From the NCBI GenBank assembly GCA_000004985.1, contig GG738865.1: a stretch of 64,000 bases of DNA. One strand, written 5' to 3'. The notes beneath the pieces were generated by a model. The model ran no database searches. It was not told where the DNA came from and was given only the letters and a program-made list of their open reading frames with translations. Positions 1 to 64,000 of the stretch are shown one piece after another; the first letter of the stretch is position 1, and each line of letters starts with the position of its first letter. The position numbers and the translations under genes are program-made. Source of the DNA: Naegleria gruberi. Its lineage: Eukaryota.

Positions 1-240
1 CTTGTTGATCTGTTGTTTCTGCTTTTGCTGTTTTGGCTTGTTCTTCAACAATAATTGATCTAAATTAATTGCATCAAATGTCTTGTATGGCTTGATATTA
101 GATATTGGTGGGATCATCACATCATCATCAGCATCAGTAACACTGTTATTATTATTATTCTTATCAACAGATCCAAACAGTGCTATCAGTGGATCAAAAT
201 CTTCCCTCAGAAACACATTCTTTCTCTCACTCATTTCCAT
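1..240 (-). CDS. Partial CDS, 5' end of a minus-strand gene running off the left edge. It reads MEMSERKNVFLREDFDPLIALFGSVDKNNNNNSVTDADDDVMIPPISNIKPYKTFDAINLDQLLLKNKPKQQKQKQQINK... Function unknown.
   Basis: Open frame on the minus strand from ATG at 240..238 to position 1 with no stop, and an in-frame TGA upstream at 249..247. The ORF track omits it because it has no stop in the window. Non-repetitive composition with an Asn run. The start context is not the usual A-run, so the true start may be elsewhere. Confidence 0.3.
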   Translation of the reverse strand, partial: MEMSERKNVFLREDFDPLIALFGSVDKNNNNNSVTDADDDVMIPPISNIKPYKTFDAINLDQLLLKNKPKQQKQKQQINK

Positions 241-598
241 CAAATTCAATACAATATTAACGAAAAGCGTATACTCCAAATAATATCCAACACAATCTTG
301 TTATTCGTAATGATGATGATAACGCCTTCAAACACCTCGCATCAAATCAGCACCAAATATTTGTAACGGTTTTATTTTAAAAAAAATTATTGCTCCCTCT
401 CTCACCTTGAGAATCAACAGTTATCCTTGGTTCATCCTCTCGCTAACTAACGGCTGTGGTGTTGGAATTTTTTTATGTTGCACCAAGTTACGGTTGGGCA
501 ATCTTCCACTAAGCTAACGTGCTGGAGGTTACCAGTTCTTCTCCGAAGAGATTTGTGAGCTGGAAGATAATTGGATATTTGAAATTGAATTTGTGAAT

Positions 599-3500
599 TT
601 ATTGAAGGAAGGAAGATAATTTGTTTTGGAGTTGGTTAGTGAAATATTCCTTCATTTTGGATAATGGAGAAAAGATTTTGGATACAATTGACTTGGATTT
701 GCTGGAGATCATGATCATGGTTGAAGTTGGACTAGATTGCCACAAGAGACCGTAAGCAAATATTCTGAAAACTAATCCAAAACTGAGAGCGACCAGGACT
801 AGATAGAGAATGTGATCACTTTGGTAACTGTATAGAGATAGACTCTTTACAATATTGTAATCCTCTTCATAGTTGATAATTTCACCAATGTAGAGCAATT
901 CTCTGACATAACGAGCATGAGAAAGAAGTGGAAACATTGGAAGTGGTTGTGGCATTTCATTCAAATCGGTCAATGTTGGAGTTCCTCCACAAAACATGTA
1001 AGACAGAAAGATTATGGTTGCACATGTAATTTGTCTCAGTTGTGGACTCACTGTAATTGAAACACAGTAAGCTATTGGAAAGGTAACATAGCTCAATAAG
1101 AACATGCTTCCAAAATAGAAACCAAAACTTGCTCTAGGTGAAATGATAAAGTAAAAAGTCAAGGAAAAGAAGAAGGAAACAATGAGAACTTGCAAGTTGG
1201 CTAACAGATCCTTGACCAGAAAGTACATGATAGAATTGATACCATTCAAAGTTTCTCTGATATAATTTGCCTTTTCGTTACCAAAGACTCTCAATGAAGA
1301 CATGGCAGCTGTCAAACTACATCCAAATATTAATAAACTTGCTAGGGCTATCACGTAATCCTTTTGAGGAAGTGCACAAATTGCAATCTTATCAGTTGGA
1401 CATTGATAGACTATACTCTTATCTACAGGTCCTTGATACAAATCACCAGACTGATTCAGGAATAACAATCCCAATAGAAAACCAGCAAGTATACTCAAAA
1501 CAGCATCAAAGATAATACTCATCCAACTTCTGGCCATTTGGATAATGGATCTAATCATTAATGCAATGAATTGTTTGTAAAATGGAGAGACATCTTTGGA
1601 GTGACGAGATTTTCCTCCTTCCTTATTATTTTCCCTTTCAGTTTGCTGAGATGGAATAAGGGAAGGGGTTGATGACAACTCCTCAGCAATTGAATCAATT
1701 CTTAATTGTAATTGATTCAATTCTTCATGAGTAGCTCCAGAAACAAAATCTAAAATTTCATCTGCATTGGCACCTCTCTTGATTTTGAGAATCTTTCCAA
1801 CTTCCCTACATATCACCTCACGCTTACCTCTCAAAACAACTTGTTTAGTCTTGAAAACCATGACATCTGTAAAGAGACAGAAAGTTTCATAGGCAGGTTG
1901 ATGGATAACACAAATGACTGTTTTTCCTCCATCTGCAATTTCCTTGAGGATTTTACAAGTTTTGTTTGCTGTCAAATAATCAAGACCCTACGAATATAAA
2001 ACGATTGATATTGATGAATTTACCAAAAATAGAAAATTGATTAATATAATTAGGAAAATCAAAAAAAAACATACAGTTGTAGGTTCGTCCAAAATAAGAA
2101 CTGCTGGTTGAGTAACCAATTCAATTCCTACATTCACTCTCTTCTTTTCACCACCTGAAATTCCTCTATGCTCTTCATTTCCAATAATTGTATTCGAAGC
2201 ATCATAACCTTCCTTAATAAGCTTCAAATCTCTCAAAACCTTATCCACAACCTTTCTATGTCCATCCATATCCAAATAATCATTCCTAACAAAAGAATTA
2301 AACATGAGTGTCTCTCTTGGAGTCAGAGTATGAATCATTATATCCTGTTGTGGCACAAATCCAATTAATCTCTTTTGGGAATCGGATTTTAATTGCTTCT
2401 TGCCAATATAAACTTTCCCGCCCATTTTACCACGTGCTCTTCTACTCAGAGTGTTGATGAAAGTTGTTTTGCCACTTCCAGATTCTCCTAGAATTGCAGT
2501 GAAGGTGAATGGATGGAATTCGCCACTGCTTTCGTATAGATGAGTGTTACCTGAGAAATCTTTGAAATTCAACTTTTCGTAAGTGATTTTGGCTCCTGTT
2601 TGAGAAGTTTTGGTTTCAGATACGGATTCTTCTAGTTTCTTTGAAGGTTTCTTTAACAAATTAATGGTAATCTTTCGAATAAATAATGGAAGAAATGTGG
2701 AGATTTCACCAGAATATAAAACTCTTTGAATTCTCATGGAAATTGACAAAGTGGCAATCAAGCAGAAAATCAAAATCAAGACGAAACCAATCATGAGCCA
2801 AGTAACTTCACTCATGGAACTTTCTACATAGTAGGAACCACTGATAGTGAATGGGAAACTTGTAGAATTACTTTCTATATAATCTTCTAATGAGGATTCG
2901 GATATTGTTGTCAAGTAATCATATCCTACATAATTAGAACTATTCGAAAGTGTTTCAACTGAGTAAAAGTTGACTTGAAATAAAATTCTCACACCATAAT
3001 TTCCCTTTTCTTCAATTTCTGTTGAATTATCAACAACAGATAACGCAAATTGTTTAAAACCATATTTAGTATTAGAAGTAATCCAATAATTGACCGAATA
3101 TGGATCTAAATAATAAGAAGAGTTGTAGCTCTCAAAGGAAGATAACTCTTTAAAGTAGTAAATGTTGAATGTTGTTGGAGAATAGTAAAATAAAGTCAAC
3201 TTGTCCAAATTTTCAAAAGTTTCACTTGTAGAGTTAATGGAAATGATCTTTTGGGAGAAACATGTCTTGACGAGAGTTGAGTTGAGAGTTGGGTGCTTGT
3301 AAACGAAACCATTGTCAGTGTTGCATGTACTCGAAAATTCTTCATTGAAATAGACGAATTCTGACGAAACTCTTCCGATACTGTAGTAAGAATAATAGAT
3401 GGTTCCACTCAATATCAACATGTAAATGAAAATGAAGAGTGAAATTAACATGCAAGTGATACCATTCTTCAAAATGGATTTCCTTTCTTTCGAAGCATTT

Positions 3501-3772
3501 GTTGAGTGAGGTTTCGTATTTGGTTGATGAGTCGTAGATTGAATATCATCATATTCAGATACAATATCCAGTTGAATAGCTTCATCAAATGACGACTGAC
3601 TATCAGAATTTGCACTCACATGTGTTATTGTTGAACTCTTCACCTTCTTATTTGATTCTCTTGGAGTTTCCATTGGTTTCTCCGATCCATTTTCATCATC
3701 TTGCACCTCTTCAATAGAAATTTCATATTCTACTGAGACCTGTTGTTGACTTGCTGTTCCAAGAGTGGACAT
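599..3772 (-). CDS. ABCG-family (White/WBC-type) half-transporter with an N-terminal extension, about 1028 aa. Model: join(2075..3772, 599..1987), intron 1988..2074 (87 nt).
   Basis: Walker A GESGSGKTT, Q-loop VPQQD, ABC signature LSGGEKKRVNVGIE and Walker B LILDEPTT lie in ORF 1988..3847. The D-loop/H-loop part (GLDYL...VICVIHQP) and a 6-TM ABC2 membrane domain lie in ORF 599..1975. The two are joined by a GTATGT...TAG intron placed right after DEPTT, phase 0, with the frame preserved. The preferred start is ATG 3772..3770 (MSTLGTASQQ), which has an A-run context (AAAAAAAAACATG). An alternative upstream ATG is at 3847. About 130 cytosolic residues, then TM1, a roughly 230-aa N-glycosylation-rich domain and TM2 precede the nucleotide-binding domain. 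Confidence 0.8.
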
Positions 3773-4025
3773 GTTTTTTTTGATTTGTAAACTAATTGCA
3801 TCAGTTTCGTATATCATTCTTTTAACCCAACAGTCAAGAAACAACATTGAAAGTTCTAATGCAATGTTTTAATCAGTGAATTTTCTACATACCGTTGTGG
3901 TAGAATCTTCCATCAGAACACATTCAAAAACTTGTTTGTTGCGTGACGGAACATTTTCAGCTTTTTGAAATATGAACTTGGATCACAAAAATGGATCGTA
4001 CTACCAAGTTTGGAACATTTGCTGT

Positions 4026-4037
4026 TTTGGCGCCAAC
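4026..4037. promoter_or_regulatory. E2F-like palindromic element TTTGGCGCCAAC in the shared divergent promoter of the two ABCG genes.
   Basis: The exact 11-mer TTTGGCGCCAA is one of three copies in the window, all in 5' intergenic DNA. It matches the E2F consensus TTTSGCGC and sits in otherwise AT-rich spacer. Confidence 0.4.
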
Positions 4038-4266
4038 AATTTTCACTGAATATTCGAGTTCTTGGTAAGCAACTGCTTATCACACAATCTTCTTGTCATA
4101 CGTTGAACGGTAAATAGTTCATCATCAAAGTTTCGAATAAGTTTTCCCAACACAAAGTAACTTTCAAAGAAACTTTCAACAAAAAAATGTCAAACAACAA
4201 CTCTCAAACACTCTTTCGTCTTGGCCTTCTTCCACAGAATTATCCACTCAGTGGAATGCCTTCTGT

Positions 4267-7200
4267 GTGGTGCCAATTTCAATCTTGATTTTATGTTTCG
4301 TCATGTTGACGAGTTCATTAGTTTTTGGCTTTAGAAATATGATTCAATTTCCAAAACAACAAAAGAAGAGAAAGGAATTGAATAGAAAGGCGACTGTTGG
4401 TAATTTGAATAGTGATAAAGGTGATATGAGAAATGTTAGTGCTAATTCGTTTGTATTCGAAAGTGAAATGATTAGTTTGGGAAGAGAAGAGCAAGAACCT
4501 AATACTTTTGAACAATTGGGATCTATCGGATTGAATATTTTGAAAAAGACTGAAGAAAAACCAAGTACCACCTCATCAATTAATCAACCAATTCAGGTTG
4601 AAATTAGTAGAAACCTTTCGTCTTCCTCTGTGATGAATTCTTCAATGAAAAATCTCAAGACCATCAATACTACACCAGTTAGTTCACCTAATTTTTGGTC
4701 TCTCTACACTCCTCTTATCATTCTAATCACAATTTTATTAATTCTCTCCTTAATTTGCATCTGTATTGTAACAGCAATTTCAATTTACCAAGTTGACTAT
4801 TTAACACAAAATATTCAAACATTTAATTTAGACAATTCACATCCTGAATGGACAAACACAAGAACCATGACTGAATCTTACGGATCCACCAAGACATACA
4901 CTGAAACTCTTATCCAATTGACTTCATCTCAACAATCCAAAGCTCTCTATGGGTTGTACTCTGCCAATTCAACACTCCGCATTCTCCTCTTCAAGAATCA
5001 AAGCTTATATGATGAGTTTGATACATCCAACTCTATTAATTACTACTCTTCTGATGTAAAGGAGATTAACAAGACGAAACAGGGTGTTATTTTGAATTCA
5101 TGGAAATTGTGGAATGGAAATTCAGATTCAAGCTCACAACAAACATTTCATTTGTTAATTCAGGTGGAGAATTCATCATCTGCTTATGAAGCAATATTCC
5201 ACTTGATTGTTGAGGATGAAAACTATTCAAATGCTTCAAACTTTTTAGTTTTTGTGTGGATTTTAATTTTGGAAATTTTAGTGTGTTTGATAGTTTCGAA
5301 TCAAATTTACTTGTCAATGATTTCTTACGATCCAACCAATAAGCAACTTTTCATTAGTGAGTGGACATCTCCTTTTACATTTTTCTCGTGTAAGAAAGAA
5401 TCAGAAAGTGAAATTTCATCAAAGAAAGATGTTACAATAGAATTTAAGAATTTGAGTTTTCACAGTTTTGAGGGAAAACGAATTTTGAATAATATTTCAG
5501 GAAGAATTGAATCAGGAAAGTTGACAGCCGTGATGGGTTCAACAGGGAGTGGTAAATCAAGTTTCTTAACTGTGCTGAGTAAGAGAGCTCACTATGGAGT
5601 TCAAGAAGGAGAAATTAAACTAAATGGACGAATTCTTACAGAAAGTTTAAAGAAGGCCATTGGTTTTGTCCCTCAAGATGACATTATGATCTCAAGTTTA
5701 CAAATCTGGGAAACTCTTATGTTCAGTTCCATCTACCGATCCATGACATCATTATTCTTTCCCCTGTTTCGAAAGGTCAAAGAAACTGCCGAAATGTTAA
5801 ACATTCGCCACAAACTCTTCAGTACCATTGGTGATGTCAACAAGAAAGTCCTCAGTGGTGGAGAAAAGAAACGTCTCAATGTAGGCATTGAAATAATCAA
5901 CGAATGTCAGGTCCTCCTCCTCGACGAACCAACAAGTGGCCTGGACAGTAAGCAAGCTCTTTTGTTGTGTAAAATTCTGGCCCAGAAAACAAAGAATGAA
6001 GGGTTGAATGTTATTTGCGTGATTCATCAGCCATCTGCTGAGATTTATGAAATGTTTGATGATTTGATATTGTTTAGGAATGGTGAGATGATTGCTCATG
6101 GAGATGCCAAGCAGATTGCAAGTAAATGTGCGAAGGATATTTTGCAAATTTCAGATAATTTTGAAAAGCAAGACGAAAGTGAGGGAAAGGAGAGTGAGGA
6201 GTATAATAATCCTGGAGATTGTGTGATTGCTGCCATGGATATAATGACAGCAGAACAGCAACAGGAACTGATTAGGATTCAACCCTCCCTCAGTAAGTTT
6301 AAACTTGATAAGGGTGGATATCAAAATGAAATGTCAAATTTCATTCCTGTTCCAAATGTGCCATTCTACATTCAAGGATTGGCATTCTTATTCAGAGGAG
6401 TACTCCAAATCTTCCATGAATTCTCATCATTTGCCACTGATCTCCTCATTAACACAATTAGTGGAATTTTCATTGGCGCCATTTTTGTTGGAAGTTTAAA
6501 TTATAATGGTCAGAGTACTGAAGAAATTGCAAAGAAATGCCCAACTTATCTCTACTCGACATGTTCCCAGGCACAAGAGGATGATATTTCTGCATTTATT
6601 AGTATTTTGGTTCTTTCGATTAGTTTATCTTCAATACTGAGCTCTTTGAGTATTTTTGGAAGGGATAAGGTTGTGTTTCGTAGAGAATCTCAAAGTGGAC
6701 TCAATTCATTGGTTTACTTTTTGGTGAAGGATGTGATGGCATTTATTCCAATTAGTTTGGCTTCATTCTTTTTCACAATTTCTAGTTATTATTTGGCTAG
6801 TCCAAAAGGATCGCTGGTTGACTATTTTAAACTGAACTTTCTGATAACTGCCACAACTTATCCGATTGGATATATCATTTCCATAGCGATGAGGACTGAG
6901 ATCTCTCAGATCGCTTCTGGCTTAGTTGTGTTCGTTGTGTATTTATTCTCCGGTGTAACTCCAACTATTCCTGAAATAAGTAGTTTCTATTTTCCTTATT
7001 CCTGGCTTCCACACTTTTCCTTTTTGAGATATGCAAATGAGATATTATACTTGAATGAGTTGAAAAATTATTCATCCTACGGCAAGAGTGTTGAGTCGAA
7101 AGGTTACATTATGGAAATGATTGATGTGAATATGATGTTCATGGTTTCGTTTGCTTTCTTTTTCCATATTTTGGCAGCTGTTGTGTTGTGGCAATCTGTA

Positions 7201-7305
7201 CCTGGTTCTTATGTTAGCATTTGGACTAGTTTGATTAAGAGTAAGGTTACTTTATTCATTCAAACTATTAGAAATCTAAAAAACAAGACGAGCAAAAATT
7301 CCTAA
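4267..7305 (+). CDS. Second ABCG-family half-transporter, a paralogue of 599..3772 with the same extended architecture. The start codon is uncertain: ATG at 4301 or 4338, or an upstream A-run ATG at 4187 joined by an intron.
   Basis: Walker A GSTGSGKSSFL, Q-loop VPQDD, signature LSGGEKKRLNVGIE, Walker B LLLDEPTSGLDS and H-loop VICVIHQP are followed by a 6-TM ABC2 domain. Upstream of the nucleotide-binding domain there are two TM helices (LIILITILLILSLICICIV and LVFVWILILEILVCLIV) flanking an NxS/T-rich roughly 190-aa domain. The first 11 codons of the listed ORF (4267..4299) come from a GTG alternative start and are probably not translated. The frame is open from 4141 with no ATG before 4301. 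Confidence 0.8.
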   Translation: MVPISILILCFVMLTSSLVFGFRNMIQFPKQQKKRKELNRKATVGNLNSDKGDMRNVSANSFVFESEMISLGREEQEPNTFEQLGSIGLNILKKTEEKPSTTSSINQPIQVEISRNLSSSSVMNSSMKNLKTINTTPVSSPNFWSLYTPLIILITILLILSLICICIVTAISIYQVDYLTQNIQTFNLDNSHPEWTNTRTMTESYGSTKTYTETLIQLTSSQQSKALYGLYSANSTLRILLFKNQSLYDEFDTSNSINYYSSDVKEINKTKQGVILNSWKLWNGNSDSSSQQTFHLLIQVENSSSAYEAIFHLIVEDENYSNASNFLVFVWILILEILVCLIVSNQIYLSMISYDPTNKQLFISEWTSPFTFFSCKKESESEISSKKDVTIEFKNLSFHSFEGKRILNNISGRIESGKLTAVMGSTGSGKSSFLTVLSKRAHYGVQEGEIKLNGRILTESLKKAIGFVPQDDIMISSLQIWETLMFSSIYRSMTSLFFPLFRKVKETAEMLNIRHKLFSTIGDVNKKVLSGGEKKRLNVGIEIINECQVLLLDEPTSGLDSKQALLLCKILAQKTKNEGLNVICVIHQPSAEIYEMFDDLILFRNGEMIAHGDAKQIASKCAKDILQISDNFEKQDESEGKESEEYNNPGDCVIAAMDIMTAEQQQELIRIQPSLSKFKLDKGGYQNEMSNFIPVPNVPFYIQGLAFLFRGVLQIFHEFSSFATDLLINTISGIFIGAIFVGSLNYNGQSTEEIAKKCPTYLYSTCSQAQEDDISAFISILVLSISLSSILSSLSIFGRDKVVFRRESQSGLNSLVYFLVKDVMAFIPISLASFFFTISSYYLASPKGSLVDYFKLNFLITATTYPIGYIISIAMRTEISQIASGLVVFVVYLFSGVTPTIPEISSFYFPYSWLPHFSFLRYANEILYLNELKNYSSYGKSVESKGYIMEMIDVNMMFMVSFAFFFHILAAVVLWQSVPGSYVSIWTSLIKSKVTLFIQTIRNLKNKTSKNS

Positions 7306-7655
7306 TATAATGCAAAGATACCATACCACTAGTGTAATGTAATTATTAAACAATTATTATTATTATCTAATTGAGTAAAATCTTGGTTGTAGACTATCAG
7401 AAATAAACAAAATCAAACTGATGCAAATCTTGGCTTTCCAAAATGAGAATATTCATAAATACTTTTCTCTGACTCCCACTTTCCAAAAAAATCACCAATA
7501 GCAACTTTGATAATTGTAAATATCGGTTTGAGTCTTCAATGTCAGACAATTTTTTTCTTCTTCCTCATTATCCTCGGATCAGAATTGTCGTAATTTTTTG
7601 ATTTTCTTTGTGACTATTAAATAACAAACAATAAGCAGATACGTTCATGTAGGTT

Positions 7656-7678
7656 GGCGGGAAAAGTTTGGCGCCAAT
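7656..7678. promoter_or_regulatory. Tandem E2F-like sites: GGCGGGAAAA (reverse complement of TTTTCCCGCC) at 7656..7665 and TTTGGCGCCAAT at 7667..7678.
   Basis: The second exact copy of TTTGGCGCCAA lies directly next to a canonical TTTCCCGCC-type site, 40-60 bp upstream of the ATG at 7718. The local GC island sits in AT-rich spacer. Confidence 0.45.
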
Positions 7679-7717
7679 AATTTACATTTCCATTCATTTT
7701 TAAAACAATTTAAAAAA

Positions 7718-10548
7718 ATGTCTTTTGGGCGCTACAACCAAACCTACCAAGAAGAGGAGGAAGATAGAATTGGAGACGTGGAAGAGGAGGAAGCCGACGA
7801 AGAAGAAGAAGAGGAAGGAGGTTTTGGAAATCCATATGATGATACTTCATTTGAGGATACTAGTCATTCAAAGCAATCCCCTTCATCATCATCACAAAAT
7901 AATGCAAGAAGTGTCTACTCTCCAAGTGCTAGTTATAATAGTATCCCTAATCAGAGTTCAACATCGTTTAATGCCTCATCTTCAACAATGAATGGTTCGT
8001 TATTTACGAGTTCTCACACCAAATTGCCACCAGTCAATGGAGCAACACCAGCATCAACAACACCAACTAATTATCAAACCAATATCGATCTAAGAAATAG
8101 CAATGTTACTAACAAGGAGAATATTAACAATTCTTATGAAGCAACATCGGCTAGGAGTGATCGTTCTACTTACAAGCCATTTACTTATAATCCTCTTCCT
8201 TACCCAACTTCTGCCCACACCCCTTCCACAAATCAACCTCAATCTGTTCCCTACCCTTATGAACCACATGCCCCTCCATCCATTCACTCTGATAGATCTC
8301 TCAAGAGAAAGGAATCATCGGATGAATTATTTGAGGTGATGAATCATCACCACAATGATGTCAACAACACATCAACAGATTACTTTACAAATCGCCCAAG
8401 AAGTGCTGGGAGACCTTCATCTGCCTCTACGCGTCCTTCAAGTGCAGGCTCTACTAGGTCAAAAGTTAATCCCTCTCAATACAAGCTCTCACACATCCCA
8501 ACACCTAAGCAATTTCCAATTGCCTCTTCAAGAAGCACCAATAGTGTTTTAGAGAAGAATACACTCTCTAAAAAACAAGTTGTACAAAATTATTTATCTA
8601 CTGCAAACAAGAGTATGAAAAAGAGAACAATTCCTACCAACTTTTTCAAAGATCCAGAAGGAATGTATATGGATTTGCAAGAATTAAGACAAGAGGTCGC
8701 TATACTAAGAAGAGATAATCAATCACTAAGGACAGCTGCTCAAAAATCAGAAGCTGACAGTACTAGAAAACAAAAGCAAGTGGAGGAGCTACTGAGAGCT
8801 CATGCCCTTGTCGAAACTAAGGGAACAAGATATGAGAATCTTTTCAAGGAAGTCAATGTAAGTACAATATTAGAGACTCGAATTTAACTCGAAAATTATA
8901 GCTTGTGAAGAGCTTGAAATCAAGAATAAGAGAACTTGAAAAGAACCTAAGTGAAAAGGAAAATGAGTTCCAAAGAATTAAATTGGACAGTAGATACACC
9001 AGAGTGAGAGAATTGGAAACTGAATTAAAGGCATACTATACTGAATCAAGAAGACTTCAAAAGGTTGTGGAAGATTTGGAATTGGAAAAGCAGGAACTTG
9101 AAGTGATTGATGAGGAAAATGAAAAATTAAGTCGCCAAAACGTGAAACTAAGAGAACTAATTGTAAAAATGAAACAAGTTCAAGATTATTATAAGGAACA
9201 AAACGAGTCCATTTCTGAAGAGTTGAGATATGTGAGAGACAATAATGGTGCTTCATCTAGGTTATCAGCGCAAGAACATCAAATTGATGACATGTCCAGA
9301 ACGATACATGAACTCAATGAAAGGTTGTCAGAGTATGATCAACAATTGACAGATACAAAGAAAGCAAATGCAGAACTGCAAAGCATTAGTGATGGAATTC
9401 AATTTGATAACAACTCTCTGAGGAAAGAGAACAATGACATGAAAAAAGCAATCGAAGAACAAAAACAAAATTACGAAAGAAAACTCGCAGAAAAAGATAA
9501 TGCTATTACAGAGCTGGGCAAACAGCAGGAATCATATTCACATCTCAGATCGAGTGTGGTGACTGTAGAACAGAGAGTGACAGAGAAGGAGAAGGAATGT
9601 CAATTCCTTACTGCCACACTTAAGGAAAAGACCGATTTGTTAAGTGCCAAGAATCAAGAAATTCTAACACTAAGAAGCAAGATGGAAGGTGTTGAAGAGC
9701 AAAATAATACCCTCATGACCAAATTCAAAGACATGAAAACAATGAATCTCAAATTGTTGGATGAAGTGGCAAATTTACAAAACAAGCTTGCCAATTCAGC
9801 CATGAACACTCCTCCACCAGTGCCAATCCAACCTGTGCATAGCAGTGCTCACGAACAACCAGCCTATGAAGATGTTATTGATCCTGTTGATCTCGTTGAA
9901 TCACCAGAAATTAACTATTGCCCTCCAGAACCAATTGAGGAAGAGGAAGGACTACAACAACCTGAACAACATTCATCAGTCCCGCAAGTGGAACCATCAA
10001 ATGATACTCCAAACAATGTACAAGAGGTTGAAGAAGAAGAGGAACAACAACAAGACGATGACATTGGAGGAAATTACAGTTTTGAGGATGAGACAGAAGA
10101 TCAAGAAGAGTCAATTTACGATGCGGCAGCAACAAAGATTCAGAGATGTGCCAGAAGGTTCTTGGGAAGAAGAAGAAGGCAGAGAATAATATCAGATCGA
10201 GAGCAATTAAGACAAGAACAAGAACTTCAAGCACAACCAGAAGAATCAACGAATTATGAAGAAGAGCAACACCAACCTGTAACTGTTTTGGAAGAGTCCT
10301 ATCAAGAAGAACCGTCATTTGAAGAAGACCACCATGGTGGTGCAACATATGATGAGTTTGGAGGAATGGTTGACCATGACGAGCATGATTATTATGGAAC
10401 TGGTGATTCATTTGAAATGCAAGAAGATCAACACGAACCAATTAACTTTGATGACGATGATAGAAGCGAGGAACACAATTTCAATGATGATAACTTTGAT
10501 GACAATCACTACGATCATCACGATAGCTATGGTGATGATGAGTGGTAA
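7718..10548 (+). CDS. Acidic coiled-coil protein with a C-terminal IQ motif, about 926 aa. Model: join(7718..8857, 8902..10548), intron 8858..8901 (44 nt).
   Basis: ORFs 7718..8887 and 8905..10548 are joined by a GTAAGT...TTATAG intron, phase 0, giving a continuous ...KEVN|LVKSLKSRIRELEK. The start is AAAAAAATG. The protein has a Glu-rich N-terminus, a Ser/Thr/Pro-rich region, roughly 300 aa of heptad-type coiled coil, an IQ-like motif (IQRCARRFLGRRRRQR) and an Asp/His-rich tail ending DDEW. Confidence 0.65.
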
Positions 10549-10660
10549 AATAAATATTATTAATTCACTAGCTCTGTAATTTTTGAGGAACAATTAATCT
10601 AAAATACAAATTACATTTAGAATAAATAATTGGTGTTTATATAATACAGAGAAGAGAATT

Positions 10661-21850: not shown

Positions 21851-24800
21851 ATGCCAGAGTTTATTACCACCGATAAACGATTGGATTGGCTCTATGAAAA
21901 AATAGCGGATGCCTTCCATATGGATAAGGAAACAATAGCTTCAGTGGGAAGATCAAAAGAAAATATAGGACTAATACAATCATTCCTTGATGGAAAAGGA
22001 GCAAAGTGTCTCCTTTGGTTCTTCTTCAGTCAGGGAGTGAATGATTTTTCTGATTTTGATGAAACCCTCACATCAAGTTCTTTAAACACCTACTCTAAAT
22101 CACAAACAGTTTTATCGTTCGCAACATCAGGAGAGTCCGATTCCGTAGCTTCACAAAAATCACCTAGAGGAAGTGACGGACCAGCCTTCTTAGTATCAAC
22201 AGATTTTAATGCAAACCCTCTTATTAGTAATGCTATTTGTATTTACTTTGTAAAGGAGGATGAAGCAACACAACTTTCAATGAATAATATAGAAGATATT
22301 GCAATGGGAGTAATATCGGGTAATAAGGGATTGATGAAAGAATTAAAAGATAGATTAGAAACATTATACATTCCTCAACTTTTAAAACAATCGGATTGGG
22401 GAGAACTAAGTAATTCAAGCAATTTAGATTCTAAAGAGGAAATTATGGAATTTTTGGAAAATGTTGACAAGTTTGTGCAGAATGTCAGTGAAGCAAAAAT
22501 TGCTTTGGAATCCAGTATTAGATTGGAAGCTCCAAAGAAGTTCTCAAATTTTGATTCAAAACCAAAATCTTTCCTCAAACAAGCTTTGAACAGGGTTGAT
22601 ATAATATCTTCATTTGAAGAGGCAGTCACAACGTGGATGGGAGACATTGATGCCTTATTGAATGAAGTTACTGCAGTCAGAGAAGAAGACGATGAAAGTG
22701 GTCCTGCTGCAGAGTTAGAATATTGGAAATCGAGAATGGCCAAATTCAACAGTATTACAGACCAATTAAGAAATAAGGTCTGCAAAACAGTTCTAAGTGT
22801 TTTAAAAGCTAAGAAATCGGCAGTGTTAGCTGGGTGGAAAAACATTGATATAAGAATTACAGATGCTGCTAACGAAGCAAAAGACAATGTAAAATACTTG
22901 TATATATTGGAAAAATTCAGTGAACCTCTCTACAAGAGTGATCCAGTTCAAATGATTAACACTCTTCCAGCACTCATTAATGCTATCAAAATGATGCAAA
23001 GGTAAGTTAGCTTTCTTGGAATTCAAATATTAATCTTTTCTAATAACAAATTTCTAAAAAATGTCGCAACACAATTTACCTTCAACAGTATCGCAAGGTA
23101 TTACAACACTTCCGAACGAATGACAGCACTTTTTGTTAAAATAACAAATCAAATGATTATTTGTTGTAAAAAGTACATTGTGAAGGATGGTCGTTTGTGG
23201 GAACAAGACACAGAAAAATTAATAGAAAAATTTAAATCATGCATTGATTTGAATGAAGCCTACCAACACTTTTATAGAAAAACTAAAAGCGAATTACAAA
23301 TGAATCCGTTTGGAAAACAATTTGATTTTAGTGAAAGTGCAATTTTCGGAAAGTTTGACCAATTTTGTTGGAGAATTCAAAAATTAATTGATTTATTTAC
23401 TACATTTAATCAATTTTCATATCTTCAGAAATGCACTATTGAAGGTCTGGATCCAATAATTAAACAATTCATCAAAATAATAACAGTGCTAAAGAGAAAG
23501 AAATATGACTTTTTGGATTATAGAAAATCTGTAAGTAATTAATAATAGCAATTTAATTAGAAATATATTTAAATAATACTAGGTATTTGATACTGATTAT
23601 ATTGAATTCAATAATGATATGACTAAATTGGAATTGGAGTTGGTGACCTTTATTAATAATAGTTTTGCTGAAGCTAGGACAACTAAACACTGTTTGGAAC
23701 TTCTTGAACAATTCAGAAAAGTGCTAAAACAAGACAACTTACAAAGGATTTTGGAGGATAAATTCCGATCGATATTCAGCAACTATTCTAGGGATGTGGA
23801 ACATATTAAAAATGTTTATGAGGAAACCAGCAGAAAACCAAATATTCCAAGAAACGCTCCTCCTGTTGCTGGTAATATTGCGTGGTCCAGACAGCTCATG
23901 AGGAGGTTAGAAGAGCCTATGGACTTATTTAAACAAACTCCTGCAATTTTGGAATATAAGGATTCGAAGAAAACTATCAAGCTTTACAACAAGATTGGAA
24001 AAGCATTACTGAGGTTTGAAGCATTATGGATGGAAAAATTCAATGATGCACTTGAAACTGCTAGAGAAGGTCTCTTGGCTACAGTTTTAGTAGAACAAAA
24101 CAATCAACTATATGTTAATTTTGATGGAGATCTTAAAATGTTAATGACAGAAGTTAAATATCTTCAGCTTATGGATATTGAAATTCCTGAAACAGCAATT
24201 TCTATTTTCAACCAACATGAGAGATTGTTGACTCTTGCTGAAAGACTTAGATTCATGGTCAAGGAATATTATCGAGTTATTTCTCTTCAAGACGATCTGT
24301 ACAAACCAATTTTGAAACCTCTTATTTTATCGTTGGATGAGAAAATCAGTGCTGGGAAATCTGCAATTACTTGGTTATCTGTAAGAATTGATAGATTTAT
24401 TGATGAAGTCATGAAGGCTATCTATTCATTGGAAGATACACTTGAAAAAGTGAACGATATTCTTTCGTATAGATTGAAGGCAAATTGTGATTCTATTATG
24501 AAAACCTTCCTAATTTCCTTCTCCTCGGATGTGAGGTCTATTCAACAATTTTTATCAGACAATGAAAAGTTTGCCAAACAAATGGCTATTGAAATTGATA
24601 TTAAGAATCAAGAAATAGAATCAGCAGCCTCAGACCTTATTGCTATAATTACACACAAATATTCTGAGGAAGAAAAGATGGGAGTAGCTAGAGAGTGTAA
24701 AGTATTCAAGAATCATTTCGAAGAGAGAATGCTTGACTCGGTATCTACTTGCCTTAGAGCATCAGTTAAACATTTGAAAGATAGAATCAGTCAAGACAAG

Positions 24801-27800
24801 AGATACAATGCCAAACCTGTTTTCAATGTTCAATTAGCCTTGTCGATACCTAATATTGTATTGCAACCAAGCTTAGAAGAAATTCAAAAATGTGTTAACA
24901 AGTGTGCCAGAATTATGCTTGAATCCACTCAACACATCTATAGATGGAACCAAGAAAAAGCCAAGGAAAAGAAGAGTATTTTCTCTCAAATTGGTGAAGA
25001 TAAGACTACAATTAAGGGTTTCTTGCAATTGACAGGTGCTATTGCAGGTTTATCAAGCAAACTTAACATATTCATTACTAAATTCCAACAATACGACTTC
25101 CTCTGGAAGCAAGATAGAAATGAAGTAATAACTTCCTTCATTGATGGACAAACAACATTGGATGATAAGAAGATACCACCATCATTGGACGACTTTGAAA
25201 GTAAGATCAAACACTTTTCATTGTTGGAAAAGGAAATTGATGACCTAGAACAATATCACCAAGAAGGATCCCTTTTGGTAGATTTAAAACCAATCAAAAG
25301 TGCTCTTAAAGTTGAAGCTTCCCAATGGAAGTTTGCATACGGTCAAGCACTTAACACAAAGGCAAAAGCTGAAATGGAGGATTTACTTAGCTATATTGAA
25401 GAAACTACAAATAATTTGAAGAGAGATGTTTCTGATATAGAAGGAATTAATGGTGTTATGATTGTTCTCAATCAGTTAAGAGAAAGAGAAAGCACCTTCG
25501 ATTTGGAAATCAAGCCAATTAACGAATCTTATGAAATTTTAAAGTTATATAACATTAAAATTTCTAAAGAAGAACTTGAACAAGTTGAAGATAATGGTAT
25601 TGAATTTAAATGGAAAGCTTTAATTGCACTTTCAAGAGAAGTGATGTCAAAATTCCAAAAGATTGGTCCTGGTTTCAGAAGAGACCTTGAACAAAAGGTT
25701 AAGCAATTCAAGAATGAAGTATCAGATTTTAAAAAACTTTACGAGGAACAAGGACCAATGGAAAAGGGAATTAATCCTAGAGTTGCAAAGGCCAGATTGA
25801 CATCTTTTAAGAGTGCCTTTGACGAAAAGCAAAGAAAATGGAAAACATACACCATGGGTGAACGTCTTTTTAGAATGAAAGAAACTGAATATCCAGAGTT
25901 GGTAAAAATTAGCAAAGAATTAGACTGGCTTTCTGGTCTCTACGATCTTTATACAGAAGTTATTGTTACCGTAAATGGATTTGAAGACATAACATGGAAT
26001 GAATTGGATACAGAGGAAATGACTAATACTCTTAATAGTTTCAATATCAAATGTAAAAATATGCACCCAGCTCTCAGAAAATGGGACGCCTATATTGAAC
26101 TTAAAGATACTATTGAAAACTTCCTCAATACTCTTCCATTATTAGAAAAGTTGAATCAAACATGTGTAACTCAAAGACATTGGAAGCAAATTTCTGAGTT
26201 GTGCAAGAAGACCTTGGACTACAAGAATCCTGAATTTAAAATCAGAGATATTGTCGAAGCCAAGTTGGTAGAACACAAGGATGATATCGAGGAAATTGTG
26301 AATGCAGCCAACAGAGAATTAAACGTAGAGAAAAAGCTCGAAGAAATCAAGGAAGAATGGAAACTTAAAAAGTTTACTTTGGGAGACTTTAAAAATAGAG
26401 GAAAGCTTGTTCTTAAGGATACGCAAGATTTGATGCAGAGTATTGAAGATACTCAATTGGCCCTTTCAACATTATTGGGTGATCTTTATAATGAACCATT
26501 CAAACCAGAAATTCAGCAATGGATGGTAAAGCTTTCAGTCACTCAAAGCGTTGTTGATGATTGGCTTCAAATTCAATCACTCTGGATTTATATGTTCTAT
26601 GTTTTCACAGGAGGTGATATTGGTAGAGAGTTACCACACGTATTTAAAAGATTCCAAAATGTTGATAGGTCATGGGTCAAAATTATGTCTACAGCAGAAT
26701 CAGAACCAAATGTTATCAAACTTTGCTACAATGATGAAATGTTAAGAGATTTACTTCCTCACTTGAAGACACTATTGGAAAAATGTCAAAGAGATCTTTC
26801 AGGTTATTTAGAAAAGAAGAGAATGTTATTCCCAAGATTTTTCTTCCTTTCTGATAAGCAAATTCTAGAAATTTTAGGACAAGGAAGTGATCCTTCATCC
26901 ATTCAAAAGCACTTGCTCAGTATTTTCTCTTCAGTTTCAGAGGTTGAGTTTGATGCCAAGCACAAGAACCAAATTATTGCTCTCAGATCTCCAGAAGGAG
27001 AATATGTACCACTTGTAGAACCTGTTATTTGTGAGGATAACATTGAAGTGTGGTTGAATAGATTAGTAGCAGCAATGCAAGAAACTATTCATGAACTAGC
27101 TAGAAATATGAGTGGAACTCTGTTATCAGATTTGTCTGTTGTTGAGAATAACTCTCTCGGTAGAGATAAACTCACCAAATTTATTGGTGACATTCCTTGT
27201 TCCCAACTTGCATTACTTGGTATTCAATTGTTGTGGACATGGGACAGTGAAATGGCTATTAGAAATTCAAGAGAGAGAAATTCTCTTGCCAATGCCAATA
27301 AGAAATTTACTACAATTTTCAATCACTTGGTTACTTTAACAACCAATCCAAAGTTAACACCTCTCCAAAGAACTAGACTTGAAACACTCATTACAATCCA
27401 TATTCATCAAGTTGAAATCTTCCAAGAACTTGTCAGGAAAAAGATTAAAAATGTCAACGATTTTGAATGGACAAAGAGAACAAGATTCTATTGGAAGCCA
27501 GAGCAAGATAAGTGTGTAATATCAATCACAGATGTAGACTTTGAATATTGTAACGAATATTTGGGTTGCACTGAAAGATTGGTCATTACTCAACTTACAG
27601 ACAGAATTTACATTTCTTGTGCTCAAGCTATGGGAATGTTTCTTGGTGGTGCTCCTGCTGGACCTGCAGGTACAGGAAAAACAGAAACAACCAAGGATAT
27701 GGGTAGAACAATGGGAAAGTATTTCATTACTATCAATTGTTCTGATCAAGGTTCTGTACACTCTATGGGAACTACATTTAAGGGCATTGCTCAAAGTGGT

Positions 27801-30800
27801 GCTTGGTGTGGTTTTGATGAAATCAACAGAGTTAAGTTGGAAGTTTTGAGTGTTGTTGCTGCTCAAATTGCTTGTATTTTTGATGCTATGAGAAACAGAG
27901 CAACAAGATTTACTTTCACTGACGGCTCAGATTTAATTTTAGATCCAACATGTGCTTGCTTTATTACATTCAACCCAGGTTATGCTGGTCGTACGGAGTT
28001 ACCAGAAAATATGAAGGCACTCTTCCGAACTATTGCTGTAGTTCAACCTGACAGAAGAATTATTATGAAAGTTAGATTAGCTGCCTCTGGATTTTCTGAC
28101 AATCAAGGTTTATCCAAGAAGTTCGACATGTTATACAAATTGTGTGAACAACAATTATCCAATCAAAACCATTATGATTTTGGTTTGAGAAATATCTTAT
28201 CCGTTCTGAGAACTTGTGGCGTTTCTCTTAGAGCTGAAACTGAGAAAACTGGTATTGACAATAGATCACCAAGAGAAGAAACCAAAGTCTTAATGAGAGT
28301 CTTACAAGATATGAATAATTCAAAACTAGTAGATGAAGACTCTACTCTATTCAAAGAATTATTGAAAGATTTATTCCCAAATGAGTCTACAGATGAATCT
28401 CCTGACGCAAATATGAATGCAGCCATTGATTCTATCATTGACAAGAATGGCCTGATTAATCACCAACCTTGGAAGCTTAAAATTTTACAATTGTATGAAC
28501 AATACAAGGTAAGACATGGCTTGTGTTGTATGGGACCAAGTGGAAGTGGAAAATCAGCAGCTATTAACATTCTTTGTGAGGCTCTTGGTAAAATTGGAAT
28601 TCAAACAAAGATTAAAAAGATGAATCCAAAGTCTATTACCTCAGAACAAATGTTCGGTACTCTCGATAAGGGAACTAATGATTGGGCTGATGGCGTTTTT
28701 ACTTCCTTATGGAGAGAAACAATGGAAAAGAAGAAGGAATATTCATGGGTATTATTGGATGGTCCAGTTGATACTATCTGGATTGAAAATTTGAACACTG
28801 TTCTTGACGATACTAAATCTTTAACATTAGCTAACGGTGACAGATTGAACATGCCAAAAACTTTAAAGTTGGTATTTGAAGTTGGTAGCTTGGACAATGC
28901 TTCTCCTGCTACTGTCTCAAGAATGGGTATGGTTTACATTGGTTCTTCTATTCTTGGATGGGAGCCTCTTTTCCAATCTTGGATAAAGAAAATCGGCAAA
29001 AGACCTTCTTCTGAGATTGAAAAGTTGAAGTTCCTTTTCAACAAATATGTAAATGATATTTTCCTATTCATTGAAAATGAATGTGCACCATCAATGTCAA
29101 ATGGTAATGCAAACGTTATTTCAACTACTTTGAAGATATTGGATGGTTTGTTCACAAACTTTAACAGAAAAACTTTCCCTGATACTATGATTGAAAGGTT
29201 CTTTATCTTCTCTGTCATTTGGGGTGTAGGAGGTACTTTAGAAACTGCTGATAGAATTAAATTACATACCTTCTTGGAAAAGGAATGTAAGATGAATATT
29301 CCTTCTATGGACTCAAACGATACAATTTATGAGTATACCATAGATGAAAATGGTGATTGGAGAAATTGGAAATTCAATGTGCCTGAATGGACATATCCAA
29401 CAGATTTTGTTCCACTTTTCAATTCCATCTTGATTCCAACTGTGGATAATGTAAGAACAGAATTTTTAATTAATCTTATGGCCAAACAAGAGCACTCTGT
29501 ATTACTTATTGGTTCTAGTGGTACAGCCAAGACTGTTACCATCAAAAAGTATCTTAACGATCTGGATAAGAATAAGTTTAAAAACAAATTTATTTCCTTC
29601 TCTAGTGCTACTACCACTGGTATTGTTCAAAATTCAATCTTCACTTCTCTGGAAAAGAGATTGAGCAATAAGGTATTTGGTCCTCCACTCGGAAGAAAAA
29701 TGTATATTTTCATTGATGATATTAACATGCCAGAAATCAACGAATGGGGTGATCAAATTACAAACGAAATTGTTAGACAAGTTATTGAAGATGGTGGATT
29801 CTACTCTCTTGATTCAAATAATCAATGGTTGAAGATTGTTGACGTACAATTCCTTGCAGCAATGAATCAACCTGGTTTTGGTAAAAATGATATTCCTGAC
29901 AGACTCAAGAGACACTTTGCCATTTTCAATTTGACTGTCCCTTCAACCAAGTCCATCGATCATATCTTTACTACAATTGTTGAAGGTCATTATTGCAAAG
30001 CTAGAAATTTCTTGGATGAAGTTGTTCAATGTGCTTCTACTCTACCAGAGCTCACTAGAAAATTGTGGATCTCAACAAAGGAAAAGATGCTTCCAACTCC
30101 AAGCAAGTTCCACTATGTTTTCAACTTGAGAGATTTGAGTAGAATTTTCCAAGGTTTATTATTGGGTACCAATGAAATTATCAAGGACCATCTCGATTTG
30201 CTTCACTTGTGGAAGCACGAAACTGAAAGAGTTCTTCAAGACAAATTTATTGATGAAGCTGATAGAGAATGGTTCCAAACCACTTCCAAAGGTTTGCTCA
30301 AGGAACATTATAGTGATGATGTATCCAGAGCAATTAAATCCAAGTTGTTTGTTGACTTTTTGAGAAAGGCTGAATACGAAGATGAAAATGTTGGAGGTGA
30401 AGAGTTGGACTATGAAGCCAAGCCAATGAATGATGATCCAAAGGTTTATGAACCAGTTGAAGACTTTGGAATTTTGTTCAATAGATTGGACGAGCTATTA
30501 CTTCACTACAATGAAAAACACAAGAAGGAGCCACTTGATATTGTTCTCTTTGACTTTGCTATTCTTCATATTACAAGAATTTCCAGAATTATTAGAAGTG
30601 AGAGAGGTAACGCACTCTTGGTCGGTGTTGGAGGTAGTGGTAAACAATCATTGACTAAGCTTGCTTCCTTCATTGCAGGATACAAGACATTCAAAATTCA
30701 AGTTACAAAGAATTACCACATTCAAGCTCTATTGGATGACCTTAAGAAATTGTACAAGATTGCTGTGCTTGAATCACCTGTTACTTTTATTTTCACTGAC

Positions 30801-33800
30801 AATGATATCAAGGATGAACAATTTTTGGAATACATTAACATGATGCTTACATCTGGTGATATTCCAGGTTTATTCACAAAAGAAGAAAGAGAAATGATGA
30901 TTGGAGAGTTGCGTCCAATTGCTGTTAAGAGTGATCCTGCATTCTTGGCAACTCCTGAAAATCTTTTCAATTTTTTCATTGATAGAGCGAGAGATAATTT
31001 GCATCTTGTTTTGTGCTTCTCTCCTATTGGTGATCAATTCAGAAATAGAGCAAGAAAATTCCCTGGTATTATTAGTGGATGTACAATCGATTGGTTTGAT
31101 CCATGGCCAAAGGAAGCTCTTAAAGCAACTGCTGACAAGTTTATTGGTGGATATTCATTGGCAACCTCTGAGACCATCAAAAGTGATCTTGTATTATTCA
31201 TGAAGGATTTGCACTATCGTGTCAATGAAATTACAGAGGAATACTTGAACAAATACAGAAGACATACCTATGTTACTCCAAAGACATACCTTTCCTTCTT
31301 GAATAGCTATAGAAAATTATATCAAGACAAGTTGCAACAAATTGAAAGGAAGAGCAACAATATTGCAAAGGGTCTTGAAAAGTTGCAACAAGCTAAAGAA
31401 GATGTCAGAGAGAAGGGTAAAGAACTCGAACAAAAGGAAAGAGATCTTCTAATTGCACAAGCATCTGCACAAGTACTGGTTGATAAAGTTCAAAAAGAAA
31501 CCAAAGCAGCCGAAGAACAAGGAAGAGAAATTCAAAAGAGAAAAGAAAAGCAAGAAAAAGAAGTCAAAGTGGTACAAAAGGAAAGAGATGAAGTTACCAA
31601 AGACTTGAAGAATGCAGAGCCGCATCTTCTTGCTGCCGAAAGAGCTCTTAATAACATTACAAGTGCTTCGTTGAGTAAAATCAAGAAGTATCAAACTCCA
31701 CCTGAGCCAATCATGAGAGTCATGGATACTATTCTTGTTTTGAGAGGTTTGAATATTGAAAAGACTGAAATAGAGGAAAGATCATTAGATCCAAAGAATC
31801 CAAGAAAGATTTTGAAACCTTCATGGAAGTATGCAAAGGAAATGATGAACAATATTAACTTTATGCAAAGCTTACTGAAGTTTGATAAGGATTCAATCTC
31901 TGATGAGCAGGTAGAATTAGTAGCACCATACATGGATGATCCAACACTTACAGTTGACAATGTCAATAATTCATCTGAAGCTGCTGCTAGTTTATGGGAA
32001 TGGGTACAATCCATGGTTAACTTCCACAATATTGCCAAAGTTGTTGAACCAAAACGAAGAATGGTGGAAGAAGCAGAAACTAAACTTCAAATTGCCCAAG
32101 CACAGCTCAAGGAAATGGAAGACGAATATGAGGAAAAGCAAAAAGAGTTGAGAGAACTTCAATTCCAATTGGATGAAGCCCTCAAACACAAGAAACAATT
32201 GGAAGATGATGCCTATCAAACCAGAAAACGTATGGAGGCCGCAGAAGCCCTCATCAATGGTTTATCTTCTGAAGAGGAAAGATGGAGAAAGGATCAAAAG
32301 CAATTCCAATTAGATATTCATAACTTGATTGGTGATATTGCGCTTGCATCTGCCTTTTTGACTTACTCTGGTCCATTCAATCAAGAGTTCAGAAATGTAT
32401 TGATTGAAGACCTTTGCTTTAATGAATTTAGAAATAGAGGTATTCCATTCTCTGAAAAGGTGAATATTATTGACTTTACTACCCATCCAACAGTAATTGG
32501 TGAATGGAGACTTCAAGGACTTCCTAATGATGACTATTCAACTCAAAATGCTATCATTGTTACCACTGGTTCCAGGTATCCTCTTTTAATAGATCCTCAA
32601 GGACAAGGTAAGGAGTGGATCAAGAATAAGGAATCTACAGAGTTAGTAATTACCACCTTGAGATCTGATAACCTCAAAGAAGACTTGGAGAAGTGTGTAG
32701 CTACCGGTAAACCTTTGTTAATTGAAGATGTCGGTGAAGAGCTTGATCCAATATTGGATAGTGTTTTGGATATGCAAATCATCAAGAAAGGAAAACGTCC
32801 AAAAATCAAAATTGGAGAAAATGAAGTCCCATTTAATGAAGACTTCAAACTCTACATTACAACCAAACTTCCTAACCCAAGATATACTCCAGAAATGTTT
32901 GCCAAAGTATCAGTCATTGACTTTACGGTCACTGCTATTGGTTTAGAAGATCAGCTATTGGCTATTGTTATCAATAAGGAAATGATTGAATTAGAAGAAA
33001 AGCGTAAGACCTTACTGAATGACATTCAGGAATGTAACGAAATTATGGAGCAATGTGAGAAGGAACTCTTGGAAAAACTTAGTGAAAATCGTGAGAAGAG
33101 TTTGGTTGATGATACTGATTTGATTGATATTCTTACCAAAACAAAAGAAAAGAACAGAATCATCAAGGAAAAGCTCATGGTTAGTGAGGAAACAAACAAG
33201 AGTATCCAAGAAGCTAGAGAAGAATTTAGACCTGTTGCAACACGAGGAAGTATTATGTACTTTGTCATTACCGAATTGAGTCTCATTAATTGCATGTATC
33301 AAGTAAGCTTGAGTCAATTCATCAAACTTTTCATTCAAGCCATTGATGAATCTGAACAAGATAGAAATACAAAGGTCAGAATTGAGAATATTATCACCTT
33401 TGCAACATACTTCATCTACAAGTATGTTCAAAGAGGCCTCTATGAAAAGCACAGAATTATATTTGCATTATTGTTGGCCCTTAAGATTGATTTGAAAAAA
33501 CCAAAATCAAAGGGTAGAGGTATCACAGCAAAGGAATTCAACTGTCTCATCAGAGCTGGTAATGCCCTCCAAAAGAGTGACGCTCCAAGAATTCCATTCT
33601 CTTGGATTGAAGACAAGATTTGGTTGAATATTTTCAGTTTGAGCAAGGCTGATATTCCTGAATTCAAATCCATTCACCTTATCATTGAAAATAACGAAGA
33701 TGATTGGAAGAGATTTTACTATTCTGCTACACCTGAAAGTGATCCAGTTCCAGATTATTCATCTCTTAGTACTTTCCACAAGTTATTACTAATTAGATGT

Positions 33801-35735
33801 TTACGTATGGACAGAACTATGAATGCTTGCTCTACATATATTATTGATACTCTTGGACAAAGTTTCGTTGACTCAATCTCTTTGAATTTGGAAGAGACTT
33901 GGAAAGAAACTTCTGCAATAACACCAGTTGTATGCTTGCTGTCTCAAGGTTCTGACCTTACTAATTCTATTGAAAAATTAGCACTCCATATGAAGATTAA
34001 TATTGATAGAGTTTCTATGGGTCAAGGCCAAAAGGAAAAGGCTCAAGAATTAGTTAAGAATGCTATTGCCAATGGTGGCTGGGTTTTATTACAAAATTGT
34101 CACTTGGGCATCGACTATTTGGAAGTATTGGAAAAGACCTTAATTGATCTCTCCAAAGAAGATTGCTCTGAAAAGACATTTAGAGTTTGGATTACCACTG
34201 AACCAACACCACTTTTCCCAATCAATTTACTTCAAATGTCAATCAAGGTTACTGATGAACCTCCAACTGGTATCAGAGCTGGTTTGACTAAGGCTTATAA
34301 TTGGCTGACTCAAGAATCTCTTGGAGAAGTTCCTGAAAATAGAAAGTTAATCTATAGTACCTGCTTCCTTCACTCAGTTCTAATTGAGAGAAAGAAATTT
34401 GGTCCTCTTGGTTGGTGTGTTCCTTATGAATTCAATCAATCAGATTTAGAATGTTCAATCCACTTTTTGATTAATTATTTGAATGAAAACGATATCAAAA
34501 AGATTCAATGGAATACCATAAGATACATGATTTGTGATGTACAATATGGTGGTAGAGTTACAGATGCTTTTGATTCTGTATTGCTTTCCAAGTATGGAAA
34601 CAAATTCTATGGTCCTCATATCTTCTCTAAGGACTTTGTATTGTACAGTGATAAGGAAAAGACTTATGAAATTCCAGACAGACCAAAGATTGATGACTAT
34701 CGTAAATATATTTATGAAAACTTGCCATTGTTTGATCCTCCAGAAGTCTTTGGCTTGCATCAAAATGCAGAAATTGTTCACAATGAACAAAAAGCCAACT
34801 TTGTTCTCAATACTATTCAAGGAATTCAACCTAAAGAATCCACTGCAGGCTCAGGAGAAACAAGAGAAGAAGCTGTACTAAAAGATGTAAAGAATTATCT
34901 TGAAAAGATTCCAGAAGAGTATGATACTAAGGAATTGAAAAAGTTTTACAAGAAATTAGAAACTCTCAAGAAGGACAGTGGAGGTGCAAACAATCCAATG
35001 ATTATCTTCCTCAAACAAGAAATTGACAGAATGAGGATAGTTTTGAGATTGGTGAGAAGAAACTTGCAAGATTTGAGTCTTGCCATTGCTGGTACCATTG
35101 TCATGAGTGCAGAACTACAAAACATTTTTGATTCACTCTATGATGCCAAAGTTCCATCACAATGGCAAAAGGTTTCGTGGGAATCTCAAAAGTTGGGTGT
35201 TTGGATTGAACAATTACAAAAGAGACATGAACAATTTATGAACTGGCTTCAAAAAGGTCAACCAAAGTTATTCTGGATTTCTGGTTTCTTCAATGTTGCT
35301 GGTTTCTTGACTGCAGTCAAACAAGAATCAACAAGAAAGCATGCTGGTTGGTCTCTTGAAGCAGTAACTCTCAAGACTGAAATCACAACAAAGGATGCTC
35401 TCAAGGATTCTATCAATGTACCTGATGATGCAGAAGGAGTATTCGTTTATGGCCTCTATCTCGAAGGAGCTATCTGGGATAAGAAAACAAGACAATTGGC
35501 AGATGTTCCAGCAAGTGAATTGGGTCTTGTACATGATTTACCTGTCATTCACCTCTCTGCCAACTCTCCAATGCAAGGAAGTGAAACTATGGGACCTAAA
35601 GAATATGTCTGTCCCGTCTACAAGAATCCAGACAGAACACAAAGAAATTACATCTTTGATTTGCATATCAAGACTCCTGATGATCCAAGCAAGTGGACTT
35701 TGAGAGGTGTTGCAGCTCTCTGCTCCAAACAATAA
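21851..35735 (+). CDS. Dynein heavy chain, axonemal type, about 4581 aa. Model: join(21851..23001, 23089..23530, 23583..35735); introns 23002..23088 (87 nt) and 23531..23582 (52 nt).
   Basis: The three listed ORFs (21851..23005, 23120..23542, 23619..35735) form one gene. The first donor is GTAAGT at 23002; the acceptor CAG at 23086..23088 gives ...MMQSIARYYNTSERMT, which fits the conserved dynein heavy-chain tail motif. An alternative in-phase acceptor 9 nt downstream cannot be excluded. The second intron runs GTAAGT...ACTAG. The motor domain has four P-loops: AAA1 GPAGTGKTETTKD (the TETTK form is typical of axonemal rather than cytoplasmic dynein), AAA2 GPSGSGKS, AAA3 GSSGTAKT and AAA4 GVGGSGKQS. 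It also has a coiled-coil stalk with a microtubule-binding domain and the AAA5/AAA6 and C-terminal domains. Length and start context (AAAAAAAATG) fit. Confidence 0.9.
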
Positions 35736-35953
35736 TAAAATATCAATTCCAAATATCCACTAAAAGTTTACATATCAATCATGCACTAAATCGATTGTGG
35801 ATGATTATTTGAAGTTGAAATTAGAAGAATGTAGTGCAGTACCATTATTATTAGCACAGTGCAGAGGGAGAGAAAAGCCAAAATCATCACACAGATAATG
35901 AAAATCTATTTATTCAGCATGCTTTTTTTTTTTAAATATTAAAAAATTTAAAA

Positions 35954-37609
35954 TTGAACAAAAAAATGGAAGAATCAGCATTGTTGTCATACGTTCATAC
36001 TCACGGAGCCATCGAAAATTCTGTTGAGTTCGCCCAATCACACAATATTGACCACCAACAATTCTATGGTCAAATCAACAGTTTATCGCTTGCTAATATT
36101 TTGGTTCTTGAAAAGAGAGAATGTACATCTGCTTTACCAAGCACCGAAGGTTTGCAAATTTTAAATCAAGGACAATCAGCTGAAATTAAATTACTTGCTG
36201 CTCTCATCAATTCTCCTGATGGTGTTGATAAGAATGTTTTACAACAACAATTAGGTGATAATTATCTTCCAGCCTTCAAGGCTTGTATGAAGAACAAGTG
36301 GATTTCACAAGAAAAAGGTTCTGATATTTTGAAAAAGTCTGCCACTGTTAGCGAATTACCAAAGGATGTTGTTGTTGATCAATTGAAAATTATTTCTGCT
36401 TCCGGATTTGTTTTCCTCGAATTAGAAAAGCAAAAGGGAAAGAGTCTTGAAGATTTAAAGACTATCGAATTTGCTAACTTGAAAGTCCAAGATGATAAAG
36501 ATCCAAGATATACTGAATTGAAGAAGGCCTGTATTGAACAAGGAAAATGTATCAATTCTAATGATTTCACTGAATTGAAATCAAGAAAACTTGTTAAAGT
36601 TGAAACTATCAAGTTCTTCTATGTTTCAAAGGGTACTGAATTTGCTCTTGAAAGAAAGAAACAAGAAACTGATTTGACAACTCAAATGATCTTGTCTAAT
36701 GAATGGCAGAATGCTTCTTTCAAGGAATACAATTTCAAGGCTACTGGTAAGAGAAATGAAAATGGTTATCTTCACACTTTGTTGAAGGTCAGAACTGAAT
36801 TCCGTAAGGTTTTCCTTGAACTTGGCTTTGAAGAAATGGCCACTAATAATTTTGTTGAAAGCTCTTTCTGGAACTTTGACGCCTTGTTCCAACCTCAACA
36901 ACACCCTGCTCGTGATGCTCACGACACTTTCTTCTTGGAAAATCCAAAACAATGTATTTCATTGCCAACTGATGGATATCTTGAAGATGTTAAGAAAATT
37001 CACGAAGAAGGAGGTTTTGGATCTATTGGTTACAGATATGACTGGAAGGTTGAAGAATCAAAGAAGAATCTTCTCCGTACTCACACAACTGCTGTCAGTA
37101 CTCGTTATTTGAGAAAACTCGGAGAAGAATTAAGCAATGGTGCCGAATTCAAGCCAAGAAAATATTTCTCAATTGATCGTGTTTTCCGTAATGAAGCTCC
37201 TGATGCTACTCACTTGTGTGAATTCCACCAAATTGAAGGTATGGTCATCGATAAGGGTTTAACTCTTGGTGACATGATTGGACTTTTCCGTGTTTTCTTT
37301 GCCAAGATTGGTATTACTGATTTGAAATTCAAACCTGCTTTTAACCCATATACAGAACCATCCATGGAAATCTTTGGTTATCACCCAATGCTCAAGAAAT
37401 GGGTTGAAGTTGGTAACTCTGGTATGTTCAGACCTGAAATGCTCCGACCAATGGGACTTCCAGAAGATGTTACTGTTTTGGCTTGGGGTCTCTCACTGGA
37501 AAGACCAACCATGATCAAATATTCTGTTGATAACATCAGAGATTTGGTTGGCCACAAGGTTGATCTTGGTGGTGTTCAAAAGAATCCAATTTGTCGTCTT
37601 AATAAGTAA
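35954..37609 (+). CDS. FARSA: Phenylalanyl-tRNA synthetase alpha subunit, cytoplasmic type (551 aa).
   Basis: Class II aminoacyl-tRNA synthetase catalytic core with motif 2 FRNEAPDATHLCEFHQIEG and motif 3 GLSLERPTMIKY, plus the N-terminal winged-helix region typical of eukaryotic FARSA. Start context CAAAAAAATG. Single exon. Confidence 0.93.
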   Translation: MNKKMEESALLSYVHTHGAIENSVEFAQSHNIDHQQFYGQINSLSLANILVLEKRECTSALPSTEGLQILNQGQSAEIKLLAALINSPDGVDKNVLQQQLGDNYLPAFKACMKNKWISQEKGSDILKKSATVSELPKDVVVDQLKIISASGFVFLELEKQKGKSLEDLKTIEFANLKVQDDKDPRYTELKKACIEQGKCINSNDFTELKSRKLVKVETIKFFYVSKGTEFALERKKQETDLTTQMILSNEWQNASFKEYNFKATGKRNENGYLHTLLKVRTEFRKVFLELGFEEMATNNFVESSFWNFDALFQPQQHPARDAHDTFFLENPKQCISLPTDGYLEDVKKIHEEGGFGSIGYRYDWKVEESKKNLLRTHTTAVSTRYLRKLGEELSNGAEFKPRKYFSIDRVFRNEAPDATHLCEFHQIEGMVIDKGLTLGDMIGLFRVFFAKIGITDLKFKPAFNPYTEPSMEIFGYHPMLKKWVEVGNSGMFRPEMLRPMGLPEDVTVLAWGLSLERPTMIKYSVDNIRDLVGHKVDLGGVQKNPICRLNK

Positions 37610-37628
37610 ATTATTGTAAAATTTTAAT

Positions 37629-39641
37629 TCAATAGTTTAACAGATTATTAGCCGTTTGACTTCGTTTTTTGGAAGCAGCAAGATTGTTAATTCTTGGTTG
37701 AGTCACAGCTGGTTCAACCTTCTTGCTTAGTACTGCCAATTCATCTTGGTTCTTTACACTTTTACCCTTCTCTAACACAAAGAATAGAACATTTTTATCC
37801 AGAACCAATCTGGACATGGATTTGAGTAATAGCTTTTGAAGATCCAAAAACTTGGTTGTAATCAGATCATATGTTAATTGGGTCTTTTGTTCCTTATCTT
37901 GTACACCTTCTTCCGTAAGCGTCAATTCACCAAAATGTTTACCTAGATTAGGAATGCAACAGATTGAAAAATCTGATAGGGCTTTTTCATAAGTTTCCCT
38001 CAATTGTTTTGTATAATTAGCCGAGTTCATATCAGTACTAATGATTTGTTGCAATTTTTCGTATTCTTTTTTGGAGCTTTCACTAATTGAATCAAATGTT
38101 TGCTTCATTCTAAATACTGATCCATTTCTAATGGCAGAAGCTATAGCATAGAGAGCTCCATAATTTCCCACATTAGCACAGCACATTGCCAAGTTAATTA
38201 AATATTCCAAAACAGCTACTCTTCTTTCCAGTTGTTCTTCCTGTACAATCAAACTGGCAAACCATAGTGAGTATGTGTTGAAAAAATCAATATTGTCAAT
38301 AATATTTGGACATTGATACTTTTTCCTACTCTTTGTCCAATTGGCTCCAAATAATTCTTGAGGCTCAATCCTCAAAAACAATCTTCCAAACAAGTAGGAG
38401 AGATGCGAAACAAATGATTTGGTTTCTATCTGAGTGATACATTCAATCAGTTTGCTTGAACGACTCATTTTCTGTTGGATTGTTCTTTCCACTGCTGTCA
38501 ACATTTGTGAATATGAGAAGGTTGAGTTTGTTCGGGAAACAAACTTTTCAAGATCGAAATTATCGCCTAGGGTTTGGGAAATACGTTTCAATTTCCCTTC
38601 GTTACTTCTAATGAATGTTCTTAATGTACATGTAAGTTTAGTGTAGGCTTGAACTCCCTCTAGATCAAATTTCGTATAGTAGAGGTAGTACTTCTGAAGC
38701 CAATGTTTAAGTGCTCGATAGGCATTGGCTTTTGTTTCTGTTACTTTATCATCTGATGAGGACAGCCAAGAAGAAAGGCAGGTGAAAAACTGACCTGATG
38801 ATATTCCCATATTTTGATACATTAAGCAAATCTTATCAATTGGTTTTAAATTGTCAGATGTTGCAGCATTAATATATCTCAATACAGTTTCAGTATGAAT
38901 AGGCTTGGATAATTCCAATTCTAATGAATCAAGATTTGACAAATCCAGTGTATCTTCATTGATTAATCCAAGTTTTTCATTGATGATTGCAGAATTTGTT
39001 TTGATTGCAGCTGATAATAGTACATTCTCCAAATCAAAGTTACTTCTCAAGACTTTCAACTCTAGATTTGTTGATGGATTTTTAACCTTCTCGAAATGAG
39101 AAGTAAACATTGTTCTATGGTAAGGAAATTCAGTGATTGATAATTGTTCCAATTCCTTTTCGGTTTTACCAATATATTGTGTTACTAATTCTTGATCCAC
39201 ATTCGATTCAAGTTCCTTAGATACAGAAAATTGGTTTTTAACTGGCGTAAATCCCTCCAATTCGAGTTGTTCTCTGTGTTTTTCCATACGAAGAATTTCA
39301 GCACTCTTACTTAAACCCTTCTCACGTAAATACTTTTCAAAAAGTAAGAGTAATATACTTCTCCGTTCCTCATCAACTTCCGATAATTTCTTCTTACTTC
39401 CTCCCTTCTGACTTAATAGTTGCTGTTCAGCTTTAATTTTCAGAGAGACCAACGATTCAAACTCTTCCAAAGCTTGTCCAGAAACCCTCACTTCCTCATC
39501 AATTTCTGTTAGATGTTCATGTGAATTTCTTCCTTGTTGCTGATGAGCATTTCCACTCCTCGACACTGTTGCCGAGGAGCAATTATTATCACTCTTTTTA
39601 TCGGGATGATTTCCCGTCAATGGTGATTGTGCTTGGACCAT
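37629..39641 (-). CDS. Ras guanine-nucleotide exchange factor (CDC25-homology RasGEF domain protein, 670 aa).
   Basis: The C-terminal catalytic domain has RasGEF signatures: NYGALYAIASAIRNGSVFRMKQTF, ICCIPNLGKHFGELTLTEEG (compare PCIPYLGxYLTDLTFIEEG). An upstream REM-like helical region and an N-terminal Gln/His-rich low-complexity segment precede it. Start context TAAAAAAATG. Its stop is only 19 bp from the FARSA stop (convergent). Confidence 0.8.
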   Translation of the reverse strand: MVQAQSPLTGNHPDKKSDNNCSSATVSRSGNAHQQQGRNSHEHLTEIDEEVRVSGQALEEFESLVSLKIKAEQQLLSQKGGSKKKLSEVDEERRSILLLLFEKYLREKGLSKSAEILRMEKHREQLELEGFTPVKNQFSVSKELESNVDQELVTQYIGKTEKELEQLSITEFPYHRTMFTSHFEKVKNPSTNLELKVLRSNFDLENVLLSAAIKTNSAIINEKLGLINEDTLDLSNLDSLELELSKPIHTETVLRYINAATSDNLKPIDKICLMYQNMGISSGQFFTCLSSWLSSSDDKVTETKANAYRALKHWLQKYYLYYTKFDLEGVQAYTKLTCTLRTFIRSNEGKLKRISQTLGDNFDLEKFVSRTNSTFSYSQMLTAVERTIQQKMSRSSKLIECITQIETKSFVSHLSYLFGRLFLRIEPQELFGANWTKSRKKYQCPNIIDNIDFFNTYSLWFASLIVQEEQLERRVAVLEYLINLAMCCANVGNYGALYAIASAIRNGSVFRMKQTFDSISESSKKEYEKLQQIISTDMNSANYTKQLRETYEKALSDFSICCIPNLGKHFGELTLTEEGVQDKEQKTQLTYDLITTKFLDLQKLLLKSMSRLVLDKNVLFFVLEKGKSVKNQDELAVLSKKVEPAVTQPRINNLAASKKRSQTANNLLNY

Positions 39642-39767
39642 TTTTTTAAGGGAGAATACTAAGGAACATGTGGAGTGAGTGGTAAATCCAAATACTCTAG
39701 CTTTCTTAAAGGGAGAGATTCTGAAAGTGTATTGTGGGAGGATAATGAAGAGAGAGTGGATGAGAAT

Positions 39768-40475
39768 TTATTGAACAAATACCAACCATCCTAAGAAGAT
39801 ATAGTACAGAATGACAGGGTACATGCTGAGAAGTTTTCTATTCTTCTTAACGCTGTGTGTCAAGACCAATGTTGAGGTTATGCAACACCACACCACACAA
39901 CACAAGACAATAAAGAATCGAATAGTGAATGATTGGAGGAAAATGAATGCAATACTACATAACACTAATGGGAATACACAATATCCCAAAACACACACAC
40001 TTTGGAAAAAGCTAATTGTTCCTCCTAATAATTGTCCATTCAATGTAAGAATACCACTTCCAAGCCAAATAATTACAAAAACACCTCCAAAGGCAGCTCC
40101 TTTTTGTGATTCTTTGGCACTAAATCCTAAAGTAAAAGCAAGAAGAATACACAAAAGTAAAGGACCCCACAAATCCCAATTTTTCAATTCTCTATGAATT
40201 CTTTGCTCATCGTTAACAGGAACTAAAACAAGAGCGATCTTTCTTCCGATATTGGTCAAATCTCTCATGATCGTTTTTATAACAGGTTCATCAATTGTAT
40301 CCGATGTATCTTCATAATCATCAAAAAATCGATTACCATTTGTTGTTGTTGTATTTGTTGGTTGTTGTGTTTGATCCTCAGAGCCTAAAAGTGGGTTATG
40401 TTGAATATCCAATTCGTTTTGATGTCCTCCTGATGATGAGAATGGATCATCCTCCTGCATAAAAGCTTGAGACAT
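39768..40475 (-). CDS. Yip1-domain family membrane protein (YIPF6/Yip4-like, 235 aa).
   Basis: A hydrophilic N-terminus is followed by five hydrophobic helices. The motif DLTNIGRKIALVLVP...ELKNWDLWGPLLLC matches the conserved Yip1-family core (NIGRK...DLxxWDLWGPL). Confidence 0.7.
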   Translation of the reverse strand: MSQAFMQEDDPFSSSGGHQNELDIQHNPLLGSEDQTQQPTNTTTTNGNRFFDDYEDTSDTIDEPVIKTIMRDLTNIGRKIALVLVPVNDEQRIHRELKNWDLWGPLLLCILLAFTLGFSAKESQKGAAFGGVFVIIWLGSGILTLNGQLLGGTISFFQSVCVLGYCVFPLVLCSIAFIFLQSFTIRFFIVLCCVVWCCITSTLVLTHSVKKNRKLLSMYPVILYYIFLGWLVFVQ

Positions 40476-40679
40476 TTTTTAATAAAAATTAATTTTTAAA
40501 TAATAATAATAGAAGTCTAATTAGAACCTTTGTTTTTTGCCTTGTCAGCACGTCCAACCACAAATATTATTATTTTCAAAGATCTTTTCAGAATAATAAT
40601 AAATAAGAATTTAATATTCTTTTAATTAGGGCCTATTAACTTTCCGTTCAAATAACATATACTTTTCGATTCAAAAAAA

Positions 40680-43600
40680 ATGTACAGTGGTTCGCTTCCT
40701 CCTCACAAGATTGTCTATTTCGAGTCGAAGAGAAAAGTAACTGCCTATCCGTGGGGAATTACTAGTGGAGGTTCTTCTGGTAGTAGAGATCCATTGCAGT
40801 CTTTACGAGCAAGAATGGATTTGTTGAAGAGTCCGATCTTGGATTTGGAACTCTTCTCATGGAATGGTGCTGAGGTAGGTGCAGATTGTTGGATTCATCA
40901 ATTAACTTGATATTTAAAAAGGCTATGGAATATGAAAAAGCGGAACAAGCTAGGAAAAAGAAATATGCATCGTGTTTGCAATTAGTCAAACATATTTCTG
41001 GTTTACCAACAATTTCGGATGAGGATTTAAAAAACCCTGATTGGAGTTGTGAAAATGTAGAGCTGGTATTGTTGGAAAATGGGTTATTGGTAAAGGAAAA
41101 TGCAGTGAGTACGGTAGTGCAATCTGCATTTGTTGATGATAAATTTGTGGATCAGTTTATTGACTTTATGATTGATGAGTGGAAGGATCCAACACCTTCG
41201 GAATTAATTTATACATTGGTTTTATTTAAATCCAACAAAATTTTGAATAATTTATTGAAGAGAAGACACATAATGAGGATTTGTTATTTTGTCTTGACTT
41301 GCGAAACAACCCTAGATAATATTCAATTAGCTCTCCAACAATTTTTGGAGATGTATTACAGCATTTCTATCAATGTACTTTGTTCAATTCTTCATGATGA
41401 GCTCAGAAGGTTCAAAGATTTTAAACGTAATAATTATGATTTTGCAATAGAAATGAAATGTTTGGAATTAATTCTAGTGTTGCGAGTGAAATATCCAAGT
41501 GAGAGTATTGATTCCACACTTCAATCAATCCTCGTTTATTTATTAAGATTGGGCAATCAACAAGTTTCTAAAAAACTTTGCACTAGAGCTGTTGTGGCTC
41601 TGAAAGAAATGAAAGCCAAATCAAAAGAATCGTTCGGCGCTGTAAAAAAAGCTTTTGAAACAAAGTCAATTTCAACTAAAGTGGCTGGTACCCTTGCTGA
41701 ATATTGCCAAATAACGAATACAGAGAAATATTTGGAATCAAAGATTGATGAAAAGAAGGAGCTAGGAGAAAAGGCTATTGGAACTGGTACTGATGTTGAG
41801 GATTTTATTCAAGACATTGATGTAGATCCATCTATTTATTCTATTGATGAAATGAAAAAGCATTTGGATGCTACCATTCTCAAAAATGCAACTCCCTATA
41901 TCCACTCCCAATTCATCAAGAAGCACTATGGTACTATACACCACCAAGAAGTTGAGGAGGAAAAGGAATTTCAATATTTGGCCAAAGCTATTATTCGAGT
42001 ATGTTCATGTCTAATTTTTTACTTTTTAATAACACAGTTAATTTGAAACTAACAGTTCAGAAATTATGGCACTAGAAAGATGGCACTTCTTTCCAATAAG
42101 ATGATGTACGACAATATTGATACAAGTGATTTGAAGGATTTCTCAACCCAGACTTTCAAAAGAAACCAATCATCTGACTATTTTAATTATCTAGTTCAAG
42201 ATCTTGCACCAATAATGGAATATCTAAATAGAGAGAAAATGTCACTCGGATATGATGCCATGTACATTCTTGGTGTTTGTTGTGAATATAGAGGAATGGT
42301 TGTGGAAAAGTTTTCACACAATTCATGGTGCATCAAACCAATTTATACTTATCTTATTGATAGTGGTATCTTTCAAAGAATTGAGGAGATTATTTTGAAA
42401 CATCTGAAAGGTCCACCAAGAGAACATGAAGATGATCGTATTGTCAGATTACAATACATTTGTGAAGCAATACGACTGGCTTCTGAACTATTTAATTCAA
42501 TGAAGAATAATAGAGAAATTAGCAGAGTTTCTCACATTTTGGAAACTTCTAAATTCTTTGAATACTTAATTTATTGCTTGTATGAATTTAGGGAAGAGGA
42601 AATTATGCTCAAGACCATTGAACCTTGTTTTGCATATGCTGCAGAATGTAGACAGGAAGTAGGTATATGTCTCATCTATAAAAAGTACCTGCTGGCCCAA
42701 ATCACCCAAATGTTTAACTATGCCATCCTCCTGCCTGAAACAACAAGTGATGAAAAGGTTGATTTAACCACAACCATGACTGTAATTATTAGAACACTGT
42801 ATGACATTGCCAAACCAACTGCATCTAAGGTCAATGGATCCCTTTTAAAGGGTCAGAGAAGATTACTAGCACCAATGCTTGGTTGTGGAATTTTTTCCAA
42901 ATTGGCTTCATTTCTCAAAGAAAAACAAGGAATGCTAACAGGATTTGCTGTCTCAGCCATGAACGATGACAGAGATCCACGATACCACTGGATTGCAGAA
43001 CTCGTTACTATCATGTCTTATTATTCGAGATATCCACCAATGAGAAAATGCTTTTATGAAAACAATTATGAAATTTTCACAATTTTACTATCCAAAGTAA
43101 TATTCTCACTTAATGAGGTTTTCAAGAGCAAATCTAAAAATCAGAATAGAAAGCTTCACTTCCCTAATGTTTCTGGCTCTTCCTTCCTTAATGGGTTGTC
43201 TCTTGTGAATCGTTTGTTGTGGGACCGTGAGACTAGGAAATTCATGAGCGCAAATGAAAAGAACAGATCATCTGTTAATGGATCTACTAAGCTGGAAGAC
43301 TTATGTTTTTATTGGATTAATTATTTTGTACAGAGAGTGAAAAATTCAGAAACACTAACTCAAAGTGATTTACTTGTTTGGGGAAGATCCTATTTCCTCT
43401 TGTCTAGTTTAATGATAGAAGAAGATTTCCGTTCATACCTTGCAACCAATACTCAGATTGTGGAATTACTCATGGATACAATAAGTATCAAAGCTAGGCG
43501 ATTAACTACTGATGTAAAGAACTCTTCCTGTAAATGCATAATGATATTATTGAAGGAACCAAAGGCAGCTGAAAAAATGGAGGTTGACAAGATTTTGAAA

Positions 43601-44392
43601 TTTGTCAACTCTGAATTCAAAAACGAAACAACAACACGACTCATCGCTCCGGAGAATGAAATTGAAACAAATGTACTCCTAGGTCTGTTGTATGATATGT
43701 TTGAAAGTCGAATTGGAGAGGATGCAAAACAACTCATCAAGGCCAAATATCCTCTATTAGCTCCTCAAATCAAGGAAATTGGCAAGTGCAACACTTGTGG
43801 AAAAGGCTCTAGTTCAGAATCATCCTTAAAGCGTTGCTCTGCCTGTAATTCTGTAAGATATTGCAGTGTTGGTATGTTATTTTTATTGTATTTAATCTTC
43901 GATTCATTAACAATACTTTTCAATACATTTGTGGAAATAGAATGTCAGAAAAAGGATTGGAAAAATCATAAGGAAAAATGTAAAAAGATACAGGAAGAAT
44001 CGAAACAAACAATAGCAACAGCGCTACAAAAAGTCTACTCTGCAGACAAGTTGAAAACTAAGGGAAATAACGCCTACAAAGAGAATGACTTTAAGAGAGC
44101 TATCAATTACTATGGTCGTGCTCTCTTGCAAGAAGATGCAAAAGATATGAAACACATTCTCAATTTGAACATTGCACAGAGCTACTTTATGATTCATGAC
44201 TATGAACAGAGTATGAAATATGCTGATTTGGCTTTGGAAATTGATCCATCCTACATCAAAGCCATTCACAGAAAGGCAATCTGTTTGAAAATGCTCAACC
44301 GAAACAGTGAGGCACTATCGGTGGCAAACAAAGGACTTTCACTATCACCATCAGAAAAACAATTACAGGATTTGGTTGCTTCACTCAAATAA
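40680..44392 (+). CDS. MYND zinc-finger + TPR-repeat protein, about 1179 aa. Model: join(40680..40874, 40922..41998, 42056..43871, 43941..44392); introns 40875..40921 (47 nt), 41999..42055 (57 nt) and 43872..43940 (69 nt).
   Basis: Three listed ORFs are linked by GTAGGT...AAAAG, GTATGT...CTAACAG and GTATGT...AAATAG introns, all phase-consistent (0, 0, 1). Removing the third intron restores a canonical MYND finger, CNTCGKGSSSESSLKRCSACNSVRYCSVECQKKDWKNHKEKC. The C-terminus has at least three TPR repeats (KTKGNNAYKENDFKRAINYYGRALL..., AQSYFMIHDYEQSMKYADLALEIDP, IKAIHRKAICLKMLNRNSEAL). The first exon starts at CAAAAAAAATG. The first intron is the least certain; an alternative start is ATG 40925. 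Confidence 0.65.
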
Positions 44393-44460
44393 AACCAACC
44401 ACCACTATTCTGTCCGACCAGACCATACTTTACAAGATAACACAGGTCAACCTGAAAAAA

Positions 44461-45609
44461 ATGTCAACACCAAAATTCTTGTTGATAATCACAGCTTTTC
44501 TTTTATTCCAATCAACTGTCCAATTATCACACAGTAGAATATCACTGAACGATGGGATCAAGAAACCAGCATCACTCTCCAATAATTTTCTCTGCTCCGA
44601 TAATGAAACACTCGATATGCAATCCGATGCTTTCCAATGGAGAAAGTCAGAGAATCGTTTGCTGAGTTCCTACTATAGAGAGTGGTGGTTTTTTGCCACC
44701 TATGATCCCAAGGCAGATGTTGGCTTCTGTATGGGATACAATGTACAAGATCCGCTCAGAACATTCAACAAGGAAAGATCATCAATGGCTGGAATGATAT
44801 GGCCATCTGTCCAGAAACAGCAGAAGGTCATTGATGTGGAGGATTACTTTACTCTCGATGATTTTAAAGCCAATGAACATAACGCCAGTATGCAAATTAC
44901 TCCAAACAATTACATTCAAGTATTGGATAGTGAAAATTATGTAATTGTTGGCTCTTCACATAATGTCAAGTGGTGGCTTCAATTCACACAAACTTGCTAT
45001 GCCTGTCGAGAGGTTATTCAAGTTCCTGAAGTGATTCAGTTGGATTGGATATCATATATGCCTGCTGCAAAAGTTAAGGGAATCATTCAGATTGATGGTA
45101 GAAATATTTCCATTGATACAATTGGTTATCACGATCATAATTATGGTAGTTGGCCAGCCTCACTCTTTGATTGGATTTGGTCACAATTTAATCATGCAGA
45201 GAGTGATTTGGCTATTGTGACTGGCTCTTACAAATTGCCTCTCACTTCAGAATCTGTTGGATATGCATTCATTCGATTCAGAGGGAAGAGAATTAAAATT
45301 GGAACCTTGTGTGCAAATTCATTTGAGCTCATTCCTCTCGAGTGGAAGAATTTCAATGGAAAGATGTATTGTGTTCGTGCACAAGTGAAAACTCACAACA
45401 AGGATTGGAAACTTGAAATGGAATATCGTGCTCAAGTAAGTGATAGAAATCCAGGAGATAGAGGATTGGGACTTTTCGTTTATGAGCAAATTTCACACTT
45501 TTCAGTTCAACTCTATGAGAAAGTTTCGAATGAATGGAAAGTGGCAGCCAACGTGACTGGATATGGATTTAGTGAATGGACCGATTTGAAATATTTTAAT
45601 AAGCCATAA
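44461..45609 (+). CDS. Secreted hypothetical protein with an N-terminal signal peptide (382 aa); no confident family assignment.
   Basis: Single ORF with start context GAAAAAAATG. The N-terminus MSTPKFLLIITAFLLFQSTVQLSHS looks like a cleavable signal peptide. The mature part is Trp/Tyr-rich and not low-complexity (GYHDHNYGSWPASLFDWIW). It starts only 68 bp after the upstream gene's stop. Confidence 0.5.
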   Translation: MSTPKFLLIITAFLLFQSTVQLSHSRISLNDGIKKPASLSNNFLCSDNETLDMQSDAFQWRKSENRLLSSYYREWWFFATYDPKADVGFCMGYNVQDPLRTFNKERSSMAGMIWPSVQKQQKVIDVEDYFTLDDFKANEHNASMQITPNNYIQVLDSENYVIVGSSHNVKWWLQFTQTCYACREVIQVPEVIQLDWISYMPAAKVKGIIQIDGRNISIDTIGYHDHNYGSWPASLFDWIWSQFNHAESDLAIVTGSYKLPLTSESVGYAFIRFRGKRIKIGTLCANSFELIPLEWKNFNGKMYCVRAQVKTHNKDWKLEMEYRAQVSDRNPGDRGLGLFVYEQISHFSVQLYEKVSNEWKVAANVTGYGFSEWTDLKYFNKP

Positions 45610-45976
45610 GGCCTTTTTCCTCAGTAACAGATAATCTATTATCTACCCCAACAACTGGTAAATTTACTAATACAAGGCAGATTTTTATTGAACTAGGCAT
45701 CTATGGAATATTTCAATTGTTTAATAGGAGACATGAATTTTCAATCGTTGTATCACATACACAGAGACGCTGGATTTGTGGATAACATTCAACATGAACG
45801 ACTCTTCGAATATTCTTCCCAATTTTCCTAGATGCGCTCATCAAAAGCTGTTGGGTTTCGAATAGATATTGTTTTTCTCATTCTCCATAACAGCAACAAC
45901 ACATGTTTGTCTTTCAGTTGTTACCCAAACAACAATGAATCAACAGCAGGAAAATTCAAGTAACAACAATTCGTTT

Positions 45977-45988
45977 ACCGCCAATAAT
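45977..45988. promoter_or_regulatory. ACCGCCAATAAT, a GC-flanked CCAAT-like box in the intergenic region upstream of the lipase gene.
   Basis: It shares the CCGCCAAT core with 11441..11454, 11596..11610 and 21812..21827. It sits inside a 60-codon ORF (45869..46051) that is probably not coding. Confidence 0.25.
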
Positions 45989-46330
45989 CCAACGTTATTC
46001 AATTTTACAATCGAAAAAATTGCCTCAACACAAACCACCACCACTCAATAATAACCGTTTATTGATTTAACAGAAAAGAAGTTGTACTAGTTTGTGGTTA
46101 CCTTTTTTGAGCTTTATCCCCAACAAACAATTTGAATTTAATACCTTCCGAGAGAATTTCCAATTGTTTGTTTTTTTGATATCTTTTCTCAATAGTCCTC
46201 ATCACACACAACAATAATAACAACGCCCACAGTGTTAATAGTAGAATTCGTGGTAGTAGATCATATTATTGAGAATTTGATTTCAATTATAAAGAAAGAA
46301 ATAATAACTTTCGGAGAGAAAATATAGAAC

Positions 46331-47791
46331 ATGATAGAGCAACAAATGATTGAGTCGTTTAGTCAATACTTTCAGAATATAATGATCATACTGTTGGGAT
46401 GTTATATTGGATGGATTGTCTTTTCAAATGTGATTCGTAAATATATCTACTCAATGGTTGATAGTAAAGTGTACGAGATGGGAAAATCATTCACAGAACA
46501 TTTAATTAATCAAACGAGGGGTTTTGAGTGCAAAGTCTACTCGTGTAAAACTAAGGACGGTTGTAAATTACAACTCTTTAGAATTATTTATAAGGGAAAT
46601 GATGCTGATCATTCGAATAATGTTTCATTGAGTCCTCAATCAACCATTAGATATTGTCCATCGGCACAACAAGTTGAGGAATTGTTAAGAGAGAGTGAAC
46701 AACTTTCAAAGAAACCAGTTGTGGTGTTGCAACATGGATTGTTAGAGGCCATGACTGTCTTTGTGCTACATGAAGATTCCATCGCATTCCAATTGGCCAA
46801 GAAGGGTTTTGATGTTTGGTTGGTCAATAATAGAACCTCACTGTTTGGTCAACAACATCTGGTTTCCAGAATTCATGATGAAGTCGAATTTTGGAAATTC
46901 TCTATTGATGAAATTGCCAAATATGATATGCCAGCAATAATAGATTTTGTTAGAAACGCAACTTGCCAATCAAAGATTTGTTGGGTTGGAATGTCCCAAG
47001 GAGCTGGTCAACTCTTTGCTGCCCTCTCACAAACTGAGTATGCCCACTATAAGAATTATCTTTCTGCTATTGTTGGACTGTCGCCAGCATGTTTCTTGAA
47101 GAAGAATCCAGAATCTACCTTTCTTAGACTCTTAATTAAGACTCCCTCATTCATTTTCGGAAGGAGAGAATTCATGCTTATTATTCTTATTGGACAACTG
47201 TTATTACCTGCCTCATTCCTTGCCAAGGGAGGTGAATATGCTCTCAAACTATTGAATATTCAACAAAAACCACTCCCAAACCATCCCCTGAAAGGTGAAT
47301 GGTTTAAGAACATTCCACTGGGATGTACCTCTGTAAATAATGTGGTTCACTGGTTAAGGATGTTAAACATTGGAGGATGTTTGAGAAAATTCAATGGAAT
47401 TGAAAAGTATCCAATTGATGAAATGTTAGATAGATGGAGAGAGGTCTACCACTCCAATTTGAGTCATCAGCAACAAGATAAGAAGCAACAAGAATATGTG
47501 CCACCTCTCTTTGTCTTTTTGGGAGGAAAGGATAATGTAATTGACTATGAAGAGAGTATCAAACATTTTGGCTGTTGTGACTCTGTGTTGGTGACTGATG
47601 AAACAGGTGAACATCCACCCAAGAATATTTCAACATGTCCAGGAAGTTGTCCAGTGTCCAACAATGTTCGTTGCAAGATTCTATTCGATCCAGAGTATGG
47701 TCACACTGATTTCCTTTGGGCTGAACCAGATGCCAAACACCAAAGACATTATGATAAGGTTATTCAATTCTTGGAGGAACATGTTCAATAG
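46331..47791 (+). CDS. Alpha/beta-hydrolase of the acid (lysosomal/gastric) lipase family, with an N-terminal signal anchor (486 aa).
   Basis: KKPVVVLQHGLLEAMTVFVL...SIAFQLAKKGFDVWLVNNRTS matches the abhydro_lipase N-terminal signature (PVxFLQHGLL...LADAGYDVWLGNSRGN). The nucleophile elbow is GMSQG (GxSxG), and there is a hydrophobic N-terminal segment. Single exon. Confidence 0.75.
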   Translation: MIEQQMIESFSQYFQNIMIILLGCYIGWIVFSNVIRKYIYSMVDSKVYEMGKSFTEHLINQTRGFECKVYSCKTKDGCKLQLFRIIYKGNDADHSNNVSLSPQSTIRYCPSAQQVEELLRESEQLSKKPVVVLQHGLLEAMTVFVLHEDSIAFQLAKKGFDVWLVNNRTSLFGQQHLVSRIHDEVEFWKFSIDEIAKYDMPAIIDFVRNATCQSKICWVGMSQGAGQLFAALSQTEYAHYKNYLSAIVGLSPACFLKKNPESTFLRLLIKTPSFIFGRREFMLIILIGQLLLPASFLAKGGEYALKLLNIQQKPLPNHPLKGEWFKNIPLGCTSVNNVVHWLRMLNIGGCLRKFNGIEKYPIDEMLDRWREVYHSNLSHQQQDKKQQEYVPPLFVFLGGKDNVIDYEESIKHFGCCDSVLVTDETGEHPPKNISTCPGSCPVSNNVRCKILFDPEYGHTDFLWAEPDAKHQRHYDKVIQFLEEHVQ

Positions 47792-48086
47792 GAATGAATT
47801 ATTGTACAATTTCACCTTTTTAACAATGATACCTGGTACTTGTGTGACATTGGTTAATAGACACATTCCGAAGGCTGCTTTTAAGATACCTTCAATCCTC
47901 ATCATCATTCCAATGTTGTTTGTTGAAGAAAATGTTGTAGGTGTTATCCACTCACTTTGAAAAAACTCCATTAATTCACCATATGGACTGCAATAAATTT
48001 GGTTGGTGGATAGCTGTTAAATTAGATTCAATCAAAATTTTTAAAATAAAATTAAAAAATTTAAAAAATTGTTTGTTGAAAAAAAA

Positions 48087-50432
48087 ATGAAAAAGACACT
48101 CTCCCTCTACTCTAAATCAGGATTGAAGACTGCTTCAACTACCTCCACTGCTACTTCCAGTGTGATGGTGATGAAGAGAAACTTTTCTAAAAATACTTTC
48201 AAGAGACTGGAATTTATTGATACTGAGGATAAAGTAGTGTTGGAACACATTTCCAAGGAACAACTTGCTCACCTTGCCAAACTCAGAAATATTGGTATTT
48301 CTGCTCACATTGACAGTGGTAAAACAACATTGACCGAACGTATTCTTTTCTATACCGGTCGTATCAAGGAAATTCACGAAGTTAAAGGTACTGATGGTGT
48401 TGGTGCCACTATGGATTCTATGGATTTGGAAAGAGAAAAGGGTATCACTATTCAATCTGCTGCTACTCACTGTGAATGGGACAAGCATCACATTAATATT
48501 ATTGATACTCCAGGTCACGTTGACTTTACAATTGAAGTTGAAAGAGCTTTGAGAGTTTTGGATGGTGCTATTTTGATTTTATGTTCAGTTTCTGGTGTTC
48601 AATCACAATCTTTAACTGTCGATCGTCAAATGAAGAGATATGGTGTTCCACGTTTGTGTTTCATCAACAAATTGGATCGTTTGGGAGCTAATCCAGATCG
48701 TGTCATTGCACAAGTCAGAGACAAGTTAAAGTTGAACGCTGCTGCTGTTCAAATTCCAATGGGTTTGGAAGATAACTTGCAAGGTGTTGTTGACGTTATT
48801 GAAATGAAGGCCCTCTATTTTGAAGGTGACAATGGTGAAAAGATTACAAAGAAGGAAATTCCAGAAAGATATTTGGAAGAAGCTCAAACAAAGAGAGCTG
48901 AATTATTTGAAAGATTGGCTGAAGTTGATGATGAATTTGCTGAAGTTTATTTGGAAGATGGTGAAATTACTGAATCACTCATTCACACCACAATTCGTAG
49001 AGTTACTATTGCTAACAAATTCGCTCCTGTTTTCATGGGTAGTGCCAAGAAGAATACTGGTATCCAAGCTTTGTTGAATGGTGTCCTTCGTTATTTACCA
49101 AATCCTGCTCAAGTTAAAAACACAGCTATTGATTGTTCTGAAGAAAAGGCAGGTTTACCAGAAGCTGAAAGAAAGGTTGAAATTCATGCCGACAATACTA
49201 AACCATTCATTGGTTTGGCTTTCAAATTGGAAGAAGGTAAATACGGTCAATTGACATATATGAGAGTTTATCAAGGTACATTGAAGAAGGGTACTTCAAT
49301 TACTAATGCCAGAACTGGTGACAAGTTGAAGGTACCAAGATTGGTCAGAATGCACGCTAACGAAATGGAAGATATTACAGAAATTGGACCAGGTGAAATT
49401 TGTGCCGTTTTTGGTGTTGATTGTGCTTCTGGTGATACATTTATTTCATCTGCAAAGAATAAGTTCACTTTGGAAACTATGTTTATTCCTGAACCAGTCG
49501 TTTCCAAGTCTGTTCAACTTAAGGATCGTGCTAAGGAAAACATTTTTGCCAAGTGTTTGAACAAATTCCAACGTGAAGATCCAACATTTAAGGTTACATT
49601 CGATCCAGAAGGTAATCAAACCATTATCAGTGGTATGGGTGAATTGCACTTGGATATCTATGTTGAAAGAATGAAACGTGAATTTGATTGTGAAGTTATT
49701 GTTGGTAAGCCATATGTTGCTTATCGTGAAACTATTCAAGGACGTGGTGAATACAATTACACTCACAAGAAACAATCTGGTGGTGCTGGTCAATATGCTA
49801 AGGTTATTGGTCACATTGAATCAATGACTGAAGAAGAAATGGCTGAACATCCAGACAAATTCATGTTTGAAAATCGTATTATTGGTAACGCTATTACACC
49901 ATCATATATTACTGGTTGTGAAAGAGGTTTCCGTGAATCTGTTGTTAAGGGACCATTGATTGGTTGTCCTGTTTGGGGTGTTAAGGCAATTTTGAGCGAT
50001 GGTGCTACTCACCCTGTCGATTCGAGTGAAATGGCCTTTAGATTTGCTTGTGAACAAGGTTTCAGACAAGCTTTTGAAAAATCAAGACCTGCAATTCTTG
50101 AACCAATTATGAAGGTTGAAATTGTTGTTCCAGAAGAATTCCAAGGTGAAGTTTTGGGCAGTATCAATCAAAGACGTGGTCAAGTTACAAATTCTGAAAG
50201 AAGTGCCATCGATGCCAGTTGGACAATTTGGGCTGAAGTTCCTTTGGCTGAAATGTTCGGTTATACAACAACTTTGAGAAGTTTAACACAAGGTAAAGGT
50301 GAATGTTCAATGGAATATTTCACTCACCGTGTTGTTACTCCAGATATTCAACAAAAGATTATTGACGAAAAGAGTAAGGAAAGTGGAAACGGAGGTGAAG
50401 CTAAGGCTGAATCTGGTAAGAAGAAGAAATAA
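48087..50432 (+). CDS. GFM1: Mitochondrial translation elongation factor G (EF-G1/GFM1-type, 781 aa from ATG 48087).
   Basis: G-domain motifs [17 protein letters not shown] and NKLD are present, with domains II-V of EF-G conserved throughout. The N-terminus [38 protein letters not shown] is basic and hydroxylated, like a mitochondrial presequence. The listed ORF start at 48069 is a TTG; the A-run ATG at 48087 is preferred. Confidence 0.93.
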
Positions 50433-50813
50433 ACTAATTGATAAAATACTTAATGTAAATAGAATTGGTTAGTTTTCTTTAATTTAATATTTGTATTAAC
50501 ATTTCCTTCAGGAAAAAGTTAACGAATACTTTGAAAAGGGCCGATTTATTCCAAGAATTTTATTTGCCATTTTTAGAAATTGGAAAACCTTAAGTTGACC
50601 GTAATTTGAAAACTTTTGAAACATTGGAAATTCCATGTTTTATTATTGTAATATGCTCCTTAAATTCCTTGTTAAGGTCTTACTGTAATCCTCAAACATT
50701 CAAACAGTACGATTCACAATTCCCAACAAACATTCTCTTCATTGTCCAATGTTGAACGGCCTTGCGGTTTGCACACACTTTTCTTGAAGAAAAAAATTAA
50801 CAACAAACTCAAC

Positions 50814-53800
50814 ATGAGGAGCAACCTTAATTGGCTTAATTGCTTACTGTTAACAGCCTTTGTGTTAGCGCTCTTTTCCTTTCACACGAAGGGTACTGTG
50901 CTAGAGTATTGCGATACAATGACAAATATTCCACCTCTTTGCTCGAATCAACAAAATCTAGGACATGCTGTTGATATAGAGTTGCCAGGTGGATATAGTG
51001 AAGTAGGAATGAATGTTACAACACAATTGGTTGGCTTTATCAATGACCAAAATGAAGATTTGTATCACTTGGTGAATGCTCCTACTTTGGTTGATAAATA
51101 CATTTCAAAACTTAAGAGGGTAAGCAAGAATGGTGCAGAGATTTGGACATTAGACATTCAAAGTGATTGCAGCACAAGTGCATCAGTAGTTAGTCAAACT
51201 CTTTCCTTTGCTTCGGATGGTACTATTGTGTTATCTGGTTGGATTATTACAAAGGAAAGAGCATGTTTTAGGGGTACAAAACTATCCTCAAAAACCTCTC
51301 AAAACAATAGAAAAGTTCCATTCATTGCCTTCGTATCATCAACTGGCTATGTGATTTCTGTAATTTCCTTAGAAAATGACTTCCCTGATGCATCAATTTC
51401 ACATGTTGATTTAGACCATTCCGACTCGAACAAACTCTATCTTATCATCAGAATGGATTCAAGATTATTGATTGCATGTTACAATGACGGTAGATTAATG
51501 TGGAACAATGTAATATCCTCTTGTGCAGATCCAAGTAAATGTCAGGCTGCAGGTTTGAGTTATTCACCATTTGGGAAAATTTTGGTCACACTTTATGAAA
51601 GTGATGGAACTAATTTCCAATTCGCTGCTCAAGGTTTCAATTTTGTTTCACACAAATCTGGAATCTACATAGCGACATTTAGCTCAGATGATGGTTTGTT
51701 CTCTTCTATTGATATGGTGTTCCACAGTACCTCAGTTAACATGGGAGCACCAAAGACAGTTTTGGATCGTTTAGGAAAATTACACCTACTGATTGCATGT
51801 GAGGCTAATTGCTACATAAGCGGTTCCATTGCAAATCCAGGTGTCTTCTTGTTGAGATATTACAATGGAGCTGTTGAAAAATTAAACAGATTCATTTCCC
51901 TTATATTATCCAAAATTAAGCTTCAAAGCCTTGCATTAGACAGAGATCTATCTATCTATGCAATTATTAATGGATTGACATCATTTTCAATAATTGATGA
52001 CACCGATGGCAGAGTATCAAATTTTCTTGATATTGGAGTTCTTTGTAAATTCAGATACTCAGATGGAAAGATTTTATGGTTACGAAAAATAGCTGACGAT
52101 CCAACTCTGGATTACTACCACGTAAGTCCTTCCAGCATAATGGTTAATAAGAAGGCCACTGTTGATGAAATTATTCCAACCATGTTCACATATCTCAGAG
52201 ATGGCACAAGAAGAACAGCCTGGATTGAATCATACACTGCTCGTTACGATACAACTGAATCATCATCTGCTAGAATAGGAGGATCTGGAGGATCAACAAC
52301 ACACACAACAAGTGACAAAGTTACTGCAATTCTTTTTGGAACCACTTCAGATTATGTTAGGGATATTGGATTTGAATTCAAATCTGTACCTGCTTTCCAA
52401 GGCGGGTTAGGAATTAGATATGCCATTGACAGTGATGAATATTTCACCTCGATTGACTATTGTGTTGGTGGTAATTCATATACCACAGTAGAATATATCA
52501 AATTCAACACAAACAAGAAGTCTTTTTCAAATGGTAAATGTCGTAGTTCCCTTCAAACTGAAAGCGTTCCAAAAGGTAAAGAACTTGTTGGTTTCACAGT
52601 CAACATAGGTATATATCTGGATTCAATCAAGTTTTACTATCGTAGCCCATATATTTGCATGACTGGCACAGAAGGGGACAAGTGTGACACCAATGTATGC
52701 TATGGTATTTCTTCCAAGTCCGCACTGAAATGTAGTGGTAAGGGTAATTGCGTTGGGCCTAATACTTGCTCATGTTATTTTGGATATTTTGGGTCTAATT
52801 GTGAACAGAAAACTACATGTTTTGGTATTGACTTTGATTCAAAAACAGTTTGTTCTGGAAATGGAAATTGTTATGGGCCGAATACTTGTCGGTGTAATGG
52901 TAGATATACTGGAAACCAATGTCAATACGCAACATGTAATGGAATAATTCAATCGGATAGCAAGGTGTGTTCAGGTCATGGATCATGTATTAAGGAAGAT
53001 ACATGTTCCTGCCAAGAGGGATATTCTGGTCCGTCATGTAGCACATATTCGTGTTCAGGAATTTTAAATTCTGATTCGAAAGCTTGTTCAACACATGGAG
53101 TTTGTTCAAGTTTAAATAATTGCACATGCTTAGTTGGTTATTTTGGTAGTACTTGTAACGAATTCGAGTGTGGGGGTATCAATGCCAAGTCTAATCTTAC
53201 CTGCACAGGAAGAGGAATTTGTTCTTCTTCAAATAATTGTAAATGTTTAGCCCCTAATTCTTATGGAGACAATTGTGAATCATGTAAGGAAGGGTATTAT
53301 GGAAGCAAATGTGAAAAATGGAATTGTAATGGTATTGAGAACACGTCGCCTGATGTATGTGGTGGTAGAGGACAATGTGTCGCTCCAAATCAATGTAAAT
53401 GTACTTCAACTGCCACTGGTTCATTTTGTGAACAATGTGTTACAGGTTATTTTGGACTTAAGTGCGGTAATTGGACATGTAATGGTATTGAAAACACAGC
53501 CACAAATGTTTGTAACCACAGAGGAAGTTGTATTGCATATGATAATTGTCAATGTTCTTCAAGATCTTATGGTTCCAGTTGTGAATCATGTGTTGGATTG
53601 TTTACTGGTGCTCTCTGTTCTGAATGTTCTGGACACCTCGAAGGAGATGAAGAATGTTTAAATTATGCTGTCACCGATCCAGAATACTATGCTTTTACTG
53701 ATGATAATAGGTTAGAATTTCTTCAATTTATAGTAATGTCAACAGGTATTGTGAATTCTACCGATTATGCTTGTAGCAAGTTGTTTACTAATCTAGAGAA

Positions 53801-56800
53801 TGAAATTGGTATAGGTTTGGAATGTACTGTTAGGAATGGCACAGTTTCTCCTTCTAATACTGTCAATAGAGCTTATTTAATTACTGTTAAAACTTTTCAA
53901 GGTACAATGAGTCCAAGTAAACCAATACATTTCAACATCTTTTGGGCAAATCCACAAAAAAAACCATCCTATACCACCCTTAACATTAGTGTAAAAGAGT
54001 TTTATACAAAGAATTCGATTGGTTTAGATTTGTATGCTGAGCAATATAGGGTGTAAACAGATGTTATGACACACAATTACGTTTACATTACTCGCAACCA
54101 GAACACCGATACACTTTCACATCCATTAAATGGAACATTACAAATTCAAATAATCTCCAAACTGTTCCTAAAATTGTGCAAGCTGTAGAAACTGCCAAAA
54201 ACAGTCTTGACTTGACTATTCCATTCGTACCAGAAATGCTCACTAATGAAACTCTAATTGTAACAGTGACTTTTGTATCTGCTTTTGGTCAACAAGCCGT
54301 AAAATCATTCCCACTTAAATTAAGTAAACCTTATCCTAAACCAAGTTCTACCATTCCTACTAGAACAGTTACCTTCCTTAGTTCAGAAGATGAGACTATT
54401 CCTCTTCGAGAATTCTATGAAAATCCTGAATGTTTAGATCAAGGAATCGTTCCATCCTTTTCCCTGTATCGCGGTTACTATGATGATTATTTTACTATGG
54501 ATCGTACTAGTTCACATTCGGTTATTCTTACCTCAGATTTAATTATTGTTAAATCTTTAACGTTTACAAATGAGGAAATACTGCCCATATGGTTTGGCAA
54601 TTCAGCAAGAATCCGGTTAGATGTTCGTTACCTTCCACCTATTCCAAAAATAGTCGAATCGATTGTTTATTATAACTTTATACAGCCAAGCATTACCATT
54701 GCTTGTAGGAGTCCTTATGGAGATTCATATTTTTACAGCAGCATCAGATATTCGTTGTTAGAGGATTCTTCCAAAATAGCGAATGGATACGCTTCCTCTG
54801 CAACTGTTCCAGTTAGAGTACTGAGTGCTGCTAATCCAGACTCTGCAGTATCGAGTGCTCTTTTCGAATTGACTTGTAGTGGGCCAAATAGGCTTGGAGA
54901 TACTTCCATTTCAAAATATGTGACATTTATTAAAGAACAACCTGCAAGTAGTACACCTCACCAGGATATTGTAAAATTCTTGCAGTTTCATTGAAGACTC
55001 CAAATGGAAGAAGTACAATACCTTATTCAGAAAATGATCAAACCTATAATCTTGAAGTGGTATCTTCAAGTAATGATTGCAAGTTAAGAGTTATCTTATC
55101 CAATCCAATCAGCTATAATTCTGTTGAATTATTATCAACTACACTTTCCAATACCATCAGCACTGTACCAGTAGTATTCAAACAGAGCACTCTCTCAAAG
55201 TTTACAATGGCAAAGAGTTCTACAACAATGTCTTTATATGCCGCTAATGATCTCTCTGTACAAGGTCAAAGTATTGAACTTCAAGGCAAATTTTTTACAA
55301 TAATTGACATGTGTTCAATTTCTCCATCCACCATTGAAATTGGAATAACCAAAGCAACACTTTCATGTACATCTGACCTTGTTACCACATCGACAAAGAT
55401 TGAGCTCTATCATGATGGACTCTTGGTTGGTAAATCTGCCAGTTTCCCAATTGACTTTGTAACATCAAGGTCAGGACAATCTTTTAAGGTTGTAATTTAT
55501 GACACACTTACTGGTGGTAAAGCTAGTGAAGATATACTCTTGTCAAAAGCCATTACGTTCAGTACTAAATCATTACTTACAAGTAGTTTCGTATCAAAAA
55601 TTGCAAGTCAAATGGCAATCATTTCACAATCGAATAGTGCCAGTTTTAAAGACATTTCCAGTAATAATAATTATATTGTTTCAATGATTAATAATATTGG
55701 AATAGCTACAGAGATTGTGCAAAAGGAAATCGCTTCATTGACTCCAAAAGCTTTGGATATGTCAATTACGGCAATTTCGAAAGACATGAAAGAGTCAAGT
55801 CCATCTCTAGGCTCGTTCTCAACCATGGTCAACCAGATAAAGGACTTGTCCAATCCTGAATATTTAACTGATTCAAATGTTGAGAAAACTACTCAAATTG
55901 TAAACGAATTTGTTTCATATACTCAAAGATTGACAAACTGGGATGATGGGATTTCTGCTTCGCTTTCTAATATTGTAACAAACATTGCTCCAAAGATATC
56001 TGAAACCACTACAATGTCCATGATTTCTAAAATTGCGTTTTCTACTATTTCCAAAAGTTCACAATTCACATTCACAACCACAAACTTTTTCCCAGATAAG
56101 AAACCTTCCAATTTGATTATTGTGAATGCAGTAAAGTCCAGTTACGTCTCCATGAACTCACTTTCGATTACATCCGAATCCAAAGTCCCACTAGTCTCAT
56201 TCCAATTGTCCAAACACAAGACAACAGCTCAAGCCAATGAAGAAATCATAGTTTCACACTCAGTTTTCAAATATCCATCATCAAAGCGATCCATTACAAC
56301 ACCTAAAAGAGATTTCATTTCCCAATTGAGTATTTCTTCAAAAAACATTTTGGAAGGAACTGCTTCATTCAATATTCCTCTCCCATCGTATGCTTCACCA
56401 ATTAGTCCTCTAATCAAACAAACTTTCAGATGTATTACTGTATACGACATGAAGGATTTCCAAGTTGAAACGTATTGTAAATACGCCAGCAATTCCAAAC
56501 AATATTTATCTGAATTTCAATCTGATTCAACAACTGTTGTAACATGTTCATGCGATTTGAATTATTTATCAAAGCAATCTCAATTTTCAATGATTGGTGT
56601 AACAGCTGAGTATTTGGAAGATGATTCTGCCTATAGAGCAGACCAAGATGCAAAGGTAGCAGCTGGTGTATCTGTTGCACTCATATTCGTTATTCTTTTT
56701 ATTGTTGGAATAGTTCTATTGGGTGTTGGAATTTCAGTCTTTTTGTATTTTAGAAAGAAGAAACAAATGCCACCTGCCCAATTCCCTGCCAATTCACAAC

Positions 56801-57009
56801 CATCGATTCAGTACACTACACAACCCTCAAGTAGCACCATCAATACCTCTACTCCTGATTTATTGGTTGCCTATTCTGTAAATGCTGATTTTGAATTGGG
56901 AACTGTAAATGCTGGTCAGCATTGGTCAGTTCCAAATCAAATCCATTTAGGTGCTATGGATGGTATCGAAAATGTGACAGCACAAAATATTCAACCAACT
57001 TCAATTTAG
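50814..57009 (+). CDS. Large type I membrane glycoprotein. The order is signal peptide, a roughly 600-aa N-terminal domain, at least 10 tandem tenascin/laminin-type EGF repeats, a long Ser/Thr-rich stalk, a single TM, then a Pro/Ser/Thr-rich cytoplasmic tail. The gene model is interrupted by two frame breaks (at about 54049..54053 and about 54973..54991) and would be about 2060 aa if continuous.
   Basis: ORF 50742..54056 has the real start at ATG 50814 (MRSNLNWLNCLLLTAFVLALFSF, a signal peptide) and repeated CxGxGxCxxPNxCxCxxGYxGxxC modules across 52650..53650. ORF 54176..54994 is open in its own frame from 54050, and ORF 54991..57009 ends with the TM helix VAAGVSVALIFVILFIVGIVLLGVGISVFLYF plus a tail. 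Only the first ORF has a signal peptide and only the last has a TM, so one gene is implied. Each junction is consistent with a single missing base in the sequence: the GGG run at 54049..54051 and the AAAA run at 54973..54976. Alternatively the first junction could be an intron at 54053..54204. Confidence 0.5.
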
Positions 57010-57065
57010 TGGTAAATGATTCAATATTGCGAACAGGTTATTAAAAAAATACCAATAAAATTGAT

Positions 57066-64000: not shown

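What the first reader, a model, noticed from the sequence alone, without database searches (positions are those of the whole stretch)
599..7305. Head-to-head pair of atypical ABCG half-transporters with an extra N-terminal 'two-TM plus luminal domain' module
Two paralogous ABCG (NBD-TMD, White-type) genes are transcribed divergently from a roughly 500-bp shared spacer that carries the E2F-like element. Canonical ABCG proteins begin directly with the cytosolic nucleotide-binding domain. Both of these instead have about 400-530 aa in front of it: a cytosolic segment, then TM helix 1, a roughly 200-250-aa Asn-Xaa-Ser/Thr-rich (probably glycosylated luminal/extracellular) domain, and TM helix 2, which returns the chain to the cytosol. 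One copy has an intron exactly after Walker B (DEPTT|GLDYL); the other is intronless. This ancient duplication suggests a lineage-specific ABCG subfamily with an added extracytoplasmic domain, possibly for substrate or ligand capture.
Basis: partly seen in the sequence, partly recalled or inferred. Interest (0 to 1): 0.55.

Follow-up and report, generated by a model that had tools for sequence, protein, structure and literature searches.

The report
Paired Naegleria ABCG transporters with ectodomains
Two neighbouring, divergently transcribed Naegleria gruberi genes encode ABCG-type pumps with an extra membrane-anchored, probably sugar-coated outer domain; that general design already occurs in related pumps of other eukaryotes, but this domain is found only in Naegleria and Willaertia.

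Summary
The window is Naegleria gruberi. Gene A (599-3772, minus strand, one 87-nt intron) is EFC45038.1 and gene B (plus strand, to 7305) is EFC44933.1. They are 30%-identical ABCG half-transporters arranged head-to-head.

Each has, ahead of the nucleotide-binding domain, a hydrophobic helix, a 155-200-aa N/S/T-rich domain and a second helix. This lies in the same exon as the ATPase domain, so it is not a separate gene.

- An N-terminal ectodomain plus membrane anchor is not new for ABCG. The closest relatives (Acrasis, a diatom, plant ABCG24/28-type, all Pfam PF19055) carry a Cys-rich ectodomain and one TM helix. Yeast Adp1 is a further precedent.
- Gene B has a third, conserved N-terminal helix that the reference annotation cuts in half, because of a 1-nt frameshift relative to a sister strain.

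The head-to-head pair is conserved in N. lovaniensis and N. fowleri, as with mammalian ABCG5/ABCG8. My best guess is a co-expressed A/B heterodimeric exporter, but this is unproven. I rate it a new variant of a known kind, of moderate interest.

The parts
599..1987 (-). Gene A exon 2 (stop codon 599-601). It encodes GLDYL..., the H-loop (VICVIHQP), a linker and the ABC2-type TMD (Pfam TMD match at about 746-1573).
   Evidence: The spliced product equals EFC45038.1.
1988..2074 (-). Gene A intron, 87 nt, GTATGT...TAG, phase 0, between DEPTT and GLDYL.
   Evidence: Confirmed by exact identity of the spliced translation to the annotated protein. The orthologous introns in N. lovaniensis and N. fowleri lie 5 codons upstream, at LIL|DEPTT.
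2075..3772 (-). Gene A exon 1, from the annotated ATG (3772-3770). It contains the cytosolic low-complexity tail, TM1, the ectodomain, TM2 and the NBD up to Walker B, all in one exon.
3401..3469 (-). Gene A TM1 (signal-anchor-like helix, KNGITCMLISLFIFIYMLILSGT). The upstream flank has 4 K/R.
   Evidence: Conserved as a hydrophobic helix in the orthologues. Helical in the AF2 model.
2801..3400 (-). Gene A ectodomain, about 200 aa, with 6 N-X-S/T sequons. Predicted beta-sandwich.
2732..2800 (-). Gene A TM2 (WLMIGFVLILIFCLIATLSISMR), which returns the chain to the cytosol.
2075..2527 (-). Gene A NBD, exon-1 part: Walker A GESGSGKTT, Q-loop VPQQD, signature ISGGEKKR, Walker B LILDEPTT.
3773..4186 (.). 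Shared divergent spacer (putative bidirectional promoter). It carries the E2F-like TTTGGCGCC at 4026-4034.
   Evidence: The sequence is poorly conserved between Naegleria species and the E2F-like site is not conserved.
4187..4204 (+). Probable true start of gene B (ATG 4187, MSNNNS...). It is out of frame with the main ORF in this assembly. Inserting one A after 4204 restores MSNNNSTNTLSSWPSSTELSTQWNAFCVVPISIL..., as encoded by a sister strain (P0133).
4267..7305 (+). Gene B main ORF. The annotated ATG is at 4303 and the stop codon at 7303-7305. There is no intron in N. gruberi.
4267..4332 (+). Gene B TM0 (VVPISILILCFVMLTSSLVFGF) followed by a K/R-rich stretch (KQQKKRK). The annotated start codon cuts it in half.
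   Evidence: Conserved in N. lovaniensis, N. fowleri, P0133 and P0134.
4705..4779 (+). Gene B TM1 (YTPLIILITILLILSLICICIVTAI).
4780..5241 (+). Gene B ectodomain, about 155 aa, with 6 sequons and no Cys. Weakly but collinearly homologous to the gene A ectodomain.
5242..5304 (+). Gene B TM2 (FLVFVWILILEILVCLIVSNQ), with a Glu in mid-helix.
5485..5937 (+). Gene B NBD (Pfam ABC_tran match): Walker A GSTGSGKSS, signature LSGGEKKR, Walker B LLLDEPTSGLD. The H-loop (VICVIHQPS) lies downstream of this match, after Walker B.
6379..7179 (+). Gene B ABC2-type TMD (PF01061 and the C-terminal half of PF19055).

Best explanation
These are two functional ABCG half-transporters of Naegleria gruberi, with the cytosolic NBD first and an ABC2-type six-helix TMD second. 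They belong to the eukaryotic ABCG clade whose members carry an extracytoplasmic domain and a membrane anchor in front of the NBD (PF19055 / plant ABCG24-28 type).

In the Naegleria-Willaertia lineage the usual Cys-rich ectodomain is absent. In its place is an orphan, Cys-poor, N/S/T-rich domain of 155-200 aa. It is predicted to be a beta-sandwich and is probably N-glycosylated. It hangs between two extra TM helices: TM1 acts as a signal anchor and TM2 returns the chain to the cytosol. The B lineage has one more helix, TM0.

Like all half-size ABCGs, the proteins must dimerise. The A-type and B-type genes are kept head-to-head across a spacer of about 0.4-0.6 kb in three Naegleria species, so I think they are most likely co-expressed from a bidirectional promoter and work as an A/B heterodimer. 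In that model ATP hydrolysis at two intact sites exports a (probably hydrophobic) substrate, and the two ectodomains sit over the outer exit as an acceptor, lid or partner-binding module.

Shown: ABCG identity, intact ATPase motifs, one continuous reading frame, conserved hydrophobic helices, conserved sequon positions, restricted taxonomic range, and the conserved gene arrangement.

Inferred: membrane topology, glycosylation, heterodimerisation, substrate, and the role of the ectodomain.
For: ABCG identity and intact motifs.

Same-exon continuity of the N-terminal module and the NBD. The gene A model is identical to EFC45038.1.

Helices and topology: hydrophobic helices with positive-inside flanks, helical in the AF2 model.

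Ectodomain conservation: 52-54% identity within the A and within the B orthologue sets. A versus B gives hhalign E=9e-4 over 76 columns.

Conserved sequon columns. Sequon excess beyond composition in the B orthologues.

Taxonomic range: an exhaustive HMM search of 1.84 billion representatives finds the ectodomain only in Naegleria spp. and Willaertia magna, always upstream of an ABCG NBD. This includes two further N. gruberi paralogues.

Phylogeny: the NJ tree gives A-type + B-type 100%, sister Acrasis Cys-rich ABCG 78%, and a wider ectodomain-bearing clade 100%. N-terminal Cys-rich region + 1 TM in relatives. PF19055 matches.

Gene arrangement: head-to-head is conserved in N. lovaniensis (L002) and N. 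fowleri (L003). Precedent: the ABCG5/ABCG8 heterodimer genes are head-to-head, 374 bp apart (PMC6824678).
Against: There is no direct evidence for heterodimerisation. Both proteins keep fully canonical Walker A/B, signature, Q- and H-loops, so no degenerate site forces a heterodimer.

The Willaertia homologue is not next to another ABCG gene.

Adjacency of the second N. gruberi A-like/B-like pair is inferred only from consecutive UniProt accessions.

In the two window proteins the sequon count is no higher than composition predicts.

Topology rests on Kyte-Doolittle hydropathy and flank charges, not on a dedicated predictor or experiment.

The spacer is poorly conserved between species.
Confidence: 0.55

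Rival explanations
1. A and B each work as homodimers. The head-to-head layout would then be only the footprint of an old inverted tandem duplication, kept because both genes use the same promoter region.
For: Both NBDs have all catalytic motifs intact, unlike ABCG5/G8. Most half-size ABCGs can homodimerise (general knowledge). The Willaertia homologue is a solitary gene at its locus.
Against: The arrangement is retained in three Naegleria species despite a poorly conserved spacer. A-type and B-type have stayed distinct lineages. N. gruberi has a second A-like plus B-like set with consecutive accession numbers.
Confidence: 0.35
2. The ectodomain does not handle substrate. Instead it acts as a GOLD-like sorting, trafficking or dimerisation module, for example directing the transporter to a specific compartment or binding a luminal partner, as p24 GOLD domains do for cargo.
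Against: GOLD similarity is structural only and modest (8% identity). Foldseek is not significant and there is no EMP24/GOLD Pfam hit. Generic jelly rolls score nearly as well.
Confidence: 0.3
3. The N-terminal regions are annotation artefacts: separate genes, untranslated leader, or hydrophobic segments that do not span the membrane.
For: There are no transcript data here. The 5' end of gene B is clearly mis-modelled in the reference.
Against: The module and the NBD share one uninterrupted exon/ORF in N. gruberi A and B, N. lovaniensis and N. fowleri. The annotated Willaertia protein has the same architecture. The ectodomain is 52-54% identical between species, with invariant motifs. The helices have KD means of 2.4-3.5.
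Confidence: 0.03

Closest known systems
Plant ABCG24/ABCG28-type long half-size ABCGs (Pfam PF19055, ABC2_membrane_7) and their protist relatives (Acrasis kona AKO1_012987, Thalassiosira THAOC_02585)
   Same: They share the order ectodomain - TM anchor - cytosolic NBD - ABC2 TMD, are about 900-1150 aa long, and have a PF19055-type TMD. The window proteins fall in the same, or an adjacent, clade.
   Different: The relatives have a signal peptide or short N-terminus, a Cys-rich CPxGxxC-repeat ectodomain and a single TM helix. The Naegleria proteins have no such repeats (0-2 Cys in the ectodomain), an unrelated N/S/T-rich beta-sandwich domain, two flanking TM helices (three in B) and often a long disordered cytosolic tail. 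They match only the C-terminal half of PF19055.
Saccharomyces cerevisiae Adp1 clade (fungal 'clade V' half-size PDR/ABCG with an extra EGF-type sequence)
   Same: An ABCG half-transporter with an additional N-terminal extracytoplasmic sequence (PMC9426558). The basidiomycete Cys-rich + 1 TM ABCGs seen here resemble Adp1 in architecture; I infer they are Adp1-like.
   Different: In my tree the fungal group clusters with canonical short ABCGs, not with the Naegleria clade. Its TMD matches PF01061 far better than PF19055. Its ectodomain is EGF-like/Cys-rich.
Mammalian ABCG5/ABCG8
   Same: [quoted passage not shown]
   Different: ABCG5/G8 have no N-terminal ectodomain or extra helices, and have one degenerate nucleotide-binding site (from my own knowledge). 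Here both sites look catalytic and heterodimerisation is untested.
p24/TMED GOLD domains
   Different: Identity is about 8%. There is no sequence-profile match and Foldseek is not significant. The Naegleria domain is about twice as long, with insertions, and is attached to an ABC transporter rather than a single-pass cargo receptor.
ABC exporters with large extracytoplasmic domains (ABCA family ECDs; bacterial MacB/LolCDE periplasmic domains)
   Same: The concept is the same: an extracytoplasmic domain between two TM helices sits above an ABC transporter. This comparison is from my own knowledge and was not tested here.
   Different: In those families the domain is inserted within the core TMD (between TM1 and TM2). 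Here it lies in an accessory helical hairpin N-terminal to the NBD, and no homology was found.

Membership tests
ABCG subfamily (reverse-order NBD-TMD, type V/ABC2 exporter) | One NBD precedes an ABC2-type TMD in the same polypeptide. | tested here: met
   ABC_tran matches at A 441-591 and B 407-557, followed by ABC2_membrane / ABC2_membrane_7 at 705-1005. The best PDB relatives are ABCG/PDR proteins.
ABCG subfamily (reverse-order NBD-TMD, type V/ABC2 exporter) | Intact Walker A, Q-loop, signature, Walker B with catalytic Glu, and H-loop. | tested here: met
   A: GESGSGKTT, VPQQD, ISGGEKKR, LILDEPTT, VIHQP. B: GSTGSGKSS, VPQDD, LSGGEKKR, LLLDEPTS, VIHQP.
PF19055 / plant ABCG24-28-type ectodomain-bearing ABCG clade | The TMD matches PF19055 above the gathering score. 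| tested here: met
   57.1 bits (A) and 65.4 bits (B) against a cutoff of 22.7, but only profile positions about 213-403 of 410 are matched. The plant P0043 scores 687 bits over the full length.
PF19055 / plant ABCG24-28-type ectodomain-bearing ABCG clade | Phylogenetic placement with ectodomain-bearing ABCGs rather than canonical short ABCGs. | tested here: met
   NJ tree with 200 bootstraps: 100% for the clade with Acrasis, Thalassiosira, Amoebophrya and metagenomic Cys-rich ABCGs. The link to the plant sequence itself is weak (14%). Distance method only; no ML tree was made.
PF19055 / plant ABCG24-28-type ectodomain-bearing ABCG clade | An extracytoplasmic N-terminal domain followed by a TM anchor before the NBD. 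| tested here: met
   Present in variant form, as TM1-ectodomain-TM2. The topology is inferred, not measured.
PF19055 / plant ABCG24-28-type ectodomain-bearing ABCG clade | A Cys-rich CPxGxxC-type repeat ectodomain. | tested here: not met
   There are no C-x(1,2)-G-x(1,2)-C motifs and only 4-7 Cys in the whole N-terminal region of the Naegleria proteins, against 11-38 Cys and 3-6 motifs in relatives.
GOLD / EMP24 domain family | Sequence-profile match to a GOLD/EMP24 family. | tested here: not met
   None of the 11 ectodomain sequences has a Pfam hit at E<=5 apart from stray matches. There is no PDB sequence hit at E<=10.
GOLD / EMP24 domain family | GOLD beta-sandwich fold. | tested here: inconclusive
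ABCG5/ABCG8-like obligate heterodimer pair | Head-to-head paralogous genes sharing a short intergenic region. | tested here: met
   Window 3773-4186. Conserved in L002 (N. lovaniensis) and L003 (N. fowleri).
ABCG5/ABCG8-like obligate heterodimer pair | Asymmetric (one degenerate) nucleotide-binding site. | tested here: not met
   All motifs are canonical in both A and B.
ABCG5/ABCG8-like obligate heterodimer pair | Physical and functional heterodimerisation. | not testable with these tools
   This needs co-expression or co-purification experiments, or at least multimer structure prediction.

The most novel reading that the evidence does not exclude
Naegleria and Willaertia have built, within the ABCG family, an obligate A/B heterodimeric exporter. 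Its two glycosylated GOLD-like beta-sandwich ectodomains, each held by an accessory TM hairpin, would form a luminal or extracellular chamber that receives or hands off a hydrophobic cargo such as a sterol or lipid. That would be an ABCA/MacB-like design reached independently, and it would place a lineage-specific surface module on a transporter of the pathogen N. fowleri.
Probability: 0.12. Interest if true: 0.6.

Novelty: new variant of a known kind. Interest (0 to 1): 0.38.

Why it matters
ABCG transporters with N-terminal ectodomains (plant ABCG24/28, yeast Adp1 and protist relatives) are widespread, and as far as I know the role of the ectodomain has not been established.

The Naegleria/Willaertia proteins show that the ectodomain can be swapped while the anchor-NBD-TMD chassis is kept. 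This argues that what matters is having some extracytoplasmic module over the exporter, and it offers a natural comparison for working out what the module does.

The conserved head-to-head A/B pairing gives a testable heterodimer hypothesis outside animals.

The ectodomain is exposed, is found only in this lineage, and is present in N. fowleri. That makes it a conceivable marker or target.

The analysis also corrects the reference gene model of NAEGRDRAFT_48707, which has a truncated first helix and a 1-nt frameshift.

Tried and rejected
- A word-indexed homology search with the gene A N-terminus alone found only a near-identical metagenome ORF. This was a limit of the index, not true absence: full-length searches and the exhaustive HMM search found orthologues.
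- The first AF2 run, which included both TM helices with 6 sequences, was too poor to use (pLDDT 54).
- Foldseek against the PDB gave no significant hit. The afdb50 library was unavailable.
- Pfam and PDB sequence searches with the ectodomain gave nothing.
- A bacterial protein with Gmad2 Ig-like repeats (P0135) hit the ectodomain profile through four weak repeated stretches. I treat this as compositional or generic beta-sandwich similarity, not homology.
- I could not retrieve the second N. gruberi pair (P0137/P0139). The genome is not in the positional index, and the metagenome scan found only distant ABC genes.
- I considered an upstream exon for gene B (ATG near 3993, GTAAGC donor near 4066). 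I dropped it because the simpler 1-nt frameshift explanation is supported by a sister-strain protein.
- Literature searches found nothing on Naegleria ABCGs or on the ABCG24/28 N-terminal domain in the held library. The ABCG28 paper (PMC6589667) is not held.
- A Biopython bootstrap tree timed out and was replaced by a numpy NJ tree.


Full report
**What is there**

The window is Naegleria gruberi. The plus-strand ORF 4267-7305 contains the annotated 1000-aa 'predicted protein' EFC44933.1/D2VDP6 (NAEGRDRAFT_48707), which starts at ATG 4303.

On the minus strand, ORFs 1988-3847 and 599-1975 are joined by removing an 87-nt GTATGT...TAG intron (2074..1988) lying exactly between DEPTT and GLDYL. 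The spliced product from ATG 3772 is identical to the annotated 1028-aa protein EFC45038.1/D2VDP5 (NAEGRDRAFT_66992).

Both genes are therefore already annotated, but only as uncharacterised predicted proteins. I found no paper on them in the held library.

**ABCG identity**

- Both proteins match ABC_tran, followed by ABC2_membrane_7 (PF19055) and ABC2_membrane.
- Their best solved relatives are Pdr5/Cdr1, plant ABCG16/25 and human ABCG2/5/8/1.
- Walker A, Q-loop, signature, Walker B (with the catalytic Glu) and H-loop are canonical in both.
- A and B are 30% identical over 886 residues, E=1e-96.

**The N-terminal module**

Walker A begins at about residue 429 of annotated A and about 412 of annotated B. 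Upstream, each protein has two very hydrophobic 19-residue windows, with Kyte-Doolittle means of 2.4 and 2.9 in A and 3.5 and 3.0 in B. These bracket about 200 aa in A and about 155 aa in B.

There are four K/R residues just before TM1 of A, and acidic flanks before TM2 of both proteins. The first AF2 model makes both segments long helices.

The bracketed domain is rich in N, S and T (35-36% combined in the two window proteins) and poor in Cys. It holds 3.0-3.8 sequons per 100 aa, against 0.6-0.9 elsewhere in the protein. In the window proteins composition alone explains this. In the B orthologues the excess beyond composition is significant (P=4e-4 and 1.4e-3). Several sequon columns are shared by 6-8 of 11 family members.

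The module and the NBD lie in one exon/ORF in both genes and in the N. lovaniensis and N. fowleri orthologues. The annotated Willaertia protein has the same architecture. The 'separate gene or UTR' refutation scenario is therefore very unlikely.

**Corrections to the anatomy**

Gene B has a third helix, TM0 (VVPISILILCFVMLTSSLVFGF), followed by KQQKKRK. TM0 is conserved in N. lovaniensis, N. fowleri and two environmental Naegleria sequences.

The annotated ATG 4303 lies in the middle of TM0, and the frame has no upstream ATG. An ATG at 4187 (MSNNNS...) is out of frame. Inserting one A after 4204 gives MSNNNSTNTLSSWPSSTELSTQWNAFCVV..., matching the N-terminus of P0133 from a near-identical strain. 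So the reference either has a 1-nt error or a strain-specific frameshift. The natural B protein most likely starts at 4187, with its N-terminus outside.

The long cytosolic tails are low-complexity and variable. They range from about 100 to about 235 aa in A orthologues. They are only about 10 aa in a third N. gruberi paralogue (P0139 = EFC45832.1) and in the Willaertia magna homologue (P0138). The conserved unit is therefore TM1-ectodomain-TM2.

**Is the ectodomain homologous between A and B, and where else is it found?**

Within the A orthologue set and within the B orthologue set the domain is 52-54% identical. Between A and B it aligns collinearly around a shared L..LY.s..t..I..FK..S.(F/Y) core. 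hhalign gives E=9e-4 but only 22% probability.

An exhaustive HMMER search of 1.84 billion cluster representatives returned 10 hits. Nine are Naegleria or Willaertia ABCG N-termini. The tenth is a bacterial Gmad2-repeat protein that I regard as spurious. There is no Pfam family or PDB chain match. The domain is therefore an orphan family restricted, as far as can be seen, to these two genera of the heterolobosean amoebae.

**Fold**

With an 11-sequence alignment, AF2 gives pLDDT 74.8 and pTM 0.73. The model has several long antiparallel strands and one main helix.

I conclude the domain is a beta-sandwich/jelly roll, possibly GOLD-like. The GOLD assignment is not secure.

**Relation to known ABCGs**

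The premise that ABCGs start with the NBD is true for the well-known members but not for the clade these proteins belong to.

- The closest non-Naegleria relative is Acrasis kona AKO1_012987 (33% identity). It has about 200 aa of CPxGxxC-type Cys-rich repeats and one TM helix before its NBD.
- The same plan occurs in Thalassiosira THAOC_02585, in many metagenomic proteins, and in a plant ABCG24/28-type protein (Beta vulgaris, 1095 aa). The plant protein matches PF19055 over its full length at 687 bits.
- In an NJ tree of the NBD-TMD region (200 bootstraps), A-type and B-type proteins form a 100% clade. This splits into [N. gruberi 79337 + A orthologues] (82%) and [Willaertia + B orthologues] (72%). 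The sister group is the Acrasis protein (78%). All lie inside a 100% clade of ectodomain-bearing protist ABCGs.
- Canonical short ABCGs and the fungal Cys-rich group (which I infer to be Adp1-like) lie elsewhere in the tree.
- The yeast ADP1 clade is described in the literature as NBD+TMD plus an extra, mostly EGF, sequence (PMC9426558).

The Naegleria proteins are thus a variant of a known architecture. The anchor-NBD-TMD chassis is retained, the Cys-rich ectodomain is replaced by an unrelated one, and the signal peptide is replaced by a signal-anchor helix.

**Gene arrangement**

The head-to-head layout is conserved in two other species.
- N. lovaniensis: C9374_003920 (A) and C9374_003921 (B), spacer about 437 bp.
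- N. fowleri: contig L003, spacer about 0.5-0.6 kb.

The spacer sequence itself is poorly conserved, and the E2F-like TTTGGCGCC (4026-4034) has no counterpart in the other species.

N. gruberi has a second A-like gene (D2VBP6) and B-like gene (D2VBP5) on another scaffold. Their UniProt accessions are consecutive, exactly as for the window pair (D2VDP5/D2VDP6), which suggests a second adjacent pair. I could not retrieve that locus. The Willaertia homologue I could inspect is a solitary gene.

The obvious precedent is ABCG5/ABCG8: head-to-head, 374 bp apart, with a presumed bidirectional promoter, and an obligate heterodimer (PMC6824678).

**Mechanism**

Half-size ABCGs act as dimers. I commit to a co-expressed A/B heterodimeric exporter. 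It would have two catalytic ATP sites and two accessory helical hairpins, each displaying a glycosylated beta-sandwich over the extracytoplasmic face.

- I put about 45-55% on the heterodimer. About 35% goes to separate homodimers.
- Whether the ectodomain handles substrate (acceptor or lid) or acts as a GOLD-like sorting or interaction module is open.
- Nothing here identifies the substrate or the membrane.

**Verdict**

This is a new variant of a known kind, namely the ectodomain-bearing ABCG clade, with an orphan, taxonomically restricted ectodomain and a conserved bidirectional gene pair. Interest is moderate (0.38).

Noticed in passing
window 4187-4305: The reference gene model of NAEGRDRAFT_48707 (gene B) starts at ATG 4303, in the middle of a conserved TM helix. 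ATG 4187 is out of frame by one base. Adding an A after 4204 recreates the N-terminus encoded by a near-identical strain (P0133). This is either an assembly error or a strain-specific frameshift.
   Followed up: yes
window 1988-2074; L002 (N. lovaniensis) and L003 (N. fowleri): Intron positions around Walker B differ between orthologues and paralogues by a few codons. N. gruberi A has DEPTT|GLD. N. lovaniensis and N. fowleri A have LIL|DEPTT, plus a second intron after GESGSGK. N. lovaniensis and N. fowleri B have DEPTSGL|DSK. N. gruberi B has none. This could be intron sliding, or repeated loss and gain at one spot.
   Followed up: partly
window 4026-4034: The E2F-like TTTGGCGCC in the spacer has no conserved counterpart in the aligned N. 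lovaniensis and N. fowleri spacers. The spacers as a whole align poorly.
   Followed up: partly
window 5242-5304 (gene B TM2): A mid-helix Glu (VWILILEILVCL) is conserved in the B-type TM2 of N. lovaniensis and N. fowleri. From the sequences returned, P0134 also has Glu there and the B-like paralogue P0137 has Gln. A-type TM2 has no charged residue. This may be a helix-packing or partner contact.
   Followed up: no
window about 1330-1400 (gene A) and about 6500-6570 (gene B): The first extracellular loop of the TMD is extended and carries a conserved Cys pair (YQCPTDKIAICALPQKD / KKCPTYLYSTCSQAQEDD). Acrasis and Willaertia share it, but the plant PF19055 protein does not.
   Followed up: no
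L001 (ENA ERZ929261, run ERR1078381, contig k127_139885): A metagenome contig carries gene A at 99% protein identity, so a very close N. gruberi-like strain is present in that environmental sample.
   Followed up: no
not in the window: N. gruberi EFC45945.1/D2VBP5 and EFC45832.1/D2VBP6 (507-kb scaffold): There is a second B-like (fragmentary 302-aa model) and A-like (920 aa) paralogue set with consecutive UniProt accessions, probably a second adjacent pair. The A-like protein has only about 12 residues before TM1.
   Followed up: partly
window 23619-35735 (+): A single uninterrupted ORF of 4038 aa lies here, and the rest of the window holds several other ORFs of 1100-1365 aa. None was examined.
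   Followed up: no
window 7718-8887 (+) versus L002 11684-12862 (+): A gene of similar size (389 versus 392 aa) and the same orientation lies downstream of gene B in both N. gruberi and N. lovaniensis. Synteny may extend beyond the pair, but I did not compare the two sequences.
   Followed up: no

What the first reader, a model, noticed from the sequence alone, without database searches (positions are those of the whole stretch)
54040..54996. Two frame breaks inside the large EGF-repeat membrane-protein gene, each explained by one missing base in a homopolymer
ORF 50742..54056 (signal peptide + EGF repeats) ends at TAA 54054, but the next frame is open from 54050 and reads through without stops into ORF 54176..54994. 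The 150 nt between them translate into non-repetitive, protein-like sequence. Adding one G to the GGG run at 54049..54051 fuses the two frames. ORF 54176..54994 stops at TGA 54992, while ORF 54991..57009 (stalk, TM, tail) continues in a frame that is open only from 54952. Adding one A to AAAA at 54973..54976 fuses them as ...HQDIVKILAVSLKTPNGRS.... Both breaks are deletions of a single base relative to an intact reading frame. The same sign of shift is seen at the MCCA 5' end, in a separate finding. There are three possible explanations: systematic homopolymer under-calling in the assembly, a recently inactivated pseudogene, or programmed events. Intron alternatives exist (54053..54204, GTAAAC...AACAG, phase 2; a 26-nt micro-intron at 54971..54996), but they are weaker.
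Basis: seen in the sequence. Interest (0 to 1): 0.5.

Follow-up and report, generated by a model that had tools for sequence, protein, structure and literature searches.

The report
One Naegleria gene, two frame breaks
Three neighbouring "genes" annotated in the amoeba Naegleria gruberi are pieces of one large lectin/EGF membrane-protein gene whose reading frame is broken twice by tiny insertions or deletions, which makes it an ordinary young pseudogene or a draft-sequence error rather than introns or programmed recoding.

Summary
The window is Naegleria gruberi nuclear DNA. The three ORFs are the RefSeq models NAEGRDRAFT_67006, 67007 and 67008. Frame 2 opens at 54050, 4 nt before the TAA at 54054. 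Frame 3 opens at 54952, 40 nt before the TGA at 54992. Two intact N. gruberi paralogues, NAEGRDRAFT_73856 (2122 aa) and 74706 (2003 aa), have the same jacalin+EGF architecture. Each aligns colinearly across all three ORFs, so this was one gene of about 2,089 codons. The 42 unannotated codons at 54050-54175 are conserved (NRC..YSQPE..W), which rules out the 152-nt intron. The paralogues carry a conserved C-K-[IV]-L motif that the window encodes in frame 3 from TGT 54970. Break 2 therefore lies at about 54967-54969, not in the AAAA run. This also argues against the 26-nt and 38-nt introns. Real introns in the window are 42-87 nt, AT-rich and start GT[ATG][AT]GT. I found no slippery site and no downstream RNA structure. 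Each break is a net -1 nt. A 2-nt tandem duplication (GT to GTGT, AT to ATAT) fits as well as a 1-nt deletion. I could not decide between a genuine recent lesion (about 0.45) and a Sanger draft consensus error (about 0.4). Interest is low.

The parts
50814..54053 (+). 5' segment of the gene, in window frame 3. It holds the ATG and signal peptide (50814-50894), an N-terminal domain, a jacalin-like lectin domain (52275-52637) and EGF-like repeats (52683-53636). It is annotated as NAEGRDRAFT_67006, but that model starts only at the internal ATG 50919.
   Evidence: It is 100% identical to XP_002677684, and Pfam reports EGF_2 at 2.4e-19 and Jacalin at 2.7e-10.
54050..54056 (+). Frame break 1. The frame can be restored only within 54050-54053. 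Two repairs work: adding a G to the GGG run at 54049-51, or removing one GT of GTGT at 54051-54. The premature stop is TAA 54054-56.
   Evidence: TAG 54047-49 closes frame 2 upstream.
54050..54969 (+). Middle segment, in frame 2. Codons 54050-54175 are unannotated but conserved. The rest is NAEGRDRAFT_67007, whose model starts at an internal Met.
   Evidence: The window sequence NRCYDTQLRLHYSQPEHRYTFTSIKWNIT aligns with P0004 NRCFETKIKAYYSQPEFGTFQSLTWNLT.
54952..54972 (+). Frame break 2. The possible range is 54952-54991. The best position is 54967-54969, just 5' of the conserved Cys codon TGT 54970-72. Adding 1 nt there, or removing one AT of ATAT at 54966-69, restores the frame. The premature stop is TGA 54992-94.
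   Evidence: Both paralogue tblastn alignments in frame 1 start exactly at 54970.
54970..57009 (+). 3' segment, in frame 1. It holds a Ser/Thr-rich extracellular stalk with a second conserved Cys at 55078, a transmembrane helix (56656-56751), a cytoplasmic tail ending ...PTSI, and the stop TAG 57007-09. It is annotated as NAEGRDRAFT_67008 from an internal Met.

Best explanation
The interval 50814-57009 is a single gene. It is a third paralogue of the N. gruberi-specific type I membrane proteins NAEGRDRAFT_73856 and NAEGRDRAFT_74706. Their layout is signal peptide, N-terminal domain, jacalin-like lectin, EGF repeats, a long Ser/Thr-rich stalk, a transmembrane helix and a short tail.

In the deposited sequence the reading frame is broken twice, at 54050-54053 and at about 54967-54969. 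Each break is a micro-indel with a net effect of -1 nt: either a 1-nt deletion in a short run or a 2-nt tandem duplication.

I take these to be genuine, very recent replication-slippage lesions. That would make this copy a young pseudogene, or a null haplotype of the heterozygous diploid laboratory strain NEG-M.

Inferred consequences: translation from ATG 50814 would stop at TAA 54054. At most it would give a secreted, anchorless 1,080-aa lectin-EGF fragment. The two downstream ORFs would be untranslated relics, and the gene models 67007 and 67008 would be annotation artefacts.

Shown here: one ancestral gene, the positions of the breaks, and the absence of splicing or recoding signals. Inferred only: that the lesions exist in the DNA of the organism rather than only in the consensus. 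This is barely more likely than the error rival.
For: - One gene. An exhaustive HMMER search found only five proteins: the three fragments at 100% identity and two full-length N. gruberi paralogues. Each paralogue matched in one stretch across both junctions (names). tblastn shows the paralogue alignments stepping from frame 3 to frame 2 to frame 1. The Pfam architecture is the same.
- Break 1. Scores are 227/107 against 85/56 for the intron model (alignment).
- Break 2. The best repair lies before the Cys codon (score 144 against 114-121 for the AAAA repair).
- Favouring real lesions. The reference is Sanger-sequenced, so it is not prone to homopolymer errors, and the strain is a heterozygous diploid (PMC9928731). 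Two lesions sit in one member of a redundant, lineage-restricted family. About 50 kb of other coding sequence in the window is uninterrupted, including a 12-kb ORF. Both sites carry short tandem repeats typical of slippage (GGG/GTGT and ATAT/TT).
Against: - Apart from the two breaks, nothing has decayed. There is no in-frame stop in 2,089 codons.
- Identity to P0004 is as high downstream of the breaks (30.5% and 36.6%) as upstream (29.6% and 33.0%).
- The C-terminal ...PT[ST]I motif is retained.
- A third frame break of the same sign lies only 8 kb away, in the otherwise intact and conserved MCCA gene. This is what scattered consensus errors in a draft would look like.
- I could reach no independent reads, second assembly or transcript.
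Confidence: 0.45

Rival explanations
1. Draft-assembly consensus errors. The organism has an intact 2,089-codon gene, and the 8x Sanger whole-genome-shotgun consensus mis-called one base (or two) at each site. The three gene models would then be artefacts of those errors.
For: - The ORFs are pristine apart from the two breaks.
- A third frame break of the same sign sits between the mitochondrial presequence and the catalytic body of the conserved MCCA gene, 8 kb away. A real lesion is less expected there.
- All three breaks lie within the last 10 kb of the window.
- Three frameshifts and no nonsense disruption in the window fits the way errors tend to show up.
- Three indels in 64 kb is within the range of a roughly Q40-43 draft (this rate is from my own knowledge).
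Against: - Sanger chemistry does not systematically under-call runs of 2-4 nt.
- The breaks are 0.9 kb and 7.8 kb apart, so a single low-coverage patch does not explain them.
- If the lesions are 2-nt duplications, they are an unusual kind of base-calling error.
- The other 54 kb of the window shows no frame break.
Confidence: 0.4
2. Spliceosomal introns bridge the frames: 54053-54204 (152 nt, GTAAAC...AACAG) at the first site, and either 54971-54996 (26 nt) or 54948-54985 (38 nt, GTAGTA...TTGCAG) at the second.
For: GT...AG pairs of length 3n+2 exist at these positions.
Against: - The 152-nt interval encodes residues conserved in both paralogues (NRC, YSQPE, W). The alignment score falls from 227/107 to 85/56 when it is removed.
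- Both short introns would delete the conserved C-K-[IV]-L...SL motif, and they score lowest (62/96).
- Seven well-supported introns in the window are 42-87 nt, 13-27% GC and start GT[ATG][AT]GT, with G at +5 and T at +6 in every case. An eighth, doubtful candidate (47666-47729, GTTCGT, 45% GC) is probably not an intron.
- The three candidates here start GTAAAC, GTAAAA and GTAGTA, have coding-like GC (31-39%) and measure 152, 26 and 38 nt.
Confidence: 0.02
3. Programmed recoding. A -1 (or +2) ribosomal frameshift, or the insertion of one nucleotide during or after transcription, restores the full-length protein. The MCCA break would be a third example.
For: There are three breaks of the same sign in 64 kb. 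All lie in otherwise intact ORFs, and one of these is an enzyme presumed to be needed.
Against: - No X XXY YYZ heptamer lies in either permitted window (read from the sequence: T AGG GTG at site 1, and nothing closer than A AAA TTC at site 2).
- The downstream 85-nt stretches fold no better than shuffled sequence (z = -0.30 and +1.75).
- Break 2 lies at least 22 nt upstream of the stop codon, so it is not Euplotes-like shifting at a stop.
- All three sites share no motif. The first two share TGTAAA, with a chance expectation of about 0.2 by my own estimate, and the MCCA window lacks it.
- The homopolymers are far too short for transcriptional slippage.
- Both paralogues are encoded without a shift.
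Confidence: 0.03
4. Three independent genes, as currently annotated (NAEGRDRAFT_67006, 67007 and 67008), perhaps produced by gene fission.
For: RefSeq and JGI carry three separate models.
Against: - Models 67007 and 67008 start at internal Met residues, with no signal peptide or promoter spacer.
- The ORFs overlap or abut: 4 nt and 40 nt of shared open frame.
- Conserved coding sequence continues through 54050-54175, which no model covers.
- Paralogues are colinear across all three.
Confidence: 0.02

Closest known systems
NAEGRDRAFT_73856 (XP_002671087, 2122 aa) and NAEGRDRAFT_74706 (XP_002670243, 2003 aa), uncharacterised N. gruberi proteins
   Same: Both have the same jacalin + teneurin-type EGF architecture. 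Each aligns colinearly along the whole length, including the stalk, the conserved Cys pair, the transmembrane helix and, for 73856, the C-terminal PT[ST]I motif. For the post-EGF part the HMMER matches are 34% identity (E = 2e-102) and 23% identity (E = 1e-11).
   Different: The paralogues are encoded as single uninterrupted proteins, whereas the window copy has two frame breaks. The window copy also lacks one 43-aa EGF unit, after fused-protein residue 674 (counted from nt 50742), and some loop residues.
Frameshifted duplicate-gene pseudogene, or a heterozygous null allele in a clonal diploid
   Same: It is a member of a small, lineage-specific paralogous family, it is disrupted by slippage-type micro-indels, and intact paralogues remain.
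   Different: No further decay is visible: there are no nonsense codons and no loss of similarity downstream. If the lesions are real, they are very young. Whether they exist in the DNA is untested.
Split gene models caused by indel errors in draft whole-genome-shotgun assemblies
   Same: Consecutive same-strand models abut in different frames. Their products together equal one homologue, and the sequence is otherwise intact.
   Different: The assembly is Sanger-based and the runs are only 2-4 nt long. No read-level data were available to show an error.
Programmed -1 ribosomal frameshifting (viral or retrotransposon type) and Euplotes frameshifting at stop codons
   Same: Only the formal need for a -1 (or +2) shift to read through.
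   Different: The slippery heptamer, the stimulatory structure, the stop-codon position for break 2 and conservation in paralogues were all tested and not met.

Membership tests
N. gruberi jacalin-EGF-stalk membrane protein family (NAEGRDRAFT_73856 / 74706) | Jacalin-like lectin domain followed by a block of teneurin-type EGF repeats | tested here: met
   Pfam finds Jacalin and EGF_2/EGF_TEN in the window ORF1 and in both paralogues.
N. gruberi jacalin-EGF-stalk membrane protein family (NAEGRDRAFT_73856 / 74706) | Colinear homology of the post-EGF stalk, the transmembrane helix and the tail | tested here: met
   In HMMER each paralogue matches in one stretch: query 1-1003 against P0004 962-1981 (E = 2e-102), and query 59-1048 against P0005 (E = 1e-11).
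N. gruberi jacalin-EGF-stalk membrane protein family (NAEGRDRAFT_73856 / 74706) | An uninterrupted reading frame that encodes the whole protein | tested here: not met
   There are two frame breaks. The locus is therefore a disrupted member, or a mis-sequenced one.
Frameshift pseudogene | Disabling lesions relative to intact homologues | tested here: met
Frameshift pseudogene | The lesions are present in the organism's DNA, not only in the consensus | not testable with these tools
   I could reach no reads, second assembly or allelic scaffold.
Frameshift pseudogene | Signs of relaxed constraint downstream of the first lesion | tested here: not met
   There are no stops in about 1,000 downstream codons, and identity to paralogues is undiminished. 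This fits only a very recent inactivation.
Naegleria spliceosomal intron | 5' splice site GT[ATG][AT]GT, AT-rich body, length about 40-90 nt (as seen in this window) | tested here: not met
   The candidates start GTAAAC, GTAAAA and GTAGTA, have 31-39% GC and measure 152, 26 and 38 nt. Seven well-supported introns start GT[ATG][AT]GT, have 13-27% GC and measure 42-87 nt.
Naegleria spliceosomal intron | The removed sequence is non-coding, with no homology to paralogue protein sequence | tested here: not met
   The removed segments contain the conserved NRC..YSQPE..W residues and the C-K-[IV]-L motif.
Programmed -1 ribosomal frameshift | Slippery heptamer X XXY YYZ at the shift site | tested here: not met
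   Read directly. Site 1 offers only T AGG GTG. The site 2 window has no conforming heptamer.
Programmed -1 ribosomal frameshift | A stable stimulatory structure 5-9 nt downstream | tested here: not met
   Minimum free energies are -5.9 and -6.8 kcal/mol, with z = -0.30 and +1.75 against shuffles.
Draft-assembly indel error | Disagreement between the consensus and the underlying or independent reads | not testable with these tools
   Independent Nanopore, Illumina and RNA-seq data exist (PMC12695648), but I could not query them here.

The most novel reading that the evidence does not exclude
The deposited sequence is correct, and N. gruberi nevertheless makes the full-length proteins. It would do so by an undescribed recoding step, either -1/+2 frameshifting or single-nucleotide insertion into the transcript. 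That step would act at both sites in this gene and at the same-sign break between the presequence and the body of MCCA (about 62770-62911, minus strand).
Probability: 0.03. Interest if true: 0.8.

Novelty: new member of a known kind. Interest (0 to 1): 0.15.

Why it matters
The main value is to annotation. Three RefSeq/JGI 'predicted proteins' (XP_002677684, XP_002677685 and XP_002677686) should be merged into one locus, flagged either as a pseudogene or as a corrected 2,089-aa protein. The 5' end should be extended to the signal peptide at ATG 50814.

If the lesions are real, this is a very young loss-of-function allele in a Naegleria-specific lectin/EGF surface-receptor family, in a laboratory strain grown axenically for a long time. 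That would be a small data point on relaxed selection or on heterozygous null alleles in a mostly clonal diploid.

If they are errors, then together with the MCCA break they give a rough local estimate of the indel error rate in the 2010 draft: about 3 per 64 kb. That matters to anyone using those gene models.

Tried and rejected
- **Exact-product look-ups.** Look-ups for four proteins (the window's 710-aa ORF on the minus strand, P0001, P0003 and P0004) found nothing. N. gruberi is apparently not in that index.
- **Word-indexed protein search.** It returned only P0001 in one search and nothing in another, although the 100%-identical proteins P0002 and P0003 are in the collection. I treated it as uninformative.
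- **Metagenome scans.** A scan for orthologous DNA and a scan for an exact pattern spanning break 1 with or without the extra base both found nothing.
- **Paralogues inside the window.** There are none.
- **Literature.** No paper mentions the locus tags, and none discusses frameshifts or error rates in the N. gruberi draft. The 2010 genome paper is not held.
- **Deletion coinciding with break 1.** MAFFT put a 14-17-aa gap, shared against both paralogues, exactly at break 1. That suggested one larger out-of-frame deletion. A pairwise alignment reduced the gap to 6 aa and moved the YRGV match, and a 9-aa insertion lies just upstream. I dropped the idea as alignment-dependent.
- **Other apparent frame breaks in the window.** 42053-44392 / 44311-45609 is two genes, because a new signal peptide starts at ATG 44461. 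46331-47791 / 47595-47960 is a complete lipase ORF plus a chance open frame. The single in-frame TAA at 39768-70 separates a Yip1 gene from a RasGEF gene.
- **Shared TGTAAA at both breaks.** I judged this a coincidence. The expectation is about 0.2 by my own estimate, and the MCCA window lacks it.
Full report
**Origin of the window.** The window has 33-38% GC throughout. It is densely packed with long ORFs, including one uninterrupted ORF of 4,038 codons. The first ORF of the finding is 100% identical to 'predicted protein [Naegleria gruberi]'. An exhaustive HMMER search and a cluster look-up identify the three ORFs as consecutive RefSeq models:
- NAEGRDRAFT_67006 (XP_002677684, 1045 aa, ending ...AEQYRV)
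- NAEGRDRAFT_67007 (XP_002677685, 252 aa, ending ...FLQFH)
- NAEGRDRAFT_67008 (XP_002677686, 593 aa)

The NEG-M reference genome is a Sanger assembly of 40.9 Mb at 35% GC, and the organism is described as a heterozygous diploid (PMC9928731).

**Checking the observation.**
- The GGG run is at 54049-51 and the TAA at 54054-56. A TAG at 54047-49 means frame 2 is open only from 54050.
- The AAAA run is at 54973-76 and the TGA at 54992-94. A TAG at 54949-51 means frame 3 is open only from 54952.
- A systematic scan shows the successive open stretches overlapping by 4 nt and 40 nt, each with the same frame change.
- With a stop probability of 0.073 per codon, open frames of 314 and 685 codons cannot be chance.

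**What the locus is.**
- *Search result.* I searched the post-EGF part of the fused protein against 1.84 billion cluster representatives. Exactly five proteins came back: the three fragments, and two full-length N. gruberi paralogues. These are NAEGRDRAFT_73856 (P0004, 2122 aa, 34% identity, E = 2e-102) and NAEGRDRAFT_74706 (P0005, 2003 aa, 23%, E = 1e-11). Each matched in one stretch that spans both junctions.
- *Shared architecture and colinearity.* Both paralogues have the jacalin + teneurin-type EGF architecture of ORF1. In tblastn, the P0004 alignment steps from frame 3 (to 54002) to frame 2 (54053-54721) to frame 1 (from 54970).
- *Inferred protein.* The locus is therefore one gene for a type I membrane protein:
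  - signal peptide from ATG 50814
  - N-terminal domain
  - jacalin-like lectin (52275-52637)
  - EGF repeats (52683-53636)
  - a Ser/Thr-rich stalk of about 1,000 aa
  - a transmembrane helix (56656-56751)
  - a tail ending PTSI

  The family was detected only in N. gruberi.

**Break 1.** The 42 codons at 54050-54175 are covered by no gene model. They align to conserved paralogue sequence: NRCYDTQLRLHYSQPEHRYTFTSIKWNIT in the window, NRCFETKIKAYYSQPEFGTFQSLTWNLT in P0004, and HKCFSTTFKITKWSQYEKRETYRSINWTIV in P0005. Splicing out 54053-54204 drops those scores to 85 and 56. The 152-nt intron is therefore refuted, and the shift is confined to 54050-54053.

**Break 2.** Both paralogues carry a conserved C-K-[IV]-L motif (CKVLGASL and CKILSFRI), followed about 35 residues later by a second conserved Cys.
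- The window encodes CKILAVSL in frame 3, starting at TGT 54970, whereas frame 2 reads VKFLQFH*.
- Both paralogue tblastn alignments in that frame start exactly at 54970.
- I scanned every possible single-base repair position. The best is 54967-54969 (combined score 144). Any repair upstream of the Cys codon scores 131-144.
- Over a longer segment, the model scores against P0004/P0005 were 72/120 for the repair before the Cys, 63/110 for the AAAA repair, and 62/96 for both the 26-nt intron and a 38-nt alternative I found (54948-54985, GTAGTA...TTGCAG).

Both micro-introns would delete conserved residues.

**The nature of the lesions.** The frames fix only the net effect, which is -1 nt (equivalently +2 nt). 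Removing one GT of GTGT (54051-54) and one AT of ATAT (54966-69) also gives an intact ORF, here 2,063 codons counted from ATG 50814, reading ...AEQYRVNRC... and ...TPHQDCKILAVSL.... Its paralogue scores cannot be told apart from those of the 1-nt repairs (225/106 against 228/106, and 79/118 against 72/120). 'One missing base in a homopolymer' is one possibility, not a demonstrated fact.

**Introns in this genome.** Seven well-supported introns in the window are 42-87 nt long and 13-27% GC. Their 5' ends are GTAAGT, GTATGT, GTTAGT or GTGAGT, so G is at +5 and T at +6 in every case. They lie at 1988-2074(-), 8858-8901, 17194-17235(-), 23002-23088, 23531-23582, 41999-42055 and 63623-63666. For example, the first restores the ABC-transporter motif ...LILDEPTT|GLD.... 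An eighth candidate at 47666-47729 (GTTCGT, 45% GC) is probably not an intron, because the lipase ORF there is already complete. The candidates at the breaks fail on donor sequence, composition and length.

**Recoding.**
- Neither permitted window contains an X XXY YYZ heptamer (read).
- The 85-nt stretches downstream fold no better than shuffled sequence (z = -0.30 and +1.75).
- Break 2 is at least 22 nt upstream of the stop, so it is not shifting at a stop codon.
- The paralogues need no shift.
- Runs of 2-4 nt are too short for transcriptional slippage (established knowledge).

I rate recoding at about 3%.

**Real lesion or consensus error.** This is the one question I could not settle.

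For an error:
- The gene is pristine apart from the two breaks. There are no nonsense codons, and identity to P0004 is 30.5% and 36.6% downstream against 29.6% and 33.0% upstream.
- The only other frame break in the window is of the same sign. It lies 8 kb away, between a textbook mitochondrial presequence (MLLRNSLKQSKSIRK..., a 99-codon open frame) and the body of the conserved MCCA gene.
- The window has three frameshifts but no nonsense disruption.

For a real lesion:
- The assembly is Sanger-based, so it is not prone to errors at runs of 2-4 nt.
- The breaks are too far apart for one low-coverage patch.
- About 50 kb of other coding sequence in the window is clean.
- Two hits fall in one member of a redundant, lineage-specific family.
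- The local sequence has slippage-prone tandem repeats.
- The strain is a long-cultured heterozygous diploid in which null alleles can persist.

My rough weighing gives 0.45 for a genuine young pseudogene or null allele and 0.40 for an error. All attempts to reach independent DNA or RNA evidence failed. A Nanopore+Illumina re-assembly and RNA-seq for N. gruberi do exist (PMC12695648) and would decide the matter quickly.

**Verdict.** The second break is mislocated by a few bases, and homopolymer under-calling is not a good description of a Sanger assembly. This is an ordinary phenomenon, either a frameshifted paralogue or a split gene model. It has practical value for annotation and low scientific surprise, so I score interest at 0.15.

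Noticed in passing
window 62764-63063 (-) and 60773-62911 (-): The MCCA gene has a frame break. A 99-codon open frame starts with a typical mitochondrial presequence (MLLRNSLKQSKSIRKNVGAAL...). It overlaps the main biotin-carboxylase ORF by 145 nt in a different frame, with the same sign of shift as the two breaks studied here. The shift probably lies near the A-rich stretch just before ...PLFDKILIANRGE. It is the only other frame break in the window.
   Followed up: partly
window 50814-50919 (+): The RefSeq model NAEGRDRAFT_67006 starts at the internal ATG 50919 (MTNIPP...). The in-frame ATG at 50814 encodes a clear signal peptide (MRSNLNWLNCLLLTAFVLALFSFHTKG), and the paralogue P0005 has a signal peptide at the equivalent place. 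The annotated N-terminus is probably truncated. P0004 also seems to lack its signal peptide.
   Followed up: partly
window 39641-39770 (-), 44392-44461 (+), 57009-57066: Intergenic spacers are extremely short. 68 nt separate the stop of a TPR/zf-MYND gene from the ATG of the next gene. 56 nt separate two convergent stops. A Yip1 gene and a RasGEF gene are separated by a single in-frame TAA plus 42 open codons, which mimics a readthrough or nonsense site but is two genes.
   Followed up: yes
window, about 52764 (after fused-protein residue 674, numbered from nt 50742): Relative to both paralogues, the window gene lacks one whole EGF unit (43 aa) in frame. This is variation in repeat number within the family.
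   Followed up: no
window 56990-57009 and the C-terminus of P0004: The extreme C-terminus is conserved between the window gene (...QPTSI*) and NAEGRDRAFT_73856 (...KPTTI*). This may be a short cytoplasmic sorting motif or PDZ-like binding motif. P0005 ends differently.
   Followed up: no
(tool behaviour): The word-indexed protein search failed to return the 100%-identical N. gruberi proteins XP_002677685 and XP_002677686, although they are in the collection. Negative results from that search are therefore unreliable for this organism.
   Followed up: partly
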